Program-made: the position numbers and the translations under genes
Assembly (NCBI GenBank): GCA_022729235.1
Contig: JALDAJ010000001.1
Span: forward strand, 384,001-448,000
Source: Candidatus Nanohalarchaeota archaeon
Lineage (GTDB): Archaea; Nanohalarchaeota; Nanosalinia; Nanosalinales; Nanosalinaceae
DNA length: 64,000 bases
Direction of reading: 5' to 3'
Notes under the pieces: generated by a model
Told to the model about the DNA's origin: nothing
The model's database searches: none
Seen by the model: only the letters and a program-made list of their open reading frames with translations
Shown here: piece by piece, positions 1-64,000 of the stretch
Layout of the letters: each line of letters starts with the position of its first letter
How positions within the stretch are numbered: the first letter of the stretch is position 1

Positions 1-2558
1 TGCCTGAACTTCTAGAAGAAGTAGTGAGCGAAGGAAAACTGGAAGCCACAACAGATACTGGAAAAGCGGTTAAGGAGTCTGACATAACGTTTCTCGCGGT
101 CGGAACACCGATGCGCGAGGACGGAAGTATCAACCTCGACTACATCAAGCAGGCGGCGGAAGACATCGCAGAAGGGTTGAAAGAAAAAGAGGATTACCAC
201 GTTATCGTTGTGAAAAGCACCGTTGTGCCGACAACCACTGAAGAGGAGATTATTCCTGTACTCGAAGAAGTTTCAGGGAAGAAAGCTGGCGAGGACTTCG
301 GCGTCTGCATGAACCCCGAGTTCCTCAGAGAAGGTACAGCGTTAAACGACTTCCTGGAACCTGACAGGATAGTAATAGGCGAACTAGACGGCAAATCAGG
401 GGAAACTCTAGAACAGATTTACGAAGATTTCGATGCACCGGTGATGCGGACATCACTGAAGGCAGCAGAGTTAATCAAGTACGCTTCGAACTCATTGCTC
501 GCGACCAAAGTATCCTTCATCAACGAGGTCGGCAACCTATGCAAGGAACTCGGAATCGATGTCTACGAGATCGCGGACGGTGTCGGGATGGACCACCGGA
601 TAGAGAGAAAGTTCCTGAACAGTGGTGCAGGCTTCGGCGGGAGCTGTCTCACAGGCGACCAGGAGATACTAGTCAAAGAAGATGGCCAGACGCGCCTTGT
701 CAGAATAGAAGAGTTCTTCGAGGAGAAAAAAGGAGAAAGTCCAGAAGGAGATATCAAGGCTATCAGCTGTAACGATGAAGGCGAGTTTGAATTCAAGCCT
801 ATCCAGAAAGCTACTTCGAGAGACTACCAAGACGAGATATACACGATAAAAACCAGTATGAATAAAGAAGTGGAAGTCACGAAAGACCATCCTATGCTTG
901 TCGTTGAGGACGGAAATCTGGAACTAAAGAAGGCAGAAGAAGTTGAGAAAGGAGACCGCATCCCTGTCTTATCAGAGATACCAGAAGACTCTATAGAATA
1001 CTTCGATCTTCTGGAGATAATATCTAACTCAGATGAGTTCAAAAACGATGAAGTATACCTGAAACCAAGTTTCGAGATTGAAGAGATAGAAAAGGAATTA
1101 CGGGAATACCTAGAAGGATACAACCAAAAATTCAGTTACGACAAGATCCGTGATTTCAGAAGAGGCAATTACATTCCTTTAGATGCGTTCCTGAAAGTAG
1201 AGAAAGAACTAGAACTCAAGCGTTCTGACTTCCGGATATACACATCAAAAGGAGCAACTACATATATTCCTGCGGTAATCTATACAGACCAGGATTTCTG
1301 GAGATTCATAGGCTACTACCTGAGCGAAGGCCACATCAACGAGGATAATTCAGGACATGGTCCCCGAGCCAGAGAGAGGATAATGCTGAGCTTCCATCCA
1401 GAAGACGAGCAGGAGTACGTCGAGGACGTGGAAGAGTATCTCGAGCAGCTCGGTATCAAGCACAGGACGGACTCCAAGGAGACAAGCACCCAGATATGCT
1501 TCTCAAGCCGTGCCTTCTCGTACTTCCTCCGGTGGCTTGGCTGCGGAACCGGCTCATACTCTGCCCAGATACCAGATATTGCCTATCAGGAGACAGAGGA
1601 AAACCGGAAAGCACTGCTGTCAGGACTCTTCAGGGGAGACGGATACATAGAATACACCAACCACTCCAACGCAGTAGTATACGACTACGGATCGGTGAGC
1701 GAAGAACTGATTCAGGGAATGAAACATCTGCTCCACAGCCTAGGTATAGTACCAAGCTACAAGGTATCAGAGTCCTCAAAATCAACCAAACCCGCGCATT
1801 TCATCCGAGTATCATCCAAACCACAGGTAGAGAAACTCCAAGAAATGTTTCTTGAAGGAGAAAGACAAAAAATAACCCAGCGACTGGATTCCTACGACAA
1901 AGAAATCAGACCTACTGGACACAAGAAAGACACCGACTTTACAACGGTCAAGGTGAAAGAGATCAGGAAAGAGAAAAGAGACACGGAAGTATACTCCCTA
2001 GAAGTCAAGGACACCCACAACTTCGTGACCACAGACGGACTGGTAGTCCACAACTGCTTCCCAAAAGATGTCCGCGCGCTGATATCCTTCATGGAGGAAA
2101 ACAGTATCGAACCTCGTATACTTCAGTCAACGATCGACGTCAATACAGATCAGAAGACAAAGCTCGTTGAATTACTAGAAAAACGTGTTGACGCTATCGA
2201 AGGAAAAACCGTAGCAGTACTAGGATTAGCATTCAAGCCAGGAACCGACGACGTCAGGAAAAGTCCGGCGATACCGATAATCCAGGAACTCAAAGACAAA
2301 GGCGCGGAAGTCAAAGCGTACGACCCGGAAGCCATGGAAAACATGAAAGAAAAGCACCATCCTAACATCGATTACTACGATACCTACCAGGAAGCGCTGG
2401 AAAACACAGATGCCGCTTTAATCGTCACGGACTGGGAAGAGTTCGACCAGATTACCAGAGAAGACATCAAGACCATGAACAACCAGCTCATCCTCGAAGG
2501 CATGAAAACCAACCATAATCTCCCTGAAGACAAAATAGAAGGGATTACTTGGTCATGA
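1..2558 (+). CDS. ugd: UDP-glucose/GDP-mannose 6-dehydrogenase, 5'-truncated by window, containing an intein
   Basis: Motifs AVGTP, KSTV, NPEFLREG, ELIKYASN, GFGGS/CFPKD, GLAFKPGTDD. The frame is open from position 3, so the true start lies upstream of the window. Confidence 0.95.
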   Translation, partial: PELLEEVVSEGKLEATTDTGKAVKESDITFLAVGTPMREDGSINLDYIKQAAEDIAEGLKEKEDYHVIVVKSTVVPTTTEEEIIPVLEEVSGKKAGEDFGVCMNPEFLREGTALNDFLEPDRIVIGELDGKSGETLEQIYEDFDAPVMRTSLKAAELIKYASNSLLATKVSFINEVGNLCKELGIDVYEIADGVGMDHRIERKFLNSGAGFGGSCLTGDQEILVKEDGQTRLVRIEEFFEEKKGESPEGDIKAISCNDEGEFEFKPIQKATSRDYQDEIYTIKTSMNKEVEVTKDHPMLVVEDGNLELKKAEEVEKGDRIPVLSEIPEDSIEYFDLLEIISNSDEFKNDEVYLKPSFEIEEIEKELREYLEGYNQKFSYDKIRDFRRGNYIPLDAFLKVEKELELKRSDFRIYTSKGATTYIPAVIYTDQDFWRFIGYYLSEGHINEDNSGHGPRARERIMLSFHPEDEQEYVEDVEEYLEQLGIKHRTDSKETSTQICFSSRAFSYFLRWLGCGTGSYSAQIPDIAYQETEENRKALLSGLFRGDGYIEYTNHSNAVVYDYGSVSEELIQGMKHLLHSLGIVPSYKVSESSKSTKPAHFIRVSSKPQVEKLQEMFLEGERQKITQRLDSYDKEIRPTGHKKDTDFTTVKVKEIRKEKRDTEVYSLEVKDTHNFVTTDGLVVHNCFPKDVRALISFMEENSIEPRILQSTIDVNTDQKTKLVELLEKRVDAIEGKTVAVLGLAFKPGTDDVRKSPAIPIIQELKDKGAEVKAYDPEAMENMKEKHHPNIDYYDTYQEALENTDAALIVTDWEEFDQITREDIKTMNNQLILEGMKTNHNLPEDKIEGITWS
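645..2054 (+). mobile_element. Intein with LAGLIDADG homing endonuclease in UDP-glucose dehydrogenase (470 aa)
   Basis: GFGGS|CLTGD...VTKDHP (block B)...FIGYYLSEG and LLSGLFRGDG (LAGLIDADG blocks)...VVHN|CFPKD. Confidence 0.95.
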
Positions 2559-2577
2559 TAGTAAGTTAAGACGAAGT

Positions 2578-3411
2578 TCAGTCTTCCTTGAAAGCTGTAA
2601 ACCATCCGATCTTGTCTTCATAGCCAAACTTTTGGCGATTTCTGACCTCAAAGGTGTGTACCTCGTAGCCCTTGCTGTCTAGAATATCTTTAAGTTTTTC
2701 TTCATCATACTCAAAAGATAATCTTCCCTGTCCTTCGCCCGCCCCATGATGTTCAACTATAATTATTTCAGGACTTGAAGATAAGTTCTCTAATAAATTG
2801 AATTCACACCCATCACAGTCTATAGCTAAAACGTCATCTGCTTCAAGATCGGAAGAATCTAAATACTCATCCGTAAGTTCAGATTCCCCCTGTAATTGTT
2901 TTACATCACACCCCACCACTCTATTTCTGACATCAATAATTTCTGAAACATCGTTCAGTTCTGCAACATCTCGAACTCTTTCCGCTCCTTTTTTTGTAGC
3001 CTCATAAGTAACAACTAATCCTTGTTCTCCTGTAAGCTTCGCTGCGGCTATGCTAGAGACGCCATACCAACCTCCAACAACTATGACCTTATCTCCCTCT
3101 GAAACATTACTTCTAATTAACTCGGTGTAGTTCTCTTCATAACTAGGTTTGTCTCTATAGATGCCTAAAATACCGTCTGCCGGCTTACGTCTTCTTATCT
3201 TTACATTGTTGTATGTCTGATAACCAGTGTAGGGCAGAATTCTTCTAATAGAGTTCTTCCAGATAAAGACGAAACAGTAACTAGCTAACCTTACTATGTA
3301 TTTGTAGGTTCTAAAGATGAGAAGGGTTATTCCGCCTTCATTTAGCGCCTTTCTTATTTTGTCTATTTTGAAGTATGTATGGAATTTATCAAGCATGCTG
3401 AATATATGCAT
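2578..3411 (-). CDS. SAM-dependent methyltransferase (FkbM-like)
   Basis: VIVVGGWYGVSS SAM-binding motif, IDCDGCE (FkbM-like DxEGxE), IIVEHH; lies in a glycan cluster. Confidence 0.75.
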   Translation of the reverse strand: MHIFSMLDKFHTYFKIDKIRKALNEGGITLLIFRTYKYIVRLASYCFVFIWKNSIRRILPYTGYQTYNNVKIRRRKPADGILGIYRDKPSYEENYTELIRSNVSEGDKVIVVGGWYGVSSIAAAKLTGEQGLVVTYEATKKGAERVRDVAELNDVSEIIDVRNRVVGCDVKQLQGESELTDEYLDSSDLEADDVLAIDCDGCEFNLLENLSSSPEIIIVEHHGAGEGQGRLSFEYDEEKLKDILDSKGYEVHTFEVRNRQKFGYEDKIGWFTAFKED

Positions 3412-3430
3412 ATAACAACAAGCTAGCTTT

Positions 3431-4327
3431 ATGAAAGATACTGCTCTAGTCGGAGTCGGTAGATGGGGGAAGAATGTTCTCCGTAATCTGGATCATTTAT
3501 CGGATGTTTCTGTCTGCTGTCATAAGGGAGAGAAGGAGAACAGAGAGTTCATGGAGAAAAACTATCCTGAAATAGAAATGACAACTGATCTGAAGGATAT
3601 CCTTGAGGACGATTCAATCGATGCAGTCGCGGTTGCAACTCCGCCTGAAACTCATTTCGATATAGTCAAGCAAGTCTTGGAAAGCGGTAAGGATATATAT
3701 GTGGAAAAGCCGATGACGACGTCAGTTGAAAAATCAGAGAAGCTTGTAGAGCTATCCGATAAAACAGGAAATACTGTTTTCGTAGGTTACATATTCCTTT
3801 ATCATCCTGTCTTCAATAAGGTTCGAGAAATCCACAAGTCAGAGATTATAACCTCTATTAGAGCGGGCTGGAGGAAGACCGGCAGTTTCAGCGATAAGAT
3901 AACTCGCACCTTGACCTGCCACGATCTTTCGATCGTTTACCAGCTTTTCCAGCAGACACCTGAGAAATGCACCGTCACTTCGCAACATAGAACAGGAGAC
4001 CGTACAGATATTCTTGACGTCCAACTTGAGTTTGATAAAGGAAAATTACACGGAAGCTACAACAGAATTTTCCCTCAAAAGAGAAAGTCGATGACTTTCG
4101 AAACACAGGAAGGCAATTTCTACAACTGGACAGAGAATACTCTTTCAAAATTTAACGAAGAAGATAGAGAGTTCAAGGTCATATTTGAATCAACAAAAGA
4201 ACCTCTGAAACAAGAGATAGAAGCTTTCCTCAAATGTGTAGAAAAAGGCGAAAACCCAATAACTGACGCATCATTCGGGAATGAAATCGACTTAATCATC
4301 AACGAGATTGAGTCGCAGTTACACTAA
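3431..4327 (+). CDS. Gfo/Idh/MocA family oxidoreductase
   Basis: VGVGRWG Rossmann motif, DAVAVATP..H, VEKP. Confidence 0.9.
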   Translation: MKDTALVGVGRWGKNVLRNLDHLSDVSVCCHKGEKENREFMEKNYPEIEMTTDLKDILEDDSIDAVAVATPPETHFDIVKQVLESGKDIYVEKPMTTSVEKSEKLVELSDKTGNTVFVGYIFLYHPVFNKVREIHKSEIITSIRAGWRKTGSFSDKITRTLTCHDLSIVYQLFQQTPEKCTVTSQHRTGDRTDILDVQLEFDKGKLHGSYNRIFPQKRKSMTFETQEGNFYNWTENTLSKFNEEDREFKVIFESTKEPLKQEIEAFLKCVEKGENPITDASFGNEIDLIINEIESQLH

Positions 4328-5375
4328 GTTCCTTGATTTCCTGAGTAATTATATCTCCTGCCTTAACGCAGGCACTTAATTTGCCGGAGAATACCCTGAA
4401 GACATTACCTTCCCTGTCAACGAGGGTCGGTCTAGCATCAGTATCCTCTCTATCCGGCAAAGTAGTCCTGAAGGTATACATCGAACCTACATGTTCTGCA
4501 TCTGTAAGACCAGGTATGAATTCAGAACCGTGAGACTTGAACTCGTCTATATTCGTTACCTCAGGGTTCTCTACAACACCATTGTCCAGAAGGTCTTCAT
4601 ACTCCGACGGGATCTCCGGGACCTCACCTATCTGAGTATCGTGGATACATTTGATTACGTTTCCGAGCAGGAATTTATCTCCATCCTTATAGGGATCAAA
4701 ACACATGAAAGGTCCATCCATTACAACCAAGCTTTTACCCTCAAATTTTTCTGAAAGCTGAACAACAGGCTTCTCCACCAGTTCAAACTTATAGTCTCTA
4801 CGTAGACCTGAATCTTCATCGAATATCCAGTTGCTGTTGGCATAGGTCGCCACAACCACGTAATCGAAATCATCAAGTTCATCAACAGAGTCGATTCTAT
4901 GACCTGTTCTCACATCCACATTGTTCTCCTCGAGTCTTCTGAAACATATCTCTTTCAGCTTGTCAGAATCGATCCTATCTTCGTTGACTTTCAGAGTGAG
5001 ATCAACCTTCTCATCTCTAACAATATCCAGGTCGGAACGTCTGTACTCAAGCCCTATCTCGTCGCAATGAGCCATAAATTCTTCCGGAGTAGTTTTTGTA
5101 TCCTCACTGGCTATGCAGTAATAATGTTCATCATCCTCAACAATAGCCTCGCTGTATATCTCACGGAAAATCTTCTGCGTATCTCGGCACGTACGTGAAG
5201 TTTCCTTACTTCGAGGATAGTGGAAACCTTTGTGTAATCTCCACTGATTAACCTTAGAGGCGCTCATCATCAACTCTTCCTCTTTCTCGAAAACAGTCAC
5301 GTCAAAATCTCTAGAAGCCAACCTATTAGCAATATGGATTCCATATAAACCTCCGCCCACAATTGCAACTTTCAT
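4299..5375 (-). CDS. FAD-dependent oxidoreductase (DAO-like)
   Basis: N-terminal VAIVGGGLYG...VFEK dinucleotide fold; NQWRLHKGFHYPRS. Confidence 0.85.
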   Translation of the reverse strand: MKVAIVGGGLYGIHIANRLASRDFDVTVFEKEEELMMSASKVNQWRLHKGFHYPRSKETSRTCRDTQKIFREIYSEAIVEDDEHYYCIASEDTKTTPEEFMAHCDEIGLEYRRSDLDIVRDEKVDLTLKVNEDRIDSDKLKEICFRRLEENNVDVRTGHRIDSVDELDDFDYVVVATYANSNWIFDEDSGLRRDYKFELVEKPVVQLSEKFEGKSLVVMDGPFMCFDPYKDGDKFLLGNVIKCIHDTQIGEVPEIPSEYEDLLDNGVVENPEVTNIDEFKSHGSEFIPGLTDAEHVGSMYTFRTTLPDREDTDARPTLVDREGNVFRVFSGKLSACVKAGDIITQEIKELSVTATQSR

Positions 5376-5378
5376 TAC

Positions 5379-6221
5379 CTAAAACTCCAGAGTCACTAGA
5401 CGCTTAATAGCTTTTCCGAGCGTAGGAATCAAACCATCATTTTTGAAAGAACGCAGGAACCTGTACTTATAAGTTGGCTTTTCACTTAATATTTTTAGAC
5501 TTCCGCTCCTCAAGAGAAACACCCTCATACAAGAAGATTTATTTATTTTTTCGGCAGCCTTCTTAGCATCTACCTTTATCCTATCTCCTATTTCAGAATC
5601 CACCTCAGTCAATCTACCATGAAATATTCTAACTTTGTTACTGACAAATCCTGGCTTGGCAAACCGACAGTTATATTCTGGCGTCAGAGTAGCAACTCTC
5701 AGATCACTTTCATAAATAGCTTTCCTAAAAGAAGGCTGTTCTCTCATCTGACCTTCTCTCCCTTCAGCACGTTCAAGATAAATTTCCCTCCACCTAGATA
5801 GCAACTCTCTAAAACCAGAATTATTCCGATATACAATTACACCGGTATTAAATGTAGAAAAACTTCTTGGAACATCTTCTAACATTTCCTGAAACCTAGC
5901 GGTTTCATGAGCTAGAGCGATATCAAACTCATCGAGCAGGTTAAACAATTCCGAGAAATCCTGATCTACGTAGATATCTGTGTCGAAAAATACAGTTCTA
6001 TCATATGGTGTTCGTTGAAGATGATTTATTTTATTACTCATATTTTTCGCAGAGTCATCGATAATCTTGATATCATCGAACTGATTTGCAGCGAGCCTTT
6101 CCTCATCAGTGATAAGCGTTACATGGGTATCCGGCATTTCGTTCTTCAAAATTTCAACAGATTTATTTGCTTCCTCAATATAGTCCTCTCCTACCGCAAT
6201 ATAGAGAACTCCTTCATCCAT
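5379..6221 (-). CDS. Nucleotide-diphospho-sugar transferase (GT-A fold, GT8-like)
   Basis: TVFFDTD (DxD), FNTGVIVY, EQPSFR, LTPEYN. Confidence 0.75.
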   Translation of the reverse strand: MDEGVLYIAVGEDYIEEANKSVEILKNEMPDTHVTLITDEERLAANQFDDIKIIDDSAKNMSNKINHLQRTPYDRTVFFDTDIYVDQDFSELFNLLDEFDIALAHETARFQEMLEDVPRSFSTFNTGVIVYRNNSGFRELLSRWREIYLERAEGREGQMREQPSFRKAIYESDLRVATLTPEYNCRFAKPGFVSNKVRIFHGRLTEVDSEIGDRIKVDAKKAAEKINKSSCMRVFLLRSGSLKILSEKPTYKYRFLRSFKNDGLIPTLGKAIKRLVTLEF

Positions 6222-6272
6222 AATTAGAAATATCTTAACTGAAATAAAACTCTTAACTGCAGTTCCAAAAAA

Positions 6273-7334
6273 TTATCTATCGATGTCCCTATACACTTCT
6301 AGATACTCATCAGTTACACTTTCAGGATTGTAACTCTTGAGCTCCTTATTCTGATTTCTAATAACTCTACCTCTATCCAAATCCTTAATTCTGCTAGGCA
6401 CCTCCTCAACTTTACTTACCAACTGTTCATCGATCAAAGCATCTTTAGCTCCCCCTCTATTGGTCGCTATAATCGGTGTCTCCATCTGCATAGCCTCTAT
6501 CAAAGTCCTGTTGAATGGGTCAGACCACTGTCCCGGATGTATGAATATGTTCGCTCTTTCGTAGTATTGTGGGAGATCGCTATGATCTACGAAACCTTCA
6601 AAATTAACTCTACCTCCCAATTCCAGTTTCCTGACTTTCTGTTCCAGGTTTTTCATTCGCGGACCGTCCCCGACTACCCTAAGATGAAATTGTTCTGGTA
6701 CCTCTGTCATCTGTTCGATTAATTCTCCAACTCCCTTGTGTTTTCGTAAAGTTCCTACATAGAGCAGTTCATTTTCATCTGTCTCTACACTGTTGGATTC
6801 TGGAAACCCGGGGTCATACATGTTCGGGATGACCTCTATATCTGTCCGAAAGCAGTCACCGTAGAACTCTTTGACATCCGTTGAAAGAGTTGTTAGAGCA
6901 TTCATTCGGTCTATCGCCCTCCTGCAGAAGTAGTTGTAGGCTCTTCTGTAGGGAGGTAGTGCAGGATTTCTATCCTTACCTGGTACCTGTCTCGGGTAGT
7001 CATACAGGTAGTTATTGATAGTCGCGACCGTCGGCGTATTCCTAAGCATCCCTACCGATGGGTCGAAAACTCTGTTGTAGCTGTGAATCACGTCTTTGTC
7101 TTCCGCAAACTCTTTGATTCTCCTGTATGTGAGGAGCTGGAGGAGGTCGTTCCTCTCGCTCGGTAAATCCTCTCTTATCACGTATTCAGGGTCTCCTGGC
7201 TGCTCCTCCATAAAGCTCAGTACCTCGACCTCATGCCCTCTATCGCGGAGATTCTCTACAAGTAGCTGTGCGCTCCTGGGACCTCCCTGTTTAGTTCCTG
7301 GTGGGTATGATCCTGTAACTAATCCTATCTTCAC
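6273..7334 (-). CDS. Glycosyltransferase family 4
   Basis: YVGTLRKHKG, VVGDGP, DPFNRTLIEAM. Confidence 0.9.
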   Translation of the reverse strand: MKIGLVTGSYPPGTKQGGPRSAQLLVENLRDRGHEVEVLSFMEEQPGDPEYVIREDLPSERNDLLQLLTYRRIKEFAEDKDVIHSYNRVFDPSVGMLRNTPTVATINNYLYDYPRQVPGKDRNPALPPYRRAYNYFCRRAIDRMNALTTLSTDVKEFYGDCFRTDIEVIPNMYDPGFPESNSVETDENELLYVGTLRKHKGVGELIEQMTEVPEQFHLRVVGDGPRMKNLEQKVRKLELGGRVNFEGFVDHSDLPQYYERANIFIHPGQWSDPFNRTLIEAMQMETPIIATNRGGAKDALIDEQLVSKVEEVPSRIKDLDRGRVIRNQNKELKSYNPESVTDEYLEVYRDIDR

Positions 7335-8368
7335 TCCCTTATTGCCTCCTTCAGCCGAGAATAGTGGTCTTGGTTTAGTTCTTCTATCGATAAAGGTTCT
7401 GGTATTTCATCGGATATCGGCACATGTAACTCATCCGGTATTACTTCTGCAGCGCCAATAGTTTCTTGCATAAAGCAAGGTGTTCCTGCAGACATCATCT
7501 CTAGAGGTACTAATCCGAATGTTTCGTGTTCAGAAGTGTAGATTCCAAACTTTGCATTTGAGATAAACTCATCAAGCTCATCATCTGGAATAAAACCTAA
7601 TATCTCTAGCTGTACACCATTGTCTTCCGCCAGTTCTTCAAGCTCTCGCTTATATTCTTCATCTTTGATAGTTCCAGCCATTCTGAGTTTCTCTTCTCTT
7701 CCCTGCATCTCTTCTATAGCCTTCTCTAGATTCTTGTTCCTAGCAACTCTTGAGAGAACAGCGACATACTCTTCTGTTTTTTCCGTCTTTTCAATATGTC
7801 TAATAGGAGGATGTAAAACCTCCAGTTTGTCGGATTTTCCTAGGTCTGGGATAACTCTTTCTTTCATTGTCAGTTCCGAGTTTACGAAAATCCTATCCAT
7901 ATTTTCAAATGCCCTTCTCTCCAACCTTCTCAAAATAAATCCCAAAGTCCAAGAAATAGTTCTGACAGGTATAGCCATATCATAGCCTCTGTATAGCAAA
8001 TCACTGGTGTTATGCATGTACCAGATTACCTTAGTCCCATATTTTTTCTTGGCTCTGTACGCTAGTATCTCCGTAAGATCCTGATGACATATTACTACTT
8101 CATACTCTTCCAGGAATGACGGGTCCGCAAAAGCCGGTGCAATAGTGTTGAACGTTGTAGAAAAAGCAGTATCGAGCGCCAGACTTCGACCGTATTCGTA
8201 TATATCAATCTCTCCAGCTATCTCTGGGAACACATCTTCATCATATCTTAAGCACCATAAATCAGCATCAAGTTCTCTAGCATGCATCATACTTACTATC
8301 TCAGCACCATTTGGCCGTATGATATCGTTCTGCAATATAGCAATATCTAGGTCTTCAAAATCCTCCAT
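7331..8368 (-). CDS. Glycosyltransferase family 4
   Basis: NGAE at the N-terminus, SRVARNKN, ETFGLVPLEMM. The ATG at 8368 overlaps the upstream stop. Confidence 0.9.
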   Translation of the reverse strand: MEDFEDLDIAILQNDIIRPNGAEIVSMMHARELDADLWCLRYDEDVFPEIAGEIDIYEYGRSLALDTAFSTTFNTIAPAFADPSFLEEYEVVICHQDLTEILAYRAKKKYGTKVIWYMHNTSDLLYRGYDMAIPVRTISWTLGFILRRLERRAFENMDRIFVNSELTMKERVIPDLGKSDKLEVLHPPIRHIEKTEKTEEYVAVLSRVARNKNLEKAIEEMQGREEKLRMAGTIKDEEYKRELEELAEDNGVQLEILGFIPDDELDEFISNAKFGIYTSEHETFGLVPLEMMSAGTPCFMQETIGAAEVIPDELHVPISDEIPEPLSIEELNQDHYSRLKEAIRE

Positions 8369-9201
8369 TATTCGATTACCTCCCAAGGCACCTTTCTAAG
8401 CGGCTTTAAATCCATTCCATCAGGATGACCGTATAATCCTTTTTCTCCTACCAAGTTCCCGTGATCCGAAGTTATCACGGTTTTGCCATCAAATTCCTCT
8501 GCGATTTTCTGTGCATAAGGCAGTACTTTTTCTAGATTTCTTCTATACCCTTGCCATACTTTCTCTTTCTCTAGCTCTCCTCGTTCAGCCAAATCCCAGA
8601 CTGAAAGGCTTGAGTCTCCTAGCCATCCTTCGCTATCGCTGAATCCGTCGCCATATTCAAAGTCTAAAAAGGGGTAATGAGGCTGTATAAAATGGATTAT
8701 CAGTCTTTTATCCGGGAAAAGTTTCTTTGCTGTTTCTGCTCTTTCAAAAACGTCTTCGGGAAGTACAGTTCCTTCTTCGTCATCCCAGGCTTCATTGAAA
8801 ACATCGAATTTTGCCTCGAATAAGTCGCTCTTGCCTACAAGTTTTTCTAGGAAAGTGTCCGAGAAAAAGGGATTTGCGGAAACGTAGATGATATCATCGA
8901 ACTCACCTTCGGAAAAAGTTCGTTCGATATATTCTGAAGTTGTACTTCCCAGACTTAATCTAGAGGAAGTATCCTCTCCCCTGGCCTCTTCGTATAGGTC
9001 GTGGCGGCATGCATCCAAGATAATCAAGTTATCCCACTCACCAGCCTCAAAAATCGATTCGGGCTCACTATCAATTTTCTCAATACCTCTAGAAGCCAAC
9101 GATTTAAGCAGAATAAGCAAACGGTGTGAACCTCTTACATCCTTAATCCTGGGAAAAACTCTCTCTTTGTAGTTCAGGTAGAAAGATTTAGCTAAAGCCA
9201 T
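8368..9201 (-). CDS. Alkaline phosphatase/sulfatase-superfamily protein
   Basis: LIILDACRHD, HFIQPHYPF, ITSDHG, GHP...KVPW metal-binding motifs. Confidence 0.8.
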   Translation of the reverse strand: MALAKSFYLNYKERVFPRIKDVRGSHRLLILLKSLASRGIEKIDSEPESIFEAGEWDNLIILDACRHDLYEEARGEDTSSRLSLGSTTSEYIERTFSEGEFDDIIYVSANPFFSDTFLEKLVGKSDLFEAKFDVFNEAWDDEEGTVLPEDVFERAETAKKLFPDKRLIIHFIQPHYPFLDFEYGDGFSDSEGWLGDSSLSVWDLAERGELEKEKVWQGYRRNLEKVLPYAQKIAEEFDGKTVITSDHGNLVGEKGLYGHPDGMDLKPLRKVPWEVIE

Positions 9202-9244
9202 AGAAAATAGAGTTTATTTAATCTTGATAAGTGTTTGAATAATC

Positions 9245-10153
9245 ATGGCGGATTTAGAAATAGCTATAGTAACGATGAATCGCCCTGATGTCCTTCGAGA
9301 GACTTTAAATCACCTGAAAAACAGGGATATTGTTAATCAAGTCTTCATAGTTGACGGGTCTGACAGTGATGAGACTAAAGAGTTATGTTCAGAATATTCC
9401 GTTGAATACTACCGCCAAGAGTCTTCCGGCATGACCTCGGCGCGGAACGAGGCGCTGGAACACTGCGATTCCGAGTACATCGTTTTCATCGACGACGATG
9501 TGAGAGTCTCCGAGACCTGGCTTGAGTCTATAGAGGATGCTTTCAAAGATGAAGGTGTTGTCGGTGTCACAGGTAAGCTGGAGAATGATGGAACTGATCT
9601 AGATGGATTCGCGAAGAAGGTCCGTGACTTTCTTTTTGGCGGCAGAGATAGTTTCGGTGAGATAAAGGATAACAGTGTTATAAACGGTGATTTCTTCTAC
9701 GATGAGAGAAAGGAGGTTGATCACATGCCAGGATGCAACATGGCGTATCATGTCCCGACTCTAAAAGAGGCTGGTGGTTTCGATGAGAATATTGACGTCG
9801 GTAACTCTTATCGGGAAGATACTATCGCCTCCTACCGCGTCTCACAGAGAGGTAAAATCGTCTATGATCCGGATGCCTCTGTGAACCACCTGGCAGTTGA
9901 CGAGGAAGGTGATGAGAAGAAGTGGATGTTCTACAATCCGTACCTGACTAAGTACTTCCTAGCACAGAACGGTATTGTTAACGGGTTAAAGGGGAGGCTG
10001 AGTTACTTTGTCAACAAAATAGCGCGGCACACCTACTTCTTTGGGCGCAGCATCGCCAACCAGAATCTGATGTACCGTTACTATCTCTATGGCGAGTTGA
10101 TGTCGTTCAAAGACTTCGTATTGTTCGACAGGAAGCCTAGAGAGTACGTCTAG
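9245..10153 (+). CDS. Glycosyltransferase family 2
   Basis: IVDGS, ARN, FIDDD, GCNMA, GGFDE, ED motifs. Confidence 0.9.
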   Translation: MADLEIAIVTMNRPDVLRETLNHLKNRDIVNQVFIVDGSDSDETKELCSEYSVEYYRQESSGMTSARNEALEHCDSEYIVFIDDDVRVSETWLESIEDAFKDEGVVGVTGKLENDGTDLDGFAKKVRDFLFGGRDSFGEIKDNSVINGDFFYDERKEVDHMPGCNMAYHVPTLKEAGGFDENIDVGNSYREDTIASYRVSQRGKIVYDPDASVNHLAVDEEGDEKKWMFYNPYLTKYFLAQNGIVNGLKGRLSYFVNKIARHTYFFGRSIANQNLMYRYYLYGELMSFKDFVLFDRKPREYV

Positions 10154-11103
10154 AACCAGAGTTTCTGCCTGAAGTATCCGAGTGTAAAGGCTATGGACTC
10201 GAACGGTATCATCACCAGCCAATAGGGAACTGTTCTCAGTCCTCTCTGCCTTATACTTGACTTTAGAGAGCCCGTTTTGCTGGCGTACTGTGGTCCGAAA
10301 CCCGCCATAGCCAGTAAAACCAGCCAAGGTGATATCAGGGCTCCGAATAGCCCTAATCCTCCGATTACTGTGGTGGTAAGCCGGAGCACGGTCTTGGAGA
10401 TGCCGAAGACTTTCTCCGGGTACTCGGTCTGTGACTGGGCGTCTCCTTCCCCGTAGCGGTAGAACTGTTTGAAGTAACTCTTCCAGGAAGAACGCATGTC
10501 CCAGTAGACTACTGCGTCATCGACGACCTGCCACTCGTAGCCCGCTTCTCTTACGTTGGTGTTGAACTCAGAGTCCTCACCTGTGTAGAGGTATTCTGGA
10601 TACTTACCCGCGTCCGCCCATACCTGCCTGGTGAACCCGGCGGACCGGGAGCTAGGTGTGTGGTTGTTGGGAATGTTCTCTGGTTTCAGATGATGTCCTC
10701 GTATCTCTCCCTGCACGAACTCGAATAGGGTATCTGCTTTGGGACGCCATATACCAGTCAGTGCATCATAGCCCTCCTCGAAAGCCTCTAGCATCGACTC
10801 GATCCATTCCTCGTCAAGCACACAGCCGCCGTCGGTGCTGATTATGTAGTCGTGTGATGCGTTCTCGATCGCCGTGTTCCTACCCTCAGCGATGTTGCAT
10901 CCTTCCTCAACAACCAGGTTAATCCAGCCGTGCTTCTCTGCGTACTCTTCAATTATCTCCCGAGTACCATCCTCCGAACCGCCGTCAACTAATATAGCTT
11001 CATCAGGCTGTCGAGTCTGGTCAATTACCGAATCCAGTAGTTCTCTTATTGACTTGCCCTCGTTGTATACCGTGCAGATTAGCGATACCTTAACTTCCGA
11101 CAA
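10150..11103 (-). CDS. Glycosyltransferase family 2 with C-terminal hydrophobic helices
   Basis: TVYNE, VDGGSEDGT, GRN, GEDSEF, hydrophobic C-terminus. Confidence 0.9.
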   Translation of the reverse strand: MSEVKVSLICTVYNEGKSIRELLDSVIDQTRQPDEAILVDGGSEDGTREIIEEYAEKHGWINLVVEEGCNIAEGRNTAIENASHDYIISTDGGCVLDEEWIESMLEAFEEGYDALTGIWRPKADTLFEFVQGEIRGHHLKPENIPNNHTPSSRSAGFTRQVWADAGKYPEYLYTGEDSEFNTNVREAGYEWQVVDDAVVYWDMRSSWKSYFKQFYRYGEGDAQSQTEYPEKVFGISKTVLRLTTTVIGGLGLFGALISPWLVLLAMAGFGPQYASKTGSLKSSIRQRGLRTVPYWLVMIPFESIAFTLGYFRQKLWF

Positions 11104-12214
11104 GTTCGTTCACCTCCTGGTCAAACTTCTTGACAAAACTGTTCCAGGTGAACTTCTTGGCTCTCTCATGAGATTTCCTAGAGAACGTATCGTATAGTTC
11201 ATCCTCCTTCAGGAGCTGGATGACATTATCTGGCATTTCGGAGACATTACAGAGGTAACCTGTTTCTCCATCAACAACCTGTTCTTTAGGTCCTCCTTCA
11301 TTAAGCGACACAACCGGTTTACCGTAGGACATCGCTTCTACAGGTATAAGCCCCCAGTCCTCCTTCCTTCCGAGGAACAATACTGTATGGGAATATCTGT
11401 ATAGCTCTTCCATTCTCTCATCGGACACGTTCTCTTCAAGACTCAGCCAATCCTTCTCCCCGGCTTCTTCACGGACTTCTTGAACATAATCTGTTTCCTT
11501 ATCAACCGCACCCGCCAGCTTCAGATCCATGTCAAATCCTTTGTCGCGTACCTCCTCGACGACTTCTACCGCTTCGAGTTGCTGCTTCGTCCTGTTTATC
11601 CGTCCGGGGTAGAACAGGTAGTCTCCTTTTTCTGCTCTCCCCTGCATCTCGATACCAGGATGAATCACGCCTACGCCCTCTTCATCCTTCAGCCCTGAAT
11701 CAACTATCCTCTCTCTCGTGTAATCGCTGTTCGCGTACACCCTGTCGAGGCGCCGCCACACCAGTCTTTCAACCATCGAGAATCCCCATATCAATGTCTT
11801 GTAAACCTGCCTCTCAAGAAATGATTTCTCCTCCACAACTGATTCAGGATCATAGGTCGCACGCAGGCTGTGACAGTAGCCGAGGTTGTAGTCTGCCGAG
11901 TTTCTTGTAAGTATTAATTCACCGATATCTCCCACAGAAGTCATCAGGACGTCAAAACCTTCAAGATCGATTTTTTCCTTCATCTCGGCGAACGCATACC
12001 TCAGACCACGCGTCAACTGCCCTTCAACACCTAAATCGCTGAGCACGTTAATCCTGTCCTCGTACACCTCCAGCTCCTCGAAAGTATTATCTAGATTAAA
12101 GTGGTGCGTGAACACTTCTATCTCATGCTCGCTCCTCTTCAGGAGCTCCAGAATAACTTTCTCCCCACCTCCTTTCAGGTGGATCCAGGGATGGTATATA
12201 GCGATTTTAGCCAT
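11090..12214 (-). CDS. Glycosyltransferase family 4
   Basis: KGGGE, ANSDYT, EDWGLIPVEAM, EGGPKE. Confidence 0.9.
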   Translation of the reverse strand: MAKIAIYHPWIHLKGGGEKVILELLKRSEHEIEVFTHHFNLDNTFEELEVYEDRINVLSDLGVEGQLTRGLRYAFAEMKEKIDLEGFDVLMTSVGDIGELILTRNSADYNLGYCHSLRATYDPESVVEEKSFLERQVYKTLIWGFSMVERLVWRRLDRVYANSDYTRERIVDSGLKDEEGVGVIHPGIEMQGRAEKGDYLFYPGRINRTKQQLEAVEVVEEVRDKGFDMDLKLAGAVDKETDYVQEVREEAGEKDWLSLEENVSDERMEELYRYSHTVLFLGRKEDWGLIPVEAMSYGKPVVSLNEGGPKEQVVDGETGYLCNVSEMPDNVIQLLKEDELYDTFSRKSHERAKKFTWNSFVKKFDQEVNELVGS

Positions 12215-13331
12215 CGGCTACCTCATCTACTTTTTGGTCAAATCTTTCGATAAAGCTTTGCCAGCTGAAATCTTTTGACCTGTCCCTAGCCTTTTCTCCC
12301 ATGGTCCTGACCTGTTCTCTATCGCTCGCTATAGCCTCTATCTTCCTGGCGATTTCCTCAGCACCTGTACCAACCAAAAACCCTGTTTCTCCGTCGATTA
12401 TCTGTTCCCGTGGACCTCCTTCATCTACAGATATTACTGGTTTCCTGTGCGCCATCGCCTCTAGGGGTACGATTCCCCAGTCCTCGTTCTCTGCGAGGAA
12501 CAGTACCGAGTAGCAGTTCTGGTAAAGTTCTTCCCACCTCTCAGCGGGCACGTCCGTCTCAATTCTGACGTTTTCGCCGGCGCGCGACTTTATCTTCTTG
12601 ACATAGTCCTTGTCCGCTGAGGAGCCTGCGATAACCAGCTCAAAACCATCAGTATCCGCCTCCTCGAAAGCCTCAATAGCAAGCTCCATCCGTTTATACG
12701 GCTCGAACCTGCTCGGGTAGAAAAAGTAGTTCCCATATTTCCCGCTTTCTGTACCGTCAACATCGACTCCAGGGTTCAAGACCTCGATTTTATCCTCCGA
12801 GGTTATACCCTTATCCAGTATTCTACTCTTCGTCAGCGCGCTGTTCGCAAAAACGAAATCAAAGTTCCGCCATCCTGCACTCTCCAAGATATTGTAGCTG
12901 GAAATCATTACCGGGTAGAACGGTCTCAAAAGAGAGTGAAAACCGTTCCTGTATGTCTCCCTGAACTCGGGTAGAGCCGCCCTCAGCGGTGTGTGGCAGT
13001 AAGCGATTGTCGGCAAGTCATTATTACGTACAGTTATCGGAGATCCGAAACCAGCTTCCGAAACAACCAGTGCATCGAACTCCTCCAGATCAAGTTTCTT
13101 GAACGCCGGCTTCAGCCCGAAGTTGAGCGCCTGGGAGAAGAAAGAATCTGGGTTATCCTCACCCCCGACCTCTCTCACGTCGATATCCTGGAAACTGTCG
13201 AAGGTGCTCTCCTCGTCATAGAGGAGTGTCAATATAGTAACGTCGTGGGAAGAACGCTCAGCTATCTCTCTAACAACCTTCTCAGAACCACCTCGCTCCT
13301 TCAGGTAGGGTTGGTAAACAGCTAGTTTCAC
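12207..13331 (-). CDS. Glycosyltransferase family 4 (tandem paralogue of the neighbour)
   Basis: RGGSE, YCHTP, EDWGIVPLEAM, EGGPRE. Confidence 0.9.
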   Translation of the reverse strand: MKLAVYQPYLKERGGSEKVVREIAERSSHDVTILTLLYDEESTFDSFQDIDVREVGGEDNPDSFFSQALNFGLKPAFKKLDLEEFDALVVSEAGFGSPITVRNNDLPTIAYCHTPLRAALPEFRETYRNGFHSLLRPFYPVMISSYNILESAGWRNFDFVFANSALTKSRILDKGITSEDKIEVLNPGVDVDGTESGKYGNYFFYPSRFEPYKRMELAIEAFEEADTDGFELVIAGSSADKDYVKKIKSRAGENVRIETDVPAERWEELYQNCYSVLFLAENEDWGIVPLEAMAHRKPVISVDEGGPREQIIDGETGFLVGTGAEEIARKIEAIASDREQVRTMGEKARDRSKDFSWQSFIERFDQKVDEVADG

Positions 13332-13432
13332 ACTTTAATTATAATTGAGAAACTTATTATTGACAGTATAACGCTGTTATACAAGTATATTTGGCACTAA
13401 AAACATAAATAACCGCAATATAGTCTCTCTTA

Positions 13433-13540
13433 ATGAGAATAACTCATGACGCTATATCGGAAATTGATGAACTTAAAATAGCAGCTAATAAAGCAAAGGA
13501 AGAGGGCAGAAAAACCATAAGATTAGAAGATCTAACTTAA
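13433..13540 (+). CDS. 35-aa truncated histone-fold peptide (not in ORF track)
   Basis: MRITHDAISEIDELKIAANKAKEEGRKTIRLEDLT carries the histone RIxxDA and GRKTIxxED motifs. A TATA-like AAAACATAAATA lies about 25 nt upstream. Confidence 0.6.
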   Translation: MRITHDAISEIDELKIAANKAKEEGRKTIRLEDLT

Positions 13541-13800
13541 CCACTACTATTATCAGACAACTGACCTGAGTATCTGGAAAATCAACTGCAGTATGGACCG
13601 GAAGATCTGGAAAAACGCTATTATAGTTCCTGCCACGAAGTTCGCCATAGTTTTATGGAGTTCGCTGGGTGCATACTCTGAATCAGAATTTCCGGTGTGA
13701 TCACTCACTGAAAGTTGATGAATAAATGATGTTTAAAACAGGTTGTGTTACTACAATCATGACAGAATCAAATTCACTAAGTTCAAGTTGTTCGAACAAT

Positions 13801-14075
13801 CTCCACTTGAAATAAGGGGGTTCTAGTACTATGATTTCTCAGCTCCAGGTGAAACATAGGTGTAAAACTGTAATACTGGAGGCTGGTTGCTGATTTCGTA
13901 ATCAACATAACCAACACCCCTACTGTTTCGGGTGGAAGTGTCTGGCGGCGGTAAGAAGTTACGGTATAACACCTCTATAATATATAACAGTGTTATACTA
14001 TTCAGGTTGTTGTATACAGTGTTTCCATATGAAATCAAGGGGTGGGGGTCCCGGCAACCCCTACTTCATCTGGAG
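13801..14075. other. Replication origin (oriC) with five ORB-like boxes and an AT-rich putative DUE
   Basis: TCCAnnnGAA plus G-string boxes at 13801-13820(+), 13843-13862(+), 13917-13938(-), 14023-14048(+) and 14058-14075(-). AT-rich stretch ~13965-14020. Directly upstream of cdc6. Confidence 0.88.
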
Positions 14076-14121
14076 AACTCATTTAAACCTTGGTTTCGAC
14101 TAGAGTTTACACGGCGATAAC

Positions 14122-15360
14122 ATGGATAGAAATGAGGGCGGGGGCGAGGTTTCAGTAGCGGATAGCGAACTGAAATCCAGGTTCTCCAATTACATCAATA
14201 AAGACACAGTTTTCAGGAATAAGGAGGCGCTCACTACTAACTGGAAACCAGAGACTATTCTACACCGAGACCAACAGGTCAATAACCTTGCGTCGATTCT
14301 GGCGCCAGCTCTCAAAAGAGATGATCCTAGTAATGTCTTCATCTACGGTAGCGTAGGGACGGGAAAGACATGTGTAACCAAACACGTTACAGAAGAGCTG
14401 AGGGCTGTAGCCCATGAGGAAGAGGTAGACCTCAATATTGTTTATATAAACTGTAAGATGAAGAAGGTAGCTGATACAGAGTACCGTCTGTTAGCGAAGC
14501 TTACCCGTCAGCTGGGTGAGGAAGTCCCTTCTACCGGCCTCCCTACGGATGAGGTTTACAACCGTTTCTTCGAGGCGCTGGAGAGCCAGGAGGGTGTAGT
14601 CATCATAGCTCTGGATGAGATAGACGCGCTGGTGAAGAAGGTTGGTGACGAGTTCCTGTACAATCTTACTAGAATAAACGATGACCTGAACGACACAAAA
14701 GTTTCTATAATAGGTATCTCCAACGACCTCAACTTTACCGAGTATATGGATTCTCGCGTCAAATCCTCTCTTTCAGAAGAAGAGATAATATTCCCTCCTT
14801 ACAACGCCCTGGAACTCCGGGAGATCCTGGATTCAAGGGCGGGGAAAGGGTTCGCGGACGAAGTTCTTGAGGACGGGGTTATATCCAAATGTTCTGCTTT
14901 AGCCGCCCAGGAACATGGTGATGCCCGGAGGGCGCTAGACCTTATACGTGTCGCGGGCGAGCTCGCGGAACGTGAGGGAGAAGAGCGAGTTGCCCGGTCT
15001 CACGTGGACAGGGCGCAGGATAAGATAGAGAAGGACCGTGTGGTTGAAACAGTCAGGGATCAACCAAAACACTCTAAACTCGTCTTATACACTATACTTG
15101 AGATGGCTGATGAGGATGATGAGGTCGCGACCGGGGATGTCTATTCTGAATACAAGGAGCTCTGCACCCAGGTCGATGTTTCTGAACTCACCCAGAGACG
15201 TGTTTCGGGTCTTATATCTGAGCTGGATATGTTAGGGGTTATCAATGCGAGAGTTATATCAAAAGGACGGTACGGTAGAACAAGGCAGATAAGTGTTGAC
15301 CTGTCACAGGATATTAGGACACAGCTACGTGAAATGGTCGAAGACAAGTTTTACATTTAA
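14122..15360 (+). CDS. cdc6: Orc1/Cdc6 replication initiator
   Basis: Walker A GSVGTGKT, Walker B LDEID, GDARRALD, C-terminal winged helix with SKGRYGRTR. Confidence 0.97.
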   Translation: MDRNEGGGEVSVADSELKSRFSNYINKDTVFRNKEALTTNWKPETILHRDQQVNNLASILAPALKRDDPSNVFIYGSVGTGKTCVTKHVTEELRAVAHEEEVDLNIVYINCKMKKVADTEYRLLAKLTRQLGEEVPSTGLPTDEVYNRFFEALESQEGVVIIALDEIDALVKKVGDEFLYNLTRINDDLNDTKVSIIGISNDLNFTEYMDSRVKSSLSEEEIIFPPYNALELREILDSRAGKGFADEVLEDGVISKCSALAAQEHGDARRALDLIRVAGELAEREGEERVARSHVDRAQDKIEKDRVVETVRDQPKHSKLVLYTILEMADEDDEVATGDVYSEYKELCTQVDVSELTQRRVSGLISELDMLGVINARVISKGRYGRTRQISVDLSQDIRTQLREMVEDKFYI

Positions 15361-15374
15361 GTTGGGGGAGGAAG

Positions 15375-16958
15375 TTGAACGAGAACGCTGTCAAACAGCT
15401 GACGGAGAAAGGATGCATTGTTGAGAAAGACGCAGCTGAAACGCTGACGCAGGAAGATGTTGACCGTATTGAGAAGCTTGACTCTCCTCCTATGTACATA
15501 ACTGGGAAGATGATATCTCGCCTGAGGGAGGAAGCCCCGGAGAAAGAAGTGGTATCTGACTCGCAGAAGCTTGTTATGAAAGAAGGTGATGGAGATGGGG
15601 GACAGGGAAAGGAAGAAAGCACCAGTTCAGAAGATAATGGACAAGACAGCTCAACTGAGAATGCTTCCGACGAACCTTCTGTTGACGGCTCTGAACCCCG
15701 CCCGAGTGCTTCTGCCGCAGCCATGAGAGATACCGGTTCCCGATCAATTGATACCAAGGTAGAGGTTCTAGACCAGGCTGAAATCTCGAAAGAGGAGAAG
15801 GATGTCCCCGAGTTCCTTGAATACTACAACGACCGTTACGACCGGATGAAGAAGATTTTACTTCGGCGTATGGAGATGAAGTCTGCAGTCACTATCCAGA
15901 GGCTGGACCGCAGGGATGAAGGAGAGGAAGCTGCCACGATAGGTCTCGTGAAGAACAAGTATTCCACACGTTCCGGGAAGTATATAGTGGAGCTGGAGGA
16001 TAAGACAGGGACGTTCAAGGCACTGGTTGATGAACGCGAGGGTGACCGTATAGTGCCGGATGAGGTGATAGGAGTCAGGGGTAGTATGGGTGATGATATA
16101 ATATTCGCGAACTCGGTAGTGAGACCTGACTTACCGATACCGGATGGCGTCAAGACCACCTCACAGAAAGTAAGGGCGGCGTACATATCTGACTTCCACT
16201 TCGGTTCTAAGGATACGATGTATGACCGGGCGGACAAGTTCGCGGAGTGGATGAACTCCGAACAGGCGAGGGATATAGGTTATCTGGTCATCCCGGGTGA
16301 TGTGGTGGAGGGTGTGGGCACATACCCTGGTCAGGAGGAAGAACTCGATATAACTAATATCTACGACCAGTATGCAAGGTTTGAGGAGTGGGCTGAACAG
16401 CTCCCGGAAGACCTGGAAATCATAATCGGACCAGGAAACCACGAGATAGTCAGGTTAGCGGAACCTCAGCCACAGATACCTGAAAAGGCGCTGCCAAACA
16501 TGTCGGACTGGAACAACGTCCACCTGGTTCAGAACCCGCAGTACGTCCGTCTACACGGTATACGCTCGAAAGGGATACTTAACCTGCTGTACCACGGATA
16601 CTCTTTTGATGAGCAGATCGACCAGATACAGGAGCTTAGAGAGAAGGCATACGACGACCCGCACCACGTCATGATAGATCTTTTGAAGAGGAGACACCTG
16701 GCACCAACTTACGGCTCCAACCTTCTTTCTCCTGAAGGGAAGGACCGGCTGGTGATAGATAGGAAGCCAGACATATTTGCATCAGGTCACCTCCACGCCC
16801 ACTCCAACGAGAGCTATAAAGGAGTCAATGTTATCTGCGCCTCAACATTCCAGGCACAAACCGATTTCCAGAAAAGGATGGGTCACGACCCACAGCCCGG
16901 ACTGGTAACTCTGGTGGACTACAAGAAGCGGAACACGGAGGTGAAAAGGTTCGCGTGA
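15375..16958 (+). CDS. polB (DP1): DNA polymerase D small (proofreading) subunit DP1
   Basis: OB fold followed by phosphoesterase motifs ISDFHFGS, GDVVEG, PGNHE, YHG, GHLH; TTG start. Confidence 0.95.
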   Translation: MNENAVKQLTEKGCIVEKDAAETLTQEDVDRIEKLDSPPMYITGKMISRLREEAPEKEVVSDSQKLVMKEGDGDGGQGKEESTSSEDNGQDSSTENASDEPSVDGSEPRPSASAAAMRDTGSRSIDTKVEVLDQAEISKEEKDVPEFLEYYNDRYDRMKKILLRRMEMKSAVTIQRLDRRDEGEEAATIGLVKNKYSTRSGKYIVELEDKTGTFKALVDEREGDRIVPDEVIGVRGSMGDDIIFANSVVRPDLPIPDGVKTTSQKVRAAYISDFHFGSKDTMYDRADKFAEWMNSEQARDIGYLVIPGDVVEGVGTYPGQEEELDITNIYDQYARFEEWAEQLPEDLEIIIGPGNHEIVRLAEPQPQIPEKALPNMSDWNNVHLVQNPQYVRLHGIRSKGILNLLYHGYSFDEQIDQIQELREKAYDDPHHVMIDLLKRRHLAPTYGSNLLSPEGKDRLVIDRKPDIFASGHLHAHSNESYKGVNVICASTFQAQTDFQKRMGHDPQPGLVTLVDYKKRNTEVKRFA

Positions 16959-19900
16959 AGACTGAAGAATACTTCGAGAGTTTGAGGTCGCAAACAGAGA
17001 GAGCTTACGATATCGCGGAGGAGGCGCGCTCCCAGTCGAAAGACCCTGAGGGTGGTGTAGATATCCCGGTCGCGGAGGATTTACCGGAGAAGGCATCATC
17101 CCTGGTAATCGCCGCGAAGTTCCCGGAACTCGAGGATAGTGGTGTCGCGGAACGTATACGTGAGCTGGAGGATGAGTACGGCAAGAACGATGAGCGTGTA
17201 TCTTTCGAAATCGCCCGCGAGATAGCAGAGGGAGAGTTTCATGAGTTTGACGACCTTGAGCGGGCGTGCGAGGCAGGTATCCGTGTTGGCGTCTCGTACA
17301 TGACAGGAGGTATCACTACAGCCCCGCTTGAAGGTATCGGGGATGTCCGGATACGCGAAAACAGTGATGGCACGGATTACCTCGCTATCTACTACTCCGG
17401 CCCTATCAGGTCCGCGGGAGGAACAGCTTCAGCGATGTCCGTCCTCCTGTCGGACTACGTACGCCTCAACGTAGGACTTGAAGAGTTCAAACCGTCGGAG
17501 AAAGTGGTGGAGCGCTATGCCACAGAGGTCGATGACTACTACAACCGTGTCACCTCGAAACAGTACTACCCAGACCGTGAAGAGACCAAGATGATAGCAG
17601 ATAACGTCCCTGTAGAGGTAACGGGCTCACCAACTGAACAGCTCGAGGTGTCGAACTACAAAGACCTGGAACGCGTCAAGACGAACCGGATCAGAGGTGG
17701 TATGTGCCTGGTCTACCTTGACGGTCTACCGTTGAAGGCGCCGAAGATCAAGAAACGTATCGAGAAATGGGGTGAAGCGTTCGGTCTGGAGCACTGGAAG
17801 TGGGTGGAGGAGTATCTCGAACTACAGGAAGAACTACACTCCTCAGGGGATGACGATGAGGAAGAAGAGGAAGAAGGCTTCAGTTACACACCTTCCGACA
17901 AGTTCCTGGATTCGATGACAGCAGGAAGACCTGTATTCGGTCATCCTGGGAAGAAAGGAGGTTTCCGGCTACGGTACGGTCATTCCCGGAATAATGGACT
18001 TGCCGCTACCTCGGTTCACCCTGCGTCGATGGAGATCACGGAACGTTTTATGGCGACAGGTACCCAGCTGAAGACAGAATACCCGATGAAGGGTACGGTC
18101 ACGACACCTTGTGACTCTATACATCCGCCGGTTGCCAGACTGGAGAACGGCGATGTAATCCGGGTGGAGACGCGTGAAAAGGCGCGTGAGATAGAGAATA
18201 AAATTGACGAAATACTTTTTCTCGGGGATATGCTGGTGGCTTACGGTGAGTTCGTGGAGAATGGTAAGCGCCTTCTACCATCTCCATACGTGAGTGAGTG
18301 GTGGGAGAAGGATCTGGAAAAGGCGCTCAAGGAGGGGGAAGTAAAGCTCGGGCGGGACTTCTCCGGGCGCGACCCGACACCGAAGGAGGCGTTCAAGATA
18401 TCGGAGAAACTGGATATACCGCTCCATCCCAGGTGGACTTATCACTGGCGTGAGACATCGGTCGAGCGGTTCGAAGCACTTTACGAGGCGGTCAACTCTG
18501 GAGAACTGGAAGGCGAGAAAGTCAAGAGGTGCCTGGAAGACATACTGCTTGAGCACAGGGTTGAAGACGGAAAAATAGAGCTGGAGAAGCAGGACTTGCT
18601 TGTCCTCCAGAGGCTATTGAAGGATAATGATGAGCCGGAAATCGATGACGCGAGGGAGATACCGGGTTACATAGAAAAAGAGACCAGGGTTGAACTAAGG
18701 GAGCAGGCTCCGCACTACGTCGGTGCAAGGATGGGGCGACCTGAGAAGGCAGAAAAGAGGACTCTAGAAGGGAGACCACAGCTTCTTTTCCCCTGTGGAA
18801 AACAGGAGGGTGGGAGGATGAGAAATCTTTCGGAGTCTTACCGCAAAGGTGAAGTGGAGCAGGAGATAATCCACAACAAGTGTCCTGAATGCTCCAGTTT
18901 CACCTATTTCTCCTACTGCGTGGACTGCGATGTAGCTGCAGATCCGGTCTGGTTCTGCTCTGACTGCGGAAAAGAGTTCGACGAGGAGATGGATAGATGT
19001 GGTTCTTGCGGCAACGAGGACTTCAACCGGCACCAAAGGACAGATATAGAAGTAGAGGAAGTAATCGATGATGCGCTTGACAACCTGGGTTCCCGGCTAC
19101 CAGAGCTCCTGAAGTCGCCGAGAGGTATGAGCGGTAAGCACCGCCACGTCGAACCTGTGGAGAAAGGACTTCTCAGGCAGAAATACGGTCTCTACGTCAA
19201 CAAGGATGGTACAGTGCGGTACGATGCCACAGATATACCTATGACTCATTTCAGACCGCGGGAGATATCTACGTCCGTGGAGAAACTGCGTGAAATCGGT
19301 TACACTGAGGACGTAAACAGCGAACCACTGGAGTCGGAGGACCAGGTTCTGGCGTTGAAGCCGCAGGATATAGTGATACCGGATACCGACAAGTCGCTTC
19401 CTGCCTCAGACTACTTTGTTAACGTCGCAAAGTTCATCGACGACCTACTGGAAGAGTTCTACGGTCTCAAACCTTACTATAACGCTGAAAAAAAGGAGGA
19501 TCTTATAGGCGAGCTCGTAATAGGTCTCGCACCGCACACCTCAGGAGGTACTGTAGGTCGCATAATCGGGTTCACGGATGCGAAAGGTATCTATGCACAT
19601 CCCTACTGGCATGCAGGAAAAAGACGTAACTGTCTACCTGGTGACGCAGAAGTGAAGATGGCTGATGGATCAACACAGAGGCTTAGAGAGCTATACGAGA
19701 GTGCAGGAGAGGAGGAAGAGGTCGACTCAACAGGGACTGTGGAGAAGGAGATGGATGAAGAGGTCCTGACGGTTGATGGGAAGAGTATCAATGCTTCAAA
19801 AGCATCTAAGGTTATCAGGACACCCGCCCAGGACTTCAAGATAGAGTTTGAGACTGAAGGGGGCAGAAAGTTCGAGGTATTCCCAGATCACCGGGTAAAG

Positions 19901-22900
19901 ACGGGTGAGGGTGTGAAGAAAGCCCGTGAGGTTGAGGAAGGAGATAAAGTTTTCACTCCTCTAGAGGTTGATGTCGAAACAGAGGACAAAAAATACCTGG
20001 ATCTAGCAGATATGCTCTTGAACTCTAAGAGGGTGATGGTAAGAGGTGTAGAGGAGAAGGCGGATGCAGCTATCAAAGACCTCGGCGGTCTAAAGGAGGC
20101 ATCTACAGAACTAGGAGTTTCAAAGAAATCTCTGGGTAATTACAAGTATCGAGATAGTATCCCTCTGGACCTGTACCGGGATTTAATGCAGGAGAGTTCT
20201 CAGGATGATAAATTACTGGAAGATACTTCTTTAGCTGCTAAAAGAGACACTGTAGAAATACCTGCTGCGATAGAAGCTGATTCTGACTTCATGAAGCTCC
20301 TGGGATACTACCTGGCAGAAGGCTACACCCGGAAGTCCGAGAAACAGGGAGAAGAATTCTATCAAGTATGCTTCGCGTTTGGAGAACAGGAGCTTGAGGA
20401 TAACATCCGAGAGGTGATAAACAGTGTCTTCGGTATCGAACCGTCCAGACAGGACCATGTCTTGGTTATCAGCTCCAGATTAGTCTATGAGCTCTTCAAG
20501 TCATTAGAAGTCGGAGCAGGTGCGAAAGAAAAGAGGGTCCCGGAATTTGTGAAATCTTTACCAAAAGAAAAAGTCGCTGATATGCTTTCAGCCTACTTTG
20601 CTGGAGACGGGTCAGTTGAAAAGGGAAGGCTCCATGTCCAGGCAACTAGTTCCTCTAGGAAGCTCCTTGATGATATCGACTTCCTGCTGAAGAGGTTCGG
20701 GATTTACACCAGGTACTATCAGAATGATAGAGAGGCAGGGGGAATACTTGTTGATAAGTACGGTGAAGAACACTATGAGGGGAGAACATTTACAACTAAC
20801 AAGCTTCATATCCGGTCTTCTCATGCGGTTACGTTCGGTAAAGAAATAGGCTTTGATCTGGGAAGAAAACAGAAAGCTCTAGAAGCTGATTATAAGAGGG
20901 AACGAAATCCGAGGATTGAGACGGACGGAGAACTTGTGAAAGAAGAGATAAGGTCAAAAGAAACCAGGGAATCTGAAGAACGCTTTATGTATGACATAGA
21001 AGTTGAAGAAACACATAATTTCGTTACAAGAGACAACCTGGTTACTAATAACTGCGACGGTGACGAAGACGCGATATTACTGCTTATGGACGGCCTCCTT
21101 AACTTTTCACGGCAGTTCCTCCCTGATATGACTGGCGCGCGCAGTATAACGAAGGATACACGTATATTTGTCAAGAGAAATGAAGAATTACTGGCTCCTA
21201 CAGCTGAGGAATTGATCGATGAAGTTCTTGAAGATGAAGGGTATGAAACCCGGTCTGACGGATTTGAGGTCTGCAGGAGTTTTGATGACGATATTAAGGC
21301 AGTTTCATTTAGTGAAGATGGAGATGTCGGGTTCACTGATGTATCTGCCCTTATTAGACATGAGAACGATAAGCAGGTTTTCAGGGTGAAGACCTCAAGA
21401 GGCGAGATATCTGTAACCGGAGATCACAGCGTTTTCGTCACAGAAGGAAGGGAGATAGAGGCTAAACCTGTGCGGGAGATAGAAGAAGGTGAATGTATAG
21501 TGGTTCCCTCAAATCCGGATTTAGAAGCTGAAGGACTGCCTGACAAAGTAGATCTATTTGAAGTGATTCCTGACGAAGAATGCTATGTAAAGGTTCCAGA
21601 GGAGGAGCTAGAGGAAATAGGACCTGAGATAAAGCAAGAGGTCACAGAGGATGTAAAGCAGTCCTACAGCGAACATAATATTTACAGGTACAGGACAGGA
21701 AGGAGAGATGCACCTCTCAAGTTCTATAAGGAGGTAGGGGTAGTACCATCCTGCAAGGTGAGACTTCGAGCTGATACTGACCCTGTTAACAGGTTCTTTG
21801 AAGACTGCGATGAACTATACCGCCTTCTAGGTTACCTTCTCTCAGAAGGAGCTCTTGACAGAGGAGATATCTACAACACGGATATAGAATTAATTGAGGA
21901 TGCCAGAGACTGTATCGAGAAGCTTACGGGAGTAAGACCGGATATCAAAGAAGATGTTAGAGAAGAGAGAAAGGTTTGCTATAGTGTCAGGGTTCCGGCT
22001 GCTTTCATGAAGGCTCTGGAAGAGCTTGGTCTTGCCCGGAATAAATTTGATGAGAAAAGAGTTCCCTCGTTTGTATTTGGAGCAGATAAGAGTAAGGTTA
22101 GGAGTTTCATCGAGGCATATAGAAGCGGTGACGGCTCCATATATGAGGAGAAAGGATTTTCCAAGCTCTATACTAAGAGCGGAGAAATGGCTTCACAACT
22201 CTCACTTCTCTTGAGAAAACTTGGGTACAAGTCATCCGCACGCCAGGCAGGAGAGACATGGGAGGTGCTTTATTCGGAGTGGAGGGATAAGGATCCTTAC
22301 TGGCCCCTATGGGATATACTAGATGAAGCTCGTGAAACGCTAAGAGAAGATGGTTTTGACTATGAGGATGTCAAGAGAGAGTTCTCTAACGATAGGACTA
22401 ATGAACGTATGAAAACCGCGTCCAAGGAGAGGGTGGAAGATCTCTATGAAAAAGGAGTTAGTTCTTTAGAGAAGGCGGCTGAAGGCGATATCTCTGTAGA
22501 AAGAGTGGTGGAAATTGAAGAAGCGGATTATGGTGATGACTACGTATATGACCTAGAGGTACCGGAAAAACAGAACTTCCTGTGCGGTCCTCATCCTGTC
22601 TTCGCTCATAACACTATGGATGCGCCATTGATTCTTTCAACAGTTCTCAACCCTGACGAGGTCGATGACGAGGCGTGGGCTATCGAGACGGTCAGTGAGT
22701 ATCCGAGAAGCTTCTACGAAGAGACGCAGGAGTACAAGTATCCGTGGGAGCTTGACACCGATATCGAGATAGGTGAAGATATCGTCCACAGCGATGAGCC
22801 TTTCCGCCACGGCTACACACACGAATCGCAAAATATAGAGAACGGGCCGATGCAGAGCGAGTACGTGACGCTCGACGAGATGAGTGAGAAGACCAGGCAA

Positions 22901-23308
22901 CAGCTCGGGCTTGGTGAGAAGCTGAAGGCGGTGGAGGAGAACAAGGTCGCTGATTTACTGCTACAGAAGCACTTCATCCCTGATATCAAAGGTAATCTCC
23001 GTTCTTTCTCCAGCCAGGAGATGAGGTGTGGTGACTGCAACACCAAGTTCCGTAGAGTGCCGATGACTGCCCAAACAATTGCTCCAACAGGCAAAACCAC
23101 AGCGGAGTGCCCCGAGTGCGGGGGTAAAGTGTTGCTGACGATTTCTGAAGGCACTATCAAGAAGTATATGGAGCCATCGAGAGATATAGTCGAGGAGTTT
23201 GAGGTATCTCCCTATGTCCGACAGCAGATTATAATCCTCAAAGATACACTCCAGAGCCTTTTCGGGAAGGACGACAGGCAGACTGGTATCAAACAGTTCA
23301 CTACATGA
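16955..23308 (+). CDS. polC: DNA polymerase D large subunit DP2 with two inteins (about 1153 aa after splicing)
   Basis: GPIRSAGGT, GGFRLRYG, RMGRPEKA, KRRN/CDGDED, MDAPL, zinc-ribbon Cys clusters. Confidence 0.97.
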   Translation: MKTEEYFESLRSQTERAYDIAEEARSQSKDPEGGVDIPVAEDLPEKASSLVIAAKFPELEDSGVAERIRELEDEYGKNDERVSFEIAREIAEGEFHEFDDLERACEAGIRVGVSYMTGGITTAPLEGIGDVRIRENSDGTDYLAIYYSGPIRSAGGTASAMSVLLSDYVRLNVGLEEFKPSEKVVERYATEVDDYYNRVTSKQYYPDREETKMIADNVPVEVTGSPTEQLEVSNYKDLERVKTNRIRGGMCLVYLDGLPLKAPKIKKRIEKWGEAFGLEHWKWVEEYLELQEELHSSGDDDEEEEEEGFSYTPSDKFLDSMTAGRPVFGHPGKKGGFRLRYGHSRNNGLAATSVHPASMEITERFMATGTQLKTEYPMKGTVTTPCDSIHPPVARLENGDVIRVETREKAREIENKIDEILFLGDMLVAYGEFVENGKRLLPSPYVSEWWEKDLEKALKEGEVKLGRDFSGRDPTPKEAFKISEKLDIPLHPRWTYHWRETSVERFEALYEAVNSGELEGEKVKRCLEDILLEHRVEDGKIELEKQDLLVLQRLLKDNDEPEIDDAREIPGYIEKETRVELREQAPHYVGARMGRPEKAEKRTLEGRPQLLFPCGKQEGGRMRNLSESYRKGEVEQEIIHNKCPECSSFTYFSYCVDCDVAADPVWFCSDCGKEFDEEMDRCGSCGNEDFNRHQRTDIEVEEVIDDALDNLGSRLPELLKSPRGMSGKHRHVEPVEKGLLRQKYGLYVNKDGTVRYDATDIPMTHFRPREISTSVEKLREIGYTEDVNSEPLESEDQVLALKPQDIVIPDTDKSLPASDYFVNVAKFIDDLLEEFYGLKPYYNAEKKEDLIGELVIGLAPHTSGGTVGRIIGFTDAKGIYAHPYWHAGKRRNCLPGDAEVKMADGSTQRLRELYESAGEEEEVDSTGTVEKEMDEEVLTVDGKSINASKASKVIRTPAQDFKIEFETEGGRKFEVFPDHRVKTGEGVKKAREVEEGDKVFTPLEVDVETEDKKYLDLADMLLNSKRVMVRGVEEKADAAIKDLGGLKEASTELGVSKKSLGNYKYRDSIPLDLYRDLMQESSQDDKLLEDTSLAAKRDTVEIPAAIEADSDFMKLLGYYLAEGYTRKSEKQGEEFYQVCFAFGEQELEDNIREVINSVFGIEPSRQDHVLVISSRLVYELFKSLEVGAGAKEKRVPEFVKSLPKEKVADMLSAYFAGDGSVEKGRLHVQATSSSRKLLDDIDFLLKRFGIYTRYYQNDREAGGILVDKYGEEHYEGRTFTTNKLHIRSSHAVTFGKEIGFDLGRKQKALEADYKRERNPRIETDGELVKEEIRSKETRESEERFMYDIEVEETHNFVTRDNLVTNNCDGDEDAILLLMDGLLNFSRQFLPDMTGARSITKDTRIFVKRNEELLAPTAEELIDEVLEDEGYETRSDGFEVCRSFDDDIKAVSFSEDGDVGFTDVSALIRHENDKQVFRVKTSRGEISVTGDHSVFVTEGREIEAKPVREIEEGECIVVPSNPDLEAEGLPDKVDLFEVIPDEECYVKVPEEELEEIGPEIKQEVTEDVKQSYSEHNIYRYRTGRRDAPLKFYKEVGVVPSCKVRLRADTDPVNRFFEDCDELYRLLGYLLSEGALDRGDIYNTDIELIEDARDCIEKLTGVRPDIKEDVREERKVCYSVRVPAAFMKALEELGLARNKFDEKRVPSFVFGADKSKVRSFIEAYRSGDGSIYEEKGFSKLYTKSGEMASQLSLLLRKLGYKSSARQAGETWEVLYSEWRDKDPYWPLWDILDEARETLREDGFDYEDVKREFSNDRTNERMKTASKERVEDLYEKGVSSLEKAAEGDISVERVVEIEEADYGDDYVYDLEVPEKQNFLCGPHPVFAHNTMDAPLILSTVLNPDEVDDEAWAIETVSEYPRSFYEETQEYKYPWELDTDIEIGEDIVHSDEPFRHGYTHESQNIENGPMQSEYVTLDEMSEKTRQQLGLGEKLKAVEENKVADLLLQKHFIPDIKGNLRSFSSQEMRCGDCNTKFRRVPMTAQTIAPTGKTTAECPECGGKVLLTISEGTIKKYMEPSRDIVEEFEVSPYVRQQIIILKDTLQSLFGKDDRQTGIKQFTT
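19631..21052 (+). mobile_element. DP2 intein 1 with LAGLIDADG endonuclease (474 aa)
   Basis: KRRN|CLPGD...LLGYYLAEG...LSAYFAGDG...LVTNN|CDGDED. Confidence 0.93.
21143..22612 (+). mobile_element. DP2 intein 2 with LAGLIDADG endonuclease (490 aa)
   Basis: TGAR|SITKD...VTGDHS...LLGYLLSEG...FIEAYRSGDG...VFAHN|TMDAPL. Confidence 0.93.
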
Positions 23309-23347
23309 CCGCAAGATTATTTAGCCTGGGACTCACGATAAGAAATT

Positions 23348-23881
23348 ATGAACGGAGATGTCGGAATCAAGGAGGTTATGACGGACGGCGTAATAGCCGT
23401 TGAAAAAGACAAGAGTGTAAAAGAGGCTGCACAGCTACTCAAGGAGGAGAACATAAGAGGTCTCGTTGTCGTGGACGGCGGTGAGGCGGTCGGTATCGTT
23501 GTCTGTAGAGACATCGCATACGAGCTCGTTGCAGAGAGCAGGCATCCCCAGGAAGTCAAGGTCAGGGACATAATGAGCACAGACCTTATCGTTGCAGAGG
23601 AAGGAGAACTCCTGAACGACGTTGCTATGGCGATGCTCCGGAACGACATCTCCCGCGTACCAGTTGTGAGAGAGGACATGCTTGTAGGTATTGTAACCCA
23701 GTCCGACATCCTCAGGGCGTGGCCTGGATTCGCTGAGATACTCGAGGAGCAGGAAGAACTTGATGCTCCTGCTGATCCCAGGGAAGAGACAAGGAGCGGT
23801 GTATGCGAGGACTGCGAGAATTACTCAGAGGACCTAAAAGAGGTCGATGGGTTATTGGTGTGTCCTGAGTGCCGATCCTAG
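23348..23881 (+). CDS. CBS-pair protein with C-terminal zinc ribbon
   Basis: Two CBS repeats (VGIVVCRDI, VGIVTQSDI) followed by CEDC...CPEC. Confidence 0.9.
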   Translation: MNGDVGIKEVMTDGVIAVEKDKSVKEAAQLLKEENIRGLVVVDGGEAVGIVVCRDIAYELVAESRHPQEVKVRDIMSTDLIVAEEGELLNDVAMAMLRNDISRVPVVREDMLVGIVTQSDILRAWPGFAEILEEQEELDAPADPREETRSGVCEDCENYSEDLKEVDGLLVCPECRS

Positions 23882-23919
23882 AGTAGGCTTTTTTATCACG
23901 CCGCGACTAAACCTCTCTT

Positions 23920-24372
23920 ATGAGCATGGAAATAGTAGAGGAAATCAGGAGGCAGAGAAGCACTTTCGCCGTCGAGAATCCTGGCTCTGTTTACGCAGAG
24001 ATAAGAGACCTTCTGGAGCGCCGGATGAGCTTTGACAAGGTTACTGAGGAGAAGTATTTCCATGACGTGGAGGAAGGACGGGTAAGATCACATATCGTGA
24101 CAATAGAGTTTTTCGATAACGTGACTAGAGAGGAACTGGAGATATACCTCACAATAGATGAGACCTCGAATGAGCTTGACATACTTGTGAAGGGCAAGCT
24201 TGTAACTGAATACGATGTAGACGGCTGGAGAGATTCGGTCTGGTACTACGCCTATCGCGCCCTCTATGACAAGTTCCTTTACGGTAGTGTCCGGCACGGT
24301 TACGAACCAGCGGTCGAGGAGAAAATTGAGGAACTAATCGAACGTATACGCCAGAACGTGGAGGCGACGTAG
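23920..24372 (+). CDS. Hypothetical protein, paralogue 1 of a tandem triplet
   Basis: Acidic ORF with native codon usage; shares motifs with the next two ORFs. Confidence 0.8.
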   Translation: MSMEIVEEIRRQRSTFAVENPGSVYAEIRDLLERRMSFDKVTEEKYFHDVEEGRVRSHIVTIEFFDNVTREELEIYLTIDETSNELDILVKGKLVTEYDVDGWRDSVWYYAYRALYDKFLYGSVRHGYEPAVEEKIEELIERIRQNVEAT

Positions 24373-24373
24373 G

Positions 24374-24997
24374 ATGGTCGTGTTCACAGAGAATGTGCCT
24401 CCGAAGGCAGACCACCTGTTCGTGCGCGAGGACCCTGCGAGACTTTACCGAGGGCTCAGAGAGCTTCTAGTTGAAGAGTTCGATGTGGACAGGATTGAAG
24501 AGGGCAGGATGGAGTTCAACGTCGAGAAGCCGAAGGACCGTGTCCGGCTACACGCTTACAAGGAGAAAAGCCCTCACACAGTACTTTACTGGAAGTTTTC
24601 GGTTAAAGCCAAGCCCCCTCGTGACGTGTACAAATACGACAGACCTGACGACATACTTAAGGCACGGTACAAGATAACACCCAAGGTCATAACCATGTAT
24701 CCCGGCGGAGAACCGCTATCGTGGATGCCCAAGATCCAGTCAGAGTGGCCGATGGAGAGAATCGGGGCAGGACACCCAGGTCTGACAGCGGAGGAGCTCA
24801 CTAATTTCCAGCGCTCCAAACTCTACGAGGTCCTCATGAATATCTGGTACAAAAAGTTTTATTCCAAGGAGATAGAACGATACAAGGAGGAGGCAGAGGA
24901 GTCCATGCTGCGTATGGTAAACCTGTTCCGCGAAAAATTCGGAGTAGAAAAGGCGGTCTGGAGATCCGGCGCCAGCCACTACGACCCGCCCTGGTGA
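24374..24997 (+). CDS. Hypothetical protein, paralogue 2 of a tandem triplet
   Basis: 1-nt spacing from the previous gene; shares an N-terminal DP..LY..LR.LL motif and a C-terminal helix. Confidence 0.8.
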   Translation: MVVFTENVPPKADHLFVREDPARLYRGLRELLVEEFDVDRIEEGRMEFNVEKPKDRVRLHAYKEKSPHTVLYWKFSVKAKPPRDVYKYDRPDDILKARYKITPKVITMYPGGEPLSWMPKIQSEWPMERIGAGHPGLTAEELTNFQRSKLYEVLMNIWYKKFYSKEIERYKEEAEESMLRMVNLFREKFGVEKAVWRSGASHYDPPW

Positions 24998-25003
24998 TAG
25001 CCG

Positions 25004-25684
25004 ATGAGCGAAGACACAACCTGGTTCCAGAGAAATATACTGCCCTGGCTGCACACACCGGGGACGTACAAGACAGACCACGAGAAGAAGAATTTCAAGG
25101 AAGACGACAATATCTGGCACGAGTTCCATATCTTCGACGGGGAATGGATCGAAATCCAGAACAGGGTGGACTGGTACGAGAGCCCTAACCTACCGAGTAT
25201 ATACGAGGACCACAAGTACATAATGAAGCAGAACATGGGGATGATGAGACCGGAAGAGACGTTCTACCAGCAGAACGTGGACACCAATGCCTTCAAGTCG
25301 GATATGTATTCCCAGGAGGACCTGCCCAGCGGCAGGGGGAAAGTCAGGATAGAGACCAATATATGGACCAAGACCCCGCCCTCGGGGGAGAACGATTTCG
25401 GTATGGCGGAGTACCTGGTACGCACCAAGATACGGTACAGCATCCCAAACGGCGTGACATTCCTTCCGCGTATACTTGCGCGACCACTCAACAGGTTCTT
25501 CAAATGGGCTTTTCTCAAGTATATAGGAGAGGAAATGGTGGAGCGCGACAGTGAGTACGCCCTGGAAAAAGCGAGAGAGTACTACGACTACATCAGGAAG
25601 TACCACGGGGAGGAGCCGATACAGACCAAGTCCCGGCGCGCAGAGTTCGAACCAGCTATAGAGGACGGAGTGTTCTTCCGTTAA
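25004..25684 (+). CDS. Hypothetical protein, paralogue 3 of a tandem triplet
   Basis: GGTGAT SD-like site and 6-nt spacing; more divergent versions of the shared motifs. Confidence 0.75.
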   Translation: MSEDTTWFQRNILPWLHTPGTYKTDHEKKNFKEDDNIWHEFHIFDGEWIEIQNRVDWYESPNLPSIYEDHKYIMKQNMGMMRPEETFYQQNVDTNAFKSDMYSQEDLPSGRGKVRIETNIWTKTPPSGENDFGMAEYLVRTKIRYSIPNGVTFLPRILARPLNRFFKWAFLKYIGEEMVERDSEYALEKAREYYDYIRKYHGEEPIQTKSRRAEFEPAIEDGVFFR

Positions 25685-25695
25685 CGCACTTGGTG

Positions 25696-26122
25696 TTAGG
25701 GAGGACAGTGTTTCTTGAACCAGTCTGCTGTCAGGTCTGTTACTTTGTTCCAAGTTTCATCATAGTCATGACCTGTATCAGGAATCGGCTGTAGGTCTCC
25801 GTCCACGAGTTTCTCCACAGCTCTTCTTGACTCTTCCGGGGAGACCACCTCATCTTCTTCACCGTGGATAATACGGACAGGACATTCTATACCCGACAGG
25901 AGCTCATTCTGGTTTACTGAATTCAGTTCGTCTACTATTTCCGAGTCTATCCATATCAGCTTCCTCTTTTTCTTCAGATAACTGATACTGGGAACGACCC
26001 CACTCATCTTTGTCGCCCGTGAACCTGTGCGACACCACGACAAAAGCGTCGCTATCCGAATTCCAGTACGTTCCAACAAGCGTCTTCCTATGAATGTTCT
26101 CGAAACTTACTTTCTCCGGCAT
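25696..26122 (-). pseudogene. Alpha/beta hydrolase remnant (internal deletion plus frameshift)
   Basis: N-terminal ...VVVSHRFTGDKDE in one frame; C-terminal PVRIIHGEEDEVVS...GHDY in another frame; no GxSxG nucleophile segment. Confidence 0.75.
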
Positions 26123-26176
26123 AAAAATACTGAAGCCGGTAATAAGAAAAAGCTTCTCTTCCCAACGCTTTCTAGA

Positions 26177-26254
26177 GCTGCCCTACGGTCAGCAGCTGTG
26201 AGCGACCCCCTTAACGGGTAGGGTACATGATCGGCTGTGTTACAGGGCAGCAAA
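26177..26254 (+). ncRNA. Box H/ACA guide sRNA predicted to target 23S rRNA helix 69
   Basis: Lower stem GCUGCCCU/AGGGCAGC, pocket ACGGUCA/GUUAC, upper stem CAGCUG/CGGCUG, K-turn (GUGA...AUGAUC), AAA box directly after the stem. Confidence 0.75.
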
Positions 26255-26262
26255 ATCTTACT

Positions 26263-26514
26263 ATGACAGAGGTCTACATCAAGGTAAAACCGGGCGAGGA
26301 CGACAGGTTCAGGATAGAGTTCAAGGACTTTCCCACTATTTACCTGGAAAACGAGGCTGAAGCCGGTAGGGCGAATACAGAACTCGTGAACCGCCTGGAA
26401 CAGGTCCTCGGACAGAAACCGGGTATCGTGTCCGGGCACCAGTCCCGCAGGAAAAAGATACGTGTAGACCTCGAAAAAGAGGAGATAATGGAGAGGCTAA
26501 AAGAACATGGGTAA
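26263..26514 (+). CDS. DUF167/UPF0235 family protein
   Basis: IKVKP...GRANTEL...IVSGHQSRRK; the ATG at 26263 is downstream of the sRNA. Confidence 0.85.
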   Translation: MTEVYIKVKPGEDDRFRIEFKDFPTIYLENEAEAGRANTELVNRLEQVLGQKPGIVSGHQSRRKKIRVDLEKEEIMERLKEHG

Positions 26515-27628
26515 GGTCGCCCAGAAATCGGCGAAGTACGTAATAGACGCGGAACTTGACGCTTCCGGGATAGTTGAAAAGCCGGACGTTGTAGGAGCGA
26601 TTTTCGGGCAGACAGAGGGTCTTCTTGGCGACGAACTCGACCTGAGAGAACTGCAGGAATGTGGGAGGATAGGGAGAATACAGGTTGACGTGAGTAGAGA
26701 AGGTGGCTCATCCTCCGCCACCATCAGGATTCCTTCATCTCTTGATTCCACGGATACTGCGCTTATAGCAGCTTCTCTTGAAACTATCGAACGTGTAGGT
26801 CCTACGAATGCAGATATCAAAGTCGGAGAAATCCGGGACGAACGTGTTTCCAAGCGCGACTACATCAAGAAACGGGCGAAACAGCTGCTGGAAGATCTGA
26901 ACTCGCAGTCACCCGACCACGGCAAGATAAACGAGGAGGTGAAGAAAGAGGTCAGGACGACCGAGATAACTGAATATGAGGGGTTCGAGGCAGGACCTGG
27001 AGCTGAACTCTCCGAGGAAATCGTCCTAGTAGAGGGTCGCGCTGATTTACTTAACCTGCTCAGGCATGGTGTCAAGAACGCCGTTGCGATAGGCGGTACG
27101 TCGGTCCCTGACAAACTCTCCGAACTGGTCGATGACAGGGAAGTGACCGCGTTCCTCGACGGTGACAGGGGCGGCGACCTGATACTGGAAGAGCTGAAGG
27201 AAGACGGACTGGTCTATCACATCGCGAGGGCGCCGGAGAACAAGGAGGTCGAAGAGCTTGGGAAGGAGGAAGTCCACTCACGGCTGAGAGACAGGGAGCC
27301 CGTAAAATTTGTCGAGGCAGAAGAGGTCGAAAGAGACGACGAAAAGATAACTGCGTTGCAAGAAAAACTTGAGGAACTGGTCGGAACCCGCGCAGCTCAC
27401 GCACTTGACAGTGAACTAGAGATTGTTTCGAAGATACCGGCGGGCAAACTACATGAACTAGAGAAGAATTGCCACGCAATCCTCATAGATGGAGAAATCG
27501 ACCGTGACAAGATTGATCGGGCGGAGAAACTTGATGCAGACTACATAGCAGGGATGGAGAAATCCGACATGGCGACCTCTTCAGAAGTAGAGCTGATAAC
27601 TAGAAGCGAGATGGCGGAAGTTAATTGA
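26507..27628 (+). CDS. dnaG: Archaeal DnaG-like TOPRIM protein (exosome-associated)
   Basis: DVVGAIFGQTEGLLG, GRIGRI, VEGRAD, FLDGDRGG. Confidence 0.95.
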   Translation: MGKVAQKSAKYVIDAELDASGIVEKPDVVGAIFGQTEGLLGDELDLRELQECGRIGRIQVDVSREGGSSSATIRIPSSLDSTDTALIAASLETIERVGPTNADIKVGEIRDERVSKRDYIKKRAKQLLEDLNSQSPDHGKINEEVKKEVRTTEITEYEGFEAGPGAELSEEIVLVEGRADLLNLLRHGVKNAVAIGGTSVPDKLSELVDDREVTAFLDGDRGGDLILEELKEDGLVYHIARAPENKEVEELGKEEVHSRLRDREPVKFVEAEEVERDDEKITALQEKLEELVGTRAAHALDSELEIVSKIPAGKLHELEKNCHAILIDGEIDRDKIDRAEKLDADYIAGMEKSDMATSSEVELITRSEMAEVN

Positions 27629-27667
27629 TAAACTGGTTATATAAGCCGAGGCTACAGATAGAGATTT

Positions 27668-27886
27668 ATGGGCTGGGCGGAAAGACGTGTTGAAGAGTAC
27701 CAGGACGGTGATGACGCAACATGGATGGAGCTCAGAGTTTTAGAGCACGCTAACCCGGTACACCTACCTTTAGCCATTATCGGAACTGTTCTCATCGGAT
27801 ACGGGCTCTGGATGCACGACTTTCTATGGATGGGTGCCGGAGTCGGTCTTAACCTTGCAGGACACCTATACTGCTGGATAAAATAA
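27668..27886 (+). CDS. Small membrane protein
   Basis: 72 aa with two hydrophobic segments (LEHANPV...GHLY); TTATATAA about 25 nt upstream. Confidence 0.7.
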   Translation: MGWAERRVEEYQDGDDATWMELRVLEHANPVHLPLAIIGTVLIGYGLWMHDFLWMGAGVGLNLAGHLYCWIK

Positions 27887-28026
27887 GCCCCGCCCGGGAT
27901 TTGAACCCGGGACCTGTCCCTAGCTCGCTCGAAAATCAGAGATCACGATTTTCTCTGTCCTCGTTCTCTAAAAGAGAACTTGAGGCTTACGAGGGGACCG
28001 CTTTAGCCAGGCTGAGCCAGCGAGGC
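27886..28026 (-). tRNA. tRNA-Thr(CGU) with a 66-nt intron at 37/38 (27922-27987)
   Basis: Reverse complement GCCTCGC-TGGCTCAGCCTGGCTAAAGC-G-GTCCC-CT-CGT-A[intron]A-GGGAC...GGTTCAAATCC-CGG-GCGGGGC-T. CUCG/CGAG central helix of a BHB-like motif; CCA not encoded. Confidence 0.92.
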
Positions 28027-28158
28027 GTCTGCCAGTGAAGTTTCTTTCTGGAAGTTTTTTAACCGCTACGTGACTGGTTCGCGGAACTTTTCAAGGGCTG
28101 CTGTATAGGGAATTGATTTAAACGAGCTCTAGAAATTTCCTTGCACGGTGTATAATTT

Positions 28159-28356
28159 ATGCAGGGCAGAATAGGCGAGGTTGCTGGATATGTCTGGGAT
28201 TTCCTTGAAGACCAGGGGGATTCCTCTGTAACGGCTGTGGCGGATGCTATAGATGTTCCAAGCACGAAGGTGTACATGGCTATCGGGTGGCTTGCCCAGG
28301 AGGACAAGATAGATTTTGAAGAAGCTGGTAGAGGTCAGCGAGTCAGGTTGAAGTAG
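28159..28356 (+). CDS. Small winged-helix protein (DUF2582-like)
   Basis: IGEVAGYVW..L...MAIGWLAQEDKI pattern. Confidence 0.8.
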   Translation: MQGRIGEVAGYVWDFLEDQGDSSVTAVADAIDVPSTKVYMAIGWLAQEDKIDFEEAGRGQRVRLK

Positions 28357-28392
28357 CAGACTGTTTATATTTTTGAGCAACAACTGTTTTTC

Positions 28393-29349
28393 ATGGAGTT
28401 AAGAAAGGGAGCTGAGACTATAGTCGATCAATGCCTCGATATCTCTGAGAATGAAAAGGTCTTTCTGGTAAATGACGGTAACGATATGGAGCTTATCCGT
28501 GCGTTAAAAGATGTGCTTAATGAGTGGGTGAGAAACTATGAGTACTACGAGTATCCGGAACCACAGAACCATGGAACAGAGCCTCCGAAAAAAGTTGCGA
28601 AGGGTATGAGAGAATCAGATGTTTTTATCGCCCCGACGCAGAAATCGATATCACATACCAGGGCGCGTGTCAAGGCGTGTGAAAACGGTGCCAGAGGCGC
28701 CACGTTACCTGGGATAAACAAGGAAATATGGAACTCGTCTCTGAAGGCGGACTACCAGCGTGTTAAGGAGATATCAGAGAAGGTTTACGGGATTATGGAG
28801 GAGACTTCGGAGATAAGGGTCGTGACTGATTCGGGTACAGACCTCCGCTTCGATATGGATGCGGAGCATTTCCATACGGATACAGGTCTTATCCACGAAC
28901 CCGGGGAGTTCGGAAACCTTCCTGCCGGGGAAGCTGATGGAGGCGTTCTAAATGCGAGAGGCAAGCTAGTTATAGATCACATGCCGTTTGTGCCGGAGCG
29001 CAACTATGGCGGGGAACTGGTTATGGAGGGCTCAAGGATTGTTGACTGGAATAATTTGGGAGACGACTCTGAAATCGTCCAGGCGATTAAAAATGTAGAC
29101 GGTGTTAGAAACGTCGCCGAGTTCGGTTTCGGGACTAATCCTGATGCATCCATTATAGGCAACATTTTGCAGGATGAGAAGGTTCTCGGTACAGTTCACG
29201 TAGCTATAGGCGATAACACGTCTTACTTCCCTGAAGAGCACGAAAAAAGAGTTTCAAGCGATATTCACTGGGATACTTTGTGCATAGAACCTACGGTATA
29301 CTTCGACGACCGGAAGATGCTCGACAAGGGAGAACCCACGTTCCTATAA
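28393..29349 (+). CDS. Thermophilic metallo-aminopeptidase (M29-like)
   Basis: GNLPAGE, AEFGFGTNP, DEKVLGTVHVAIG, IHWD. Confidence 0.9.
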   Translation: MELRKGAETIVDQCLDISENEKVFLVNDGNDMELIRALKDVLNEWVRNYEYYEYPEPQNHGTEPPKKVAKGMRESDVFIAPTQKSISHTRARVKACENGARGATLPGINKEIWNSSLKADYQRVKEISEKVYGIMEETSEIRVVTDSGTDLRFDMDAEHFHTDTGLIHEPGEFGNLPAGEADGGVLNARGKLVIDHMPFVPERNYGGELVMEGSRIVDWNNLGDDSEIVQAIKNVDGVRNVAEFGFGTNPDASIIGNILQDEKVLGTVHVAIGDNTSYFPEEHEKRVSSDIHWDTLCIEPTVYFDDRKMLDKGEPTFL

Positions 29350-29435
29350 ATCAGCTTCAGAGGATTTTATCCGGATTTTAGGTTATGAAAATAGAGATAA
29401 TAAGATTTATAAACGAAGCTAAGCCCATTAAATCT

Positions 29436-29666
29436 ATGTCAAAAGACGAATCAAGCTCTGAATCTGGAGCAAAGCCTCCATTATTCCACAATAGAAACCA
29501 GGGAGTTACTCTCTGGGCTGAAACCGACAAAAATGGTAATACTTTCTTAAGAGTAAATCTACCCCTGAATTTAGGCAGTATTCCTGTGTTTGTTAACGAC
29601 TCGGGATACAAGGCTCTTAGGGATGAATTCAACGATTTCACGGAGAACCTTGAGCTGGAGAGCTGA
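29436..29666 (+). CDS. Small hypothetical protein
   Basis: MSKDESS... start with TTTATAAA about 25 nt upstream; acidic. Confidence 0.6.
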   Translation: MSKDESSSESGAKPPLFHNRNQGVTLWAETDKNGNTFLRVNLPLNLGSIPVFVNDSGYKALRDEFNDFTENLELES

Positions 29667-29774
29667 AGTACAGGTAGGACTACTTGTAAATGAGCGCCCG
29701 GTGACGGTGTGTTAAAGCGTCTTCTTGGGCGTTCAACAGTAAGTTTTTATAACAGTTGTATCTTAACTCTGGTT

Positions 29775-29939
29775 TGATGGCAGCCCTTTCATGTTCACAG
29801 CTAACAACCTTTGAGTCCGTGAAGGTAGAGGCAGGGTTGCCGAAGTTTCTGCTGAATATTATTGGGACCAAGTTTAAGCTGTAGATAGGTCCCGGAGCCG
29901 CTTCACCTACAACCTGTTTTTACAGGTGTTCTCTGCATC
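29775..29939 (+). promoter_or_regulatory. Structured 5' leader (riboswitch candidate) of the DUF5794-like gene
   Basis: TATA at ~29744-29752; helices GGCAGCCCU/AGGGUUGCC, ACCUUU/GAAGGU, GGGACC/GGUCCC, ACCUG/CAGGU; complementary loops ACAGCU/AGCUGU. Confidence 0.55.
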
Positions 29940-30740
29940 ATGGTTCTGGATGATTTAACTGACGGCGCTTCACGGCATTTATACGATTTCTACGATGAAG
30001 GAACGCGCAAACTGGTCTTCATACTCTGTCTACCTATAATCGATGGAGTGTTCCCTGCCTTACTTGTTACAGGTGCAGTAGCTACCTTTTCAGACATGGT
30101 AGCGGTAGCTCTAACAGTATTCGCGGGCGCAGGAGCGTTAGCGATAATCTACTCTTACGCGGAGAACATCAGGGAGGCGAAGAGGATGGTGTTAAAGGCG
30201 TCGATACCGCTCCTTCTTGGAGCTCTAGCCGTAGCTCTGATCGCTCCTGTGTACAGCGAGTTGTTCCATGTTGAACGGCTTAAGTACGCGGCAGGACTCG
30301 CACTGCTTGTTATAGCAGGCCATCTCGCAGGTATAGATCTCGCGGAAAAATTCTCGACGCCAGCGATAATACTTACGGGGATGGTTTTATCTGTCAGGAA
30401 TCCTGGTGTATTGACATTCAATCTTGGTTATGTTGCGCCGGCGTTGATAACTACTGTTACAGCTATAGCCGGTCTCTATGCTGCGTCCTACCTGACGAAC
30501 ATGGAGATGAATCTGTCTTATGTGAGGAGAGGTGCAGCTGTAGTTCTAGCGTTAATCGCGATATCTCTCTTCGGCTATGACCTGCCTTCAGAACTCAGTC
30601 TCGCGGTTTTCGCAGTCGCATTAGTTGCGGCTCTGGAGACTAGAAGCGTTTTACCTCGACTTCGAAGTTTCCTTTCTCCTTCAGTCTCTCCGCAAGTTTC
30701 ACGACTAGTCTCTCCCGGAAAGGACGGAAAGCTAGGCTGA
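29940..30740 (+). CDS. Multi-pass membrane protein (DUF5794-like)
   Basis: LPIIDGVFPALLVTGA N-terminal motif resembles a haloarchaeal membrane family (from recall); about 8 hydrophobic segments. Confidence 0.65.
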   Translation: MVLDDLTDGASRHLYDFYDEGTRKLVFILCLPIIDGVFPALLVTGAVATFSDMVAVALTVFAGAGALAIIYSYAENIREAKRMVLKASIPLLLGALAVALIAPVYSELFHVERLKYAAGLALLVIAGHLAGIDLAEKFSTPAIILTGMVLSVRNPGVLTFNLGYVAPALITTVTAIAGLYAASYLTNMEMNLSYVRRGAAVVLALIAISLFGYDLPSELSLAVFAVALVAALETRSVLPRLRSFLSPSVSPQVSRLVSPGKDGKLG

Positions 30741-31026
30741 CCCCGATCAGGTCAGTTACAATACCGGGGCTGATAAGCATAAGCCCTGCGGCTAGAAGTA
30801 TGGTGGTCTCCAGGAAGTTACGTGATACTTCTCTCAGGGTTACAGAGGAGCCCAGTTTACTCAGTACGAACCTTATCTCCCGTCGAGCTATCTCTGCGCC
30901 TATAACGCCAGTTACAAGTATGAGGGCGACTGTCCGCCAGAAGCCGATGGCGGAGGATATCTCGATAAGAACCAGTATATCTATGAACGGTAGTGCTAGA
31001 AGCGCCAGGAGTAGGTAGCGGAGCAT
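30640..31026 (-). CDS. fxsA: FxsA family membrane protein
   Basis: LPFIDILVLIEISSAIG...AGLMLISPGIVTDLIG. Confidence 0.85.
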   Translation of the reverse strand: MLRYLLLALLALPFIDILVLIEISSAIGFWRTVALILVTGVIGAEIARREIRFVLSKLGSSVTLREVSRNFLETTILLAAGLMLISPGIVTDLIGVSLAFRPFRERLVVKLAERLKEKGNFEVEVKRF

Positions 31027-31078
31027 GTGAACTGATGTGTGTCTAGGATTTAAAGATTGAAGCTTCCCAGGTTTATAC

Positions 31079-32857
31079 ATGGGTTCAGTGCCGGAAAGGG
31101 AAGAGATAGAAGACAGGTACAAATGGAGTGTTGACGAAGTTTACAGCAGTAGAGAGGAGTGGGAGGAAGAAAAGGAAGAAGTAGAAGGTTTGCTCGAAGA
31201 GATCCAGGGCTTCAAGGGGGAGGTCATGGACTCAGGAGGTAACCTGTTCGAGGTTCTCCGGCTTTACGAAGAGGTGATGAGAAAAGTAAGCAAGCTCTCC
31301 CGCTACGCCAGCATGAAGAAGGATGAAGACACCCGGGTCCAGGAATACCAGGCGCTTTACTCCCGGACCAAATCTCTGTCTTCAAAGGCTGGCAGCGCAA
31401 CAAGTTTTATCGAGCCTGAGATACTTGAGGCAGGTAGGACGAGGATCAACGAACTGGCCAGTAAGAATAAGGACCTGGAGAAATATGATCACTACCTTGA
31501 CGAAGTTCTCCGGCTGGAGGAGCATACGCGCTCAAAGGAAGTTGAGGAAGTGCTTTCAGACCTCGGGGAAGTCCTGGGATCTGCAGGCGATATATACCAT
31601 GTCTTTTCAAATGCGGACCTCGAGTTCCCGGTCGTTGAGAAGCCGGATGGAGAGGAAGTCGAGATAACACAGAATAACCTGACGCGATTACTCAAGCACC
31701 GCGATAGAGACTTCCGGCGAGAGGTATATCACAAGCTATATGATCGGGTTTCCGAGTACAGGAACACACTAGGCTCGACGCTGGAGAATGCAGTAAAGTC
31801 GAACGTCAAGGTCGCAAGAATCCGGAACTACCAGACTGCAAGAGAGGCATCCCTGAAGAGCGACAATATCCCTGTAGAGGTCTACGACAACCTGGTCGGA
31901 ACAGTAAGGAATAATCTCGATGCTCTTCACCAGCACCTGGAGCTGAAGCAGAGACACCTTGATGTCGATAAAATCAGGATGTGGGATGTTTACATGCCCT
32001 TGACAGAGGACGACCCAGAGATACCGTATGAGGAGGCAAAGGAGTATGTTATCAAGGCTGTGAAACCTCTGGGAGAAGAGTACGTCAGCGCGATGAGAAA
32101 CGGGCTTGAGTCCGGGTGGGTTGATGTCTACGAGAACAGGGGTAAGCGTTCCGGCGCGTACTCTGGCGGGGCATACGACACGAAGCCCTACATCCTGATG
32201 AACTATCAGGACAACATCAGCTCGATGTATACCCTTGCGCACGAGCTTGGGCACTCGATGCATTCCTACTTTACAAATAAGAACCAGCCGTACATCTACA
32301 GCGGTTACCCTATCTTCCTGGCGGAGGTTGCGAGCACGGTTAACGAAAGCTTACTGACGCAATACCTACTTGAGAACGTTGATAATCGCCGGATTAAAAG
32401 AGCGGCGCTCAGCCATTCGCTGGAGAACTTCCGGTCCACTCTTTACCGGCAGACTATGTTCGCGGACTTCGAGCACCGGATTCACAGGAAGGTTGAGCAG
32501 GGTGAGGCACTCACTTCTGATGGTCTCGACGAGACTTACATGGAGCTCAAGTCAGAGTTTTACGAACCTGCGGAGATTGATGACAGGATAGCGAGGGAGT
32601 GGATGAGGATACCGCATTTCTACTACAACTACTACGTCTTCCAGTATTCCACAGGTGTCAGTGCGGCGACCACGCTCTCACAGCAGATAATTGAGAATTC
32701 ATCTTGTGATTACCTGGAGTTCCTGAAGAGTGGTTCAAGCAAGTATCCGCTGGATACTCTCCAGGATGCAGGTGTGGACATGAGTTCGCCGGAACCGATA
32801 GAGCAGGCGATTTCTGTCTACGCTGATCACCTTGAAAGAATGGAGAAACTCCTCTAG
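31079..32857 (+). CDS. pepF: Oligoendopeptidase F (M3B)
   Basis: GKRSGAYS, TLAHELGHSMH, AEVAST, WMRIPHFY. Confidence 0.95.
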   Translation: MGSVPEREEIEDRYKWSVDEVYSSREEWEEEKEEVEGLLEEIQGFKGEVMDSGGNLFEVLRLYEEVMRKVSKLSRYASMKKDEDTRVQEYQALYSRTKSLSSKAGSATSFIEPEILEAGRTRINELASKNKDLEKYDHYLDEVLRLEEHTRSKEVEEVLSDLGEVLGSAGDIYHVFSNADLEFPVVEKPDGEEVEITQNNLTRLLKHRDRDFRREVYHKLYDRVSEYRNTLGSTLENAVKSNVKVARIRNYQTAREASLKSDNIPVEVYDNLVGTVRNNLDALHQHLELKQRHLDVDKIRMWDVYMPLTEDDPEIPYEEAKEYVIKAVKPLGEEYVSAMRNGLESGWVDVYENRGKRSGAYSGGAYDTKPYILMNYQDNISSMYTLAHELGHSMHSYFTNKNQPYIYSGYPIFLAEVASTVNESLLTQYLLENVDNRRIKRAALSHSLENFRSTLYRQTMFADFEHRIHRKVEQGEALTSDGLDETYMELKSEFYEPAEIDDRIAREWMRIPHFYYNYYVFQYSTGVSAATTLSQQIIENSSCDYLEFLKSGSSKYPLDTLQDAGVDMSSPEPIEQAISVYADHLERMEKLL

Positions 32858-33981
32858 ACATCGAACTGCCATTCTCCGTCTTCCTGCACGGTCTCTCCAT
32901 CGACTATTATCTTTCCGCCGTGCGGTGGTCTGAAGTCCTTGACGATGTCCCAGTGGATGCCTGACTGGTTCCGTTTCTCTTCCTCTCCCTCTGGTATACA
33001 CATCTCGTAGGCTCGTCCCAGTGCGAGGTGGATGCTGCCGCCGATTTTCTCGTCGAACAGTGTGTCCTTGACATTTCTAGTTATCTGGCGGTTGGTCCCG
33101 ATCCCGAATTCCCCGAGATAACGCGCGCCCTCATCAGTGTTAAGCATTTTCTCCAGGAACTCCTCGTTTTTCTCAGCGCTGAAGTCTACAACTTTCCCGT
33201 TTTCAAACTTGAGCCAGATACCGTTGACTTCATTACCGCTACTCATCGAGGGATAGGTAAACTTTACCTCGCCCTCTACCGACTCTTTGAGTGGCGCATA
33301 GAAGACTTCACCATCCGGCATATTTCTCTTTCCTACAGAGGATACCCCTTTCCTGCCTTCTATGCTGAACCTCAGGTCGGTGTCATCGCTCTTTATCCTG
33401 ACCTCTTCAGCGCTGTCGAAAACATCCTTGACTGTTTCATTTTTCTCCTCGAGTTCGTCCCAGTCCGTCCTGGTTACTGCTTCGAACACGAATTCTTCGA
33501 ACTCCTGTGTTGACATCCCGGCATTCTGCGCCATCGATGATGTCGGGTACCGTGTCGCGACCCATTTCTTCTCCAGTCTTTTCGACATCAGTTCCTCGGT
33601 CGCCTTTTTCCGTTTTGAGATTTTCTCCGGATTTATGTTTGCGAGTTCCTGCGTGTTCCCGGACCCTCCTAACCGGATATATGCGTCCATCTCTTCGATT
33701 TCCTTCATCTTTGCCTCTGAAACTGTTTCCAGCTGTTCCTCGGATGCGTGTTTCATCCAGTCATAGTCTGCACCACCAGTCCCCATCTGGGAGTCATAAA
33801 GTAGGTGTTCGTGAGGGAATCCGCCTTTCTTTATGATTTGCCGCCTGACTTCTTTGAACAAGGGCAGTGATTCTATTGATTTAGCGAGCAGGTAGACGTT
33901 GTCCCCCTTCTTGACTTCCGCTCCCCGCTCGACCAGTATACGGGCGAACTCCTTGATTCTCGGGTCTTCGGTAGTGTTCAT
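32854..33981 (-). CDS. Aminopeptidase (M29, AmpS/T-like)
   Basis: NMPDGEVF, LGEFGIGTN, LFDEKIGGSIHLALG, IHWD. Confidence 0.93.
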   Translation of the reverse strand: MNTTEDPRIKEFARILVERGAEVKKGDNVYLLAKSIESLPLFKEVRRQIIKKGGFPHEHLLYDSQMGTGGADYDWMKHASEEQLETVSEAKMKEIEEMDAYIRLGGSGNTQELANINPEKISKRKKATEELMSKRLEKKWVATRYPTSSMAQNAGMSTQEFEEFVFEAVTRTDWDELEEKNETVKDVFDSAEEVRIKSDDTDLRFSIEGRKGVSSVGKRNMPDGEVFYAPLKESVEGEVKFTYPSMSSGNEVNGIWLKFENGKVVDFSAEKNEEFLEKMLNTDEGARYLGEFGIGTNRQITRNVKDTLFDEKIGGSIHLALGRAYEMCIPEGEEEKRNQSGIHWDIVKDFRPPHGGKIIVDGETVQEDGEWQFDV

Positions 33982-33985
33982 ATTA

Positions 33986-35476
33986 TCACAGGTCGTATAG
34001 TTCGCCGTATTTTTCCTCGATGTAGTCGAGGAACGGTTCTGCTGAAGGTTTTTGCCCAGTCACTTTTTCGACCAGTTCCGCGGTCTTGAACTTCTTACCG
34101 TGGATGTGTATGTTTTCCCGGAGCCATTCCTGTAGTTCCTCGAACTCTCCATTCGAGATTTTTTCATCGAGATCCGCGATTTCTTCCTCCGCTTCCCGGT
34201 ATATCTGTGCTGCGAGTACACTACCCAGTGAGTATGTCGGGAAGTATCCTATGCTCCCCCAGTACCAGTGGATATCCTGGAGTACGCCTTCTGCGTCACT
34301 TCCCGGGCGTATATCCAGCAGCTCCTCCATTTTATCATTCCATAAATCCGGCAGTTCTTCTACTTCGATCTCTCCGTTGACAAGCCTTCTCTCCAGCTCA
34401 AATCTGAGCGCAATGTGGAGGTGATAGCTGACCTCGTCGGCGTTGACTCTTATCATGTTCTCCGGGTCGACCTGGTTAACTGATTCATAGCACTCTTCCG
34501 CAGAGACCTCGTTGAAGCTGGGAAAATGTTCTTTCAGAGTCGGCAGGAACTGCTCCCAGAACGCCCTGGAGCGGGCGATATGGTTCTCCCATAGACGTGA
34601 CTGTGATTCATGTATCGAGAGGTCGCGTGCAGAGCCCAGGGGGTTGCCGTAGTTGTCCTGGTCAAGCCCGAGCTGGTACATGCCGTGCCCGAACTCGTGT
34701 ACGGTCGGCAGTATACTTTCTGCGAGGTTTTCCCCGTTGAACCTTGTCGTTATACGGCAGTCGAACTGGTTGCCGAGGGTGAACGGGTGTTCCGATACGT
34801 CTAGGCGCCCGCGTCTCCAGTCGAAGTTGAGTTTCTCGACGAGTTCCTCGTTGAGTTCTCTCTGCTTCTCTTCCGGGAAGTCTCCCTTGAAAGCTTCGGT
34901 ATCGACTTCTGCATCCGATTCTCTTATCTTTTCCAGTATTTCAGGCACTCTTTTCTCCAGTTTCTCCATTATCAGCACCATGGTTTCGAACTCTATGTAC
35001 GGCTCGTAGTCCCTGAAGAGGACGCGGTAGGGTTCTTCGTCAGGGTCTATCGCTTCGGCGTACCGGCGCTTCAGCTCTACAAGCTCTTCCAGGTGCGGTG
35101 CGACCATAGAGAAGTCGCTTTCTTCCCGTGCGTTCTTCCACTTTTCGACACATTCCGACTCCTTTTCCGAGATTTTCTCCAGCAGTTCAACAGGTATTTT
35201 CTTCTCTTTTTCGTGCTCTCTTTTGATTTCTCTCAGGACAGCATCCTGCTCTCCGGTGAGGTCCTGGTCTTCCAGTTCTTTGATAAGTTGTCCGAGTTCT
35301 TCGTCGCTGATAAGACGGTGTTTCAGCCGGGACATAACAGCTTTCTGTTTTGACCTTGCCTCTATCCCTCTTTCAGGCATCATTACTTCCTGGTCCCATG
35401 TAAGAATGCTGTCGATTTTGCCCAGGTTATCTACTTCTTCCACTTTCTCCATGAACTGCTCATATTCTGGAGTCAT
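33986..35476 (-). CDS. Carboxypeptidase M32 (Taq-like)
   Basis: HPF, HEFGH, IHESQSRLWEN, IRVNADE, GVLQDIHW, YFPTYSLG. Confidence 0.95.
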   Translation of the reverse strand: MTPEYEQFMEKVEEVDNLGKIDSILTWDQEVMMPERGIEARSKQKAVMSRLKHRLISDEELGQLIKELEDQDLTGEQDAVLREIKREHEKEKKIPVELLEKISEKESECVEKWKNAREESDFSMVAPHLEELVELKRRYAEAIDPDEEPYRVLFRDYEPYIEFETMVLIMEKLEKRVPEILEKIRESDAEVDTEAFKGDFPEEKQRELNEELVEKLNFDWRRGRLDVSEHPFTLGNQFDCRITTRFNGENLAESILPTVHEFGHGMYQLGLDQDNYGNPLGSARDLSIHESQSRLWENHIARSRAFWEQFLPTLKEHFPSFNEVSAEECYESVNQVDPENMIRVNADEVSYHLHIALRFELERRLVNGEIEVEELPDLWNDKMEELLDIRPGSDAEGVLQDIHWYWGSIGYFPTYSLGSVLAAQIYREAEEEIADLDEKISNGEFEELQEWLRENIHIHGKKFKTAELVEKVTGQKPSAEPFLDYIEEKYGELYDL

Positions 35477-35508
35477 AGGTGAAGAAGTGGTAGTGAGATA
35501 CTAAACAG

Positions 35509-35844
35509 TTAGGTCTGGATTTCGTCCGCGATTATCTGTAGAGAGCCCTGGTATATGTCGACCCTTCCTTCTATCAGCAGTTCACCCCTGTCCGATTCCA
35601 GTTCGGAGTCGAAGTCAACCACCTGTATACTGCCGGTAGAGTCTTCTAACGTGATGAAAACGTGACCGTCTGATTCCGTGAAGCTTGTGATATCGCCTTC
35701 CACTTCGATCTGTTTCCCTGCCCAGGCTCTCTCAATCTCCCCTATCTCCACTTTTTCGGCTTCGAGGTAGAGTGTTGACAGGTACATAAGGGTCAGGCCG
35801 ATGACGGCAAAAAAGATGCTTGCCCGGTAAATCTCTTTTTTCAT
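35509..35844 (-). CDS. Membrane-anchored OB-fold protein
   Basis: N-terminal TM helix followed by GHVFITLEDSTGSI...IEGRVDIYQGSLQII. Confidence 0.75.
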   Translation of the reverse strand: MKKEIYRASIFFAVIGLTLMYLSTLYLEAEKVEIGEIERAWAGKQIEVEGDITSFTESDGHVFITLEDSTGSIQVVDFDSELESDRGELLIEGRVDIYQGSLQIIADEIQT

Positions 35845-36377
35845 AGTTCTTTCTCGTGGATTATGTTGTACCGGGTGTTATTCCCGGTCACCTTGCTTTC
35901 AAACAACCTGGTTTTATCGATTTTCAGGTTGCCGAACTCGTGTTCGCTGAATTCCTCAAGGCTTTTCTGCAATTTTTTCTTCTTGCCGGGAGAGAGATTT
36001 TTTACACGCGCAAGTGTGATATGGGGTTTGAAGTCGTGGTTGTTGCTTGACTCGGTTCCGTGTCCAGAAACCTGGTGGTAAAGCCTGTGTATACTTTCTG
36101 ATTCTACCCCTGCCCATATCACACGTATGTAATCTTTTGAAGGGAAGACACCCAACCCTCTTATCTCAGCGGGGAAAGGCTGGACTGAGATACAATCCAT
36201 AGCCTCTTTTATCTCTCTAAGCTGTTCCGGGTTAACGTCCTCGAAGAACTGGAGTGTGATGTGCATCTTTTCTTTCGGGACCGTGTTAAATCCCAGGTCT
36301 ATCGAGTCCCGGACATGTTCCAGTTCCTTCAAGACTTCAGGTTCTTCTATATCGATTGCGGAGAAGACGCGCGCCAT
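35841..36377 (-). CDS. thpR: RNA 2',3'-cyclic phosphodiesterase / 2'-5' RNA ligase
   Basis: Two HxT motifs (MHITLQF, PHITLAR); start MARVFSAID. Confidence 0.92.
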   Translation of the reverse strand: MARVFSAIDIEEPEVLKELEHVRDSIDLGFNTVPKEKMHITLQFFEDVNPEQLREIKEAMDCISVQPFPAEIRGLGVFPSKDYIRVIWAGVESESIHRLYHQVSGHGTESSNNHDFKPHITLARVKNLSPGKKKKLQKSLEEFSEHEFGNLKIDKTRLFESKVTGNNTRYNIIHEKEL

Positions 36378-36425
36378 ACAGTTTTTTATTGTTGTCATTC
36401 TCATAAATGCTATATAGGTGTCAAT

Positions 36426-36686
36426 ATGGCAAACAAGCCCAGGGCAAAAGAACTTGTAGGAAAGACAATAGTATCGGAAGAACACGGTAAAAAGTTTGGA
36501 GAGGTAGAAGACGTTTCATTCGTGGCTGATACCGGCGAACTCATGAACCTTCTCGTCACCGACACAACTCAGCATCTCGATGAAGTCAAGCTCCAGGAGG
36601 ACAAGAAAGGAAGACACATAGTACCTTTCTCCGCAGTCAGGAGCGTCGGGGACTTCGTGATCGTCTCCGAAGGCGACATAATGTGA
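36426..36686 (+). CDS. PRC-barrel protein (CdpB-like, probable cell-division factor)
   Basis: ELVGKTIVS..GKKFGEV.D...TGEL...IVPFSAVRSVGDFVIV. Confidence 0.8.
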   Translation: MANKPRAKELVGKTIVSEEHGKKFGEVEDVSFVADTGELMNLLVTDTTQHLDEVKLQEDKKGRHIVPFSAVRSVGDFVIVSEGDIM

Positions 36687-36710
36687 GAATGCGTGAGAGA
36701 GGATAGAATT

Positions 36711-38198
36711 CTAAATCACCAGTAGGTAGTTCCAGAGAGGAACTTTGACTACTTTTCCATTCTCAACTTCTATTATTCCCGTCTGATTTTCTGTTATAAC
36801 TATCCCGAAATCTGATTCATTATGATCGTATAGGAATCTGTTCAATCCTCGCAAATCTTTCTTACGGATGCGATCTCTATACTTTACTTCTATTGGGACT
36901 GCTGAGCCTGAAACTTTTAGAACAAGGTCTACTTCGCCATTACTGTAGTCCCAGTAATATGTTCTCTCCTCTGAGTTAGTCAAGTTAAAGCAAAGTCTCT
37001 TAGAGTGATCTGCACATATTGATTCTACAATCAAACCTTCCTCGTCAGGTTTCAATTCATAGTCTCCGCCCAACGAACCGGATATCGCGTTCCTGAAACC
37101 AGGATCCCAGATATACGCTTTCTGTTTCTTCCTTTCTGAAGATGCCTTGCTACCCGAATAGAATTTTGTTCTGTGGATGAGATATGCTTCCTCAAGATAG
37201 CCCACATATTTGCCTGCTGTTGCTGGAGAGACACCTATAAAATCGGCTAGATTGCTTTCCACAAGTTTTTGGGCGGTGTTATCTGCAATAAATACCATTA
37301 TCTTCATCAATTTGCTAGGTTTGACATCGTAGATTTCTGAAGCATCTTTTTGTATCGCTTTTTCAGCATCATTCTCTAATTTCTCAGAAGCATAGTTTGG
37401 ATTAACTCCTTCTTCTACCTCTTTTTTGATTATTTTTGGAAATCCCCCTCTGTTTATGTATCTGCCCAGTTCCGATCTTATCTTAGGTTCATCTTGACTG
37501 AGAAATGAGTTATTTTTAGTAAATGCTTGATTAAGAGAGTCAGGGTTCTTTTCCTTGATTGACTTCTTAAAGGAGTTTTTCATTATGTGCTTGTTCTTGG
37601 ATAAGTTTACGCCTAGTTCTAGCTCTCCTATTTCAGATTTCATTCTGAGCGTTTCAGAGAATTTAAGAGGCAACATTTTTCTGTCGATTATTCTTCCTAG
37701 AAGTGACTCTGAACCTGCTGTTATCTTCGCACTTGAGGATCCTGTTATCGCAAATTTGATCTTATAATCTAGGTCATACCAAAACTTTAGACGTTCGGCC
37801 CAATCTTCAACTACTTGTATTTCATCTAGAAATATGTAAACCTCTTCTTCCAAATCTTCGAAACTCTTCTCAAGCACATAGTTTTGGTATATCTCTAAAA
37901 TATCCTCTATTGGCTCCTGTAGATAGCCTCTAAGATAAGGGTTATCTAGCTGAACAAAAAGTATTCTGTTAGGAGAGACTTCTTTGTCATGTATCAAGTC
38001 CTCTATGACTTGTTTTAGTATGGTGGTTTTCCCTACCCTTCTCGGACCTAGTAGGCCAGTTATCTCTTCCTCGTGTATTTGTTCTTTGAGGAAATAGTAG
38101 TGGCTCCTGTTATAGAATCTGCCTTCAAGGTTGACTCCTTGGCCTGACCACCAGGGATTACTTCTTCTCAGGTTAGACAAGATTTTATCTTCTTCCAT
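36711..38198 (-). CDS. AAA+ ATPase (AAA_14 + DUF4143) with C-terminal PD-(D/E)xK-like motif
   Basis: GPRRVGKTT, FLDEIQ, ITGSS, GGFP, EVDLV...PIEVK; more AT-rich than its flanks. Confidence 0.88.
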   Translation of the reverse strand: MEEDKILSNLRRSNPWWSGQGVNLEGRFYNRSHYYFLKEQIHEEEITGLLGPRRVGKTTILKQVIEDLIHDKEVSPNRILFVQLDNPYLRGYLQEPIEDILEIYQNYVLEKSFEDLEEEVYIFLDEIQVVEDWAERLKFWYDLDYKIKFAITGSSSAKITAGSESLLGRIIDRKMLPLKFSETLRMKSEIGELELGVNLSKNKHIMKNSFKKSIKEKNPDSLNQAFTKNNSFLSQDEPKIRSELGRYINRGGFPKIIKKEVEEGVNPNYASEKLENDAEKAIQKDASEIYDVKPSKLMKIMVFIADNTAQKLVESNLADFIGVSPATAGKYVGYLEEAYLIHRTKFYSGSKASSERKKQKAYIWDPGFRNAISGSLGGDYELKPDEEGLIVESICADHSKRLCFNLTNSEERTYYWDYSNGEVDLVLKVSGSAVPIEVKYRDRIRKKDLRGLNRFLYDHNESDFGIVITENQTGIIEVENGKVVKVPLWNYLLVI

Positions 38199-38271
38199 AA
38201 AGCAAACTAGTCTGCCACTTTTTTAAATCAATTCCAAAAACTAGTACGAGTAGTTGGAATTGATTTAAAAT

Positions 38272-39222
38272 CTAGGCGTCTATAATTCCTCTGTCTTTGA
38301 CCTTGAAGACTGCTTCTCCTTCCGGCATGTAAGGGCTGTCGACCAGTCTTGCTATTCTCTTGTCTTTCTTGCTCTTGCGGAGGTATACTCTTACCGCGGA
38401 GTTGTGCGCCACGATGTGGCCTCCGATCGCGCTGGTAGGGTCGCCAAACATCTGGTCCGGGTTTGCCATGACCTGGTTCGTCACGACTACCGCCGCGTTA
38501 TGAGCGTTCGCCAGCCTTAGAAGCGTGTTCATGTGTCTGTTTAGTTTCTGCTGCCGTTTAGCCAGTTCACCTCTTCCGACGTAGTCGGATCGGAACTGCG
38601 CTGTCAATGAGTCTACCACTATAAGCCCGATGTCTTCTCGCTGGCAGATGTCCTGTGCCTCGTCCGCTAGAAGCATCTGGTGGTCGCTGTTAAATGCGCG
38701 GGCGACGTGAATGTTTTCCAGTACTTCATCTGTTTCCAGGCTATCATGTCTTTCAACCATCTGCTCGATTCTTGATGGTATAAACGTGTCTTCGGTGTCG
38801 ATGAATACTACTCCTCGACCGAGACCACCCTCATCTTCGGTCAGCTGTACGTTGACGGAGAGCTGGTGCGCTATCTGTGTTTTGGCGCTCCCGTATTCTC
38901 CGTATAGCTCGGTTATCGCCTGTGTCTCTACTCCGCCGCCAAGGACTTCGTCAAATTCTTCAGAGCCTGTTGAAATCCTCTGCATGTCTTTCCGGAGTTC
39001 GTATTTGTCTTTTCCTGTCTCGAACCCTATGTCGAGCTCTTTTCTCGCCGCGGTGATGATCTTCTGAGCCTTGTTTTCTCCTAGGTCTGCGACTTCTCCG
39101 AGGTCTCCGGCACTCATCGTCGCTATTGACATTATATCGTCGTATCCTGCCTCTTTTAGCTTGTCTGCTGTCTTTTCTCCTACTCCTTTGAGGTCTTCAA
39201 GCTCCATATCGTCTTCTGACAC
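38272..39222 (-). CDS. radA: DNA repair and recombination protein RadA
   Basis: N-terminal HhH, GEYGSAKTQ, IDTEDTF, VVDSL, GRGELAKRQQ, GGHIVAH. Confidence 0.97.
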   Translation of the reverse strand: MSEDDMELEDLKGVGEKTADKLKEAGYDDIMSIATMSAGDLGEVADLGENKAQKIITAARKELDIGFETGKDKYELRKDMQRISTGSEEFDEVLGGGVETQAITELYGEYGSAKTQIAHQLSVNVQLTEDEGGLGRGVVFIDTEDTFIPSRIEQMVERHDSLETDEVLENIHVARAFNSDHQMLLADEAQDICQREDIGLIVVDSLTAQFRSDYVGRGELAKRQQKLNRHMNTLLRLANAHNAAVVVTNQVMANPDQMFGDPTSAIGGHIVAHNSAVRVYLRKSKKDKRIARLVDSPYMPEGEAVFKVKDRGIIDA

Positions 39223-39285
39223 TTGAAAATCACGCTCCTCGGGTTTCTGCTGTTTCGAAAACTTTCTGTGTTTTGTTCATGTTTT

Positions 39286-40284
39286 TTAAGCCTCCATAAT
39301 TTCCAGTAGGTCTTCTAGTTCTTGTTTTGCGTCTACATTTTTAACTTCGTTGGCTATGATTTCAAGCCTCCCGAAGTAATCGTTGTACCGTGTTCGACCC
39401 TCCAGCTCAAGTTCTTTTCCGAGCGCGCTCTCCGCTGCTTCCTCGACCGCGCTGGTGTCACCTTCCTCTTCTACTTCTTCGCCTATTTCAAGCAGTTCGC
39501 GGGCTAGGTCACGGAAGAATACCGCTCTCATGTTCGCTGTACCATCGTCAATCACGGCAGATACTGCGAGCGCCTTGTCTGGCGCCTTTACTTCCCCGTG
39601 ATCTTCGCATGTAAAGTCGCCGTCATCGTCTTCACGTACAGAGGTTCCGCATTCAGGACATCTGTTGTAGAACGGGTTGCTGGTGTACACGTTCACCACC
39701 ATCCCTTTTATCCTGTAAGATGCTCCTTCAGACTTGACCTCTCGCAGGTCTGCTTCCTGTGTTTCTGAAGTACCTGGTGATTCGACTTCCGGGACTTCAT
39801 CATCGTCCGCCATCTTGACCTGTGATTCATCGCCGAGCCTAAGTTCGGCGTTTTCTCTGTCATCTTCCACGGTGTAGGCGTTCTGTATCTCTATAGCATC
39901 TCCTTCATCTATCTTTTCCGCGATCTCCGTCTGCTCGTCCCAGAGTGTAACTCTTATGGTTCCGGTGTTGTCTCCGAGGACTATGTTCTGTACTTTTCCT
40001 TCATCTCCATCGTCTCGCGTAAACGTGTTCGCATCAAGTATGTTGGTGACGCGCGCCTTCAGATTCACGTTCCGCATCTCCGGTACGATGTTGTCTATGT
40101 CGAGGTCCTTGTCGGAGGCTTCTGATATCTCCACGCCTTCTTCCTTTGCAACAAGGTGTAGCGCTCCTTCTTCTGAGACAAGACCTGAGAATTCCTCCAT
40201 TTTTTCGTTTACTTTTTCCTCAAGTTCTTCCTTATCGAGCCCTGTTTCGTCTAGAATATTTTCCACTACTTTCTCTGAAACCAT
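39286..40284 (-). CDS. rpa: Replication protein A-like single-strand binding protein (OB folds, zinc finger)
   Basis: GLVSEEGAL, GDNTGTIRVTLW, CPEC...CEDH, IDDGTANMRAVFF. Confidence 0.85.
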   Translation of the reverse strand: MVSEKVVENILDETGLDKEELEEKVNEKMEEFSGLVSEEGALHLVAKEEGVEISEASDKDLDIDNIVPEMRNVNLKARVTNILDANTFTRDDGDEGKVQNIVLGDNTGTIRVTLWDEQTEIAEKIDEGDAIEIQNAYTVEDDRENAELRLGDESQVKMADDDEVPEVESPGTSETQEADLREVKSEGASYRIKGMVVNVYTSNPFYNRCPECGTSVREDDDGDFTCEDHGEVKAPDKALAVSAVIDDGTANMRAVFFRDLARELLEIGEEVEEEGDTSAVEEAAESALGKELELEGRTRYNDYFGRLEIIANEVKNVDAKQELEDLLEIMEA

Positions 40285-40330
40285 GGTAACCTCTTTGAAT
40301 CAAAAGCTTAAATCCCTTAAATCCAGGGCT

Positions 40331-40528
40331 TTACTTAAGTGCTTCCTTTATATCTTCAGCCCGGACAGTCTTCCTATCATCTTCCCTCGCTATCGCTATT
40401 GCTTCTTCTGCTACGTCTCCCGCGAACATTTCCAGGACCTCTCTAAGTTCCTCTGCACTCCCCTCCGAGACCCTTTTACCGCCTTCGTTCTTGATGAGCT
40501 CTTTCATCTTTGATATAGAGAATTCCAT
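40331..40528 (-). CDS. Archaeal histone (variant)
   Basis: KRVSE...RKTVRAEDI histone fold. Confidence 0.9.
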   Translation of the reverse strand: MEFSISKMKELIKNEGGKRVSEGSAEELREVLEMFAGDVAEEAIAIAREDDRKTVRAEDIKEALK

Positions 40529-40644
40529 TGTTCAACACCTAATACTTGTACCTGAATAATATAAACAAAATGGGGATAAAGGACTGGGATACTTGACTAT
40601 ATAGTTTAAAAAAATTATTAAGGCGCGCTAACCCAACCGGATGT

Positions 40645-40917
40645 ATGGGGGAGGATCTTGAGGAGTTTTTCCTTAATAGAAAGCCAGTAAAGATGATGAT
40701 AGCCCTACATCTCCAGGCTACTGATAACTATGTTTCAGCTATATCGCGTCACGTGGATGCTACGTATTCTCATACAGTGAAGACTCTGAAGAGGATGAAG
40801 GAGTCTGGACTGGTTAGGTTTGAGAAGAAGGGGCGAAAAAAAGAGATTTTCCTGACCGGTAAAGGGGAAGAAGTTGCTGAAAGTCTCCGAAAAACCCTTG
40901 AGACGCTGGAAGAGTAG
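40645..40917 (+). CDS. Winged-helix transcriptional regulator (MarR-like)
   Basis: TYSHTVK.L..M...GLV...KKGRKK.I.LT.KG. Confidence 0.85.
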   Translation: MGEDLEEFFLNRKPVKMMIALHLQATDNYVSAISRHVDATYSHTVKTLKRMKESGLVRFEKKGRKKEIFLTGKGEEVAESLRKTLETLEE

Positions 40918-40938
40918 GTTTTTAATCCGCTGAAATTT

Positions 40939-41841
40939 CTATTGATTTTTCTTCTGTACTCTATCTGGTTGCCGTTTCCTGTATGTGAACTGCAGATATG
41001 AAACGGCAGAGGCAAGCAGGAATGTCGCTCCCAGTAATTCGAGGCTTTCCTCCACAAGGAAATCTTTGAGCATGTATCTTACGTCCATCATGCCTACGCC
41101 TCTTTCCTCCTCCAACCGCTCTATGTTTTGATCTCCCTGTTCGTAAAGTGCTCTTAACTCTTCTCCGCCACCCATGGAGATTGTTGCTTCGTACAGGGTG
41201 TCGCCGATTTGCTGGTTGATGTCTGTAAGGTCTGCAGGTCCTGAGATGAAAACCGCTGTACCGTAGAAAAGAAATCCGCCTGCAACTAAAATCGCTGTGG
41301 TCCGGTTTTCAAGCGTCTTTCTGCCGTACTTGATCACGGCGAAGGCAGGGATAGCGGCTATGGCTCCGAAGTAAGCTGTTTCCAGGAGATTGAGAGTAGT
41401 CCAGTTTATCTGGTGGAGTAAGAGATCTCTCAGGATGAAGTGTCGGGGATTGAGCGCATCCTCTATCAGCATCAGAACTCCTGCGATAGCGAAGAGTAGC
41501 CAGAACCGGGCTTTGTCACTCTTACCCATCTTACGTAACCTGTGGTACAGGTATCCGCAGGTAGTAGCAAAAGCACCGAGGAATAGCCACTGGACGAGCT
41601 CTATAGGACCTCTCTCTTTGAAAAGGTAGTGCCATAGAACAGGTACTAGCTGATTTTGCACCGTGCTTCTTAGCCCGAGACTGTTCCTGATATCGACAAG
41701 GTAAATCGCGAGGTAGGAAAACAGGAGTATGCCTATACCTGTTCCGAGAACGTGATAATAACTTAGTTGAAAGGCGTCTGTGGTGTTCTCGGCGACTTCT
41801 TCTATGGAAGAGAGGAGGTCTCTTATCTTTTTTACCGGCAT
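40939..41841 (-). CDS. Hypothetical multi-pass membrane protein
   Basis: Several hydrophobic segments; E.GPIE..QW and EESLELLGA motifs. Confidence 0.7.
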   Translation of the reverse strand: MPVKKIRDLLSSIEEVAENTTDAFQLSYYHVLGTGIGILLFSYLAIYLVDIRNSLGLRSTVQNQLVPVLWHYLFKERGPIELVQWLFLGAFATTCGYLYHRLRKMGKSDKARFWLLFAIAGVLMLIEDALNPRHFILRDLLLHQINWTTLNLLETAYFGAIAAIPAFAVIKYGRKTLENRTTAILVAGGFLFYGTAVFISGPADLTDINQQIGDTLYEATISMGGGEELRALYEQGDQNIERLEEERGVGMMDVRYMLKDFLVEESLELLGATFLLASAVSYLQFTYRKRQPDRVQKKNQ

Positions 41842-41900
41842 TTAAACTGGCTTTTGTAGCAATCCTTTTTCTAGTCTTGCCTTCAATCTTACTAAAATAA

Positions 41901-43298
41901 TTGGTGTCCCGAGGGGATTATACAGTGAGGAAAGAACTAACTGAGTTTCTGGAATCGGGCACCAAGATAGATCTGACCAGCGGGAAAATCGGGAAGCCGT
42001 TGTTAGTGCTTTCTCTACCGGTTATAATAACGAATCTTCTGCAGACAGCGTACAACATCATTGATGTTTTCTGGCTGGGTCGTGTAAGCACGGATGCCCT
42101 GGCAGCTGTAGGGTTTGTATTTCCTGTGATATTCCTGCTTATATCTCTAGGCATAGGACTTTCGATAGCCGGAAGCATACTGGTTGCGCAGAACGAGGGT
42201 AGAGGAGACGGTGAGAGAGTGGAAAAGGCTGCGTCCCAGACGATTCTTTATATATCAGTATTCTCGGTGTTTACCGGGCTAGTAGGTTATTTTCTGGCTG
42301 AAACCATCATCACATTTCTCGGCGCGGAAGAGAGTGTTATCCCTCTTGCGACAGGGTACCTTGAGATAATATCACTAGGGATGATCGCATATTTCGGGTT
42401 CTCTGTATTCAGTTCTCTTATGAGGGGTTATGGGGACACGGTTACGCCGATGCTGATAATGGGAGGGTCGGTTCTCCTGAACATGGTGCTAGATCCTCTA
42501 CTGATTTTCGGGTGGAGTGTATTTCCTGAGTTAGGGGTGGAAGGTGCAGCCCTCGCAACTCTTATCAGCAGAGGGTTAGGGTTCGCGGTGGGTCTGTATA
42601 TTCTATTTACAGGAGTTAAAGGTCTGAGTATTTCCCTGGAAAGAATGAAGCCGGATATTGATTTTGCAAGAAAGACTCTGTCGCTAGGTGTTCCGGCAAG
42701 CATAGAGATTATGACGCGCGCATTGTCTGTCAACGCCATCCTCTTTATCGTCGGCATGTTTGCCACACCGGTGGTCGCGGCGTATGGTATAGTTATCCGG
42801 ATATACTCTGCGGTCTATCTTCCAAGTATAGCAGTTTCAAGAGGTGTTGAGACGATGACCGGTCAGAACATAGGTGCCGAGAAACCTGTTAGAGCGATTG
42901 AGGCTAACAGAATAGCTGCCAGATATACCTTTGGAATCCTGACCTTTTTCGGTATTTTCTGCTTATTATTCGCCACCCCGGTTCTCGGATTGTTTTCTAG
43001 TGATCCGGAAGTAATAGGTATCGGGTCAGAGTTTCTGATGATACTGGGTGTTTCGTTCGGTTTTGTAGGGATTAAGAGCACATACAACGGAGGGTTAAGA
43101 GGTCTTGGTAAGACAGCTTCCGCTGCGTTAATAGCTATAGTCTCACTTTGGCTAGTCAGGATACCTTTCGCCTACTTCTCAATCAGCTTCCTTGGTGAAA
43201 CCGGTATCTGGATTGCCTTTGCGCTGTCTAACTTTACCGGCGCGACCCTTGCGTACCTGTGGTTCCAGGGTAAGGGAAAGAAACTAACAGGTAAGTAA
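41901..43298 (+). CDS. MATE family efflux transporter
   Basis: About 12 TM; DVFWLGRV, RGYGDTVTP, LNMVLDPLLI, GVEGAALAT. Confidence 0.93.
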   Translation: MVSRGDYTVRKELTEFLESGTKIDLTSGKIGKPLLVLSLPVIITNLLQTAYNIIDVFWLGRVSTDALAAVGFVFPVIFLLISLGIGLSIAGSILVAQNEGRGDGERVEKAASQTILYISVFSVFTGLVGYFLAETIITFLGAEESVIPLATGYLEIISLGMIAYFGFSVFSSLMRGYGDTVTPMLIMGGSVLLNMVLDPLLIFGWSVFPELGVEGAALATLISRGLGFAVGLYILFTGVKGLSISLERMKPDIDFARKTLSLGVPASIEIMTRALSVNAILFIVGMFATPVVAAYGIVIRIYSAVYLPSIAVSRGVETMTGQNIGAEKPVRAIEANRIAARYTFGILTFFGIFCLLFATPVLGLFSSDPEVIGIGSEFLMILGVSFGFVGIKSTYNGGLRGLGKTASAALIAIVSLWLVRIPFAYFSISFLGETGIWIAFALSNFTGATLAYLWFQGKGKKLTGK

Positions 43299-43524
43299 CT
43301 CCTGTCCTCACCGCAGCTGTTTTACCACACTCTGGTTTTGGGTATCGATTTTCTGGGAGGCGTGAAATATCTCACATTACGTGTTGTTTGATTTAGACGA
43401 ACATTCAATGTTTTTTAAAGGCTATTGTTCTGACTCTCAGGTTAATCCATAATTGCCGAGTGTTTGCTTTGGACGAACAACCTGTGTAAAATGGTAAAAA
43501 GAAGCGCCAGCAAGCAGTTCCTGT

Positions 43525-43761
43525 ATGAGGATAACAAGGATTCAGGACGACGGCGAGCGGTTCATTATTTACGGCGACGGCAGACTCCTGGACAAGCTGA
43601 GCGAGGTCTTCGGCCAGATGGCTTTAGGGGTCTCGGTCACGGAGTCCGAGAGAGGCGTGGCTAATATCCTCTACACGGAGAACAACCGGGATATCGTACT
43701 GCGTGTTTTGAGGGAGCGCACTGAGGGCGAGATGGGTGTTGCTAATCGAGATTCGTCTTGA
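43525..43761 (+). CDS. Small hypothetical protein
   Basis: 78-aa ORF with plausible codon usage. Confidence 0.5.
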   Translation: MRITRIQDDGERFIIYGDGRLLDKLSEVFGQMALGVSVTESERGVANILYTENNRDIVLRVLRERTEGEMGVANRDSS

Positions 43762-44389
43762 CTCGGTCGTATGAGTGTTCAAACTGATTAAACACTCGCT
43801 GCTCTGTGAGGTCGGAATCGAGACAGTTTCTGAAAACTCTCTGGCACAAACCTTCTTTATACAGATATAGGTAAAATGCGTTTCTCAGTATATCCTTCTT
43901 GCTTCGGCAAGGGTAAACGAACCAGATAGGGTATATAATAAAGAAGGTATATTTTCTCGACCCAGGGACGAGTTTCTCATTCACTCGGTTTCATTATACC
44001 TTCTTTGTTCTGGAGTTTTGGCAAAAAATCAAGTTATTTGGAAAAATTCTGGCTGTTTGAGATCTGAAACTCTTCTGGTTCTGGGAGGTTTGTGTTACTT
44101 TCCATGTCCAAGGTATCGGATTTTATTGTGAGATCGAGGTACTTCGCCTACCTTTATTGGAGGGTGCTTTTTGCTGTTGTTGAGAGTTCGTGAGTGTTCG
44201 TTTTTTATGAACTCTCGTTAGTATCTATTTTACTGGCTGATGGTTACAAAGGATTTAAAATGTGTTTGACTGTTCGTTATTTCCGAACTAATTGGTGTTC
44301 GATGTTTCTGAACAATCTTTGATGCATGAGAGTGTTAGAGGGGGGGGCAAGGAGGCTAGAATTAAAAACAGTGCGTTGCGAACTGCTTA

Positions 44390-45106
44390 ATGATGGAGGA
44401 GTACATAGAAAGCAGGATAGAGGATGCGGATAAGGATGATACCGCGCTGACTAATGATGTCTACTTCACGGACGAAGGTACTGTAATCAAGATATATCCG
44501 AAGTATCCTCTGACCAGTATATACGCGTCATTTGTGAATTTTCTGGGTTTCAAGTTCAGTTACTTGGACCGCGAGACCAGGATGAGGAACGAGGTCGAGG
44601 TGAAAGAAGGTATAAGAGACGCAGGACTGAATGCTCCTGAGATAGTTTACCGGGGCGAGAGTGCCATAGAGTTTGGGAGAGTTCCGGGGGTTTCGGGCCG
44701 CGAGTACCTGAACTCGTGCAGTGAGGAGGAAGCGCGGGAACTCGGTGTAAAGGTGGGTGAATTCCTACCCTGTCTTCACGAAAAAGATATCGCGTTGAGA
44801 GATCTCAAAATCACTAATCTACTGGTGGATGAAGACTCGGGAATCTACCTAATTGACCACGAGTACGCAAGCCTTGACGCAGGGAAGGTATTCAAGGGGA
44901 TTGATTACCTGACTCTTTTTTCAAGCGCCCGCCAGACGTCACGTTACAGCGAGTTCAGGGAAGGTTTTCTGGAGGAAAACGGTGTTGGCAGGATGATACT
45001 GTTCTTCAGTATTCTGACTTCCATTGGTCATGCTTTACTGCTTGAAAGGAGCTGGGACAGGTTTATGAAAAGCTTGGCGAGCGTCAGCTCTGACTTGAGA
45101 GGGTGA
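44390..45106 (+). CDS. Protein-kinase-like protein (RIO/Bud32/Kdo-like)
   Basis: VIKIY, LHEKDIALRDLKITNLL, YLIDHE. Confidence 0.8.
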   Translation: MMEEYIESRIEDADKDDTALTNDVYFTDEGTVIKIYPKYPLTSIYASFVNFLGFKFSYLDRETRMRNEVEVKEGIRDAGLNAPEIVYRGESAIEFGRVPGVSGREYLNSCSEEEARELGVKVGEFLPCLHEKDIALRDLKITNLLVDEDSGIYLIDHEYASLDAGKVFKGIDYLTLFSSARQTSRYSEFREGFLEENGVGRMILFFSILTSIGHALLLERSWDRFMKSLASVSSDLRG

Positions 45107-45109
45107 TGT

Positions 45110-45613
45110 ATGATTTTCGGACTAGAGTCTTTAACTTACGGACTTCTACTGGATCTCGGGCTCCCGTTCCTTGTGATAGTATTTTTGCTTGAGGGTGCGC
45201 TACTCGGCAAGCTTCTGCCCACTGACTTTATACTTCCTGCGGCGGTGGTGATCTACGCGACCCAGACTCAACACTACTTTTCGCTTATTGCGCTAACAGC
45301 GATATCGTCTACAGCTGGTCAGTACTGGCTTTTCAAGCAAATCGGCAAGAAGGATAAAGAGTCGGTCCTGAACCATCGGTACATCAAGGTTTCGGATGAC
45401 AAACTGGATAAAGCCGAGGAAAAGTTCCAGAAGCACGGATTGAAGGCGGTACTGGTGTCTAACATGGTGCCGGGTATAAGAGGTTTCCTGACTATCCCTG
45501 CCGCACTTAACAACTCTGACGCAATGAAGTTCACACTATTCTCTGCGACAGGGACGATGGTATACCACACTGTACTGGTGGGTGTAGGGATAGGCTTAAT
45601 CTCTATTTTCTAG
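45110..45613 (+). CDS. DedA/VTT family membrane protein
   Basis: FLLEGALLG.LLP, F.KHG..AV.V...VPG.R.F..IPA. Confidence 0.85.
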   Translation: MIFGLESLTYGLLLDLGLPFLVIVFLLEGALLGKLLPTDFILPAAVVIYATQTQHYFSLIALTAISSTAGQYWLFKQIGKKDKESVLNHRYIKVSDDKLDKAEEKFQKHGLKAVLVSNMVPGIRGFLTIPAALNNSDAMKFTLFSATGTMVYHTVLVGVGIGLISIF

Positions 45614-45987
45614 GCACTTCTCGCGAGTATCTCGATCTCGTAGCCTTCAGGATCTTTCACAAAGGCATAGTTGCCAGGACATTCTTCCGGCGGGCGATAG
45701 TCTTCGCCTCCTGCTTCAACAGCTTTGTCATAAGCTTCCTGCAGTGACTGACCTTCCTCGGTATGAATGGCGATGTGCCCAAATCCTTCACCTTTCTCGT
45801 AACCGTCGTCTTTACCGTGGTTGTAGGTGAGCTCGATTTCTGCGGTCTGGTCTTCGCTACCGAGGAAGTAGAGTGTGAACGTGTCCATCTCTTTCTTTTC
45901 TCGAAGTTCGAAGCCGAACGCCTTCTTGTAGAACTCGATCATCTTTTCCGGCGAACCTGTCCGGAGCATGGTGTGCGCAAGTTTCAT
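45610..45987 (-). CDS. gloA: Lactoylglutathione lyase (glyoxalase I)
   Basis: HTMLR, IELTYN, GFGHIAI, FVKDPEGYEIE. Confidence 0.9.
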   Translation of the reverse strand: MKLAHTMLRTGSPEKMIEFYKKAFGFELREKKEMDTFTLYFLGSEDQTAEIELTYNHGKDDGYEKGEGFGHIAIHTEEGQSLQEAYDKAVEAGGEDYRPPEECPGNYAFVKDPEGYEIEILARSA

Positions 45988-46024
45988 GTCTGCTAGTTAC
46001 TTTTCCAGAAATTTAACTTGAATG

Positions 46025-46408
46025 CTACATCGTGGTTACGATCGCTTTCTCGACCTTGCTATTTGTCTGGAGGGCTTCCCAGAACTCCTTAACGCGGTTT
46101 GCATCTCCCTGGACGATGAATGTCTGAAGGCATTTGTGATTGTCGAGGTGGCTGTGCATACGTGTCTTGATGACTTCCTCATGCCTGTGCTCGATATCCG
46201 AGACCTCGTCTAGGTCTCCTTCTCCGTGTGTCGCGGTCACAACGCAGTCGACGGTCCCGCTGAGCTCGCTTATGCTTTTCTTCTCTTCTATGAAGCTCCT
46301 GATAGCCGACCTAACGACCTCGCTTCTCCCCGAAAAGCCGAGCTCTTTTTCTATCTCTTCCAACGTGTCAAGCAGGTTCTCGTTCAGTGAAACGCTTACT
46401 ACGGGCAT
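46025..46408 (-). CDS. nikR: NikR-family metal-responsive repressor
   Basis: RHH VVSVSL...SGRSEVVRSAIR followed by EHRH and MHSHLDNHKC metal ligands. Confidence 0.88.
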   Translation of the reverse strand: MPVVSVSLNENLLDTLEEIEKELGFSGRSEVVRSAIRSFIEEKKSISELSGTVDCVVTATHGEGDLDEVSDIEHRHEEVIKTRMHSHLDNHKCLQTFIVQGDANRVKEFWEALQTNSKVEKAIVTTM

Positions 46409-46488
46409 AATGAGGTTTATTAATTCTTAATAATTATATATCCTTCTACCTCTCCTATGCGTATAGTATTGGCGGTTTAGGTACTGAA

Positions 46489-46515
46489 TATTAAACAGGT
46501 ATATAAGTCTTAATA
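46489..46515. promoter_or_regulatory. Putative NikR-type operator TATTAA-N15-TTAATA bracketing the TATA box of znuA
   Basis: Perfect 6-bp inverted repeat with a 15-nt spacer containing GTATATAA; divergent nikR gene adjacent. Confidence 0.6.
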
Positions 46516-46533
46516 ATTTCAGTCTAGATTGTT

Positions 46534-47640
46534 ATGAAAATAAACAACTATATCACGCCCTTAGAAAACAAGCACGTCTTTGCTGTAGCAGCACTGCTTC
46601 TAGTCGGTGCTGCCGTCGGTATCGGTACAACCCTAGACCAAGACGGTGGTGAAAGCGACGATTTACAGGTAGTAGCGACTTTCTACCCGCTGTATGACAT
46701 AGGGCAGAATATCGGGGGTGATGAAGCGTCTTTCTCGACCCTCGTATCGCCAGGAACGGATCCTCACAGCTTTGATCCTTCTCCAAGAGACATCCAGGGA
46801 CTCAAGGATGCAGATATTTTCGTGGCGACAGGAGCCGAGTTCGAGGAGTGGGAGAAAGACATGGTTGAAGAAGTTAGAGACGACGCTGTCATAGTCGACC
46901 CTTCAGAGAGAATCGACCTGGTTCTGGCGGACGAGACACCCGACCCCCATCATGATCACGGACATGACCACGACGGCGATGACCAGGAACATCATGAGGA
47001 CGAGCATCACGATGAAGAAGAACATCATGATGAGCATCACGATGACGAGCACCACGGTGAGGAAGATCATCACGATGAACATCATGAGGACGAGCACCAT
47101 GGTGAACATGACCACAGCCACGGGCGTTATGACCCTCACTACTGGCTTTCACCACAGAACGCTATAGTTATCGCGGAAGAGATCGGTAAAGCGCTACAGG
47201 AAGTAGATGAAGAAAACGCTGAGCACTACAGCGAGAACCTTGAAAACTACGTCGGCGAACTTGAAGCGCTCGACCAGGAGTACGAGGAACGGCTTTCCGA
47301 CTGTGAACAGGATACTATCCTGATAACGCACCCTGCGTTCGCCTACCTCGGACAGGACTACGGGTTTAAGCAGGTACCTGTCTCGGGAATCGGTCACCTG
47401 ACGGAGCCGTCGCCACACGAGCTCCAGGACCTGGTCCGCGAGGCTGAAGAGCACGGACTGGAGTATATCTTCTACGACCCAGTTACTGAGGCGGATGCCG
47501 CGGAGACTATAGCCAGCGAGATCGACGCAGAAACACTTCCTCTACACAGCGTTGAGGCGGTAGAGAACCCGGAACAGGAAACCTACCTGTCGCTGATGGA
47601 GAAAAATCTGGAGAACCTTGAAACAGCGCTAGAGTGCTGA
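46534..47640 (+). CDS. znuA: Metal ABC transporter substrate-binding protein with His/acidic loop (ZnuA/AdcA-like)
   Basis: VVATFYPL, DPHSFDP, YDPHYWLSP, HPAFAYL, long His-rich insert. Confidence 0.92.
   Translation: MKINNYITPLENKHVFAVAALLLVGAAVGIGTTLDQDGGESDDLQVVATFYPLYDIGQNIGGDEASFSTLVSPGTDPHSFDPSPRDIQGLKDADIFVATGAEFEEWEKDMVEEVRDDAVIVDPSERIDLVLADETPDPHHDHGHDHDGDDQEHHEDEHHDEEEHHDEHHDDEHHGEEDHHDEHHEDEHHGEHDHSHGRYDPHYWLSPQNAIVIAEEIGKALQEVDEENAEHYSENLENYVGELEALDQEYEERLSDCEQDTILITHPAFAYLGQDYGFKQVPVSGIGHLTEPSPHELQDLVREAEEHGLEYIFYDPVTEADAAETIASEIDAETLPLHSVEAVENPEQETYLSLMEKNLENLETALEC
46950..47120 (+). repeat. Degenerate coding repeat for the His/Asp/Glu-rich loop
   Basis: Repeated GAACATCATGAGGACGAGCA / CATCACGATGA units encoding EHH(E/D)DE. 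Confidence 0.8.
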
Positions 47641-48365
47641 TGCAGAAGGCTATCCGGGCTTCTTCTCTTTCTTTCTCCTACCAGAAAGGACGCCCGGTGC
47701 TTGAAGACATAGACTTCGAAGTAGAGAGCGGAGACTTTCTCGGGATAGTCGGTCCGAACGGTTCGGGCAAGACAACTCTTATGCGGATAATACTGGGGTT
47801 GGAGAAGCCGGATGAGGGAGATGTAGAGGTTCTCGGAAAAGGTGTCAGTACTTTTGACGCGTGGGATAGGATAGGCTACGTACCGCAGAAATACGAGAGA
47901 GAACAGCATTTCCCGGCGACAGTAGAGGAAGTCCTTGAACTGGAAAAGATCCCGGAAGAACCCGATTTCGGCAGAGAAGATATAATAGATATGCTGGACC
48001 TCGAGAGTCTCCTTGGTGACAAGTTCATAGAGCTCTCAGGGGGTCAGCAGCAGAGAGTCATGGTTGCGCTCGCCCTCATCAAGAACCCTGAGATACTGAT
48101 ACTCGACGAACCGAGCGTCGGAGTGGACATACAGGCGCAGGAGGAGTTCTACGAGTTCCTTGACAGGCTTAACAGGGAGCACGGGGTAACGGTTATACTG
48201 ATATCGCACGATGTTGGGATGATATCTGAACACACGGACAAGGTCATGCTATTGAATCGTTCCGTCTGCTGCCAGGGAGAGACGGAGGAGTTGCCTGAGC
48301 TGATGGAGATGGCGTATGACGACGAGTTCAAAGTTTTCCACCACATGGGAGGTCATAGCCACTGA
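47640..48365 (+). CDS. znuC: Metal ABC transporter ATPase
   Basis: GPNGSGKTT, IGYVPQ, LSGGQQQRV, LILDEP, SHD. Confidence 0.93.
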   Translation: MQKAIRASSLSFSYQKGRPVLEDIDFEVESGDFLGIVGPNGSGKTTLMRIILGLEKPDEGDVEVLGKGVSTFDAWDRIGYVPQKYEREQHFPATVEEVLELEKIPEEPDFGREDIIDMLDLESLLGDKFIELSGGQQQRVMVALALIKNPEILILDEPSVGVDIQAQEEFYEFLDRLNREHGVTVILISHDVGMISEHTDKVMLLNRSVCCQGETEELPELMEMAYDDEFKVFHHMGGHSH

Positions 48366-49162
48366 TGATAGTCGAAATGCTGCAGACGGGTTTCATGCAG
48401 AGAGCGCTCCTCGCAGGGATGATGATAGCTGTAGTGACTTCTACTCTAGGGGTTTTCCTGGTCTTGAGAAAGCTGTCGCTTATAGGAGATGGTCTGGCGC
48501 ACGCATCCTTCGGCGGTATCGCCATAGGTCTCCTCGTAGGTGTGAATGCATACATCACAGGTCTCGTGGTGGCGGTCCTCGGGTCGGTGGGTATACACCG
48601 CCTCATGGAGAGAGCGAAGGCTTACGGCGACTCCGCGATAGCACTCATACTTTCCACGGGAATGGCAGTGGCGGTTGTGATAATAAGCTACGTGGACGGC
48701 TTCACAGTCGATATTTTTTCTTACCTCTTCGGAAGCATCCTCATGACATCTAGACTCGATTTAGCCATCATAGCTGTGGTCCTGGCTGCGACTGTTGCAT
48801 ATACCGTACTTTTCTACAGACAACTGGTCTACTACAGCTTCAACAGGGAACTGGCGCAGATGCAGACGAACAGCAGGATGTCGCAGGACATATTTATCGT
48901 GCTGATAGCTCTCGCCGTCGTGATATCGATAAGAGCGGTCGGGATTCTTCTTGTAACCGCACTTGTAGTTGTTCCGCCCTTGACTGCGCTACAGGTGGCT
49001 GAGTCGTTCAAACAGGCGCTCATCTACTCTGTCACGGTAGGCGTTACATCCATGGTTCTCGGTATAATGCTGGCATACGTGCTGGATCTGGCGCCCAGCG
49101 GGGTGATAGTCCTCGTGATGGTGGGCTTCTTCCTGCTGACCCAGATATACGAGCTGTCTTGA
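48365..49162 (+). CDS. znuB: Metal ABC transporter permease
   Basis: LSLIGDGLAHASFGG, YLFGSIL, VGILLV. Confidence 0.93.
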   Translation: MIVEMLQTGFMQRALLAGMMIAVVTSTLGVFLVLRKLSLIGDGLAHASFGGIAIGLLVGVNAYITGLVVAVLGSVGIHRLMERAKAYGDSAIALILSTGMAVAVVIISYVDGFTVDIFSYLFGSILMTSRLDLAIIAVVLAATVAYTVLFYRQLVYYSFNRELAQMQTNSRMSQDIFIVLIALAVVISIRAVGILLVTALVVVPPLTALQVAESFKQALIYSVTVGVTSMVLGIMLAYVLDLAPSGVIVLVMVGFFLLTQIYELS

Positions 49163-49169
49163 AGTCTTT

Positions 49170-49679
49170 CTATCGACCTCTCGATCTCTCTGCATTCATC
49201 AGTAATAGACTAATCACGTTAGCGAGGACCCCAATTAGGGCTATAAAAATTATTGTTGCCTTGACCGCGGCCCCTCCCATAGCAGCCCATCCTCCATTAG
49301 GAGGAAGCTCATAGTACAGAAGAAATATCAGCATAGAACCTAAAGCCGCGAATATAATAACTGAGGAAGACGCAAGATGCACTCCAAGATATCTCTTATC
49401 AAGTCTCTTCCAGTGCTCTGATATTTTTTCCCTATATTTGACAGCGATCGCTGCAGATATCAGTGAAAATGCGCCGACAATAGAACCTGTCAAAACAGGA
49501 TATTCTACTATCGCAAAAATAGGCACAAACAAGATCATCAGAGCAGCAAATCCAGGAACAACATAAAACGTCAATGCCTCTTCCGGAAGGATTACTTCAG
49601 AAACGATAACTGTAGGTAGAAGTATTAACAGTAGAATAAGAGCATTGAAGCCGAGGAAAAACAACCATTTCCTGTTCAT
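49170..49679 (-). CDS. Hypothetical membrane protein
   Basis: 4-5 hydrophobic segments. Confidence 0.7.
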   Translation of the reverse strand: MNRKWLFFLGFNALILLLILLPTVIVSEVILPEEALTFYVVPGFAALMILFVPIFAIVEYPVLTGSIVGAFSLISAAIAVKYREKISEHWKRLDKRYLGVHLASSSVIIFAALGSMLIFLLYYELPPNGGWAAMGGAAVKATIIFIALIGVLANVISLLLMNAERSRGR

Positions 49680-49770
49680 TGCTGACTTACTTGGATTTCA
49701 ATCCCTTTATTTAAGTATCTAACCGCATCTATAAGCAGGTTTGATATACTATCTTTGTTAAGACTTCTCT

Positions 49771-50244
49771 ATGGCGGAAAACAAGCACCCGTTTGTAGAT
49801 GAGGCGGCGAGAAAGTCATCGACCATCGTGACCAAAAACTCTCTTGCAATCCCGGAGGATCGTGAAAAGTACAAGTTAAGTGACAGGGCGTGGAACTGGG
49901 AGAAGATAGTCGACCTGTTCTTCCCACAAGAGCAGTCGCCGAGAAGGAACAAGTACGCAAAGATATTCTTGAGAGAGCTGAAGCAGGAAGGTGAAATAGA
50001 CTCCGAGAAGCTGAACTCTTTCGATGAGTGGGGTCATGAGAAGGGTAAGAGCAACCTGAAGAACCATATATTGCCCAAGCTAAGGAGGCTAGGTATCATA
50101 CAGTATGAGTACCTTGAGTACCGCGACCGGAGTGAGGGCAAGCAGGGTCGCCAGAAGGTTATCAAGCCCGCAAGGTCATTTACCTCGATGCTGGACGCTA
50201 TAGCAAACGGCTGGGCTGCTTTCGAGTCCGCGGCATATGAATAA
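49771..50244 (+). CDS. Hypothetical winged-helix-like protein
   Basis: ILPKLRRLGII followed by a wing-like segment (GKQGRQKVIKP) and a C-terminal helix. Confidence 0.6.
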   Translation: MAENKHPFVDEAARKSSTIVTKNSLAIPEDREKYKLSDRAWNWEKIVDLFFPQEQSPRRNKYAKIFLRELKQEGEIDSEKLNSFDEWGHEKGKSNLKNHILPKLRRLGIIQYEYLEYRDRSEGKQGRQKVIKPARSFTSMLDAIANGWAAFESAAYE

Positions 50245-50254
50245 CTCGGTATGA

Positions 50255-50746
50255 TTTTCCGGAATCCCTGGGAAAGCAGAACCTCTAGAGGGAGAGGTTT
50301 CTCTTCGCGGAGCCGCGATTTTACAGCGCTGTGGCTGTAACTATATTCGCTTCTGCGTGAAGTCCGGTCTCCATTCGAGTGTTGTCGTATTCGCGTGCTT
50401 CAAGTTCGGCTTCGAAGTCTCGTGTGTTGGCGTCGATTGTGGGCACCTTTTCTGGCTGTGAGTGTTGGATGTCATGATAGGTTCCGGGGACGGGCACCAC
50501 CTAGTAAGCAGTACCCGTCTTTAGAAAGTTCCACGGTGTAGAGGCGGCAGAAACTTTCCCTGTTTTTTGTTGTTTTTCGCGGTCGGCGCAACCAGCTCCT
50601 TGCGGAGCCAAGGCGTCATCCCACTTTACTCAGCCAGAATAAACTTAATATGGGAAGCCTTGGCCTTGGTAGCGTTATAATTAGGTCTCACTAGATCCAC
50701 TGACACGTTTCCAGTAAGCCATTGATTAGATTGAGCCAAGACCATT
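50255..50746 (-). ncRNA. Candidate large structured RNA of unknown class containing a 59-codon acidic reading frame
   Basis: TTTTAAA box at 50772-50778; about 10 helices whose G-U pairs are valid only on the minus strand; GCAA tetraloop; long-range complementarities. Confidence 0.6.
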
Positions 50747-50786
50747 TCTATGGAAACCTTGGACTTCGAGGTTTAAAAGGGTACTG

Positions 50787-51542
50787 CTACCTGTTCACGT
50801 GCGGTCTGTACACATCGTCCGCTAGACGGCTATGAACCTCTTCAAGCAACTGTTTAAGGTTTCTGGCGTCGTACTGGTTGTAGTGTACAAGTTTTTCTAG
50901 CGCGTTTTCATCCCCCTGTTTTTCGTAGCGCTTCCAGAGTCTTATCGCTTCTCTACCGTCAACGTCCTCCAGCTCTCGGTTGATACCGAGTCGTGTCTCG
51001 ACCTCTTTCAGACCGCCAGAAATACCGAGGCGCCGGCAGAGGTACATCAAATCGATGTGCGGTGTTTCGATGTCAAGACCGAAGTTCTGCTCCAGGAACG
51101 GCTGGTCGAAGCGTTTCCCGTTGAAGGAGACTAGAACGCTGGAGTTGAAGATTTCCTCCTCTAGTCTTTCCCGGGTCAGGTTCTTTCCCTGTACCAGGGT
51201 CGTGTCGTCCCCGCCACGATAGAAACTAACTGTTGTCACCTTGTTTTTCTTTGCATCAAGTCCTGTGGTCTCGATGTCGAAGAAGCAGGCGTTCTCCTGG
51301 AAGTTACTGTAGAGTCGCCAGAGCTCTTTTGAAGGCAGTTTATCGCCGAAGAAGACGGTGTTGCCGACCTCCAGGTTTTTCTGTGCGCGTTCGAGAAAGC
51401 CGCAGACTTTTTCATGCCGGGTTCCGTTGATAACTCCGCATCCATGGAAGTCGTCCCAGTGCGTTATTCCCTGTTTCCAGAGCTTTTTTTCTGTTTTCTT
51501 TCCTATACCTGGTGCCAGAATAAAGCTGTTTTCAAGACGCAT
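50787..51542 (-). CDS. RNase H-like 3'-5' exonuclease (RNase_H_2/YprB-like)
   Basis: PGIGKKTE HhH, FFDIETTG, FNGKRFD, HIDL, YNQYDA. Confidence 0.88.
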   Translation of the reverse strand: MRLENSFILAPGIGKKTEKKLWKQGITHWDDFHGCGVINGTRHEKVCGFLERAQKNLEVGNTVFFGDKLPSKELWRLYSNFQENACFFDIETTGLDAKKNKVTTVSFYRGGDDTTLVQGKNLTRERLEEEIFNSSVLVSFNGKRFDQPFLEQNFGLDIETPHIDLMYLCRRLGISGGLKEVETRLGINRELEDVDGREAIRLWKRYEKQGDENALEKLVHYNQYDARNLKQLLEEVHSRLADDVYRPHVNR

Positions 51543-51583
51543 TTGATAATAGAAGAAAAGTGAGGAGAGAAATAAAAACCTGA

Positions 51584-51781
51584 TTACTGGGACGCCGAAA
51601 TGTCGTCCGCCTGAACGGTCTTTCTGCCGGCGTGTTCAGCAAATTCCTTGGCCTCTCGAGCCCTTTCCTCTGCATGCATCTCTAGCTCGTCCCTTAGCTC
51701 TTCAACAGCTCCTTCTGATACTCTTGAAGCTCCGGCCTGTTTAATGATTCTCTTTACTGGTGCAAGCGGTAGTTCTGCCAT
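51584..51781 (-). CDS. Archaeal histone (HMf-like, canonical)
   Basis: [20 protein letters not shown]...[12 protein letters not shown]; GGAGGTGA SD. Confidence 0.95.
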
Positions 51782-51951
51782 TATTTGGTCACCTCCTCTA
51801 TGATAAATGTTCTTTCAGTTATTAAAAGGCTTTTCGTTCCTTGATTGACTATAAATGAGTTAATAACGTATTTATTTGTGATAGAATATATGTGCTAGTC
51901 TCAAGGTTTGTAAGAACAGGTTCTAGGGTTCTATAACTTAAACACAGGGTT

Positions 51952-52608
51952 TTAGAGCTGTTTCATCTCGATATCAGCCTGGTCTTCAACCTCTGCTATG
52001 GCGTAGTAGCCATTCATAACTGGACCAGGATTTACGATATCAGTCCCGGCAAGTCTGTCGATTCCTCTTGACTCGTGTATGTGTCCTGTGAGGACGAAGC
52101 TAAAGTCTTTCTCTTCGATAAGCTCGCGGACCTCGGCGCTCCCAACGTGGTCACCGTCCACGACATCAAGTTCCGTGTCTTTCGGGGGCTGGTGGATGAC
52201 CGCTACTCTTGTATCTGAACTCATCCGCTGGTAGAGTGTTTCTACTGCGGTCTTTACCTCATCTCCTGAAGGCTCAAACGGGGTTCCGAAAGGAGTCATC
52301 CCGCCACCGAAACCTACCGCCTCGAAGGCTTCGAACGCGGCGATTTTCTTGTGCAGGTTCATCCTGTGATCCATCAGCTTCCTAACGCATACCTCTTCCG
52401 GATCCATGTTACCCGGTACCGCCTTGATGAGCTTGTCTTTAACGTCAAACGCCTCAAGTATCTCGTTCAGGTTGGACTTGTAATCGGAGAACTCGTTTGC
52501 ATCAGACAGGTCTCCGGCGCACAGCACCGCATCGAACTCCTCTTTCTCCAGTATTTTCTGCAGTTTGTCTACGTCGCCGTGGATGTCGGTAACCAGTAGA
52601 ACTCTCAT
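51952..52608 (-). CDS. Calcineurin-like metallophosphoesterase
   Basis: TDIHG, AGD, PGNMD, HQPP, GHIHE; alternative TTG start at 52617. Confidence 0.9.
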   Translation of the reverse strand: MRVLLVTDIHGDVDKLQKILEKEEFDAVLCAGDLSDANEFSDYKSNLNEILEAFDVKDKLIKAVPGNMDPEEVCVRKLMDHRMNLHKKIAAFEAFEAVGFGGGMTPFGTPFEPSGDEVKTAVETLYQRMSSDTRVAVIHQPPKDTELDVVDGDHVGSAEVRELIEEKDFSFVLTGHIHESRGIDRLAGTDIVNPGPVMNGYYAIAEVEDQADIEMKQL

Positions 52609-52638
52609 GTTACTCAAGTCCGTCTCGGAGAATAAAAG

Positions 52639-52845
52639 TTAATGGGAATAGTCTTGATCTTGCACATATTTCGTGAGAACTTCCGCGTGTCTATAACCTT
52701 CAGCCATCGTCTCTTCTACACGTTTATCATATCTTTCTTCCCAGATCTTCTGATTTATTTTTTCTGCTTCCTGTTCAAGAACTCTTCCGAAACCACCGCT
52801 ACCGTCTCCGCTTGCTCCTCCCATACGGCACTTCTTTTTCCCCAA
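52639..52845 (-). CDS. Small hypothetical protein
   Basis: Charged 61-68 aa ORF filling the intergenic gap. Confidence 0.45.
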   Translation of the reverse strand: MGKKKCRMGGASGDGSGGFGRVLEQEAEKINQKIWEERYDKRVEETMAEGYRHAEVLTKYVQDQDYSH

Positions 52846-52879
52846 TCTTTACTTAACTTTCGATGACCTGAGAGGGATT

Positions 52880-55800
52880 ATGAGCCTCGAAGTCCAGGTG
52901 GTTGACGCGGACTACATCATCGAGAACGGAGAAGTAGTTGTACGCTGTTTTGGCAAGACCGCGGACGGCGAAAATGTTCTCTTCCTCGACAGAAACTTCC
53001 AGCCGTACCTGTATGCAGTCCCTGCTGGGGATGTCGACATCGAAGATTTGAAGCAGGAGGTCGTAGAAACCGAGTTCGAGAACGAGGATGAGGAGCTGCC
53101 AGTCACGGAGGTAGATAGTCTGGAGATGCTGGACGGAGACGAGGAGATAGAAGTTCTCAAGATTTACTCAAGCATCCCGGCGAACATCCCGAAGCTGAAG
53201 GATGAGCTATGGGATTTACCAGAAGTTAAGGAGTGCCGAGAGTTTGACATCCCGTTCTACAAGCGCTACCTGATGGACCAAGGTATAAGACCGGGCGAAT
53301 GGATCTGTGTCCGGGGCGAGGAATCGGATTCCGGTGAGTTCGACCGTGTTATAGACGCGGACGGTATCGAAACAGGGGTCGAAAGGGACGGAGAGCCGGA
53401 CTGGTACACGCTCGCGTTTGACCTGGAGGTATACCAGGATGAGATAATAATGGCATCTTTCTACGCGGAAGACTTCGAAAAAGTACTGACAACGGAGGAA
53501 ATCGACAAAGAGTTTGTCGAGACCGTGGATGACGAGGAAGCCCTACTGGAGAGGTTCATAAAGATACTTGAAGAAAAAGACGTTGACATACTGACGGGCT
53601 ACAACACTGACGAGTTCGACTTCGATGTTCTAAGGAATCGGGCAGAGCATCACAATATCACACTGTCGCTCGGCAGAGACGGCGAACGCATGAAGTTCAA
53701 CAGGAGAGGTCGGTTCAAGGGTGCCCGACTAAAAGGTCGGATGCACCTTGACCTCTATCCATTCATATCACACGTGCTCGCACCGGGACTGGAGTCCGAG
53801 ACGCTCGACCTTGACTCGGTCGCTGAAGAAGTACTGGGGATGAAGAAGGACGACCTGTCGTGGGAGGAGATGAAGACTTCCTGGAGAGAAAAAGAGGATC
53901 TCGATGTCTTCGCGGATTACGCACTGAGGGACTCGGAACTCGCGTTCAAACTGGGAAGAGAGCTACTCCCACAGATAATAGAGCTCTCCCGAATCACAGG
54001 ACTGATACCGTTCGATGCCTGCCGTTTAACGTACGGTCAGCTGACGGAGAACTTCCTGATAAGGGAGGCGTACGAGAGAGAAATGCTCGCAGCCAACAGG
54101 CCTTCCCGCGATGAACGGGGCAAAAGACGGAGGCAGAACGCCTACGAGGGCGGATTCGTCTACACGCCCGAGGCCGGTCTACACGAGGATATCGGACTGT
54201 TCGACTTCAAGTCGCTGTACCCGACGGTCATGGTTTCCCACAACATCTCGCCTGACACATTGAACCTTGACGACTGCGGGGACAGGTTCACGCTTGAAGA
54301 GTTCGACTACAACTTCTGCCAGGACGAACAGGGCTTCTTCCCCGAACTGGTGGAGGGGCTGGTCGAGGACAGGTCACGTATAAAGGAAAAGATGAAGGAA
54401 TTAGAGGCAGGAAGCCAGGAGTACAAGTCGTTGGACAACAGGCAGAAGGCTGAAAAGATACTTGCAAACTCGTTCTACGGCTACCTTGGCTATAGCGGTG
54501 CGAGATGGTACTCCCGGGAATGCGCCGAGGCAACGACCTATTTAGGACGGGAGTACATCCAGGATACTATCGAGATCGCGGAGGATATGGGATTCGAGGT
54601 GGTCTACGGAGATAGTTTAGACTATTCTAGACAGATTGTCGTAAAAAATCCTCGAGGAGATATTGAGTTCATTGAAATAGGTGAATTTGTAGAGAAAACT
54701 GATAAACCGGAAACATATGAAACCATAGCTTGGGATGAAGAACGGGGTAAAGCCGTCTTTAAACCTGTGAAGAGAGCAATAGTGCATGACTATGAAGAGA
54801 GAATGCTTAGATTTGATACCAATCGAGGCAGAACCAAGGTAACGCCACAGCATTCAGTCTACAAATATGAAGATGGTGAAATTAAGCTGGCAGACGCAGA
54901 ACAATTAGAACAGGGAGATTGTCTCGTATCTTTATCAGCTCCACCTAAGACTAATGCAAGATACACTGCAGGCGATTTAATTGATCTCACAGATTTTGAC
55001 TATGGAGATTCCGAACTTAGAGCTTACTTAGATACTAGGGAGTTTCCAGCTGAGATAGGAGAATGCCCTTACTGCCAAGAAGAATACTACCTGTCTTCTC
55101 ATGTCTATAGTCAACATGCTGAGAGGAGGGTTGAATTAGAAGAAGCTACATCAGAATATTCATATATTGGATGTAAGAATGCAAAAGCAGGGAAGATACC
55201 GAGGTTTCTGGAGTTGACTCCCGAGTTTGCTTGGGTTCTAGGCTTCTACTGTGGCGACGGTTCGGCGTCTATTGGAGATAAACAAATGATTTCGTTTGGA
55301 GGCCAAGATAAAGAAAATATTCAGAGAGTCAAGGAGTTCTTCGACGGCATTTTGGAAGATGAATTAGTTATCATAGAGGATGTTGACCCTCGAACAGGCA
55401 ATAAGATGTACTACTACAGAGTTCAAAGGAAGTCCTTAGTAAAATTCTTTGTTAACGGTTTAGAGACAGGTATAGGGTGCTCTGGTAAGAAGGTTCCAAA
55501 TGTCATATTGAACGGTGATGAGGAACTAAAGAAGTCCTTTATAGAAGGTTACTTTGAGGCTGATGGGTCTAAAGAGAGGGTGCACGACTCCCGATATAAT
55601 TCTGAAAGTATGCGTTTCTCCAGCAAAAGTCCTTATCTGGCGAACCAAATCCAATATATTTTGAAGCAGCTGAAATTAGGAGAGAACAGATATGGAAGGA
55701 AGATAAATGATGTTTCGTATAAGTATCGTGATGATAAACCTGAGATTAAGTCAATAAGAAACACTGCGCCTAGGAAACCTGGGTTTGCAGAGCTTAACTT

Positions 55801-56599
55801 TACCCCTGCAAGAATTAGTCAGATAAAGGAAGTAGACCCCACTAAGGACAGAGTATATGATTTAGAGGTTAAGGGTGAACATAACTTTGTGGATGCAGAA
55901 GGACTTTTGCTAGTTCACAACACAGACTCCGTGTTCCTGAAGTCTGAAGGACTCAGGGATAAGATCGACAGCTTCCTGAAAGAGGTTAACGATGAACTGC
56001 CGGAGTTTATGCAGTTAGAGCTTGAAGGTGTCTTCAAACACGGGTTCTTCACCTCGACAGAGAGCGGTGAAGGTGCGAAGAAGAAGTACGCGCTTCTCGC
56101 GGAGGACGGAAGCATGAAGATAACAGGGTTCGAGCAGGTCCGGCGGGACTGGAGCCCTGTTGCAAAGCAGACGCAGAAAAAAGTGCTCCGGATGGTCCTA
56201 GAGGACGAGGTCAAGAAAGCTGTTGAAGAGGTCAAATCGACCGTGGAAGATTTACGCGACGGTAAAATCCCTGTGGAGGATTTGAGGATTTACACCACAT
56301 TAACGAAGAAGCCGGAGAACTACGAGTCCACCGCACCGCATGTCGAGGCGGCGAAAAAGGCTATCGAACGCGGGGAAGACATCAGCCCAGGTACGACCAT
56401 CGACTACGTGGTCACGAGAGGCTCCGGAACTATCTCATCCCGCGCGGAACTGGCGAAGTACGCGGAGGACTACGACCCGGATTACTATATCGAGAACCAG
56501 ATAGTGCCCGCGTCTCTACGCGCGCTGAAAGTGTTTGGCTACACCGCGGACCAGCTCAAGGGGGAAGGTAAGCAGAGCGGGCTGGATAGGTTCGGATGA
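52880..56599 (+). CDS. polB: Family B DNA polymerase with an intein (about 803 aa after splicing)
   Basis: FDLE, GYN...FD, DFKSLYPT, KILANSFYGY, YGD/TDS, KKKYA, VRRDW, C-terminal PIP box QSGLDRF. Confidence 0.97.
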   Translation: MSLEVQVVDADYIIENGEVVVRCFGKTADGENVLFLDRNFQPYLYAVPAGDVDIEDLKQEVVETEFENEDEELPVTEVDSLEMLDGDEEIEVLKIYSSIPANIPKLKDELWDLPEVKECREFDIPFYKRYLMDQGIRPGEWICVRGEESDSGEFDRVIDADGIETGVERDGEPDWYTLAFDLEVYQDEIIMASFYAEDFEKVLTTEEIDKEFVETVDDEEALLERFIKILEEKDVDILTGYNTDEFDFDVLRNRAEHHNITLSLGRDGERMKFNRRGRFKGARLKGRMHLDLYPFISHVLAPGLESETLDLDSVAEEVLGMKKDDLSWEEMKTSWREKEDLDVFADYALRDSELAFKLGRELLPQIIELSRITGLIPFDACRLTYGQLTENFLIREAYEREMLAANRPSRDERGKRRRQNAYEGGFVYTPEAGLHEDIGLFDFKSLYPTVMVSHNISPDTLNLDDCGDRFTLEEFDYNFCQDEQGFFPELVEGLVEDRSRIKEKMKELEAGSQEYKSLDNRQKAEKILANSFYGYLGYSGARWYSRECAEATTYLGREYIQDTIEIAEDMGFEVVYGDSLDYSRQIVVKNPRGDIEFIEIGEFVEKTDKPETYETIAWDEERGKAVFKPVKRAIVHDYEERMLRFDTNRGRTKVTPQHSVYKYEDGEIKLADAEQLEQGDCLVSLSAPPKTNARYTAGDLIDLTDFDYGDSELRAYLDTREFPAEIGECPYCQEEYYLSSHVYSQHAERRVELEEATSEYSYIGCKNAKAGKIPRFLELTPEFAWVLGFYCGDGSASIGDKQMISFGGQDKENIQRVKEFFDGILEDELVIIEDVDPRTGNKMYYYRVQRKSLVKFFVNGLETGIGCSGKKVPNVILNGDEELKKSFIEGYFEADGSKERVHDSRYNSESMRFSSKSPYLANQIQYILKQLKLGENRYGRKINDVSYKYRDDKPEIKSIRNTAPRKPGFAELNFTPARISQIKEVDPTKDRVYDLEVKGEHNFVDAEGLLLVHNTDSVFLKSEGLRDKIDSFLKEVNDELPEFMQLELEGVFKHGFFTSTESGEGAKKKYALLAEDGSMKITGFEQVRRDWSPVAKQTQKKVLRMVLEDEVKKAVEEVKSTVEDLRDGKIPVEDLRIYTTLTKKPENYESTAPHVEAAKKAIERGEDISPGTTIDYVVTRGSGTISSRAELAKYAEDYDPDYYIENQIVPASLRALKVFGYTADQLKGEGKQSGLDRFG
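54614..55921 (+). mobile_element. PolB intein (YGD/TDS site) with LAGLIDADG endonuclease (436 aa)
   Basis: YGD|SLDYS...VTPQHS...LGFYCGDG...FIEGYFEADG...LLVHN|TDS; AT-richer than the exteins. Confidence 0.95.
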
Positions 56600-56600
56600 A

Positions 56601-57260
56601 CTACTTGAAAATCTCTCCGGTTTCCATTGACCACAGTAGTAGGTCGAGTTCTTGCACACCTATCCCTGTTTCCTCCGACAGCTCTCTTATTTTTCTCTCC
56701 GCATCCATGTAGTCTTCTTTGCTAGTCGGCGTTTCCGGTGATTCAAGCATGCCGAGTTGGTGGAGCTTCTTGGAGATGTATGCGGAGACTATTGCAAACT
56801 CGTCCCCGTAACCGATATTGCGCAGGAAGTGCGATGCACCCTTCCATCCTATGCCCTGCAGATCACCTACCAGCTGCTCACGGACCCTTTCGAGGTCGTC
56901 AGGATCGATCCTGTCCATTAGTTTCAGGTCTCCCGAGGGATCGTTAAGCGTAGGCTGTGAGAGGTCTTCCCGGTTGTCGACGATGTAGCGCGCCTTGTTC
57001 TCCTCGTACTGGACGTTGTAGTTCCGCAGGACCTCTGCGATTTCTTCCCGCGAACCGTTTCTCAAAAGGCTGAGCTCTGCAAGCTTCTCGGTAGCCTCCC
57101 AGGACTTTTTCGCCTCGCTTCTAGAGGTCAAAAGCACGAAAACCAGCTCCTTGAACAGTCGCCAGTCGTCCGCATCACGCAACCCGCGGAACTCTTCCAG
57201 CCTATTCTCTGTAACCCCCTGTTTCTCGAGATACTCTTCTTGCAGTTCTTCCGGCTCCAT
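56601..57260 (-). CDS. ogg: 8-oxoguanine DNA glycosylase/AP lyase (OGG2-type)
   Basis: ELVFVLLT, GIGWKGASHFLRNIG HhH with catalytic Lys, LDLLLW..ETGEIFK C-terminus. Confidence 0.85.
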   Translation of the reverse strand: MEPEELQEEYLEKQGVTENRLEEFRGLRDADDWRLFKELVFVLLTSRSEAKKSWEATEKLAELSLLRNGSREEIAEVLRNYNVQYEENKARYIVDNREDLSQPTLNDPSGDLKLMDRIDPDDLERVREQLVGDLQGIGWKGASHFLRNIGYGDEFAIVSAYISKKLHQLGMLESPETPTSKEDYMDAERKIRELSEETGIGVQELDLLLWSMETGEIFK

Positions 57261-57298
57261 AGAATTAGCTTGGTCGCCGAGTCTTATGTTCTGCAGGG

Positions 57299-58711
57299 TC
57301 AGGCGCTGTGTATCGACTCGTCCTTCGCATCCTCGCACGCCTCCTGGAAAGCTTCTGGAAAAGTCGGATGTGCGTGAATAGTGTTGATTATGTCATCGAG
57401 GTAGGCCTGCATCTCGAGAGCTAGTGTTGCCTCTGCGATTATATCTGAGGCACGGGGACCCACTATCTGCGTGCCGAGTAATTTTTCATCAGTTGATGCT
57501 ACTACACGTACGAACCCGGAGTCCTGGTTCGTTGTTAGTGCACGCCCTGAAGAAGAGAACGGGAATTTACCTGTCTTTATTTCGCTGAACTCTTCCTTTG
57601 CTTCTTCAGGGGTCATTCCTACCACCGCGATTTCTGGATCGGTGTAAATTACCTTTGGGATATAATGGTTGTCAAATGCTGCAGGCTCTCCTGCTATGAC
57701 TTCCGCCGCGACTTTACCTTCCCGGTACGCCTTGTGCGCCAGGAGAGGTTGTCCTGCACAGTCCCCAATCGCGTATATCCCGGGGTCAGAGGTCTCCATA
57801 GTCTCGTCTACTTCTACAAATCCCTTTTCATCTACCTCTACAGATGTGTTTTCTATATCGAGTTCTTCAAGCACGGGGTTGGGAGTTCTTCCTACCGCCA
57901 CCAGGACATAGTCTCCTTCAACTTCTATCTCTTCCCCGTCCTGTTCTGCGACCACTACAGCTTTTTCATTGCCATCTCTCAGTTCTTTCGCCTCCGCGTT
58001 CGTGTAGATTTCGTCCCCGTAGCAGGGAGATACTTCCCTTATCTCTTCCACGAGCGCCTCGTCGAAGTTAGGTAACACGCGTTCATGGGCTTCAAGTACT
58101 TTGACTGTTGATCCGAACTTGCAGAACTTTGTCACTGCCTCAAGACCTATGTAACCGCCGCCTATTACCACGAGTTCTTCCGGTACTTCATCCAGTTCAA
58201 GCAGCTCGCGGGAACTGATTACTTTTTCATGGTCGAACTCGAAGCCTTCCAGTTCTACGGGTTTAGAGCCGGTGGCTATTATCGCGTTTTCAAACTCTAT
58301 GTTTACTGCATCGTGTTCCTCTTCCACTCTTAATGTATTTGAGTCCTGGAAATGGGCGGTACCCTGGATAAATTCCACGCCATGCTGTTCCAGTAGCTGT
58401 TCGATACCGTGTGTTAATTTGGTCCGAGCCTCGCTTTTCCACTCCTGTATCTCCTGGAAATCGATTTCCAGGTTGTCAGTATGTATCCCGATTTCTGCCC
58501 AGTGCTTGATATTTTCCTGGAAACCAGCCGCGTGTATCAATGCCTTAGCCGGAATACAGCCGTGGTTGAGACATACTCCTCCTACTTTTTCCTTATCCAC
58601 GAGAACAACATCGTTCCCCTTCTGAGCAGCTCTCAACGCGGCGGCGTAACCTCCCGGACCCGCACCTATAACGACTACATCAGCACCTGTCGCGATATCA
58701 CCTACGACAAT
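57299..58711 (-). CDS. lpdA: Dihydrolipoamide dehydrogenase (E3), apparent ATT start
   Basis: (M)VVGDIATGADVVVIGAGPGGYAAA, GGVCLNHGCIP, HAHPT..E. Confidence 0.93.
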   Translation of the reverse strand: MVVGDIATGADVVVIGAGPGGYAAALRAAQKGNDVVLVDKEKVGGVCLNHGCIPAKALIHAAGFQENIKHWAEIGIHTDNLEIDFQEIQEWKSEARTKLTHGIEQLLEQHGVEFIQGTAHFQDSNTLRVEEEHDAVNIEFENAIIATGSKPVELEGFEFDHEKVISSRELLELDEVPEELVVIGGGYIGLEAVTKFCKFGSTVKVLEAHERVLPNFDEALVEEIREVSPCYGDEIYTNAEAKELRDGNEKAVVVAEQDGEEIEVEGDYVLVAVGRTPNPVLEELDIENTSVEVDEKGFVEVDETMETSDPGIYAIGDCAGQPLLAHKAYREGKVAAEVIAGEPAAFDNHYIPKVIYTDPEIAVVGMTPEEAKEEFSEIKTGKFPFSSSGRALTTNQDSGFVRVVASTDEKLLGTQIVGPRASDIIAEATLALEMQAYLDDIINTIHAHPTFPEAFQEACEDAKDESIHSA

Positions 58712-58721
58712 AATTCATCAC

Positions 58722-60203
58722 CTATATCTCCATCAGGAGTTCCCCGGGATCTTCGAGGTTTTCCACTACCGTGTTCATGAACCGTGCCGCGGTCGCTCCG
58801 TCGATTACGCGGTGGTCGTAGCTGAGCGATAGTTTTACAGTGTGTCTCGGGACTATTTCTCCGTCTACCACTTCCGCGGTCTCCGATATCTTGCCGATGC
58901 CGAGTATCGCAACCTGCGGAGGATTTATGATGGGTGTGAATGCGTCTCCTCCGATAACCCCGAGGTTTGTGATGGAGAACGTGCCGCCCTCCATCTCGTC
59001 TTTTGATATCTCGCCTTCGAGAGTCTTATCCACTTTCTCTCCTATACTCTGGGCAAGCTCCACTATAGTTCTATCATCGATACTATCTATTACCGGTATT
59101 CTCAGACCTCTCTCCGTGTCAACCGCTATATTGAAGTCGTAGTACTTCTTTCTCACAACCTCCTCGCTCTCCTCGTCGAGCTCAGCGTTCAGGTCGGGGT
59201 AATCCTTCAGTCCTACGAGAACAGCTTTCATTATGAAAGGCAGATAGGTAAGGTGTACATCGACTTCATCTTTCTTGTCCTCCCGTAGTTCCACGAGTTC
59301 AGTGATATCTACCTTCTCGATATGGGTTACGTGAGGAGCGGTGAATCGTGATTCCTCCATCTTCTCCGCAACGACTTTGTTCGATGGCGACATCTCCACC
59401 CGCTCGACCTCACCCCTCTCGGTGCTGGTGGTTTCGCCTTTCTCTTCATCTACGGACTTGGATGAGCCTCCAGATGCAGCTTCGAGGACATCTTCTCTAG
59501 TTATCTTTCCTCCTCTACCGCTTCCTTTAACTCCGGTCAGGTCGATACTTTTCTCCCGGGCGAGTTTTCTGACCGCAGGGGTTGCCTTGACATCCACGTT
59601 CGCCGGGGTCTCGGAAGTATCTCCTGTTCCAGTATCCTGTTCCGGCGAGGAGTCTTTCCTATCTTTTTCCGCATCTTTCGCGACCGTCTTATCTCCTGCC
59701 TCGGCATTAACGTCGTCTTCTGTTATTCTACCTCCTGGTCCGCTGCCGTTCACCCTGTCGAGGTCGACATTTTTCTCTTCCGCCAGTTTCCTCACCTTGG
59801 GAAGCGCCAAAACATCCCCGGAAGAGCTAGTGTTAGTATCATTTTCCGCATCAACCTCTTCTTCCCCTTCAACTTCGCTTTCTTTCTCTTCTTGCTGTTC
59901 TTCTCCAGCACTATCTCCGTCCCCTTCTACTTCCTCGTCGCCAGTACTCTCCGCATTATCACTTCCGCCACCGGCATCCATCACCATGATGACTTCCCCT
60001 ACGTCCACAGTGTCGCCCGGCTCTGCTCTCAGTTCTTTTATCGTCCCGTCTGCAGGCGCAGGAACATCCACAACTGCCTTGTCGGTCTCGACCTCTGCGA
60101 CGGTCTGGTCTTCCTCAACTTCTTCTCCCTCCTCTACCAGCCATTCTAGAAAGGTTCCTTCCGTGACTCCTTCTCCCGTGTCAGGTAGCTTGAACTTAAG
60201 CAT
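58722..60203 (-). CDS. pdhC: Dihydrolipoamide acyltransferase (E2)
   Basis: Lipoyl ETDKA, two PSBD repeats, catalytic DHRVIDG. Confidence 0.95.
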   Translation of the reverse strand: MLKFKLPDTGEGVTEGTFLEWLVEEGEEVEEDQTVAEVETDKAVVDVPAPADGTIKELRAEPGDTVDVGEVIMVMDAGGGSDNAESTGDEEVEGDGDSAGEEQQEEKESEVEGEEEVDAENDTNTSSSGDVLALPKVRKLAEEKNVDLDRVNGSGPGGRITEDDVNAEAGDKTVAKDAEKDRKDSSPEQDTGTGDTSETPANVDVKATPAVRKLAREKSIDLTGVKGSGRGGKITREDVLEAASGGSSKSVDEEKGETTSTERGEVERVEMSPSNKVVAEKMEESRFTAPHVTHIEKVDITELVELREDKKDEVDVHLTYLPFIMKAVLVGLKDYPDLNAELDEESEEVVRKKYYDFNIAVDTERGLRIPVIDSIDDRTIVELAQSIGEKVDKTLEGEISKDEMEGGTFSITNLGVIGGDAFTPIINPPQVAILGIGKISETAEVVDGEIVPRHTVKLSLSYDHRVIDGATAARFMNTVVENLEDPGELLMEI

Positions 60204-60374
60204 ATCTACCGCCTATCGAGCTCACTGAGACTGTAGGAATATTTTATACCTGTATCTGACATACTCTTAGTTTTCCCTTCCTCTCCTAATTAAACTACCT
60301 CATATACTGTTGAGTAAAGACGGTTCACTATCTCTGCCACCACAACTAAAAATTTCGTAGTGCGAAGTTAAGAT

Positions 60375-61073
60375 ATGCCGGGGGAAAAAGTGTTAGTCGA
60401 ACGGGAATATCCTCTCATGGTTCTCCGCAAATATCGGCTTGATGAGCCTTTATCTACGGATTCAACTCGTGAAGAGTTAGAGCATCTTATAGCTGAGCAA
60501 GGTGATGGTAAAAGTCATACATGGGGGTATTTCCCGGAAATGAATCCTGATAAGGACAAGTACCCTGAATGTATTGATTTAGCCAAACAAATCGAGGAGG
60601 AAGTTCTGATGCCGCACAGTTTGAGTGATTCAATGAACTTACAGTTGGCATTTGTCCGTCTCGCCACAGATGAGCCGGAATCAGACTTTGGAGGTATGCA
60701 CATTGACGTGAATAGGGGTATCGGACATGAATGGCCGGACGCTATCGATTGGCAGAATCACCATATTATACGCACCTTGTTTAACGTCGGTGAATCTCCT
60801 CGCAACCTTGAGTTTGCTGATGTAACTGTCAAAGAACTACGGGAAGCGTACAATCAGGATGTGGCGCGTGACAAGTATGAACCGCTCGACCTCCCGGATA
60901 AAATACCAACACAGACGGTGGCAATCCCTCCTCTTGAACCTGATGCCATTCACTGTGTAGTGTTCATATCAAGTCTAATCCCGCATGCAGGCCGAACAAG
61001 CGGTTCAGGACATTTCCTAGTAAGTCATGGAGGCTACATATTGAACGAAAAAGTACCTACAGTTTTCCAGTAA
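60375..61073 (+). CDS. Hypothetical protein, possible Fe(II)/2OG-dioxygenase-like fold
   Basis: GGMHID (HxD) and a distal IPHAG His; opposite strand inside the pdh cluster. Confidence 0.55.
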   Translation: MPGEKVLVEREYPLMVLRKYRLDEPLSTDSTREELEHLIAEQGDGKSHTWGYFPEMNPDKDKYPECIDLAKQIEEEVLMPHSLSDSMNLQLAFVRLATDEPESDFGGMHIDVNRGIGHEWPDAIDWQNHHIIRTLFNVGESPRNLEFADVTVKELREAYNQDVARDKYEPLDLPDKIPTQTVAIPPLEPDAIHCVVFISSLIPHAGRTSGSGHFLVSHGGYILNEKVPTVFQ

Positions 61074-61081
61074 TAACCTAT

Positions 61082-62047
61082 TCAGAACTTCAGGACGCTC
61101 TCAAGCCCGTTTACAGCTCTTTCGACGTTGGGCATGTAGTAGTCCTCAAGGGTGTAGAGCGGGTAAGGTACGTCCGGTGCGGTGACTCTTTCTACTGGCG
61201 CCTCCATCTTCAGTATGCTTTCCTCCTGGATGCGTGAAGCGATTTCTGCACCGAAACCTCCAGATTTCGGTGCCTCGTGGAGCACCATCGCTCTACCGGT
61301 TTTCTCCACGGATTCCGTAACTGTCTCGAAGTCGGTCGGGTAGATAGTCCTGAGGTCTATTATCTCAACGCTCGCATCTACTTCTTCCACGGCTTCTTCC
61401 GCGACAGGCACCATGGCTCCCCACGCGACCAGCGTCACGTCGTCACCTTCCTTCGCAACCCGGGCTTTCTCGAGTTCTACTTCTTTCTCCCTGTCGACTT
61501 CTTCCTTAAACGCCCTGTACGTTTTCTTCGGCTCAAGGAACACGACCGGGTCATCAAGCTGGATGGATTTTCTCAGCAGCGAGTAAGTGTCCTGCGGTGT
61601 ACTTGGTATAACGACGTGAAGCCCTTGCGAATGCGCGTAGAATGTTTCCGGGCTTTCCTGGTGGTGTTCCAGAGCGTTTATACCCCCGCCGTAAGGCGCC
61701 CTGACTGTTAACGGTGCTGTGTAGTCACCACGACTCCTTATCCTCATACGTGATGCGTGCTCCTTAATCTGGTAGAACGCCAGGTACGAGAACCCGGAAA
61801 ACTGCATCTCCACGACAGGTCGGAAGCCGTACATGCTCATTCCGATAGCGGTACCGGCGATACCGGACTCCGCGAGCGGTGAGGAAAAGCAACGTTTCTC
61901 TCCGAACTCTTCCTGTAACTCTTTCGTGGCGCGGAAAACCCCGCCGTCTTCTCCTACGTCCTCTCCGTACGCGATAACATTTTCATCCGCCTCCATCTCA
62001 TCGTGCAGCGCTGCGTTCACCGCTTCGATTATGTTCATTTTACTCAT
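61082..62047 (-). CDS. pdhB: 2-oxoacid (pyruvate) dehydrogenase E1 beta
   Basis: GEDVG..GGVFR, PLAESGI, EMQF, HHQESPE. Confidence 0.95.
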   Translation of the reverse strand: MSKMNIIEAVNAALHDEMEADENVIAYGEDVGEDGGVFRATKELQEEFGEKRCFSSPLAESGIAGTAIGMSMYGFRPVVEMQFSGFSYLAFYQIKEHASRMRIRSRGDYTAPLTVRAPYGGGINALEHHQESPETFYAHSQGLHVVIPSTPQDTYSLLRKSIQLDDPVVFLEPKKTYRAFKEEVDREKEVELEKARVAKEGDDVTLVAWGAMVPVAEEAVEEVDASVEIIDLRTIYPTDFETVTESVEKTGRAMVLHEAPKSGGFGAEIASRIQEESILKMEAPVERVTAPDVPYPLYTLEDYYMPNVERAVNGLESVLKF

Positions 62048-63095
62048 TTCCGACCACCTCTTCTCTCAGTTCTTCTTTTTCTTCTGCCAGTAGTTCCGGC
62101 ATCTCGCCGTAGACGTAGTCGAACAGTTCGTCGAACTCTGGGTCGTCCATCTCCAGTGCCTTGTTCGCCGCCTCGTCTATCTTCCCCTCAGCCTCTTCCT
62201 CGTAATCTTCCAGTTCATCGCTCCAGATACCTTTCTCTTCCAGGTATTCGCGGAAACGCTTGATTGGGTCGTTTTCCTTCCACTTCTCGACTTCTTCCTC
62301 GTCCCTGTAACGCGAGGAGTCGTCCGAGGTCGTGTGGTCCTCAAGCCTGTACGTCAGCGCCTCTACCAGTACAGGTTCGCCGTTTCGAGCCTTCTCCAGA
62401 GCCTCTCTCGTCGCTTTTATGACTGCCAAGATATCGTTTCCGTCTACCTGTAATCCTTCTATCCCGTACGCCAACGCTTTCTGTGCGATAGTTTCGGATT
62501 TAGTCTGTTTCTCCCTGGGCATGGATATGGCGTACTGGTTGTTCTGTACGAAGAAAACCGAGTGTGCTTCGTAGACTCCTGCGAAGTTCAATGCCTCGTG
62601 GAAGTCGCCCTCGCTGGTGCTTCCATCTCCTGTGAAGCCGATAACTGCGTTATCATCGTCCTTGAAGCTCATCGCCATCCCCAGTCCCGTGGTGTGCAGG
62701 TTCTGCGTCCCGACAGGTATCGCGACAGGTAAAGTATTGAGTTCGGCGAGACCTTTCTGGCCGTTGGCATCTCCCATCCATCTCTGGAATATCTTTTCCA
62801 GTGGCGCACCTCTCATTATGAAGGCTGCGGTCTCCCTGAAAGAGGGAACCATCCAGTCGTCGTCCTTGAGAGCGAACATGGCTCCGATCTGTGCTGCTTC
62901 CTGACCTTTATGAGGGGCATAAGTAGATATGTCGCCCCTGCGCTGGAGCGCGAACGCTTTCTCATCAAACTTCCGGGCGAGCACCATATTTTTGTAGAGC
63001 GTCTTGAGCGCTTCTTCATCCAGGTCGATGTCATCGCCTGCGTCCATTACCTCTACTTTCTCTATAGAACCGGTGTAAACTTCTTCCCGCGCCAT
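62040..63095 (-). CDS. pdhA: 2-oxoacid (pyruvate) dehydrogenase E1 alpha
   Basis: GQEA, GDGSTSEGDFHE...NNQYAIS TPP motif, YRL..HTTSDD. Confidence 0.95.
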   Translation of the reverse strand: MAREEVYTGSIEKVEVMDAGDDIDLDEEALKTLYKNMVLARKFDEKAFALQRRGDISTYAPHKGQEAAQIGAMFALKDDDWMVPSFRETAAFIMRGAPLEKIFQRWMGDANGQKGLAELNTLPVAIPVGTQNLHTTGLGMAMSFKDDDNAVIGFTGDGSTSEGDFHEALNFAGVYEAHSVFFVQNNQYAISMPREKQTKSETIAQKALAYGIEGLQVDGNDILAVIKATREALEKARNGEPVLVEALTYRLEDHTTSDDSSRYRDEEEVEKWKENDPIKRFREYLEEKGIWSDELEDYEEEAEGKIDEAANKALEMDDPEFDELFDYVYGEMPELLAEEKEELREEVVGNE

Positions 63096-63194
63096 TATGT
63101 TTTGTAGAACTTGACGCTCGAATAAAAAGGGTGGTTTGCCACCGTCCAGTGGTCGGACCAACCTATTAATCCGAGAGAAAGGAAAACTTCCTAC

Positions 63195-64000
63195 ATGGAC
63201 CTCGAACCTCTTTTCTCACCCGAGAAAATAGCGGTGGTCGGCGCTTCCCGAGAGGAGGGAAAGACCGGTCACGAGGTTTTTGAGAACCTTCATCACGGTT
63301 TTGAAGGAGAAGTCGTCCCTGTCAACCCGAACGCAGAAACGGTTGAGGGGGAGGAGGCGCTCGATGAAGTACCGGAAGGGACTGATCTCGCTGTTGTAGT
63401 TGTTCCATCTAAAATAGTTCCGGACGTTCTCAGGGATGCCGGCGAGAAAGGAGTTGATGCTGCAATCGTTATCTCCGCAGGATTCTCGGAGACAGGTAAC
63501 GGTGAGCTGGAGGATGAGGTAAGAGGTATCGCAGAGCACGAGAACATAGCACTACTCGGACCGAACGTGCTAGGAATGATTAACACAGAGAACTCGATGA
63601 ACGCCTCTTTCGCCTCCAAGATGCCTGGGGAAGGCTCGATAAGTTTCATGTCGCAGAGCGGGGCGTTCTGCACTGCCATACTTGACTACGCGAAGGCGGA
63701 GCACATCGGCTTCCGCCATTTTGTGTCACTGGGTAACAAGGCGATGCTTAACGAGGTCGACCTTCTGGAGTACTGGAAGGATGATGATACGGATACGATA
63801 ATAGGGTACACGGAAGGTATCGACAATGGACGGGAGTTCCTGGAGACCGCGAGAGAGGTTTCGAAGGAGAAGCCTATCGTCATGGTTAAGTCGGGTAGGA
63901 GCGATGAAGGAGGGAAGGCAGCTAGTTCTCATACAGGGAGCATCGCGGGGAGCTACGAGGCTTATAACGCCGCTTTTAGACAGGCTGGTATAATCGAGGC
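63195..64000 (+). CDS. acdA: Acetate-CoA ligase (ADP-forming) alpha subunit, 3'-truncated (absent from ORF track)
   Basis: MDLEPLFSPEKIAVVGAS...SAGFSETG...LLGPNVLG...SQSGA...SLGNKA; runs off the window end. Confidence 0.93.
   Translation, partial: MDLEPLFSPEKIAVVGASREEGKTGHEVFENLHHGFEGEVVPVNPNAETVEGEEALDEVPEGTDLAVVVVPSKIVPDVLRDAGEKGVDAAIVISAGFSETGNGELEDEVRGIAEHENIALLGPNVLGMINTENSMNASFASKMPGEGSISFMSQSGAFCTAILDYAKAEHIGFRHFVSLGNKAMLNEVDLLEYWKDDDTDTIIGYTEGIDNGREFLETAREVSKEKPIVMVKSGRSDEGGKAASSHTGSIAGSYEAYNAAFRQAGIIE

Follow-up and report, generated by a model that had tools for sequence, protein, structure and literature searches.

A conserved small upstream reading frame and two competing RNA helices precede the DUF5794 membrane-protein gene in Nanohaloarchaeota

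The window (the whole 64,000-nucleotide stretch analysed) carries a DUF5794 membrane-protein gene whose leader, as we read the sequence, forms an open reading frame that begins where the transcript is predicted to start, and whose element CGGAGCC appears to pair with the start-codon region of DUF5794. Both features had escaped the original prediction. We propose, with a probability of roughly 60%, that a translated, leaderless small open reading frame (sORF) and a two-state RNA couple or attenuate the translation of DUF5794, and that the leader is not a ligand riboswitch. It would probably be a ribosome-operated switch for an uncharacterised membrane protein of tiny halophilic archaea.

The comparison set consists of 38 orthologous DUF5794 loci (group A) from over 20 genera, and some tests were run on the first 25 or on 35 of them. 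Judged by sequence comparison, the open frame, both helices, their overlap and the position of the sORF stop codon are conserved. The idea of a long, structured, conserved cis-regulatory leader with alternative pairings before DUF5794 is upheld, whereas its reading as a ligand riboswitch is not. The features are collected in Table 1.

Table 1. Elements of the sORF-DUF5794 leader and their positions in the window
Feature	Position	Strand	Description	Basis
TATA box TTTATAA	29746-29752	+	Promoter of the putative sORF-DUF5794 transcript	From sequence
sORF	29777-29884	+	35 codons and TAG, MAALSCSQLTTFESVKVEAGLPKFLLNIIGTKFKL; presumed leaderless	Conserved open frame
P1	29778-29842	+	Long 5'-terminal hairpin inside the sORF; outer stem GGCAGCCCU 29779-29787 / AGGGUUGCC 29833-29841	
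Lys-Phe-rich sORF part	29843-29875	+	Two AAGUUU words, 29843-29848 and 29870-29875	
H2	29862-29895	+	UUGGGACC 29862-29869 / GGUCCCGG 29888-29895; sORF TAG 29882-29884 in the loop	
Anti-start CCCGGAGCCG	29891-29900	+	Family consensus CCRGRRCC; complementary to the DUF5794 start region; directly behind H2	
Small hairpin ACCUG 29912-29916 / CAGGU 29923-29927	29912-29928	+	Holds the SD-like AGGUG 29924-29928, 11 nt before the ATG	
DUF5794 membrane-protein gene	29940-30740	+	266 aa; Pfam PF19107, E 8.8e-20	

The leader is a conserved open reading frame

Between the first T of the TATA box and the A of the ATG that opens the sORF there is a distance of 31 nt. The transcript start is accordingly predicted at or within a few nucleotides of this ATG, which would make the transcript leaderless. 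A TATA-like box beginning 27–36 nt before the sORF ATG was found by regular expression in 31 of the 38 loci; the sole match in locus L014 is at −40, and the other six loci have A/T-rich boxes that the expression missed. Upstream of the 61 ORFs of the window, five of ten TATA-like matches fall at −30 to −28. No TATA box was found within the spacers between the sORF and DUF5794. The original prediction of a TATA box followed by a long leader is right in the box and in the ATG at 29940, but the leader between them is an open reading frame.

A positional equivalent of the sORF is present in 38/38 loci, with 29–41 codons, and its start follows the TATA box at a distance of about 30 nt. Its stop codon lies 27–91 nt upstream of the DUF5794 ATG (27–56 nt in 35 loci and 74–91 nt in three). 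In the first 25 loci, frame 0 has no stop in 899 codons, while frame +1 has 39 stops in 874 codons (21/25 sequences) and frame +2 has 62 in 874 (23/25). This frame-specific avoidance of stops extends from the predicted start of the transcript as far as the second hairpin. It would be surprising in an aptamer that is not translated, and we regard the sORF as probably translated.

The peptide is weakly conserved. Its identity to the peptide of the window is 13–38%, against 48–66% for DUF5794, and no Pfam or NCBIfam family was matched. Synonymous and non-synonymous codon changes number 54:184 in the sORF versus 1084:741 in DUF5794. This weak constraint fits a leader ORF. Meanwhile, changes by codon position (122:107:158) are mildly enriched at third positions. 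The C-terminal part has a partly conserved motif, G-[AT]-K-[hydrophobic]-x-[WF]-[NK]; W and F interchange near the C-terminus, and the hydrophobic residue after G-[AT]-K is encoded by different codons. The third-position excess together with these replacements indicates that the peptide may matter in itself.

The same features would suit a micro-protein of 35 residues that functions independently or as a partner of DUF5794. In this reading the peptide itself would be what counts, and not its being translated, while the helices would just coordinate the two products. The frame kept in every locus speaks for it, as do the C-terminal motif, the more variable third positions, the ORF that likewise precedes halobacterial DUF5794 genes, and database gene calls of four small proteins of 34–61 aa. 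We consider this reading rather unlikely. Apart from the low peptide identity and the ratio of changes, the sORF peptide is without a hydrophobic segment, which small membrane subunits usually contain, and its profile does not resemble that of the upstream ORF in Halobacteria. The codon choice of the sORF looks constrained at the nucleotide level, and the placement of the stop codon within H2 is left unexplained by a micro-protein. Comparing the sORFs with the DUF5794 genes, codon use is 91/111 versus 91/185 for AAG, 90/140 versus 107/409 for TTT, and 71/101 versus 53/133 for AAT.

A profile search with the 35-aa sORF family found seven proteins at E≤0.001, four of 34–61 aa and three of 314–1238 aa. 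The three long ones contain 5–12 separate matching stretches each and were taken as repetitive sequence, not as relatives. The predicted complex of DUF5794 with the sORF peptide, each entered as an alignment, reached a score of 0.00 against a mark of 0.32, which speaks neither for nor against an association. A readthrough fusion of the sORF with DUF5794 was rejected for nanohaloarchaea, because the spacer lengths place the two frames differently from locus to locus.

A hairpin encloses the stop codon

H2 closes over the end of the sORF, and its loop contains the stop codon. The core of this arm, GGGACC 29864–29869 / GGUCCC 29888–29893, had been predicted originally and is supported: four of its six pairs change on both sides. 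In 35 sequences, the extended 8-bp H2 has 81.1% of cells paired versus 73.2% in shuffles, and 0/500 shuffles reach 81.1%. Double-change cells number 39 versus 13.3 in shuffles, and slid controls attain at most 57.5%. The extension pair is U-A in 15 sequences, C-G in 8, U-G in 3 and another combination in 9. The hairpin encloses the sORF stop codon in 35/35 loci; it has only one pair in L010 and four pairs in L014 and L018.

A predicted helix would mask the DUF5794 start codon

The anti-start is complementary to AUGGUUCUGG (29940–29949), the first 10 nt of the DUF5794 gene. The H2 3' arm ends within it, on the first bases of the anti-start. The anti-start begins 2–10 nt after the first base of the sORF stop codon. 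The DUF5794 start codon aligns across the orthologues. RNAalifold predicts, unaided, only the anti-start helix from the 25-sequence alignment. In this alignment 89.1% of cells are paired, against at most 41.3% in slid controls. Each of the three R positions of the consensus forms A-U pairs in 13–15 sequences, G-U pairs in 8–11 and non-pairs in 1–2. The G-U pairs show that selection acts on the RNA of the + strand.

As a duplex, anti-start and start region reach −8 kcal/mol or lower in 36/38 loci (mean −17.0, mean z −3.2), with p≤0.05 in 34/38; the values for the window are −14.5 and p 0.033. Where the start of DUF5794 has changed, the anti-start matches it. L057 combines the start UGACUCUGGAC with the anti-start UUCCAGAGUCC, L015 combines GCAUGCUU with AGGCGUGC, and L021 combines GGUUCCGG with CCGGAGCC; L011, L032 and L034 also have a changed start and a matching anti-start. 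In three loci of one genus (L023, L058 and L060), the sORF is kept and the pairing between anti-start and start is absent.

The original prediction was to be given up if orthologous leaders showed no covariation. Covariation does exist in them, and it supports an architecture other than the one proposed, namely the sORF, the stop-codon hairpin and the start-sequestering helix.

The helices might be functionless products of chance in a long intergenic spacer. This idea can draw on the folding of the window leader as a single sequence, which is no better than chance: the 171-nt fold has −50.3 kcal/mol (like all folding energies given here, for standard conditions at 37 °C and not for a hypersaline cytoplasm), with z −0.88 and 43/200 shuffles equally stable, and the 203-nt fold has z −1.00 with 30/200. 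The conservation of frame, helices and positions in 38 loci contradicts it, and we find chance scarcely credible.

The spacer before the start codon

An SD-like word of 4–5 nt occurs within 22 nt of the DUF5794 ATG in 35/38 loci, and three loci have none. The 3' end of the 16S rRNA of the source genome is ...GGATCACCTCC. The hairpin beside the start, part of the original prediction, has a strong −9.4 (z −2.73) in the window and a weak mean of −2.9 (z −0.49) in 32 orthologues.

The U-rich tract in front of the ATG raises the possibility of transcription attenuation, in which the tract would act as an archaeal oligo-U terminator, most transcripts would stop past the sORF, and read-through would be regulated. 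The window has a U5 run at 29917–29921, and T-runs of at least four are present in 29/38 spacers. Runs of at least five, however, are found in only 12/38 spacers, and the tract separates the SD-like word from the ATG, a place in which U-richness is expected for other reasons as well. Termination would also leave the complementarity of the anti-start and its compensatory changes unexplained, which makes it a very improbable reading.

The 5' hairpin and the question of a sensor RNA

The minimum-energy fold of the window leader shows the helices listed in the original prediction, and all of them are at their predicted places. Conservation divides them, so that the observation of a structured leader is confirmed in part. 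P1 begins at nt 2–3 of the predicted transcript and is supported, like H2. A 5' hairpin forms in the fold of each of the 25 leaders of the first set (mean z −1.62, 18/25 below −1). As a duplex between the 5' 28 nt and nt 35–78, P1 has a mean of −20.5 kcal/mol and a mean z of −2.55 over 38 loci, with p≤0.05 in 32/38, and its 5' arm starts at nt 1–9. Pair-level covariation among close relatives is weak: pairing survives 12 double changes and is lost in 10, and for single changes the numbers are 21 and 41. In the 25-sequence alignment, A54 is the one invariant column of the P1 region, and P1 varies in sequence, loop size and position.

Other predicted contacts exist in the window and are not conserved. 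The outer pairings of the second arm, GAAGU 29842–29846 / GCUUC 29900–29904 and UUCUG 29847–29851 / CGGAG 29893–29897, have a mean z of +0.33 with 0/35 below −2. The kissing loop between ACAGCU 29797–29802 and AGCUGU 29877–29882 has a mean z of +0.25 with 1/35 below −2.

The suggested kinship was with the c-di-AMP (ydaO/kimA) riboswitch, which we take to be Rfam RF00379. That riboswitch and the present leader are both long and structured and stand before a membrane-protein gene. The kinship was not borne out, since the leader has no covariance-model match at the thresholds tried, the word similarities are unconserved, and an open reading frame occupies the region. An Rfam search of the whole window gave no match at gathering score. 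In E-value mode up to 10, the region 29600–30050 gave only a snoRNA-like match at 29613–29668, outside the leader, whose 18 bits compare with a gathering score of 103 for that family.

More generally, the leader could be an RNA that senses a ligand, an ion or temperature, with P1 as the sensor, H2 versus anti-start as the expression platform and the open frame secondary. The long conserved 5' hairpin, a two-state platform that sequesters the start codon and a downstream membrane protein without known function would all be in keeping with this. We hold it to be improbable. Besides the absence of an Rfam family, c-di-AMP class included, P1 has hardly any invariant base, the kissing contact is not kept, and the strict stop avoidance in one frame would be surprising in an aptamer. 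A conserved aptamer core, with invariant junction or loop nucleotides, was not found across the orthologues. The pairing of the anti-start with GUUUCUG, a semi-conserved word in the sORF tried as a decoy, was not above chance (mean z −0.25, 2/35 below −2) and was rejected.

Two mutually exclusive helices

Four nucleotides, C-C-R-G at 29892–29895 (alignment columns 90–93), are common to H2 and the anti-start helix, and the two helices are therefore mutually exclusive. Like an expression platform, the leader thus has alternative helices that hide the initiation region. Their ensemble probabilities are anticorrelated, with means of 0.47 for the anti-start helix and 0.69 for H2. In the window the probabilities are 0.60 and 0.32; the centroid contains the anti-start helix and the minimum-energy structure contains H2. 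Removal of the H2 5' arm makes the anti-start helix the minimum-energy structure (−20.8). In 7/35 leaders, the anti-start helix has a predicted probability under 0.1.

Based on these observations, we suggest that a two-cistron mRNA carries the sORF first, embedded in an RNA structure that would control initiation at the DUF5794 start. The 5' arm of H2 belongs to the coding sequence of the sORF, and the sORF stop is in the loop. The anti-start would pair with the first codons of DUF5794, while the SD-like GAGGU/AGGUG would stay in the enclosed loop. Ribosomes on the sORF would decide which helix forms.

In the version that we prefer, the DUF5794 start codon is sequestered in the free RNA. A ribosome at the sORF stop would cover or unwind the H2 3' arm and the anti-start, and the AUG would become free for a second ribosome. 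H2 would then re-form locally and retain part of the anti-start, which amounts to translational coupling by RNA unfolding. The opposite sign is also conceivable: a ribosome that occupies only the H2 5' arm would give the anti-start over to the AUG, resulting in repression.

A bolder possibility, which we put forward tentatively and hold to be rather unlikely, is a leader-ORF attenuator, the first conserved one described in Archaea, that works through ribosome speed or pausing or through juxtaposition of stop and AUG. Pausing on the Lys/Phe/Asn-rich sORF, in which the U-ending codons UUU and AAU are favoured, would set the balance between H2 and the start-codon mask. Membrane-protein synthesis might thus be tuned in a host-dependent nanohaloarchaeon, possibly by the supply of charged tRNA. 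No known arrest motif was recognised in the sORF peptide, and its Lys/Phe richness is partly conserved. Alternatively, the anti-start helix would join the sORF stop to the DUF5794 AUG, and the terminating ribosome would reinitiate across the looped-out spacer of 27–56 nt. Halobacteria would retain a positional equivalent, a leaderless upstream ORF that ends 3–6 nt before DUF5794.

Comparison with known systems

A terminating ribosome reaches roughly a dozen nucleotides. RNA-unfolding coupling calls for a downstream initiation region whose sequestering is conserved and for a mask within ribosome reach, and both are found here, with 2–10 nt between the first base of the stop and the beginning of the mask. 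In E. coli rpmI-rplT, a model of coupling by RNA unfolding has been outlined with a spacing of +52 nt (PMC12548453). In that account, a spacing of tens of nucleotides lets a second ribosome load (PMC12548453). The spacing here is 27–56 nt in 35 loci. In rpmI-rplT and in the phage MS2 coat-lysis/replicase system, as predicted here, base pairing hides the start of the downstream gene, and the masking strand can be reached by ribosomes finishing the upstream ORF. In contrast, the upstream ORF here is leaderless, with 29–41 codons and a weakly conserved peptide, whereas a ribosomal-protein or coat gene takes its place in the other systems. The mask here lies just past the stop codon and not within the upstream coding region, and it has a competitor in H2, the helix whose loop contains the stop codon. 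The present host is an archaeon, and coupling in it is a prediction from sequence.

Leader-peptide attenuation and arrest-peptide control (ermC and cat; SecM-secA and MifM-yidC2) hide a Shine-Dalgarno sequence. These systems share with the present leader a short upstream ORF and alternative hairpins that hide the next initiation region, with the position of the ribosome presumed to decide. They differ in that the start codon and codons 2–4 are hidden here, that the sORF appears leaderless, and that no known inducer or arrest motif is found, the C-terminal motif being only partly conserved.

Termination-reinitiation pairs of haloarchaea and bacteria also consist of two co-directional cistrons on one transcript, as predicted here. 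Such coupling requires overlapping cistrons or a stop no farther than about 20 nt from the start (PMC10666635), a distance that fits the halobacterial DUF5794 loci (3–6 nt) and not the nanohaloarchaeal ones. Spacers of 27–91 nt make plain reinitiation unlikely, unless the anti-start helix joins stop and start. In Haloferax volcanii, reinitiation is reported to fall by 60% at 13 nt and to be abolished at 22 nt (PMC10666635). Ribosome profiling of the same species describes 5' UTR sORFs that end within a few nt of the next gene or run into it, likened to uORFs or leader peptides (PMC10117724). In its discussion of these sORFs, neither mechanism nor RNA structure is given (PMC10117724), whereas both are proposed here.

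The present element offers a concrete, mutable model, with a leaderless upstream ORF, a stop codon in a covarying hairpin and an adjacent start-codon mask. It may serve as a test case for how leaderless and SD-led initiation combine on one archaeal mRNA, and for what the orphan DUF5794 family does. To our knowledge, little is known of translational control in cis for Archaea, and next to nothing for symbionts of the DPANN type with their 1-Mb genomes. The element could also tell whether RNA-unfolding coupling exists in Archaea, where reinitiation is reported to fail beyond about 20 nt (PMC10666635).

The DUF5794 gene and the spread of the element

The downstream gene does encode a DUF5794-like membrane protein, as predicted originally (Table 1). 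Its AlphaFold model is all-helical with a pLDDT of 83.8. A Foldseek search of the PDB was negative at E≤0.001, and VIA-align wide returned generic helical bundles only, the best with Z 11.4 (a designed protein of 99 residues) and the next with 7.0. ESM Atlas gave no usable match and NCBIfam none. No description of the element turned up in searches of the literature on DUF5794, on leaderless genes of Nanohaloarchaeota and on archaeal upstream ORFs.

In Halobacteria, the stop of the upstream ORF lies 3–6 nt before the DUF5794 ATG in 10 loci, in frame with DUF5794, and a readthrough fusion is formally possible there. Homology of this ORF to the nanohaloarchaeal sORF was rejected (hhalign probability 0.1%). 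The halobacterial ORF comes with a GGCC...GGCC hairpin, and its alignment finds 10 unnamed or 'hypothetical' proteins without Pfam assignment.

A covariance model of the 3' module has a single match in the source genome, at 29843–29954 of the window. In the phylum, 44 of the 70 genomes searched contain matches. Among the matches listed for these 70 genomes, 43/49 lie directly upstream of a DUF5794 match in the coordinate tables. As far as the matches are checkable, the element appears to be single-copy and specific to DUF5794.

A translated upstream ORF is predicted before the DUF5794 gene

Comparison of loci indicates that the leader of the DUF5794 membrane-protein gene is a real, conserved and single-copy regulatory element, and not a riboswitch as originally predicted. 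The reading we favor, to which we give a probability of roughly 0.6, is a predicted translated, leaderless upstream ORF (sORF) together with a two-state RNA that would mask the DUF5794 start codon. DUF5794 has no mention in the literature searched.

The genome containing the window is a single contig of 1.03 Mb. Relatives' DUF5794 loci came from a first set (match in 25 of 41 genomes) and a second, phylum-wide set (47 of 70 genomes). Twenty-five loci of the first set and those of 13 further genomes of the phylum set gave 38 loci, which all share the window's N-terminus and in which the DUF5794 start codon is aligned. Every one of the 38 has an ATG-started ORF of 29–41 codons between the TATA box and DUF5794. 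The TATA-like box begins about 30 nt before the sORF ATG, which, judged from the sequence, is the spacing of an archaeal mRNA without a leader; 10 TATA-like matches were found before the 61 long ORFs of the window, 5 of them at −30 to −28.

In the first 25 loci, the sORF frame contains no stop in 899 codons (0/25 sequences), while frames +1 and +2 contain 39 and 62 stops in 874 codons each, affecting 21/25 and 23/25 sequences. The peptide is 13–38% identical to that of the window, compared with 48–66% for DUF5794. Among 13 pairs of relatives, synonymous and non-synonymous codon changes number 54:184 for the sORF, compared with 1084:741 for DUF5794, and differences by codon position are 122:107:158 and 688:324:1518, respectively. 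By these identities and codon-change ratios, the reading frame is far better preserved than the peptide sequence, of which a motif at the C terminus, G-[AT]-K-hydrophobic-x-[WF]-[NK], remains. The sORF also appears to retain a mild coding signal. The peptide matches no Pfam or NCBIfam family, and searching 1.84 billion representatives with its profile returned four small and three long proteins; the long ones, matched in 5–12 separate stretches, are taken to be repetitive sequence and not relatives.

Codon use in the sORFs is unusual. AAG makes up 91/111 against 91/185 in the adjacent DUF5794 gene, and UUU 90/140 against 107/409. Across all 38 sORFs, AAG, UUU, AAU and ACC are preferred over the adjacent gene, and (CC)AAGUUU(A) words are repeated. 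This points to a possible nucleotide-level constraint besides a Lys-Phe-rich peptide, and hints that decoding speed, or a further RNA-level signal, may play a role.

Features of the DUF5794 locus and its paralogue (window coordinates unless a contig is named)
Feature	Position	Strand	Remarks
M29-like aminopeptidase gene	28393-29349		below Pfam cut-off, E 1.1e-4
Additional 93-codon ORF	29385-29666		between aminopeptidase gene and sORF promoter; no Pfam or NCBIfam match
sno_ncR4 match	29613-29668		within 93-codon ORF
TATA box TTTATAA	29746-29752	+	
sORF	29777-29884	+	35 codons, stop TAG
(CC)AAGUUU(A) words	29843-29848, 29870-29875		two copies in sORF
Covariance-model site	29843-29954		single site in genome
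Anti-start CCRGRRCC	29892-29899	+	CCGGAGCC; directly 3' of H2
Bases shared with H2 (C, C, R, G)	29892-29895		
DUF5794 gene	ATG at 29940	+	266-residue protein; Pfam PF19107, E 8.8e-20
DUF5794/FxsA-family overlap	30640-30740		last 101 nt of DUF5794 ORF
FxsA-family gene	30640-31122	-	convergent
DUF5794 paralogue (L026)	G000:C1:951803-952456		window's genome, outside window

Two competing helices are predicted around the sORF stop and the DUF5794 start

The helices named in the original prediction are all found where it placed them, and the covariation expected among orthologous leaders is seen. Its kissing loop and outer stems, on the other hand, find no support when loci are compared, and the hairpin next to the start, present in the window, is not supported as a robust hairpin hiding the Shine-Dalgarno word. 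No Rfam family, the c-di-AMP riboswitch included, was matched at the gathering score over the whole window, and E-value mode on 29600–30050 gave nothing relevant. The lone weak hit of that mode, C/D-box snoRNA-like and outside the leader, scores 18 bits where the gathering score is 103 (E 0.32) and is most likely a chance match.

The hairpin around the sORF stop codon (H2) has a core, GGGACC/GGUCCC, in which both sides have changed at 4 of 6 pairs. Over 35 sequences, 81.1% of cells pair in the 8-bp H2, compared with 73.2% for shuffled controls, none of which (0 of 500) reaches the H2 value; double-change cells number 39 against 13.3. H2 encloses the stop codon in 35/35 loci; three loci of a second family do so on 1–4 pairs only.

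Behind H2 follows the anti-start, a word whose bases complement the invariant DUF5794 start, AUGGUUCUGG. The anti-start:start helix is the sole helix predicted by RNAalifold on a plain MAFFT alignment, with 89.1% of cells paired and at most 41.3% with a slid partner. The three variable positions of the anti-start are purines facing an invariant U (A-U 13–15, G-U 8–11), as expected for pairing on plus-strand RNA. The duplex reaches −8 kcal/mol or lower in 36/38 loci (mean −17.0, mean z −3.2; window −14.5), with p≤0.05 in 34/38, and a changed start region is matched by a changed anti-start in L057, L011, L032, L034, L015 and L021. A Shine-Dalgarno-like word, 10–17 nt before the ATG in 35/38 loci, falls within the loop closed by this helix; the 16S rRNA of the window's genome ends in ...GGATCACCTCC.

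Three loci from a single genus (L023, L058 and L060) depart from this pattern, and their start region itself has diverged. They carry ATA, ATG and CTG, respectively, at the aligned start, and a 74–91-nt spacer after the sORF; their anti-start-like word pairs with the sORF end (CCUGGAAG/CUUCCGGG) and not with the start, and the spacer of L060 still holds a relic, GUUCUGGAA. This divergence could reflect decay of the gene, a start that has moved, or use of a near-cognate start codon.

The extended H2 3' arm ends in four bases that are also the first four of the anti-start. Pairing is supported for both helices: the shared R pairs in H2 with U or C (U-A 15, C-G 8, U-G 3, other 9), and in the anti-start helix with the invariant U in the start region. 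In partition-function folding of 35 full leaders, anti-start:start has a mean probability of 0.47 and H2 one of 0.69, with a clear anticorrelation across loci (window, 0.60 and 0.32). In the window leader, the MFE structure has H2 and the centroid the anti-start helix; once the H2 5' arm is left out, the MFE structure has the anti-start helix instead (−20.8 kcal/mol).

Neither the 171-nt nor the 203-nt window leader folds better than dinucleotide shuffles (z −0.88 and −1.00); on the window alone, the case would be weak. The first 75 nt form a long 5' hairpin in 25/25 first-set leaders (mean z −1.62). In this hairpin inside the sORF (P1), the first 28 nt pair with nt 35–78 (38 loci; mean −20.5 kcal/mol, mean z −2.55; p≤0.05 in 32/38, p≤0.01 in 17/38). 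The 5' arm begins at nt 1–9, often including the AUG. The arms differ widely in sequence between genera, and among double changes in MFE pairs between close relatives, 12 keep and 10 break the pairing.

Translation of the sORF may control DUF5794 initiation

We propose a ribosome-operated switch, in which translation of the sORF would decide between the local hairpin and the helix hiding the next start codon. The favored sign is positive coupling, whereby the terminating ribosome would cover the anti-start and release the DUF5794 AUG; it should do so, since the anti-start begins 2–10 nt after the first base of the stop codon. The switch could also have the opposite sign, in that a ribosome confined to the H2 5' arm would free the anti-start to pair with the AUG. 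The anatomy of the switch resembles leader-peptide attenuation as well as RNA-unfolding translational coupling. An example of the latter is rpmI-rplT, with a spacing of +52 nt (PMC12548453). Plain termination-reinitiation is unlikely, because the sORF-to-DUF5794 spacers of 27–91 nt exceed the limit of about 22 nt beyond which it is abolished in Haloferax volcanii (PMC10666635). The leader may represent a new variant, in archaea, of translational coupling or attenuation. There was no support for a decoy role, in which the anti-start would pair with a GUUUCUG word, or for an oligo-U attenuator before DUF5794.

Distribution and neighborhood

A covariance model built on H2, anti-start and start matches 44 of 70 genomes of the phylum. 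According to the coordinate tables, 43 of the 49 listed matches share a contig with a DUF5794 match and lie directly 5' of it. Another listed match is strong but sits on a different contig from the truncated DUF5794 match of its genome, one is on the strand opposite a true match, and four are weak and elsewhere.

Twelve halobacterial DUF5794 loci were returned, of which 10 were used and two partial ones left out. All 10 have a leaderless-looking upstream ORF of 63–75 codons, which is in frame with DUF5794 and stops 3–6 nt short of the DUF5794 ATG. Close to its end, this ORF carries a covarying hairpin, GGCC-ACGGGnnA-GGCC. Its ATG lies about 210–230 nt before the gene and about 25–30 nt after a TTTA-type box (10/10 loci), preceded by a conserved TCTCACGCAA-like word. 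This ORF has few database copies, all unnamed, and comparing its profile with that of the nanohaloarchaeal sORF gave no similarity. We treat it as a lead only, since long open frames are less telling in GC-rich genomes.

In many relatives, the aminopeptidase gene ends immediately 5' of the sORF promoter. The DUF5794 ORF of the window has 266 codons, compared with 221–241 in orthologues, and runs into the 3' end of the FxsA-family gene. Because its extra C-terminus is modelled with low confidence (pLDDT 57–58), the position of the true stop, or the overlap, may merit a check.

The sORF is absent from four loci (L026–L029) of a second, paralogous DUF5794 group. The paralogue is 52% identical from residue 18 and lacks the sORF, H2 and anti-start. 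L026 has a TATA-like box about 28 nt 5' of its ATG, and in L027 and L028 the paralogue adjoins or overlaps the end of the preceding gene.

Follow-up and report, generated by a model that had tools for sequence, protein, structure and literature searches.

In the 64,000-nucleotide stretch of DNA analysed here, referred to as the window, the minus strand probably carries an unannotated gene for a small acidic protein of approximately 40 residues, a reading to which we give a probability of roughly 0.8 on the basis of sequence comparison. As judged by its comparative coding signature, the ORF of 37–38 codons is under purifying selection in Nanohaloarchaea. It follows a predicted structured domain of approximately 270 nt, an apparently novel RNA without an Rfam family. 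The sequence-only reading of this DNA had proposed a tag-like acidic frame at 50321..50500, locked inside a structured RNA; this frame is probably an over-extended reading of the genuine small-protein gene. The comparison set consisted of the window and 10 related nanohaloarchaeal loci, 11 DNA sequences in all. The features are as follows, in window coordinates.

50772..50778, minus strand: TATA-like box TTTTAAA, putative promoter of the unit, lying approximately 27 nt before conservation of the RNA begins
50477..50748, minus strand: conserved structured RNA domain of about 272 nt with several helices, a leader or an independent sRNA
50661..50744, minus strand: helix 1, 9 pairs (50744-50736 with 50669-50661), 93.9% paired, closing the first sub-domain, which has a hairpin inside it
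50579..50624, minus strand: second sub-domain, with helix 4 (50624-50621 with 50582-50579) around an invariant GGGAUGA and a covarying hairpin
50489..50519, minus strand: helix 7, the last hairpin of the RNA domain, −21.4 kcal/mol, holding the two GUG codons of the earlier frame
50447..50500, minus strand: non-coding 5' part of the earlier frame, 18 codons beyond GTG 50446, overlapping helix 7 and the linker
50450..50488, minus strand: A/C-rich linker joining helix 7 to the ribosome-binding site, variable in length
50444..50449, minus strand: Shine-Dalgarno (SD)-like AAGGTG; GGTG lies 6–11 nt upstream of the conserved start in 10 of the 11 sequences
50321..50446, minus strand: small protein gene with a conserved core of 38 codons (50437..50321) and ATC at the start position of the family
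50280..50299, minus strand: local 3'-UTR hairpin AACCUCU...AGAGGUU between the convergent genes, containing the UAGAGGU of the earlier reading
49771..50244, plus strand: convergent neighbour gene, next to the unit in every locus, for a basic protein of 157 aa whose core is winged-helix-like

The evidence for the gene comes from the way in which the 11 sequences differ. This frame alone stays open in all of them, and the variable columns at codon positions 1, 2 and 3 number 25, 16 and 36 of 38, respectively. The value of pN is smaller than that of pS in 55 of 55 pairs, with a median dN/dS of 0.21 in the 31 pairs giving finite values, and the 38-codon ORF contains two indels, each of 3 nt. The position of the stop codon is constant across the loci, where TAA, TAG or TGA is used, and the C-terminal ATAL followed by the stop is invariant in 11 of 11. 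The sequence-only reading had looked to homologues for codon-level conservation and a conserved C-terminus, and both were found.

When 1.84 billion representatives were searched with a profile, 38 proteins were returned at E ≤ 1e-3, whereas the first word-based protein search with the peptide had given no match. The matches always extend to the C-terminus, the last residue is Leu in 34 of the 38, and 23 of them are stand-alone proteins of 35–48 aa; the gene calls of 15 metagenomic representatives continue from the hairpin into the ORF without a break. The peptide follows the pattern M-[ND]-A-N-x-R-x-F-E-x-E-L ... A-T-A-L-stop over 37–38 codons, has a pI of about 4.3 with 23.7% D+E, and is predicted to form one long soluble helix with no hydrophobic segment of membrane-spanning length. 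It has no Pfam or NCBIfam family at E ≤ 10, the one exception being DUF4250, which a single homologue matches at E = 0.11, and no match among PDB sequences. The peptide probably binds a partner through the invariant face of its N-terminal helix and the carboxylate of the C-terminal T-A-L.

The minus-strand frame first described is present in the window as stated, with 59 aa and a GTG start, and a TAG lies directly 5' of its GTG GTG. Only its last 38 codons (50437..50321 of 50500..50321) are conserved as coding sequence; the first 21 codons are the RNA hairpin and the linker, and the frame through helix 7 is not kept in the homologues, in which the in-frame stretch upstream of the start ranges from 0 to 69 codons of unrelated sequence. 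The halophile-like acidity ascribed to the whole frame belongs to these last 38 residues, the D+E content of the first 21 being 9.5%; over all 59 residues it is 18.6%, compared with 18.0% in the real ORFs of at least 200 aa in the window and 7.0% in 140 ORFs of 59–100 aa. The body of the frame is A/C-rich, as had been noted (A 33%, C 31%, T 14%). Both GUG codons do lie in a hairpin, in the 3' strand of 50519..50489 with its 14 pairs including G-U, but they are not coding. Likewise, the stop codon is part of a 7-bp hairpin (50340-50334 with 50327-50321), as claimed, but the alignment shows that this hairpin is specific to the window.

The lack of an upstream AUG, as noted in the sequence-only reading, holds for the window but not for the family. 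The start position is occupied by ATG in 7 of the 11 loci and by Met in 34 of the 38 metagenomic representatives, and the GGTG upstream of it is replaced only in L005, which has GGTA. A conserved ordinary start, the very finding which the sequence-only reading had named as contrary to its proposal, is thus present. In L004, L005 and L006, a stop codon lies 0–3 codons before the ATG. SD-like motifs are found upstream of 18 of the 49 ORFs of the window, against a background of 17.5%, and in the ensemble of the predicted transcript the mean pairing probability is lowest around the SD (0.36). The ORF would be translated conventionally from this accessible ribosome-binding site.

In the remaining four sequences, of the ATH type, the ATG is replaced by ATC, ATA or ATT. 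The window has ATC at this position and, three codons further upstream at 50446, a GTG in frame, and since the ATG was lost in its group, initiation would occur at the GTG or at the Ile codon itself. The likely product has 41 aa from GTG 50446, or 38 aa from ATC 50437. The I-type representatives start 3 residues upstream (VPKI.. and MSTI..). Initiation in L014 is unexplained because its 17 open upstream codons contain no in-frame ATG, GTG or TTG. A two-protein tree did not resolve the ATH-type starts as a single clade. As far as the available text of PMC6237735 indicates, archaeal aIF1 discriminates against non-canonical starts, which counts against a non-ATG start in the window. The occurrence of ATG, ATC, ATA and ATT at one start position provides a natural series for the study of archaeal start-codon choice.

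The claim that the frame stands beside a structured RNA was borne out by the conservation of the adjoining sequence and its predicted pairing. The RNA domain was found by blastn to be conserved in the 10 loci, with nhmmer matches at 50748-50578 and 50522-50477, and RNAalifold predicts 50 pairs, of which 17 show compensatory changes. The proportion of paired cells in the alignment is 93.8%, compared with 32–48% when the partners are slid, and was reached by 0 of 500 shuffles. The minus strand is taken as the RNA strand because of the many G-U pairs and because the MFE z-score is −3.87 on this strand and −1.37 on the plus strand. The second sub-domain comprises helices 4–6, and in helix 6 both sides are changed in 4 of 8 pairs; in helix 7, both sides are changed in 8 of 15 pairs, with 95.7% of the cells paired. 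The blocks GGGAUGA and GACCG are invariant and unpaired between the covarying helices. A TTWWAA-type block is present in all 11 aligned sequences at the putative promoter. Further covarying helices were found only as candidates of 4–5 bp, too weak with 11 sequences. Between the 3' side of helix 7 and the start codon lie 53–96 nt with an A+C content of 0.51–0.74, in which the indels are not multiples of 3.

Rfam 15, which includes the archaeal SRP RNA and RNase P RNA, gave no match in the window or in 13 loci at the gathering score, and none at E ≤ 10 over 49700-51300. A template repeat of a diversity-generating kind (DGR) was rejected, as the 64-kb window holds no second copy beyond a 28-nt match at 79% and no reverse-transcriptase family among its scanned ORFs. 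The segment CACTGGAAAC, which we take to resemble the core of a replication-origin ORB, was also rejected as an ORB box, being a single copy inside a covarying helix with the orc1/cdc6 gene 35 kb away; a phage or plasmid origin found no match in the phage and plasmid collections. When the conserved blocks were compared by eye with the motifs of RNase P RNA and SRP RNA, no convincing match was seen. Nanohaloarchaea have RNase P proteins, according to the available text of PMC4919917, so that the genome should encode an ordinary RNase P RNA at another place.

The long-range pairings which had been proposed to lock the frame were not upheld. The three complementarities named do exist as sequence, but they are not conserved: the window scores z = −2.1 for the flank-to-flank duplex, and a z below −2 is reached by only 2 of the 11 homologous sequences. 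In the ensemble of the predicted 499-nt transcript, the three helices have pair probabilities of 0.000–0.002. On both grounds, long-range closure across the ORF was rejected. The UAGAGGU segment lies instead in the local 3'-UTR hairpin, and other loci appear to have palindromic hairpins in the convergent gap as well, with sequences that are not conserved. A conserved pairing that sequesters the SD was not found either; the SD-to-leader z is below −2 in 2 of 11 sequences, with differing partner sites, and this search therefore revealed no regulatory mechanism for the leader.

The convergent neighbour adjoins the unit in 11 of 11 loci; in L004 and L007, other genes separate the unit from an RNase H-like gene, and the neighbour is still adjacent. 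It has 59 homologues at 65–100% identity, and those carrying a name are nearly all from Nanohaloarchaea; within the lineage, identity is 65–90%. Its pI of 9.17 is the second highest among the 49 ORFs, and it has no Pfam or NCBIfam family. The AF2 model has a pLDDT of 67.7, and its best Foldseek match is LmrR/PadR-like at E = 4e-3, none being found at or below 1e-3. An assignment to eL20, the sole PDB sequence match (E = 0.13), was treated as noise. An Atlas search with the homologue P0190 gave only archaeal clusters and a lead to PF27297 (AF_0843) at 0.91. Neither the RNA nor the peptide has a second copy or a counterpart in 69 other, mostly haloarchaeal, loci, and among the 80 loci compared at the DNA level the unit is, as far as this sequence comparison reaches, restricted to Nanohaloarchaea.

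Three readings that would deny the frame an ordinary protein-coding role were weighed against these results. That the frame arose by chance or is left over from a decaying gene, and is not translated, is highly improbable, although 230 ORFs of at least 59 aa in the window make its length alone ordinary, no ATG stands at its start position in the window and the first protein search was empty; the frame uniquely open in 11 sequences, the codon-position variation, the consistently lower pN and the 38 representative clusters all speak against it, and pN < pS also holds in the six pairs formed by the four ATH-type sequences, which share the missing ATG. A tmRNA-like rescue RNA, whose tag template would be read without initiation and would close with a degron, would agree with the invariant, small and hydrophobic C-terminus, with the absent ATG in the window and with the structured RNA beside the frame. 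However, neither the window nor any of the 13 loci scanned with ARAGORN yielded a tmRNA or tRNA-like gene, Rfam was silent even at E ≤ 10, the start and its SD are conserved, and a conserved N-terminal half (ANxRxFExEL) would be unexpected in a tag. The sequence-only reading had itself remarked that neither a tRNA-like domain nor smpB was visible, and this remains correct: a Pfam scan of 47 window ORFs gave no SmpB family. No tmRNA is known from archaea, and the tmRNA reading can be given almost no weight. A type I toxin-antitoxin-like module, in which a conformationally gated mRNA would encode a toxic peptide and be silenced by its structure or by antisense RNA, is very unlikely too. The small ORF does lie behind a long structured 5' region, and the neighbour is convergent with a gap of 11–87 nt, so that the 3' ends could overlap; but the peptide is acidic and predicted to be a soluble helix rather than hydrophobic, its SD is not consistently sequestered, and each of the 11 genomes has the unit once, at the same conserved place in the chromosome, whereas toxin-antitoxin loci would be expected to be patchy; the phage and plasmid collections gave no match.

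The reading of the frame as a conserved small-protein gene leaves the relation between the gene and the RNA domain to be considered. The domain, the A/C-rich linker and the ORF would form one transcript of approximately 0.5 kb, because neither an oligo-T terminator nor another TATA-like box lies between the parts; we infer the transcription start, the 3' end and the translation of the unit from sequence alone. It is rather unlikely that there are instead two genes, with a non-coding sRNA of approximately 270 nt ending after helix 7 and a separate short mRNA made from a weak promoter in the linker. The extent of the domain (about 272 nt, 50748-50477) is near the 266 nt of STRG.4577.1, described in the available text of PMC7002113 as a conserved nanohaloarchaeal intergenic sRNA with a predicted stem-loop structure, and such a length would agree with a separate sRNA. 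A T/A-containing stretch (CCTTAT or CTTTTAC) after helix 7 is found in several sequences, and UUUU follows helix 7 in 2 of 11. On the other side, no linker of the 11 sequences has a T run of 5 or more (T4 occurs in 2 of 11), no TATA-like block in the linker is as conserved as 50778-50772, and the ORF lies 3' of the domain in 11 of 11 loci; the 15 metagenomic gene calls that run through the hairpin imply that domain and ORF are adjacent in those as well. Within one transcript, the folded domain would be a cis-acting leader, for stability or for control by a protein or ligand, or an RNA with a function of its own, in which case the unit would be a dual-function RNA. One form of the former, in which a riboswitch-like or protein-binding element switches translation of the ORF by alternative pairing and possibly binds the winged-helix-like neighbour, is unlikely. 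It is in keeping with the invariant unpaired blocks between covarying helices, with the adjacency of a gene for a basic protein in every locus, and with the ability of CCAAGGCC to pair with either of two GCCUUGG copies, the alternative helix being possible in 88.9% of cells. The covariation of that helix, however, is not above the control (reached by 83 of 500 shuffles), and the switch was rejected as formable without covariation support. No expression platform was found in the 11 sequences, neither a terminator nor a conserved helix sequestering the SD; the fold of the neighbour matches DNA-binding PadR/LmrR-type regulators, at E = 4e-3 only; and the 38-aa product offers no hint of a ligand.

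The unit of small acidic protein gene and novel structured leader may be a dual-function RNA. A fuller proposal is offered tentatively, and with rather low confidence: a lineage-specific dual-function RNA in which a sensor or riboregulator domain of approximately 270 nt, maybe partnered with the basic neighbour, is fused to the 38-aa peptide, whose translation in one genome group would be started at AUC, AUA or AUU behind the SD or at the GUG that is part of the SD. Nanohaloarchaea live as symbionts, are very small and have genomes of about 1 Mb, and strongly conserved elements in such genomes are likely to matter. The contig to which the window belongs has 1,027,595 bp. The three adjacent elements, RNA, 38-aa peptide and basic winged-helix-like protein, appear lineage-specific and have no database family, and they form a compact, testable module. 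The 15 metagenomic calls that extend the peptide through the RNA hairpin illustrate how small genes can be miscalled.

The unit resembles several known systems in part. It shares with tmRNA (SsrA) a short frame beside a structured RNA and small hydrophobic end residues, and it differs in having no tRNA-like domain, in its SD and ATG, in its conserved N-terminal half and in its archaeal host. The type I toxin mRNAs hok and tisB have, as here, a long folded 5' region ahead of a small ORF, whereas the present peptide is acidic and predicted to be soluble, and is encoded by a fixed chromosomal single copy. Riboswitches and other structured 5' leaders likewise place a covarying multi-helix domain with invariant unpaired blocks upstream of an ORF, and an aptamer-like conserved domain of this kind, with its 50 pairs and 17 compensatory changes, is found here; in contrast to riboswitches, however, the unit has no expression platform found and no Rfam family, and a 38-aa peptide rather than an enzyme or transporter lies downstream.

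STRG.4577.1 comes from the same lineage and is also intergenic, conserved and of similar length; the available text of PMC7002113 treats its sRNAs as non-coding, whereas the present unit has an ORF. The spRNAs of Methanosarcina mazei and the bacterial SR1/SR1P and AzuCR, as far as the accessible parts of their descriptions go, are likewise transcripts of a few hundred nucleotides that combine a folded RNA with an ORF of fewer than 50 codons, and their peptides are likewise amphipathic or helical and usually missed by gene callers. The unit, which is known from Nanohaloarchaea only, has no sequence or family relationship to them, and typical sRNA seed regions are far smaller than its structured part, which has about 270 nt and at least 7 helices. 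SgrS/SgrT and RNAIII/hld are further dual-function RNAs of like layout. The translated small ORF by which dual-function sRNAs are recognized is indicated in the present unit by the comparative coding signature.

The sequence-only reading singled out a 59-codon, GTG-start ORF on the minus strand (50500..50321), which is present in the window, with a TAG immediately 5' of the GTG GTG that opens it. The frame lies inside a 542-nt gap between an RNase H-like gene and a convergent ORF. Judged by neighbouring genes and the best homologues that carry a name, the window, from a contig of 1,027,595 bp, belongs to a nanohaloarchaeon.

Features at the locus
50787..51542, minus strand: RNase H-like gene (Pfam RNase_H_2, E = 2.4e-42)
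about 50748-50477, minus strand: structured RNA domain
49771..50244, plus strand: convergent 157-aa ORF, without Pfam family

The length of the frame means little alone, because the window contains 230 ORFs of at least 59 aa. Its composition, however, is gene-like: D+E amounts to 18.6% over the 59 codons and 23.7% over the last 38 residues, compared with 18.0% in the long real ORFs of the window and 7.0% in 140 ORFs of 59-100 aa. The minus strand of the gap folds with z = −3.87 relative to shuffled sequences (0 of 100 shuffles as good), and the plus strand, at z = −1.37, is not better than shuffled.

Thirty-six homologues of the RNase H-like protein were aligned, and with this alignment 80 loci were retrieved from genome contigs. 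By blastn, the gap matched ten of the 80, namely L001-L009 and L014, at E <= 1e-4, with L001 the closest (70% identity over 447 nt); the remaining matches had E >= 0.08. In the ten loci, the unit of structured domain, A/C-rich linker and small ORF has the RNase H-like gene on one side and a 157-aa-gene homologue on the other; L004 and L007 have extra genes beside the RNase H-like gene, and the unit still adjoins the 157-aa gene. The nhmmer profile of the RNA domain matched the 11 source sequences and nothing in the other 69 loci, with no second copy in the window, and the peptide profile, with 11 matches among 13,440 stop-to-stop segments, likewise gave no further loci or second copy. The L009 contig (JBLGBK010000002.1), on which the nanohaloarchaeal locus of RNase H-like gene, structured RNA, peptide and 157-aa gene is found, bears the label of a Colwellia polaris MAG and is probably mis-binned.

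The alignment of the 11 sequences contains a block with wobble at third codon positions, where all 11 have an ORF of 37-38 codons with a common end position (50437..50321 in the window), closed by TAA in six, TAG in four and TGA in one. Variable columns number 25, 16 and 36 of 38 at codon positions 1, 2 and 3, respectively; pN is smaller than pS in 55/55 pairs, dN/dS, finite in 31 pairs, has a median of 0.21 over these, and the two indels are each 3 nt. The other five frames have stops in most of the sequences, the in-phase antisense frame being the most open (6/11). Residues A3, N4, R6, F8, E9, E11, L12 and A14 and the final ATAL are common to the 11 peptides. The peptide profile found 38 proteins at E <= 1e-3, 16 of them at <= 1e-10, among 1.84 billion representatives; every match extends to the C-terminus, which is Leu in 34. 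Of these proteins, 23 are standalone (35-48 aa), and the other 15 are 62-107 aa long; in our reading of the sequences, the N-terminal extensions of the latter would be read-through of the upstream hairpin, a hairpin-derived motif being common to several. The AlphaFold model of the peptide is one helix over residues 3-37 (mean pLDDT 71.5, pTM 0.31).

The sequence-only reading had described the frame as lacking an upstream AUG, which does not hold for the family as a whole. As the first codon, ATG is used in 7 of the 11 loci, with ATC in the window and L001, ATA in L003 and ATT in L014; at the same position, the 38 representatives have Met in 34 and Ile in 4. The ATG must be the start in L004, L005 and L006, because a stop precedes it there by only 0-3 codons. 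The motif GGTG (GGTA in L005) is found 6-11 nt 5' of the start position; it matches the Shine-Dalgarno (SD)-like motifs preceding 18 of 49 window ORFs (background 17.5%) and also GGAGGUGA, the SD given for a Pyrococcus mRNA (PMC6237735). The GTG within the motif lies three codons 5' of the start position and in frame with it in the window, L001 and L003, and the two short Ile-type representatives begin exactly at that upstream codon (VPKI.. and MSTI..); the window product would thus be either 41 aa (GTG 50446) or 38 aa (ATC 50437). No ATG, GTG or TTG is in frame 5' of the start position in L014. A two-protein tree neither supported nor excluded a single clade for the four genomes with ATC, ATA or ATT.

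The first 21 codons of the 59-codon frame are RNA rather than protein. The in-frame stretch 5' of the small ORF covers 0-69 codons in the homologues, with unrelated sequences, and the two GUGs taken as its opening lie in the 3' strand of the hairpin 50519..50489, the seventh and last helix of the domain, where both sides changed in 8 of 15 pairs and the share of paired cells is 95.7%. RNAalifold, applied to the stretch between the putative transcription start and the SD, gave 50 pairs in seven helices, 17 pairs with compensatory changes. Paired cells amount to 93.8% in the domain versus 32-48% with partners slid by 1-3 columns, and none of 500 shuffles matched the observed pairing, covariation score or doubly-changed-pair count. 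The numerous G-U pairs establish that the structured RNA is on the same strand as the ORF. A TTWWAA block (50778-50772) occurs in 11/11 sequences, and conservation of the RNA begins about 27 nt 3' of it. Most of the 11 sequences have a second SD-like AGGUG, paired mainly via G-U, in the 3' strand of helix 7 (50489-50503; columns 383-387 of alignment A4); it may be a ribosome standby site, a decoy or a mere structural constraint.

The three long-range complementarities thought to lock the frame within the RNA are present as sequence, but the locking is not borne out. For the best duplex between the two flanks, z is −2.1 in the window and below −2 in just 2/11 sequences, and the ensemble computed for the predicted 499-nt transcript gives the named helices pair probabilities of 0.000-0.002. 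Better local mates are available: GGGAAAG pairs with AACUUUCU, and UAGAGGU in the 3'-UTR hairpin 50299-50280. Since these helices are unsupported and the stop-codon hairpin relies on synonymous codons specific to the window, the ORF is downstream of the structured domain, past the linker, and not inside it. Helix 7, at its 3' side, and the start codon are 53-96 nt apart, and pairing is least probable (0.36) around the SD and start. Two leader mechanisms found no support in the data: sequestration of the SD, with z < −2 in 2/11 sequences and differing partner sites, and a switch with two GCCUUGG copies as alternative partners of CCAAGGCC, where the alternative helix is formable in 88.9% of cells and 83 of 500 shuffles equalled its covariation.

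A single transcript of about 0.5 kb covering the unit is favoured; the leading alternative is two genes, with the structured domain separate from the mRNA of the small ORF. T runs of at least five are absent from all 11 linkers, with T4 in two, and the 3' UTRs are also without T runs, with T4 in one. STRG.4577.1, an intergenic sRNA of 266 nt that a metatranscriptome study reports as conserved in a nanohaloarchaeon (PMC7002113), has a length near that of the domain alone; it is a lead that keeps the two-gene alternative alive. Apart from this candidate sRNA, no prior description of the unit was found within the accessible collections and sources. Only 11-87 nt separate the end of the small ORF from that of the convergent 157-aa gene in the window (gap 50250-50320) and the ten loci; the interval has no T run of at least five and usually, by eye, a palindromic hairpin, and an overlap of the two transcripts at their 3' ends is possible.

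Homologues of the 157-aa protein number 59, with identities of 65-100%, those named being nearly all from Nanohaloarchaea. The proteome is acidic, yet the pI of this protein is 9.17, the second highest among the 49 window ORFs. The AlphaFold model has a winged-helix core (pLDDT 67.7), with PadR/LmrR-type regulators as the best PDB matches (E = 4e-3, query-normalised TM-score about 0.39; none <= 1e-3). From its adjacency, the protein could regulate or bind the unit.

Several observations concern the window elsewhere. A likely replication origin is the gap of some 790 nt at 13332-14121, which is AT-richer (GC 0.41 for 13001-14000) and immediately precedes an Orc1/Cdc6 gene (14122-15360); the genes for the small and large subunits of DNA polymerase D come next. 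Inteins lie within housekeeping genes at 24-2558, 16955-23308 and 52880-56599: UDP-glucose dehydrogenase has one, with LAGLIDADG; the PolD large subunit has two stretches matching the intein-splicing domain, with LAGLIDADG present; and the 1239-aa family B polymerase ORF, judged by length, looks intein-bearing. A periplasmic metal-binding (ZnuA-like) ORF (46534-47640) contains a long His/Asp/Glu-rich tract (46952-47114) encoded by nine overlapping imperfect repeats spaced 12-18 nt. Between an AAA_14/DUF4143 gene and radA, a near-perfect 25+25 nt palindrome without spacer (38221-38270; 88% complementary, TTTTAAA at each end) may represent back-to-back promoters or a protein-binding site. The long gaps 43299-44389, 27629-28392 and 40285-40938 have no ORF of at least 110 aa and no Rfam match.

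In database searches, Rfam gave no match over the whole window at the gathering score, nor over 49700-51300 with the threshold relaxed to E <= 10, ARAGORN found no tRNA or tmRNA in the window, and the 13 best loci had no Rfam match, tRNA or tmRNA. Neither a Pfam family nor, in a word-based protein search, any candidate was found for the 59-aa translation; the small peptide has no relative in Pfam, NCBIfam or PDB, and the phage and plasmid collections contained no match. The earlier observation was thus partly right: the acidic coding frame, whose C-terminus is conserved, and the structured RNA next to it are real. It erred on how far the frame extends, on the absence of a start, on the locking helices and on the suggested role in ribosome rescue. 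A tmRNA fails on the tRNA-like domain, on start-codon-free entry and on SmpB, of which the 47 window ORFs scanned against Pfam gave no sign, and a type I toxin fails on the nature of the peptide. The unit is outside every described family. Its layout is of the kinds described as Methanosarcina spRNAs and bacterial dual-function sRNAs, and by analogy its working would be most like that of a small-protein-coding sRNA or dual-function RNA, or of an mRNA with a long structured leader.

Follow-up and report, generated by a model that had tools for sequence, protein, structure and literature searches.

Nanohaloarchaea are symbionts with tiny genomes of about 1 Mb of DNA, which leave little spare room. 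To our knowledge very few cis-regulatory RNAs have been described in archaea, and we know of no case in which leader-peptide attenuation has been established there. In bacteria, SgrS and RNAIII exemplify dual-function small RNAs that are both coding and structured. The 5′ UTR of S. acidocaldarius l7ae carries an L7Ae-bound kink-turn (K-turn) with a GAU bulge and tandem G.A pairs (Daume et al. 2017, PMC5539422), and a study on mycobacteria describes leaderless short ORFs that attenuate downstream genes (bioRxiv 10.1101/834739). Gelsinger et al. (2020, PMC7002113) reported STRG.4577.1, an intergenic sRNA of 266 nt that is conserved and derives from a nanohaloarchaeon; their account, in the sections available, assigns it no function and mentions neither an ORF nor a K-turn.

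Here we analyse an interval of a 64,000-nt stretch of DNA (the window) from Candidatus Nanohalarchaeota archaeon, which proved to be a mini-locus that is conserved, in single copy, within one family of nanohaloarchaea: a unit of ~430 nt that is kept at the same place in nearly every genome of the family. Apart from the 266-nt sRNA, which may or may not correspond to it, no description of the unit was found in the literature on kink-turns, non-coding RNAs and small proteins of Nanohaloarchaea. Read 5′ to 3′ on the minus strand, the unit comprises a TATA-like box, a first short frame (ORF1) that contains helices P1 and P2, a K-turn hairpin, an A-rich linker, hairpins P4 and P5, a GGUG motif and a second short frame (ORF2). 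The features of the locus and its neighbours are as follows, in window coordinates.

50787..51542, minus strand: upstream RNase_H_2 (PF13482) exonuclease-like gene (Pfam E 2.4e-42)
50772..50778, minus strand: TATA-like box TTTTAAA, from sequence reading and alignment of relatives
50626..50745, minus strand: ORF1 (ATG, 39 codons, TAA), translation MVLAQSNQWLTGNVSVDLVRPNYNATKAKASHIKFILAE; frame kept, overlapping P1 and P2
50661..50744, minus strand: P1, a long-range 9-bp stem pairing UGGUCUUGG (50744-50736) with CCAAGGCCA (50669-50661)
50687..50718, minus strand: P2, a hairpin in ORF1 pairing CUUACUGGA (50718-50710) with UCUAGUGAG (50695-50687)
50579..50624, minus strand: K-turn hairpin, starting 1 nt past the ORF1 stop
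50561..50577, minus strand: A-rich unpaired linker, A/C-rich in all relatives and variable in sequence and length
50523..50559, minus strand: P4 hairpin with stem GGAAAGUU/AACUUUCU, from per-sequence folds of 43 relatives and alignments
50489..50519, minus strand: P5 hairpin of 14-15 bp, from covariation and per-sequence folds
50475..50488, minus strand: conserved tail CCCGGAAC with a T/A-rich triplet (here CUAUCA), from a position table
50321..50446, minus strand: ORF2 (GTG start, 41 codons, TAA), an acidic micro-protein by translation, VPTIDANTRDFEAELEAREYDNTRMETGLHAEANIVTATAL
50245..50320, minus strand: 3′ UTR with two local unconserved hairpins, common to the convergent gene; relatives do not align
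49771..50244, plus strand: convergent 157-aa gene with a weakly supported winged-helix fold, 75-88% identical in relatives

Set beside the described systems, the locus resembles the l7ae 5′ UTR in having, within an mRNA and where it would be able to impede ribosomes, a simple K-turn whose bulge is the 3-nt GAU and which has two G.A pairs. It differs in that the K-turn stands 1 nt past the stop of a leaderless mini-ORF instead of covering a Shine-Dalgarno sequence, in that the gene downstream is another than l7ae, and in that the K-turn forms just one part of a conserved fold of ~265 nt. The succession of a leaderless short ORF, a structured RNA and then a gene, with a possible alternative pairing, resembles leader-peptide or uORF control as outlined in the mycobacterial study; ORF1, however, contains no stretch of regulatory codons, a general oligo-U terminator is missing (12/43), and the sensed factor proposed here is a protein-RNA contact instead of a charged tRNA. 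As with SgrS and RNAIII, one short transcript would combine a mini-ORF with a conserved functional RNA structure, but the locus is archaeal, no base-pairing target was found for it, and its ORF lies inside the helices and not beside them. STRG.4577.1 comes from the same lineage, is likewise intergenic and conserved, and equals in length the span predicted here from AUG to P5; it is a candidate counterpart.

Results

Matches at the DNA level were obtained in 42/49 other genomes of the family and in 22/23 high-quality genomes, the window's own counted. A covariance model (R1) recovered exactly one match per genome in 44/49 of the other family genomes and a single match in 21 genomes from other families of the phylum, while the ORF2 profile matched 46/49 other family genomes. 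In metagenome loci with upstream sequence, the RNA directly precedes ORF2 in 22/22. Among sequencing runs, the only one listed as containing the locus is a DNA run, perhaps its source, and no RNA run is listed. With the unit confined to one family, its bearing is limited. The interval was initially annotated as a gap of 540 bp, and 50245-50786 is indeed without a called gene, yet it is not free of ORFs, as two conserved small frames fill 246 of its bases; both of these conserved micro-proteins are absent from the genome's annotation, and exact look-ups of ORF1 and ORF2 in the protein collection returned no match. The two-domain non-coding RNA of ~500 nt that had been proposed is not supported: its first 120 nt are a kept frame and its last ~125 nt a protein gene. 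What holds is that the interval contains an undescribed conserved structured RNA with an archaeal promoter, for which covarying relatives were found and no Rfam match. At the upstream end, the RNase_H_2 gene stops 8 nt before the TATA box. The convergent 157-aa neighbour had no Pfam or NCBIfam match; its AF2 model has a pLDDT of 59 and gave Foldseek matches with E about 0.02, mostly to winged-helix proteins. Both neighbours had been put forward as possible partners of the RNA, and both are conserved (exonuclease in 35/35, winged-helix-like gene in 34/35 loci), whereas no tested feature ties either to the RNA.

The promoter proposed for the RNA was confirmed: the TTTTAAA at 50778-50772 precedes the ATG at 50745 by 26 nt, and in 42/44 related loci a TATA-like hexamer occupies positions -45 to -22 relative to the start of ORF1, compared with 93/2200 control windows. 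This position would make the transcript leaderless or nearly so, and it implies a transcription start at, or a few bases before, the ORF1 AUG. From there the conserved folded part extends over ~265 nt, from 50745 to about 50481, and the span from AUG to P5 is 265-271 nt; a G-poor stretch separates P5 from the Shine-Dalgarno sequence of ORF2. The minus strand folds better than its shuffles (z -2.92, with 2/100 shuffles equally good), in contrast to the plus strand (z -1.00, 16/100), in agreement with the claim that the fold is specific to this strand. Over 44 sequences, and with two K-turn NC-stem pairs standing outside the scored model, 95.6% of the scored cells are paired as opposed to 37-42% when the partners are slid, 20/28 pairs have changed on both sides, and 0/500 shuffles reach any of five structure measures. 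Compensatory changes by the dozen thus preserve the helices.

Neither the window nor any of 20 related loci gave an above-threshold match to an Rfam family; the sole sub-threshold match was a chance CRISPR repeat (E 6.3). The initial failure to recognise SRP or RNase P RNA was well founded, as the window has no match to either and both are located elsewhere in the genome, the SRP RNA at C1:680729-680998 (113.5 bits, 270 nt) and the best RNase P RNA candidate at C1:267694-268099 (50.1 bits).

Comparison of the relatives identifies ORF1 as a maintained reading frame. Among 44 scored loci, frame 0 is stop-free in 44/44, while frames +1 and +2 contain stops in 43/44 and 44/44, respectively. The lengths of ORF1 (35-43 codons across relatives) fall into nine classes between 105 and 129 nt, every one of them a multiple of three, and the stop codon varies only among TAA (31), TAG (8) and TGA (5). 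In several genera the ATG-GCC has been lost and the start has shifted upstream, in frame. The distance from the ORF1 stop to the K-turn stem is constant at 1 nt in 44/44. Pairwise differences at codon positions 1/2/3 are flat (0.28/0.36/0.37), and the last nine codons (0.36/0.46/0.47 in an ungapped, crude comparison) show no clear periodicity either; differing codon pairs number 1691 synonymous and 7511 non-synonymous, so that 18% are synonymous. As there is no excess at third positions, the ORF1 peptide may not matter; it appears weakly constrained, and the frame may possibly be kept for another reason. The conserved codons mostly coincide with the strands of P1 and P2, and searches of Pfam and NCBIfam with ORF1 gave no match.

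P1 lies within ORF1: its 5′ strand holds the UG of the start codon and its 3′ strand codons T-K-A-K, about 26-29. The stem, already recognised in the initial annotation as the 9-bp pairing that closes a long arm of the 5′ domain, is kept in relatives and is visible in single-sequence MFE folds of 30 related loci. Helix extraction from 44 loci gave it cleanly in most, a few yielding only a 1-3-bp outer helix, and variant pairs include GGCCCUGA/UCAGGGCC, UGGCCCUA/UAGGGCCA and UGGUUCUGGA/UCCAGGGCCA. P1 and P2 were scored with the named structure, with five shifted-start sequences misaligned in this region; P1 has 90% of cells paired on the MAFFT alignment versus 23-54% when slid, and P2 has 90.8% of cells paired and three pairs changed on both sides. 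When the 5′ part of the MAFFT alignment was given to RNAalifold, the K-turn hairpin alone was returned. P2 takes the place of the pairing UUACUG/CAGUGG proposed for this region. A further proposed arm survives in part: its AAGGC/GCCUU pairing is compatible with the relatives (86% of cells), whereas UCCCA/UGGGA and UUUAUUC/GAGUAAA are unconserved and clash with the K-turn. At AAGGC/GCCUU three cells, all of one pair, have changed on both sides and three cells are unpaired at that same pair, and in the genera with GGCCCUGA/UCAGGGCC its overlap with P1 is only ~2 nt.

By its sequence, the hairpin at 50579-50624 conforms to the K-turn consensus of C helix, bulge, tandem G.A pairs and NC helix. It consists of a C stem GUGG/CCGC, the bulge GAU, the tandem G.A/A.G and an NC stem (C.C, G-C, C-G), followed by a distal stem UUGGCUCC-GCAA-GGAGCUGG. 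The latter corresponds to the GGCUCC-GCAA-GGAGCU hairpin seen at the outset, which is kept in relatives, while the adjoining GGUUG/CGACC pairing gives way to the K-turn arrangement GUGG|GAU|GA ... GA|CCGC. The bulge [G/A]AU, both GA dinucleotides and the C-stem GG/CC are present in 44/44 sequences. All cells of the C stem G[C/U]GG/CC[G/A]C are paired (100%), and it includes a covarying pair (C-G 33, U-G 9, U-A 2). G14 A15 and G70 A71, which would form the tandem G.A pairs with a predicted shear geometry, are invariant in 44/44. The 3b.3n position is mostly non-Watson-Crick (A.C 22, C.C 12, other combinations 10), and the NC stem continues with G-C (42) or G-U (2) and then C-G (34) or U-A (10), with none unpaired. 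These features point to an L7Ae-type protein as the probable binder; one L7Ae-family gene (PF01248) was found in the genome, at C1:61684-61956, far from the RNA.

The 3′ half of the fold was largely anticipated. The A-rich linker (50577-50561) is present in relatives, the GGAAAGUU/AACUUUCU stem (P4) is kept and covaries, and the GACGGGUACUGC/GUGGUGCCCGUC stem (P5), thought to have 12 bp, is kept with a true length of 14-15 bp. The apical loop of P4 is conserved (consensus CCUGCCAUCUCUACACC, UCUGCCGCCUCUACACC in the window), and a second, longer variant of P4 occurs in some genera (CUCUGUGGAAC); RNAalifold on the MAFFT alignment did not predict P4, whose support comes from inspection. P5 has 97.7% of the cells of its 14 pairs paired and 11 pairs changed on both sides, and its conserved apex is rich in G.U (consensus CUGCUU-GCA-AGGUGG). 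One of its G.U pairs is invariant in 43/43 sequences, which fixes the strand. Neither the P4 loop nor the P5 apex has greater complementarity to the genome's 16S and 23S than 25 shuffles of each, and there is no second or complementary copy of the loops in the genome at up to two mismatches. The P4 loop was also considered as an internal anti-Shine-Dalgarno and rejected (GAGG context in 5/17 of type A and 13/21 of type B; Fisher p = 0.058, uncorrected for relatedness).

In the tail that follows P5, position 4 is G in 40/43 and positions 9-11 are A/T in 79-95%. The tail may serve ORF2 as a BRE/TATA-like element, or it may be a U-tract or have a structural role. A search for a terminator after P5 gave a T-run of at least four in only 12/43 loci.

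ORF2 starts with a GTG within AAAGGUG, with a Shine-Dalgarno-like GGUG at 50447-50444; relatives have AGGUG 5-10 nt upstream of ATG forms, or have it with the in-frame GUG inside. Pairwise differences at codon positions 1/2/3 (0.34/0.20/0.58) give ORF2 a clear coding signature and mark it as a genuine protein gene. It measures 38-41 residues across relatives, and its stop varies among TAA, TAG and TGA. Pfam and NCBIfam searches with ORF2 gave no match, a protein atlas search no usable match, and a search of viral contigs with its profile none. Among 1.84 billion proteins ORF2 has 38 representatives, and a public record of Candidatus Nanohaloarchaea archaeon lists a relative of 41 aa under the name hypothetical protein. 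The remaining helices of the supposed 3′ domain dissolve at this end of the locus: UUACAGC/GCUGUAA falls in the final codons of ORF2, and UCGCGG/CCGCGA and AACCUCU/AGAGGUU lie in the 3′ UTR, where relatives do not align.

Discussion

In order to rationalise the juxtaposition of a maintained leaderless frame, a K-turn and a micro-protein gene, we tentatively propose, at a little short of even confidence, that the locus is a protein-bound (L7Ae-type) cis-acting control platform that couples ORF1 translation, RNA folding and micro-protein expression. The K-turn would be occupied by an L7Ae-type protein, and the K-turn so locked would, together with P1, keep both the AUG at the 5′ end and the final stretch of ORF1 closed, while a ribosome completing ORF1 would have to melt the K-turn. 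Since the ribosome would melt what the protein locks, ORF1 translation and RNP formation would be mutually exclusive. The balance between them would set the output of both micro-proteins, so that the locus could sense, as a leader-ORF switch, how much K-turn protein is available.

A number of observations were counted against such a cis model. ORF1 has the flat codon-position differences described above. The alternative pairing AAGGC/GCCUU that a switch would need is compatible with the relatives in the 86% of cells given above. Among the features compared, none connected the fold with translation of ORF2, and the CCGGAAC with its T/A motif after P5 could be a separate promoter of ORF2.

We also entertain, as an unlikely reading, a lineage-specific dual-function K-turn RNP RNA of ~265 nt, the 5′ third of which would be a translated leaderless micro-ORF; a ribosome terminating 1 nt before the K-turn would evict the L7Ae-type protein, the RNA would refold, and this toggle between translation and RNP would gate the acidic micro-protein. 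Such a toggle, if true, would give archaea an equivalent of leader-peptide attenuation in which a protein is sensed. If the cis model holds, the locus would represent a new structured RNA family in archaea, the first K-turn known, as far as the literature searched shows, to abut the stop codon of a leaderless mini-ORF, and a concrete, testable archaeal case in which translation is coupled to RNP assembly.

The main rival to the cis model is a free-standing, stable dual-function RNP RNA of ~265 nt, from the ORF1 AUG to just beyond P5, that would carry the mini-ORF and act in trans or as a scaffold together with L7Ae and further proteins, which we think somewhat unlikely. ORF2 would in that case be a separate gene with its own promoter (CCGGAAC and the T/A-rich motif), and the folded RNA would be its own transcript. 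The YCSGRAC and T/A-rich triplet after P5 resemble the GAA..C and TTWTAAA upstream of ORF1, and conservation of the P4 loop (~17 nt) and the P5 apex on covarying stems is what one sees in RNAs recognised by proteins or by other RNAs; these loops, however, have no special complementarity to 16S or 23S and no second genomic site at two or fewer mismatches. The published nanohaloarchaeal sRNA of 266 nt (PMC7002113) equals the predicted span in length, but it may be something else, given that the genome's own SRP RNA has 270 nt. Furthermore, a general terminator is missing, with the T-run after P5 in only 12/43, and the constant 1-nt spacing of ORF1 stop and K-turn suggests that the two act on each other in cis. 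The same spacing bears on an improbable reading, in which two ordinary small-protein genes carry helices that only stabilise or shape the mRNA, with no switching. The maintenance of both frames fits this reading, and a 5′ stem shielding against exonucleases and the stems of a protein-bound K-turn could plausibly be protective; stabilising hairpins, though, need neither ~17 invariant loop bases nor an invariant G.U nor a constant 1-nt spacing, and pairing of a leaderless 5′-terminal AUG should hinder translation and not merely protect.

At the opposite extreme, the RNA could be purely non-coding, with ORF1 untranslated and its open frame a by-product of conservation at the RNA level. The flat codon-position variability of ORF1, the 18% of synonymous differing codon pairs and the coincidence of most of its conserved codons with the P1 and P2 strands would be expected from such an RNA, yet we judge it quite improbable in view of a frame 0 that is open in 44/44 while the other frames are closed in 43/44 and 44/44, the division of its lengths into nine classes, each a multiple of three, the relocation of the start in frame in several genera and a stop that varies among TAA, TAG and TGA only. 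It is scarcely credible that the RNA is a divergent member of a known family, be it RNase P, SRP, box C/D, H/ACA, a riboswitch or an intron: no Rfam match reached threshold, and the SRP RNA and RNase P candidate lie elsewhere. The one resemblance is that of the K-turn to a box C / box D pair (GGGAUGA ... CCGA). As in the terminal K-turn of a box C/D sRNA, a terminal stem, a 5′ GAUGA and a 3′ GA beside the stem come together, and the binder is presumably L7Ae. The consensus is RUGAUGA for the C box and CUGA for the D box (PMC5539422), whereas the 5′ strand here reads G[G/A]AUGA and the D position is CCGA in 34/44, otherwise UCGA or GCGA, and never CUGA. C′/D′ boxes are absent, the internal 30-45 nt form a hairpin in which the would-be guide regions pair together, and the conserved loops lack rRNA complementarity. 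An H/ACA RNA is contradicted by a K-turn C helix that is proximal and not apical and by a GAA with a variable A/C after the hairpin, in place of a fixed ACA. Read-through past ORF1, or a start at the AUG inside the GAUGA of the K-turn, was set aside, as by eye the frames downstream differ in length between two relatives.

Organisation of the interval

The window, bases 384001-448000, belongs to an archaeal genome assembled as one contig (C1) of 1.03 Mb. The sole sequencing run containing this DNA is labelled soda lake metagenome, and a public record assigns a relative of one small protein from the interval to Candidatus Nanohaloarchaea archaeon. The initial annotation had placed a two-domain structured RNA of about 500 nt (50255-50746) in the 540-bp interval bounded by an exonuclease-like gene and a convergent 157-aa gene. 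An alignment of 20 relatives shows a small transcription unit of several parts instead, with the following features.

50787-51542, minus strand: upstream neighbour, exonuclease-like gene with a Pfam RNase_H_2 domain (PF13482)
50778-50772, minus strand: TTTTAAA, 26 nt ahead of the ATG at 50745
50745-50626, minus strand: ORF1, 39 codons
50744-50736 (UGGUCUUGG, two start-codon bases included) with 50669-50661 (CCAAGGCCA), minus strand: helix P1, from MFE folds
50718-50710 (CUUACUGGA) with 50695-50687 (UCUAGUGAG), minus strand: helix P2, from MFE folds
50624-50579, minus strand: K-turn hairpin, GUGG / GAU / GA / CGC ... GCG C / GA / CCGC
50577-50561, minus strand: A-rich linker
50559-50523, minus strand: hairpin P4, from per-sequence folds by inspection
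50519-50489, minus strand: hairpin P5, 14-15 bp
50446-50321, minus strand: ORF2, acidic micro-protein gene of 41 codons
49771-50244, plus strand: convergent neighbour, 157-aa gene

Directly supported among these are the promoter motif, a leaderless frame kept within helices, a consensus K-turn abutting its stop codon, two further conserved hairpins and the micro-protein gene. The proposed minus-strand structure was partly borne out: 50255-50746 folds better than shuffled sequences on this strand (z -2.92; plus strand, z -1.00). Conservation is the stronger evidence: between genomes the interval is about 70% identical at the DNA level, with matches in 42 of the 49 others in the family and in 22 of 23 high-quality genomes, the window's own included. 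A covariance model of the RNA (R1) has a single match in each of 44 of those 49 genomes. The unit is flanked by the exonuclease gene in 35/35 loci and by the 157-aa gene in 34/35, and in metagenomes the RNA lies directly upstream of ORF2 at all 22 loci having upstream sequence, out of 25 encoding ORF2. The unit is near-universal, single-copy and syntenic within one family.

In a collection where the phylum is represented by only 70 genomes, R1 has one match outside the family, in a genome (G051) assigned to a sister family, and is absent from the 20 other genomes of that sister family and three further families. The G051 locus (L075, G051:C114:789-945) holds a complete unit: the RNA scores 111 bits, the E-value of ORF2 is 4e-20 and the two neighbouring genes are there as well; nine other genomes of the sister family lack a match, and the occurrence could reflect mis-binning, transfer or loss from these nine.

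Comparison with known RNAs

The RNA had been described as new, and Rfam at gathering thresholds gave no match across the whole 64-kb window or in 20 related loci; with permissive E-values, the sole match in 50100-50900 was a chance CRISPR repeat (E 6.3). Identity with SRP RNA or RNase P RNA, already doubted in the initial annotation, was rejected, as both have candidates elsewhere in the genome:

C1:680729-680998: SRP RNA, 113.5 bits, above cut-off
C1:267694-268099, outside the window: best RNase P RNA candidate, 50.1 bits

Because this second score falls under the 84-bit cut-off of the archaeal model, this lineage appears to have a divergent or reduced RNase P RNA. ARAGORN found no tRNA genes in the 64-kb window. 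The unit consists of known kinds of parts (a K-turn motif, small ORFs and structured leaders), with the RNA family itself absent from Rfam. To our knowledge, a leaderless mini-ORF within helices, with a K-turn one base past its stop, is an undescribed arrangement; it is confined to a single family.

A leaderless frame that carries two helices

The predicted promoter motif was found, and a TATA-like hexamer recurs 22-45 nt before the ORF1 ATG in 42 of 44 loci, compared with 93 of 2200 control windows. Given the usual archaeal TATA-to-start distance, transcription should begin at or just before the ATG and the transcript should therefore be leaderless. Frame 0 is free of stops in all 44 scored loci (stops occur in +1 in 43 and in +2 in 44), and the nine length classes, from 105 to 129 nt, are every one divisible by three. 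Where ACG or TTG replaces the usual ATG-GCC, an in-frame ATG lies one or two codons further upstream, and the stop codon may be TAA, TAG or TGA. The frame is thus kept, but the peptide, without a match in Pfam or NCBIfam, is weakly constrained: pairwise differences are spread rather flatly over codon positions 1/2/3 (0.28, 0.36, 0.37), and of 9202 codon pairs that differ no more than 1691 are synonymous. The conserved codons are mostly strands of two RNA helices, so that the conserved sequence is largely RNA.

The layout of P1 and P2 recurs in single-sequence MFE folds of 30 related loci. Helix extraction gave a clean P1 in most of the 44 loci, a few rows yielding only an outer helix of 1-3 bp, and relatives carry the variants GGCCCUGA/UCAGGGCC, UGGCCCUA/UAGGGCCA and UGGUUCUGGA/UCCAGGGCCA. 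In a MAFFT alignment unfitted to structure, 90.4% of cells are paired in the ORF1 helices, compared with 23-54% when pairing partners are slid out of place, and six pairs changed on both sides, equalled by 1 of 500 shuffles; these figures are lowered by five shifted-start sequences that the alignment misplaces.

A 45th, very divergent locus (L090, G013:C1:120900-121700) failed the criteria of the scoring script and lies outside the 44 scored loci. By eye, this most divergent copy has a 35-codon ORF1 whose stop is the UGA of the K-turn's GAUGA, and a P1 of wholly different sequence at the same place (ACUUGACCC/GGGUCAAGU).

The K-turn hairpin and the downstream hairpins

The distance from the ORF1 stop to the next hairpin is 1 nt in 44/44 loci. 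This hairpin follows the K-turn consensus, with a canonical stem, 3-nt bulge, tandem G.A/A.G pairs and a non-canonical (NC) stem. Across the alignment of 44 sequences the bulge reads [G/A]AU, and neither the two GA dinucleotides nor the GG/CC beside them ever vary. At the 3b.3n position A.C (22) and C.C (12) predominate. The next two NC-stem pairs, which lay outside the covariance model, are G-C (42) or G-U (2) and C-G (34) or U-A (10), and no sequence is unpaired at either. Covariation is heavy in the distal stem, where one pair, for instance, is C-G in 22, U-A in 19 and A-U in 2. A GAU bulge and two G.A pairs are likewise described for the K-turn that L7Ae binds in the 5' UTR of l7ae in Sulfolobus acidocaldarius (PMC5539422). 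We infer that an L7Ae-type protein would bind the hairpin; the sole L7Ae-family match in the genome (C1:61684-61956) is far from the locus. A box C/D RNA was ruled out, as the D-box position is never CUGA, C'/D' boxes are lacking and the interior is a hairpin; the rRNA complementarity expected of such an RNA was not found.

P5 has 97.7% of cells paired, and 11 of its 14 pairs changed on both sides. A G.U pair is kept in 43/43 sequences and two more positions are mostly U.G; these would mismatch on the opposite strand, which upholds the earlier argument that G-U pairs fix the strand. Together, the K-turn hairpin and P5 have 95.6% of cells paired (slid controls, 37-42%) and 20 of 28 pairs changed on both sides, with 0 of 500 shuffles reaching any measure, in an alignment whose helices 1, 3 and 4 were fitted by the model and hence favoured in the counts. 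RNAalifold on the MAFFT alignment gave the same picture for both hairpins. An alternative pairing, in which the second AAGGC would join GCCUU in the K-turn hairpin (the AGGC/GCCU arm of the initial annotation), proved compatible in 86% of cells, but support for it was weak.

P4 was recognised in inspected per-sequence folds and is absent from the RNAalifold calls on the MAFFT alignment. Its stem varies between genera and its apical loop is kept (consensus CCUGCCAUCUCUACACC), with a long variant containing CUCUGUGGAAC in some genera. Two forms were seen among the P4 regions of the window (50523-50559) and of L010, L019-L022, L027, L030-L036 and L071-L089: a simple stem with the consensus loop, and a longer one that encloses a hairpin of the CUGUG-GAA-CACAG type and in some cases an extra inserted hairpin. 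Both share UCUAC...GUGGAAC-like bases, partially resembling the 3' end of the genome's 16S rRNA (GGAUCACCUCCA).

P5 is followed by the conserved tail C-C-[G/C]-G-[A/G]-[A/C]-C and then a T/A-rich triplet (79-95% A/T); a run of four or more T follows P5 in only 12 of 43 sequences. The tail may serve ORF2 as a BRE/TATA-like element or act as a weak U-tract, or it may belong to the fold.

ORF2 is a micro-protein gene

A G-poor stretch of 39-77 nt and then AGGUG precede ORF2, which had been annotated as part of the structured RNA. Its conserved frame, M[ND]ANTRDFE[AT]ELQAQ...VVTATAL, differs at codon positions 1/2/3 by 0.34, 0.20 and 0.58 and has a variable stop codon, and this signature marks it as a protein gene. 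The first conserved codon is ATG in about half of the genomes and otherwise ATC, ATT or ATA, in which case there is always an in-frame GTG nine bases upstream, within GGUG (50437-50446; homologous sites in L003-L090). Translation would then either begin within the Shine-Dalgarno-like GGUG, giving that element a double role, or use AUH as a near-cognate start. The ORF2 profile matches 46 of the 49 other family genomes. In the 20 genomes from other families of the phylum it has two matches, one strong and the other weak, and a search of 1.84 billion proteins gave only 38 representatives. The match reaches the C-terminus in all 38, and we take the longer ones to be upstream over-extensions. No match was found in Pfam/NCBIfam families, the protein atlas or viral contigs.

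Possible roles of the folded RNA

Translation of ORF1 would need P1 to open, because the 5'-terminal AUG is paired in it. A ribosome at the ORF1 stop would have to melt the adjoining K-turn, and a K-turn locked by protein would act oppositely to the terminating ribosome. From the paired AUG and the position of the K-turn, we tentatively propose, at somewhat less than even chances, that the fold is a cis-acting, protein-bound platform coupling ORF1 translation to RNA/RNP conformation and hence to micro-protein output. No link from the fold to the ORF2 ribosome-binding site was demonstrable. The main rival, which we consider less likely, is a free-standing dual-function RNP RNA of about 265 nt, with ORF2 a neighbour under a separate promoter. 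A halite metatranscriptome study (PMC7002113) lists, for a member of the Nanohaloarchaea, an intergenic sRNA that is conserved and 266 nt long, which matches the length predicted here; beyond this unnamed sRNA, the literature searched on Nanohaloarchaea (kink-turn, non-coding RNA, small protein) held no description of the unit. The SRP RNA of the genome, at 270 nt, is of similar length, so the agreement is a lead only.

The convergent neighbour

The 157-aa protein is, at 75-88% identity (34/35 loci), much better conserved than the exonuclease (60-72%), and has no family match in Pfam or NCBIfam. Its AF2 model (pLDDT 59) gave only weak Foldseek matches (E about 0.02), the first an Alba protein and the majority winged-helix proteins (PadR/LmrR, TFE-alpha/TFIIE, MarR-like). 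We regard it as a possible core DNA-binding protein of this nanohaloarchaeal family, as yet uncharacterised.
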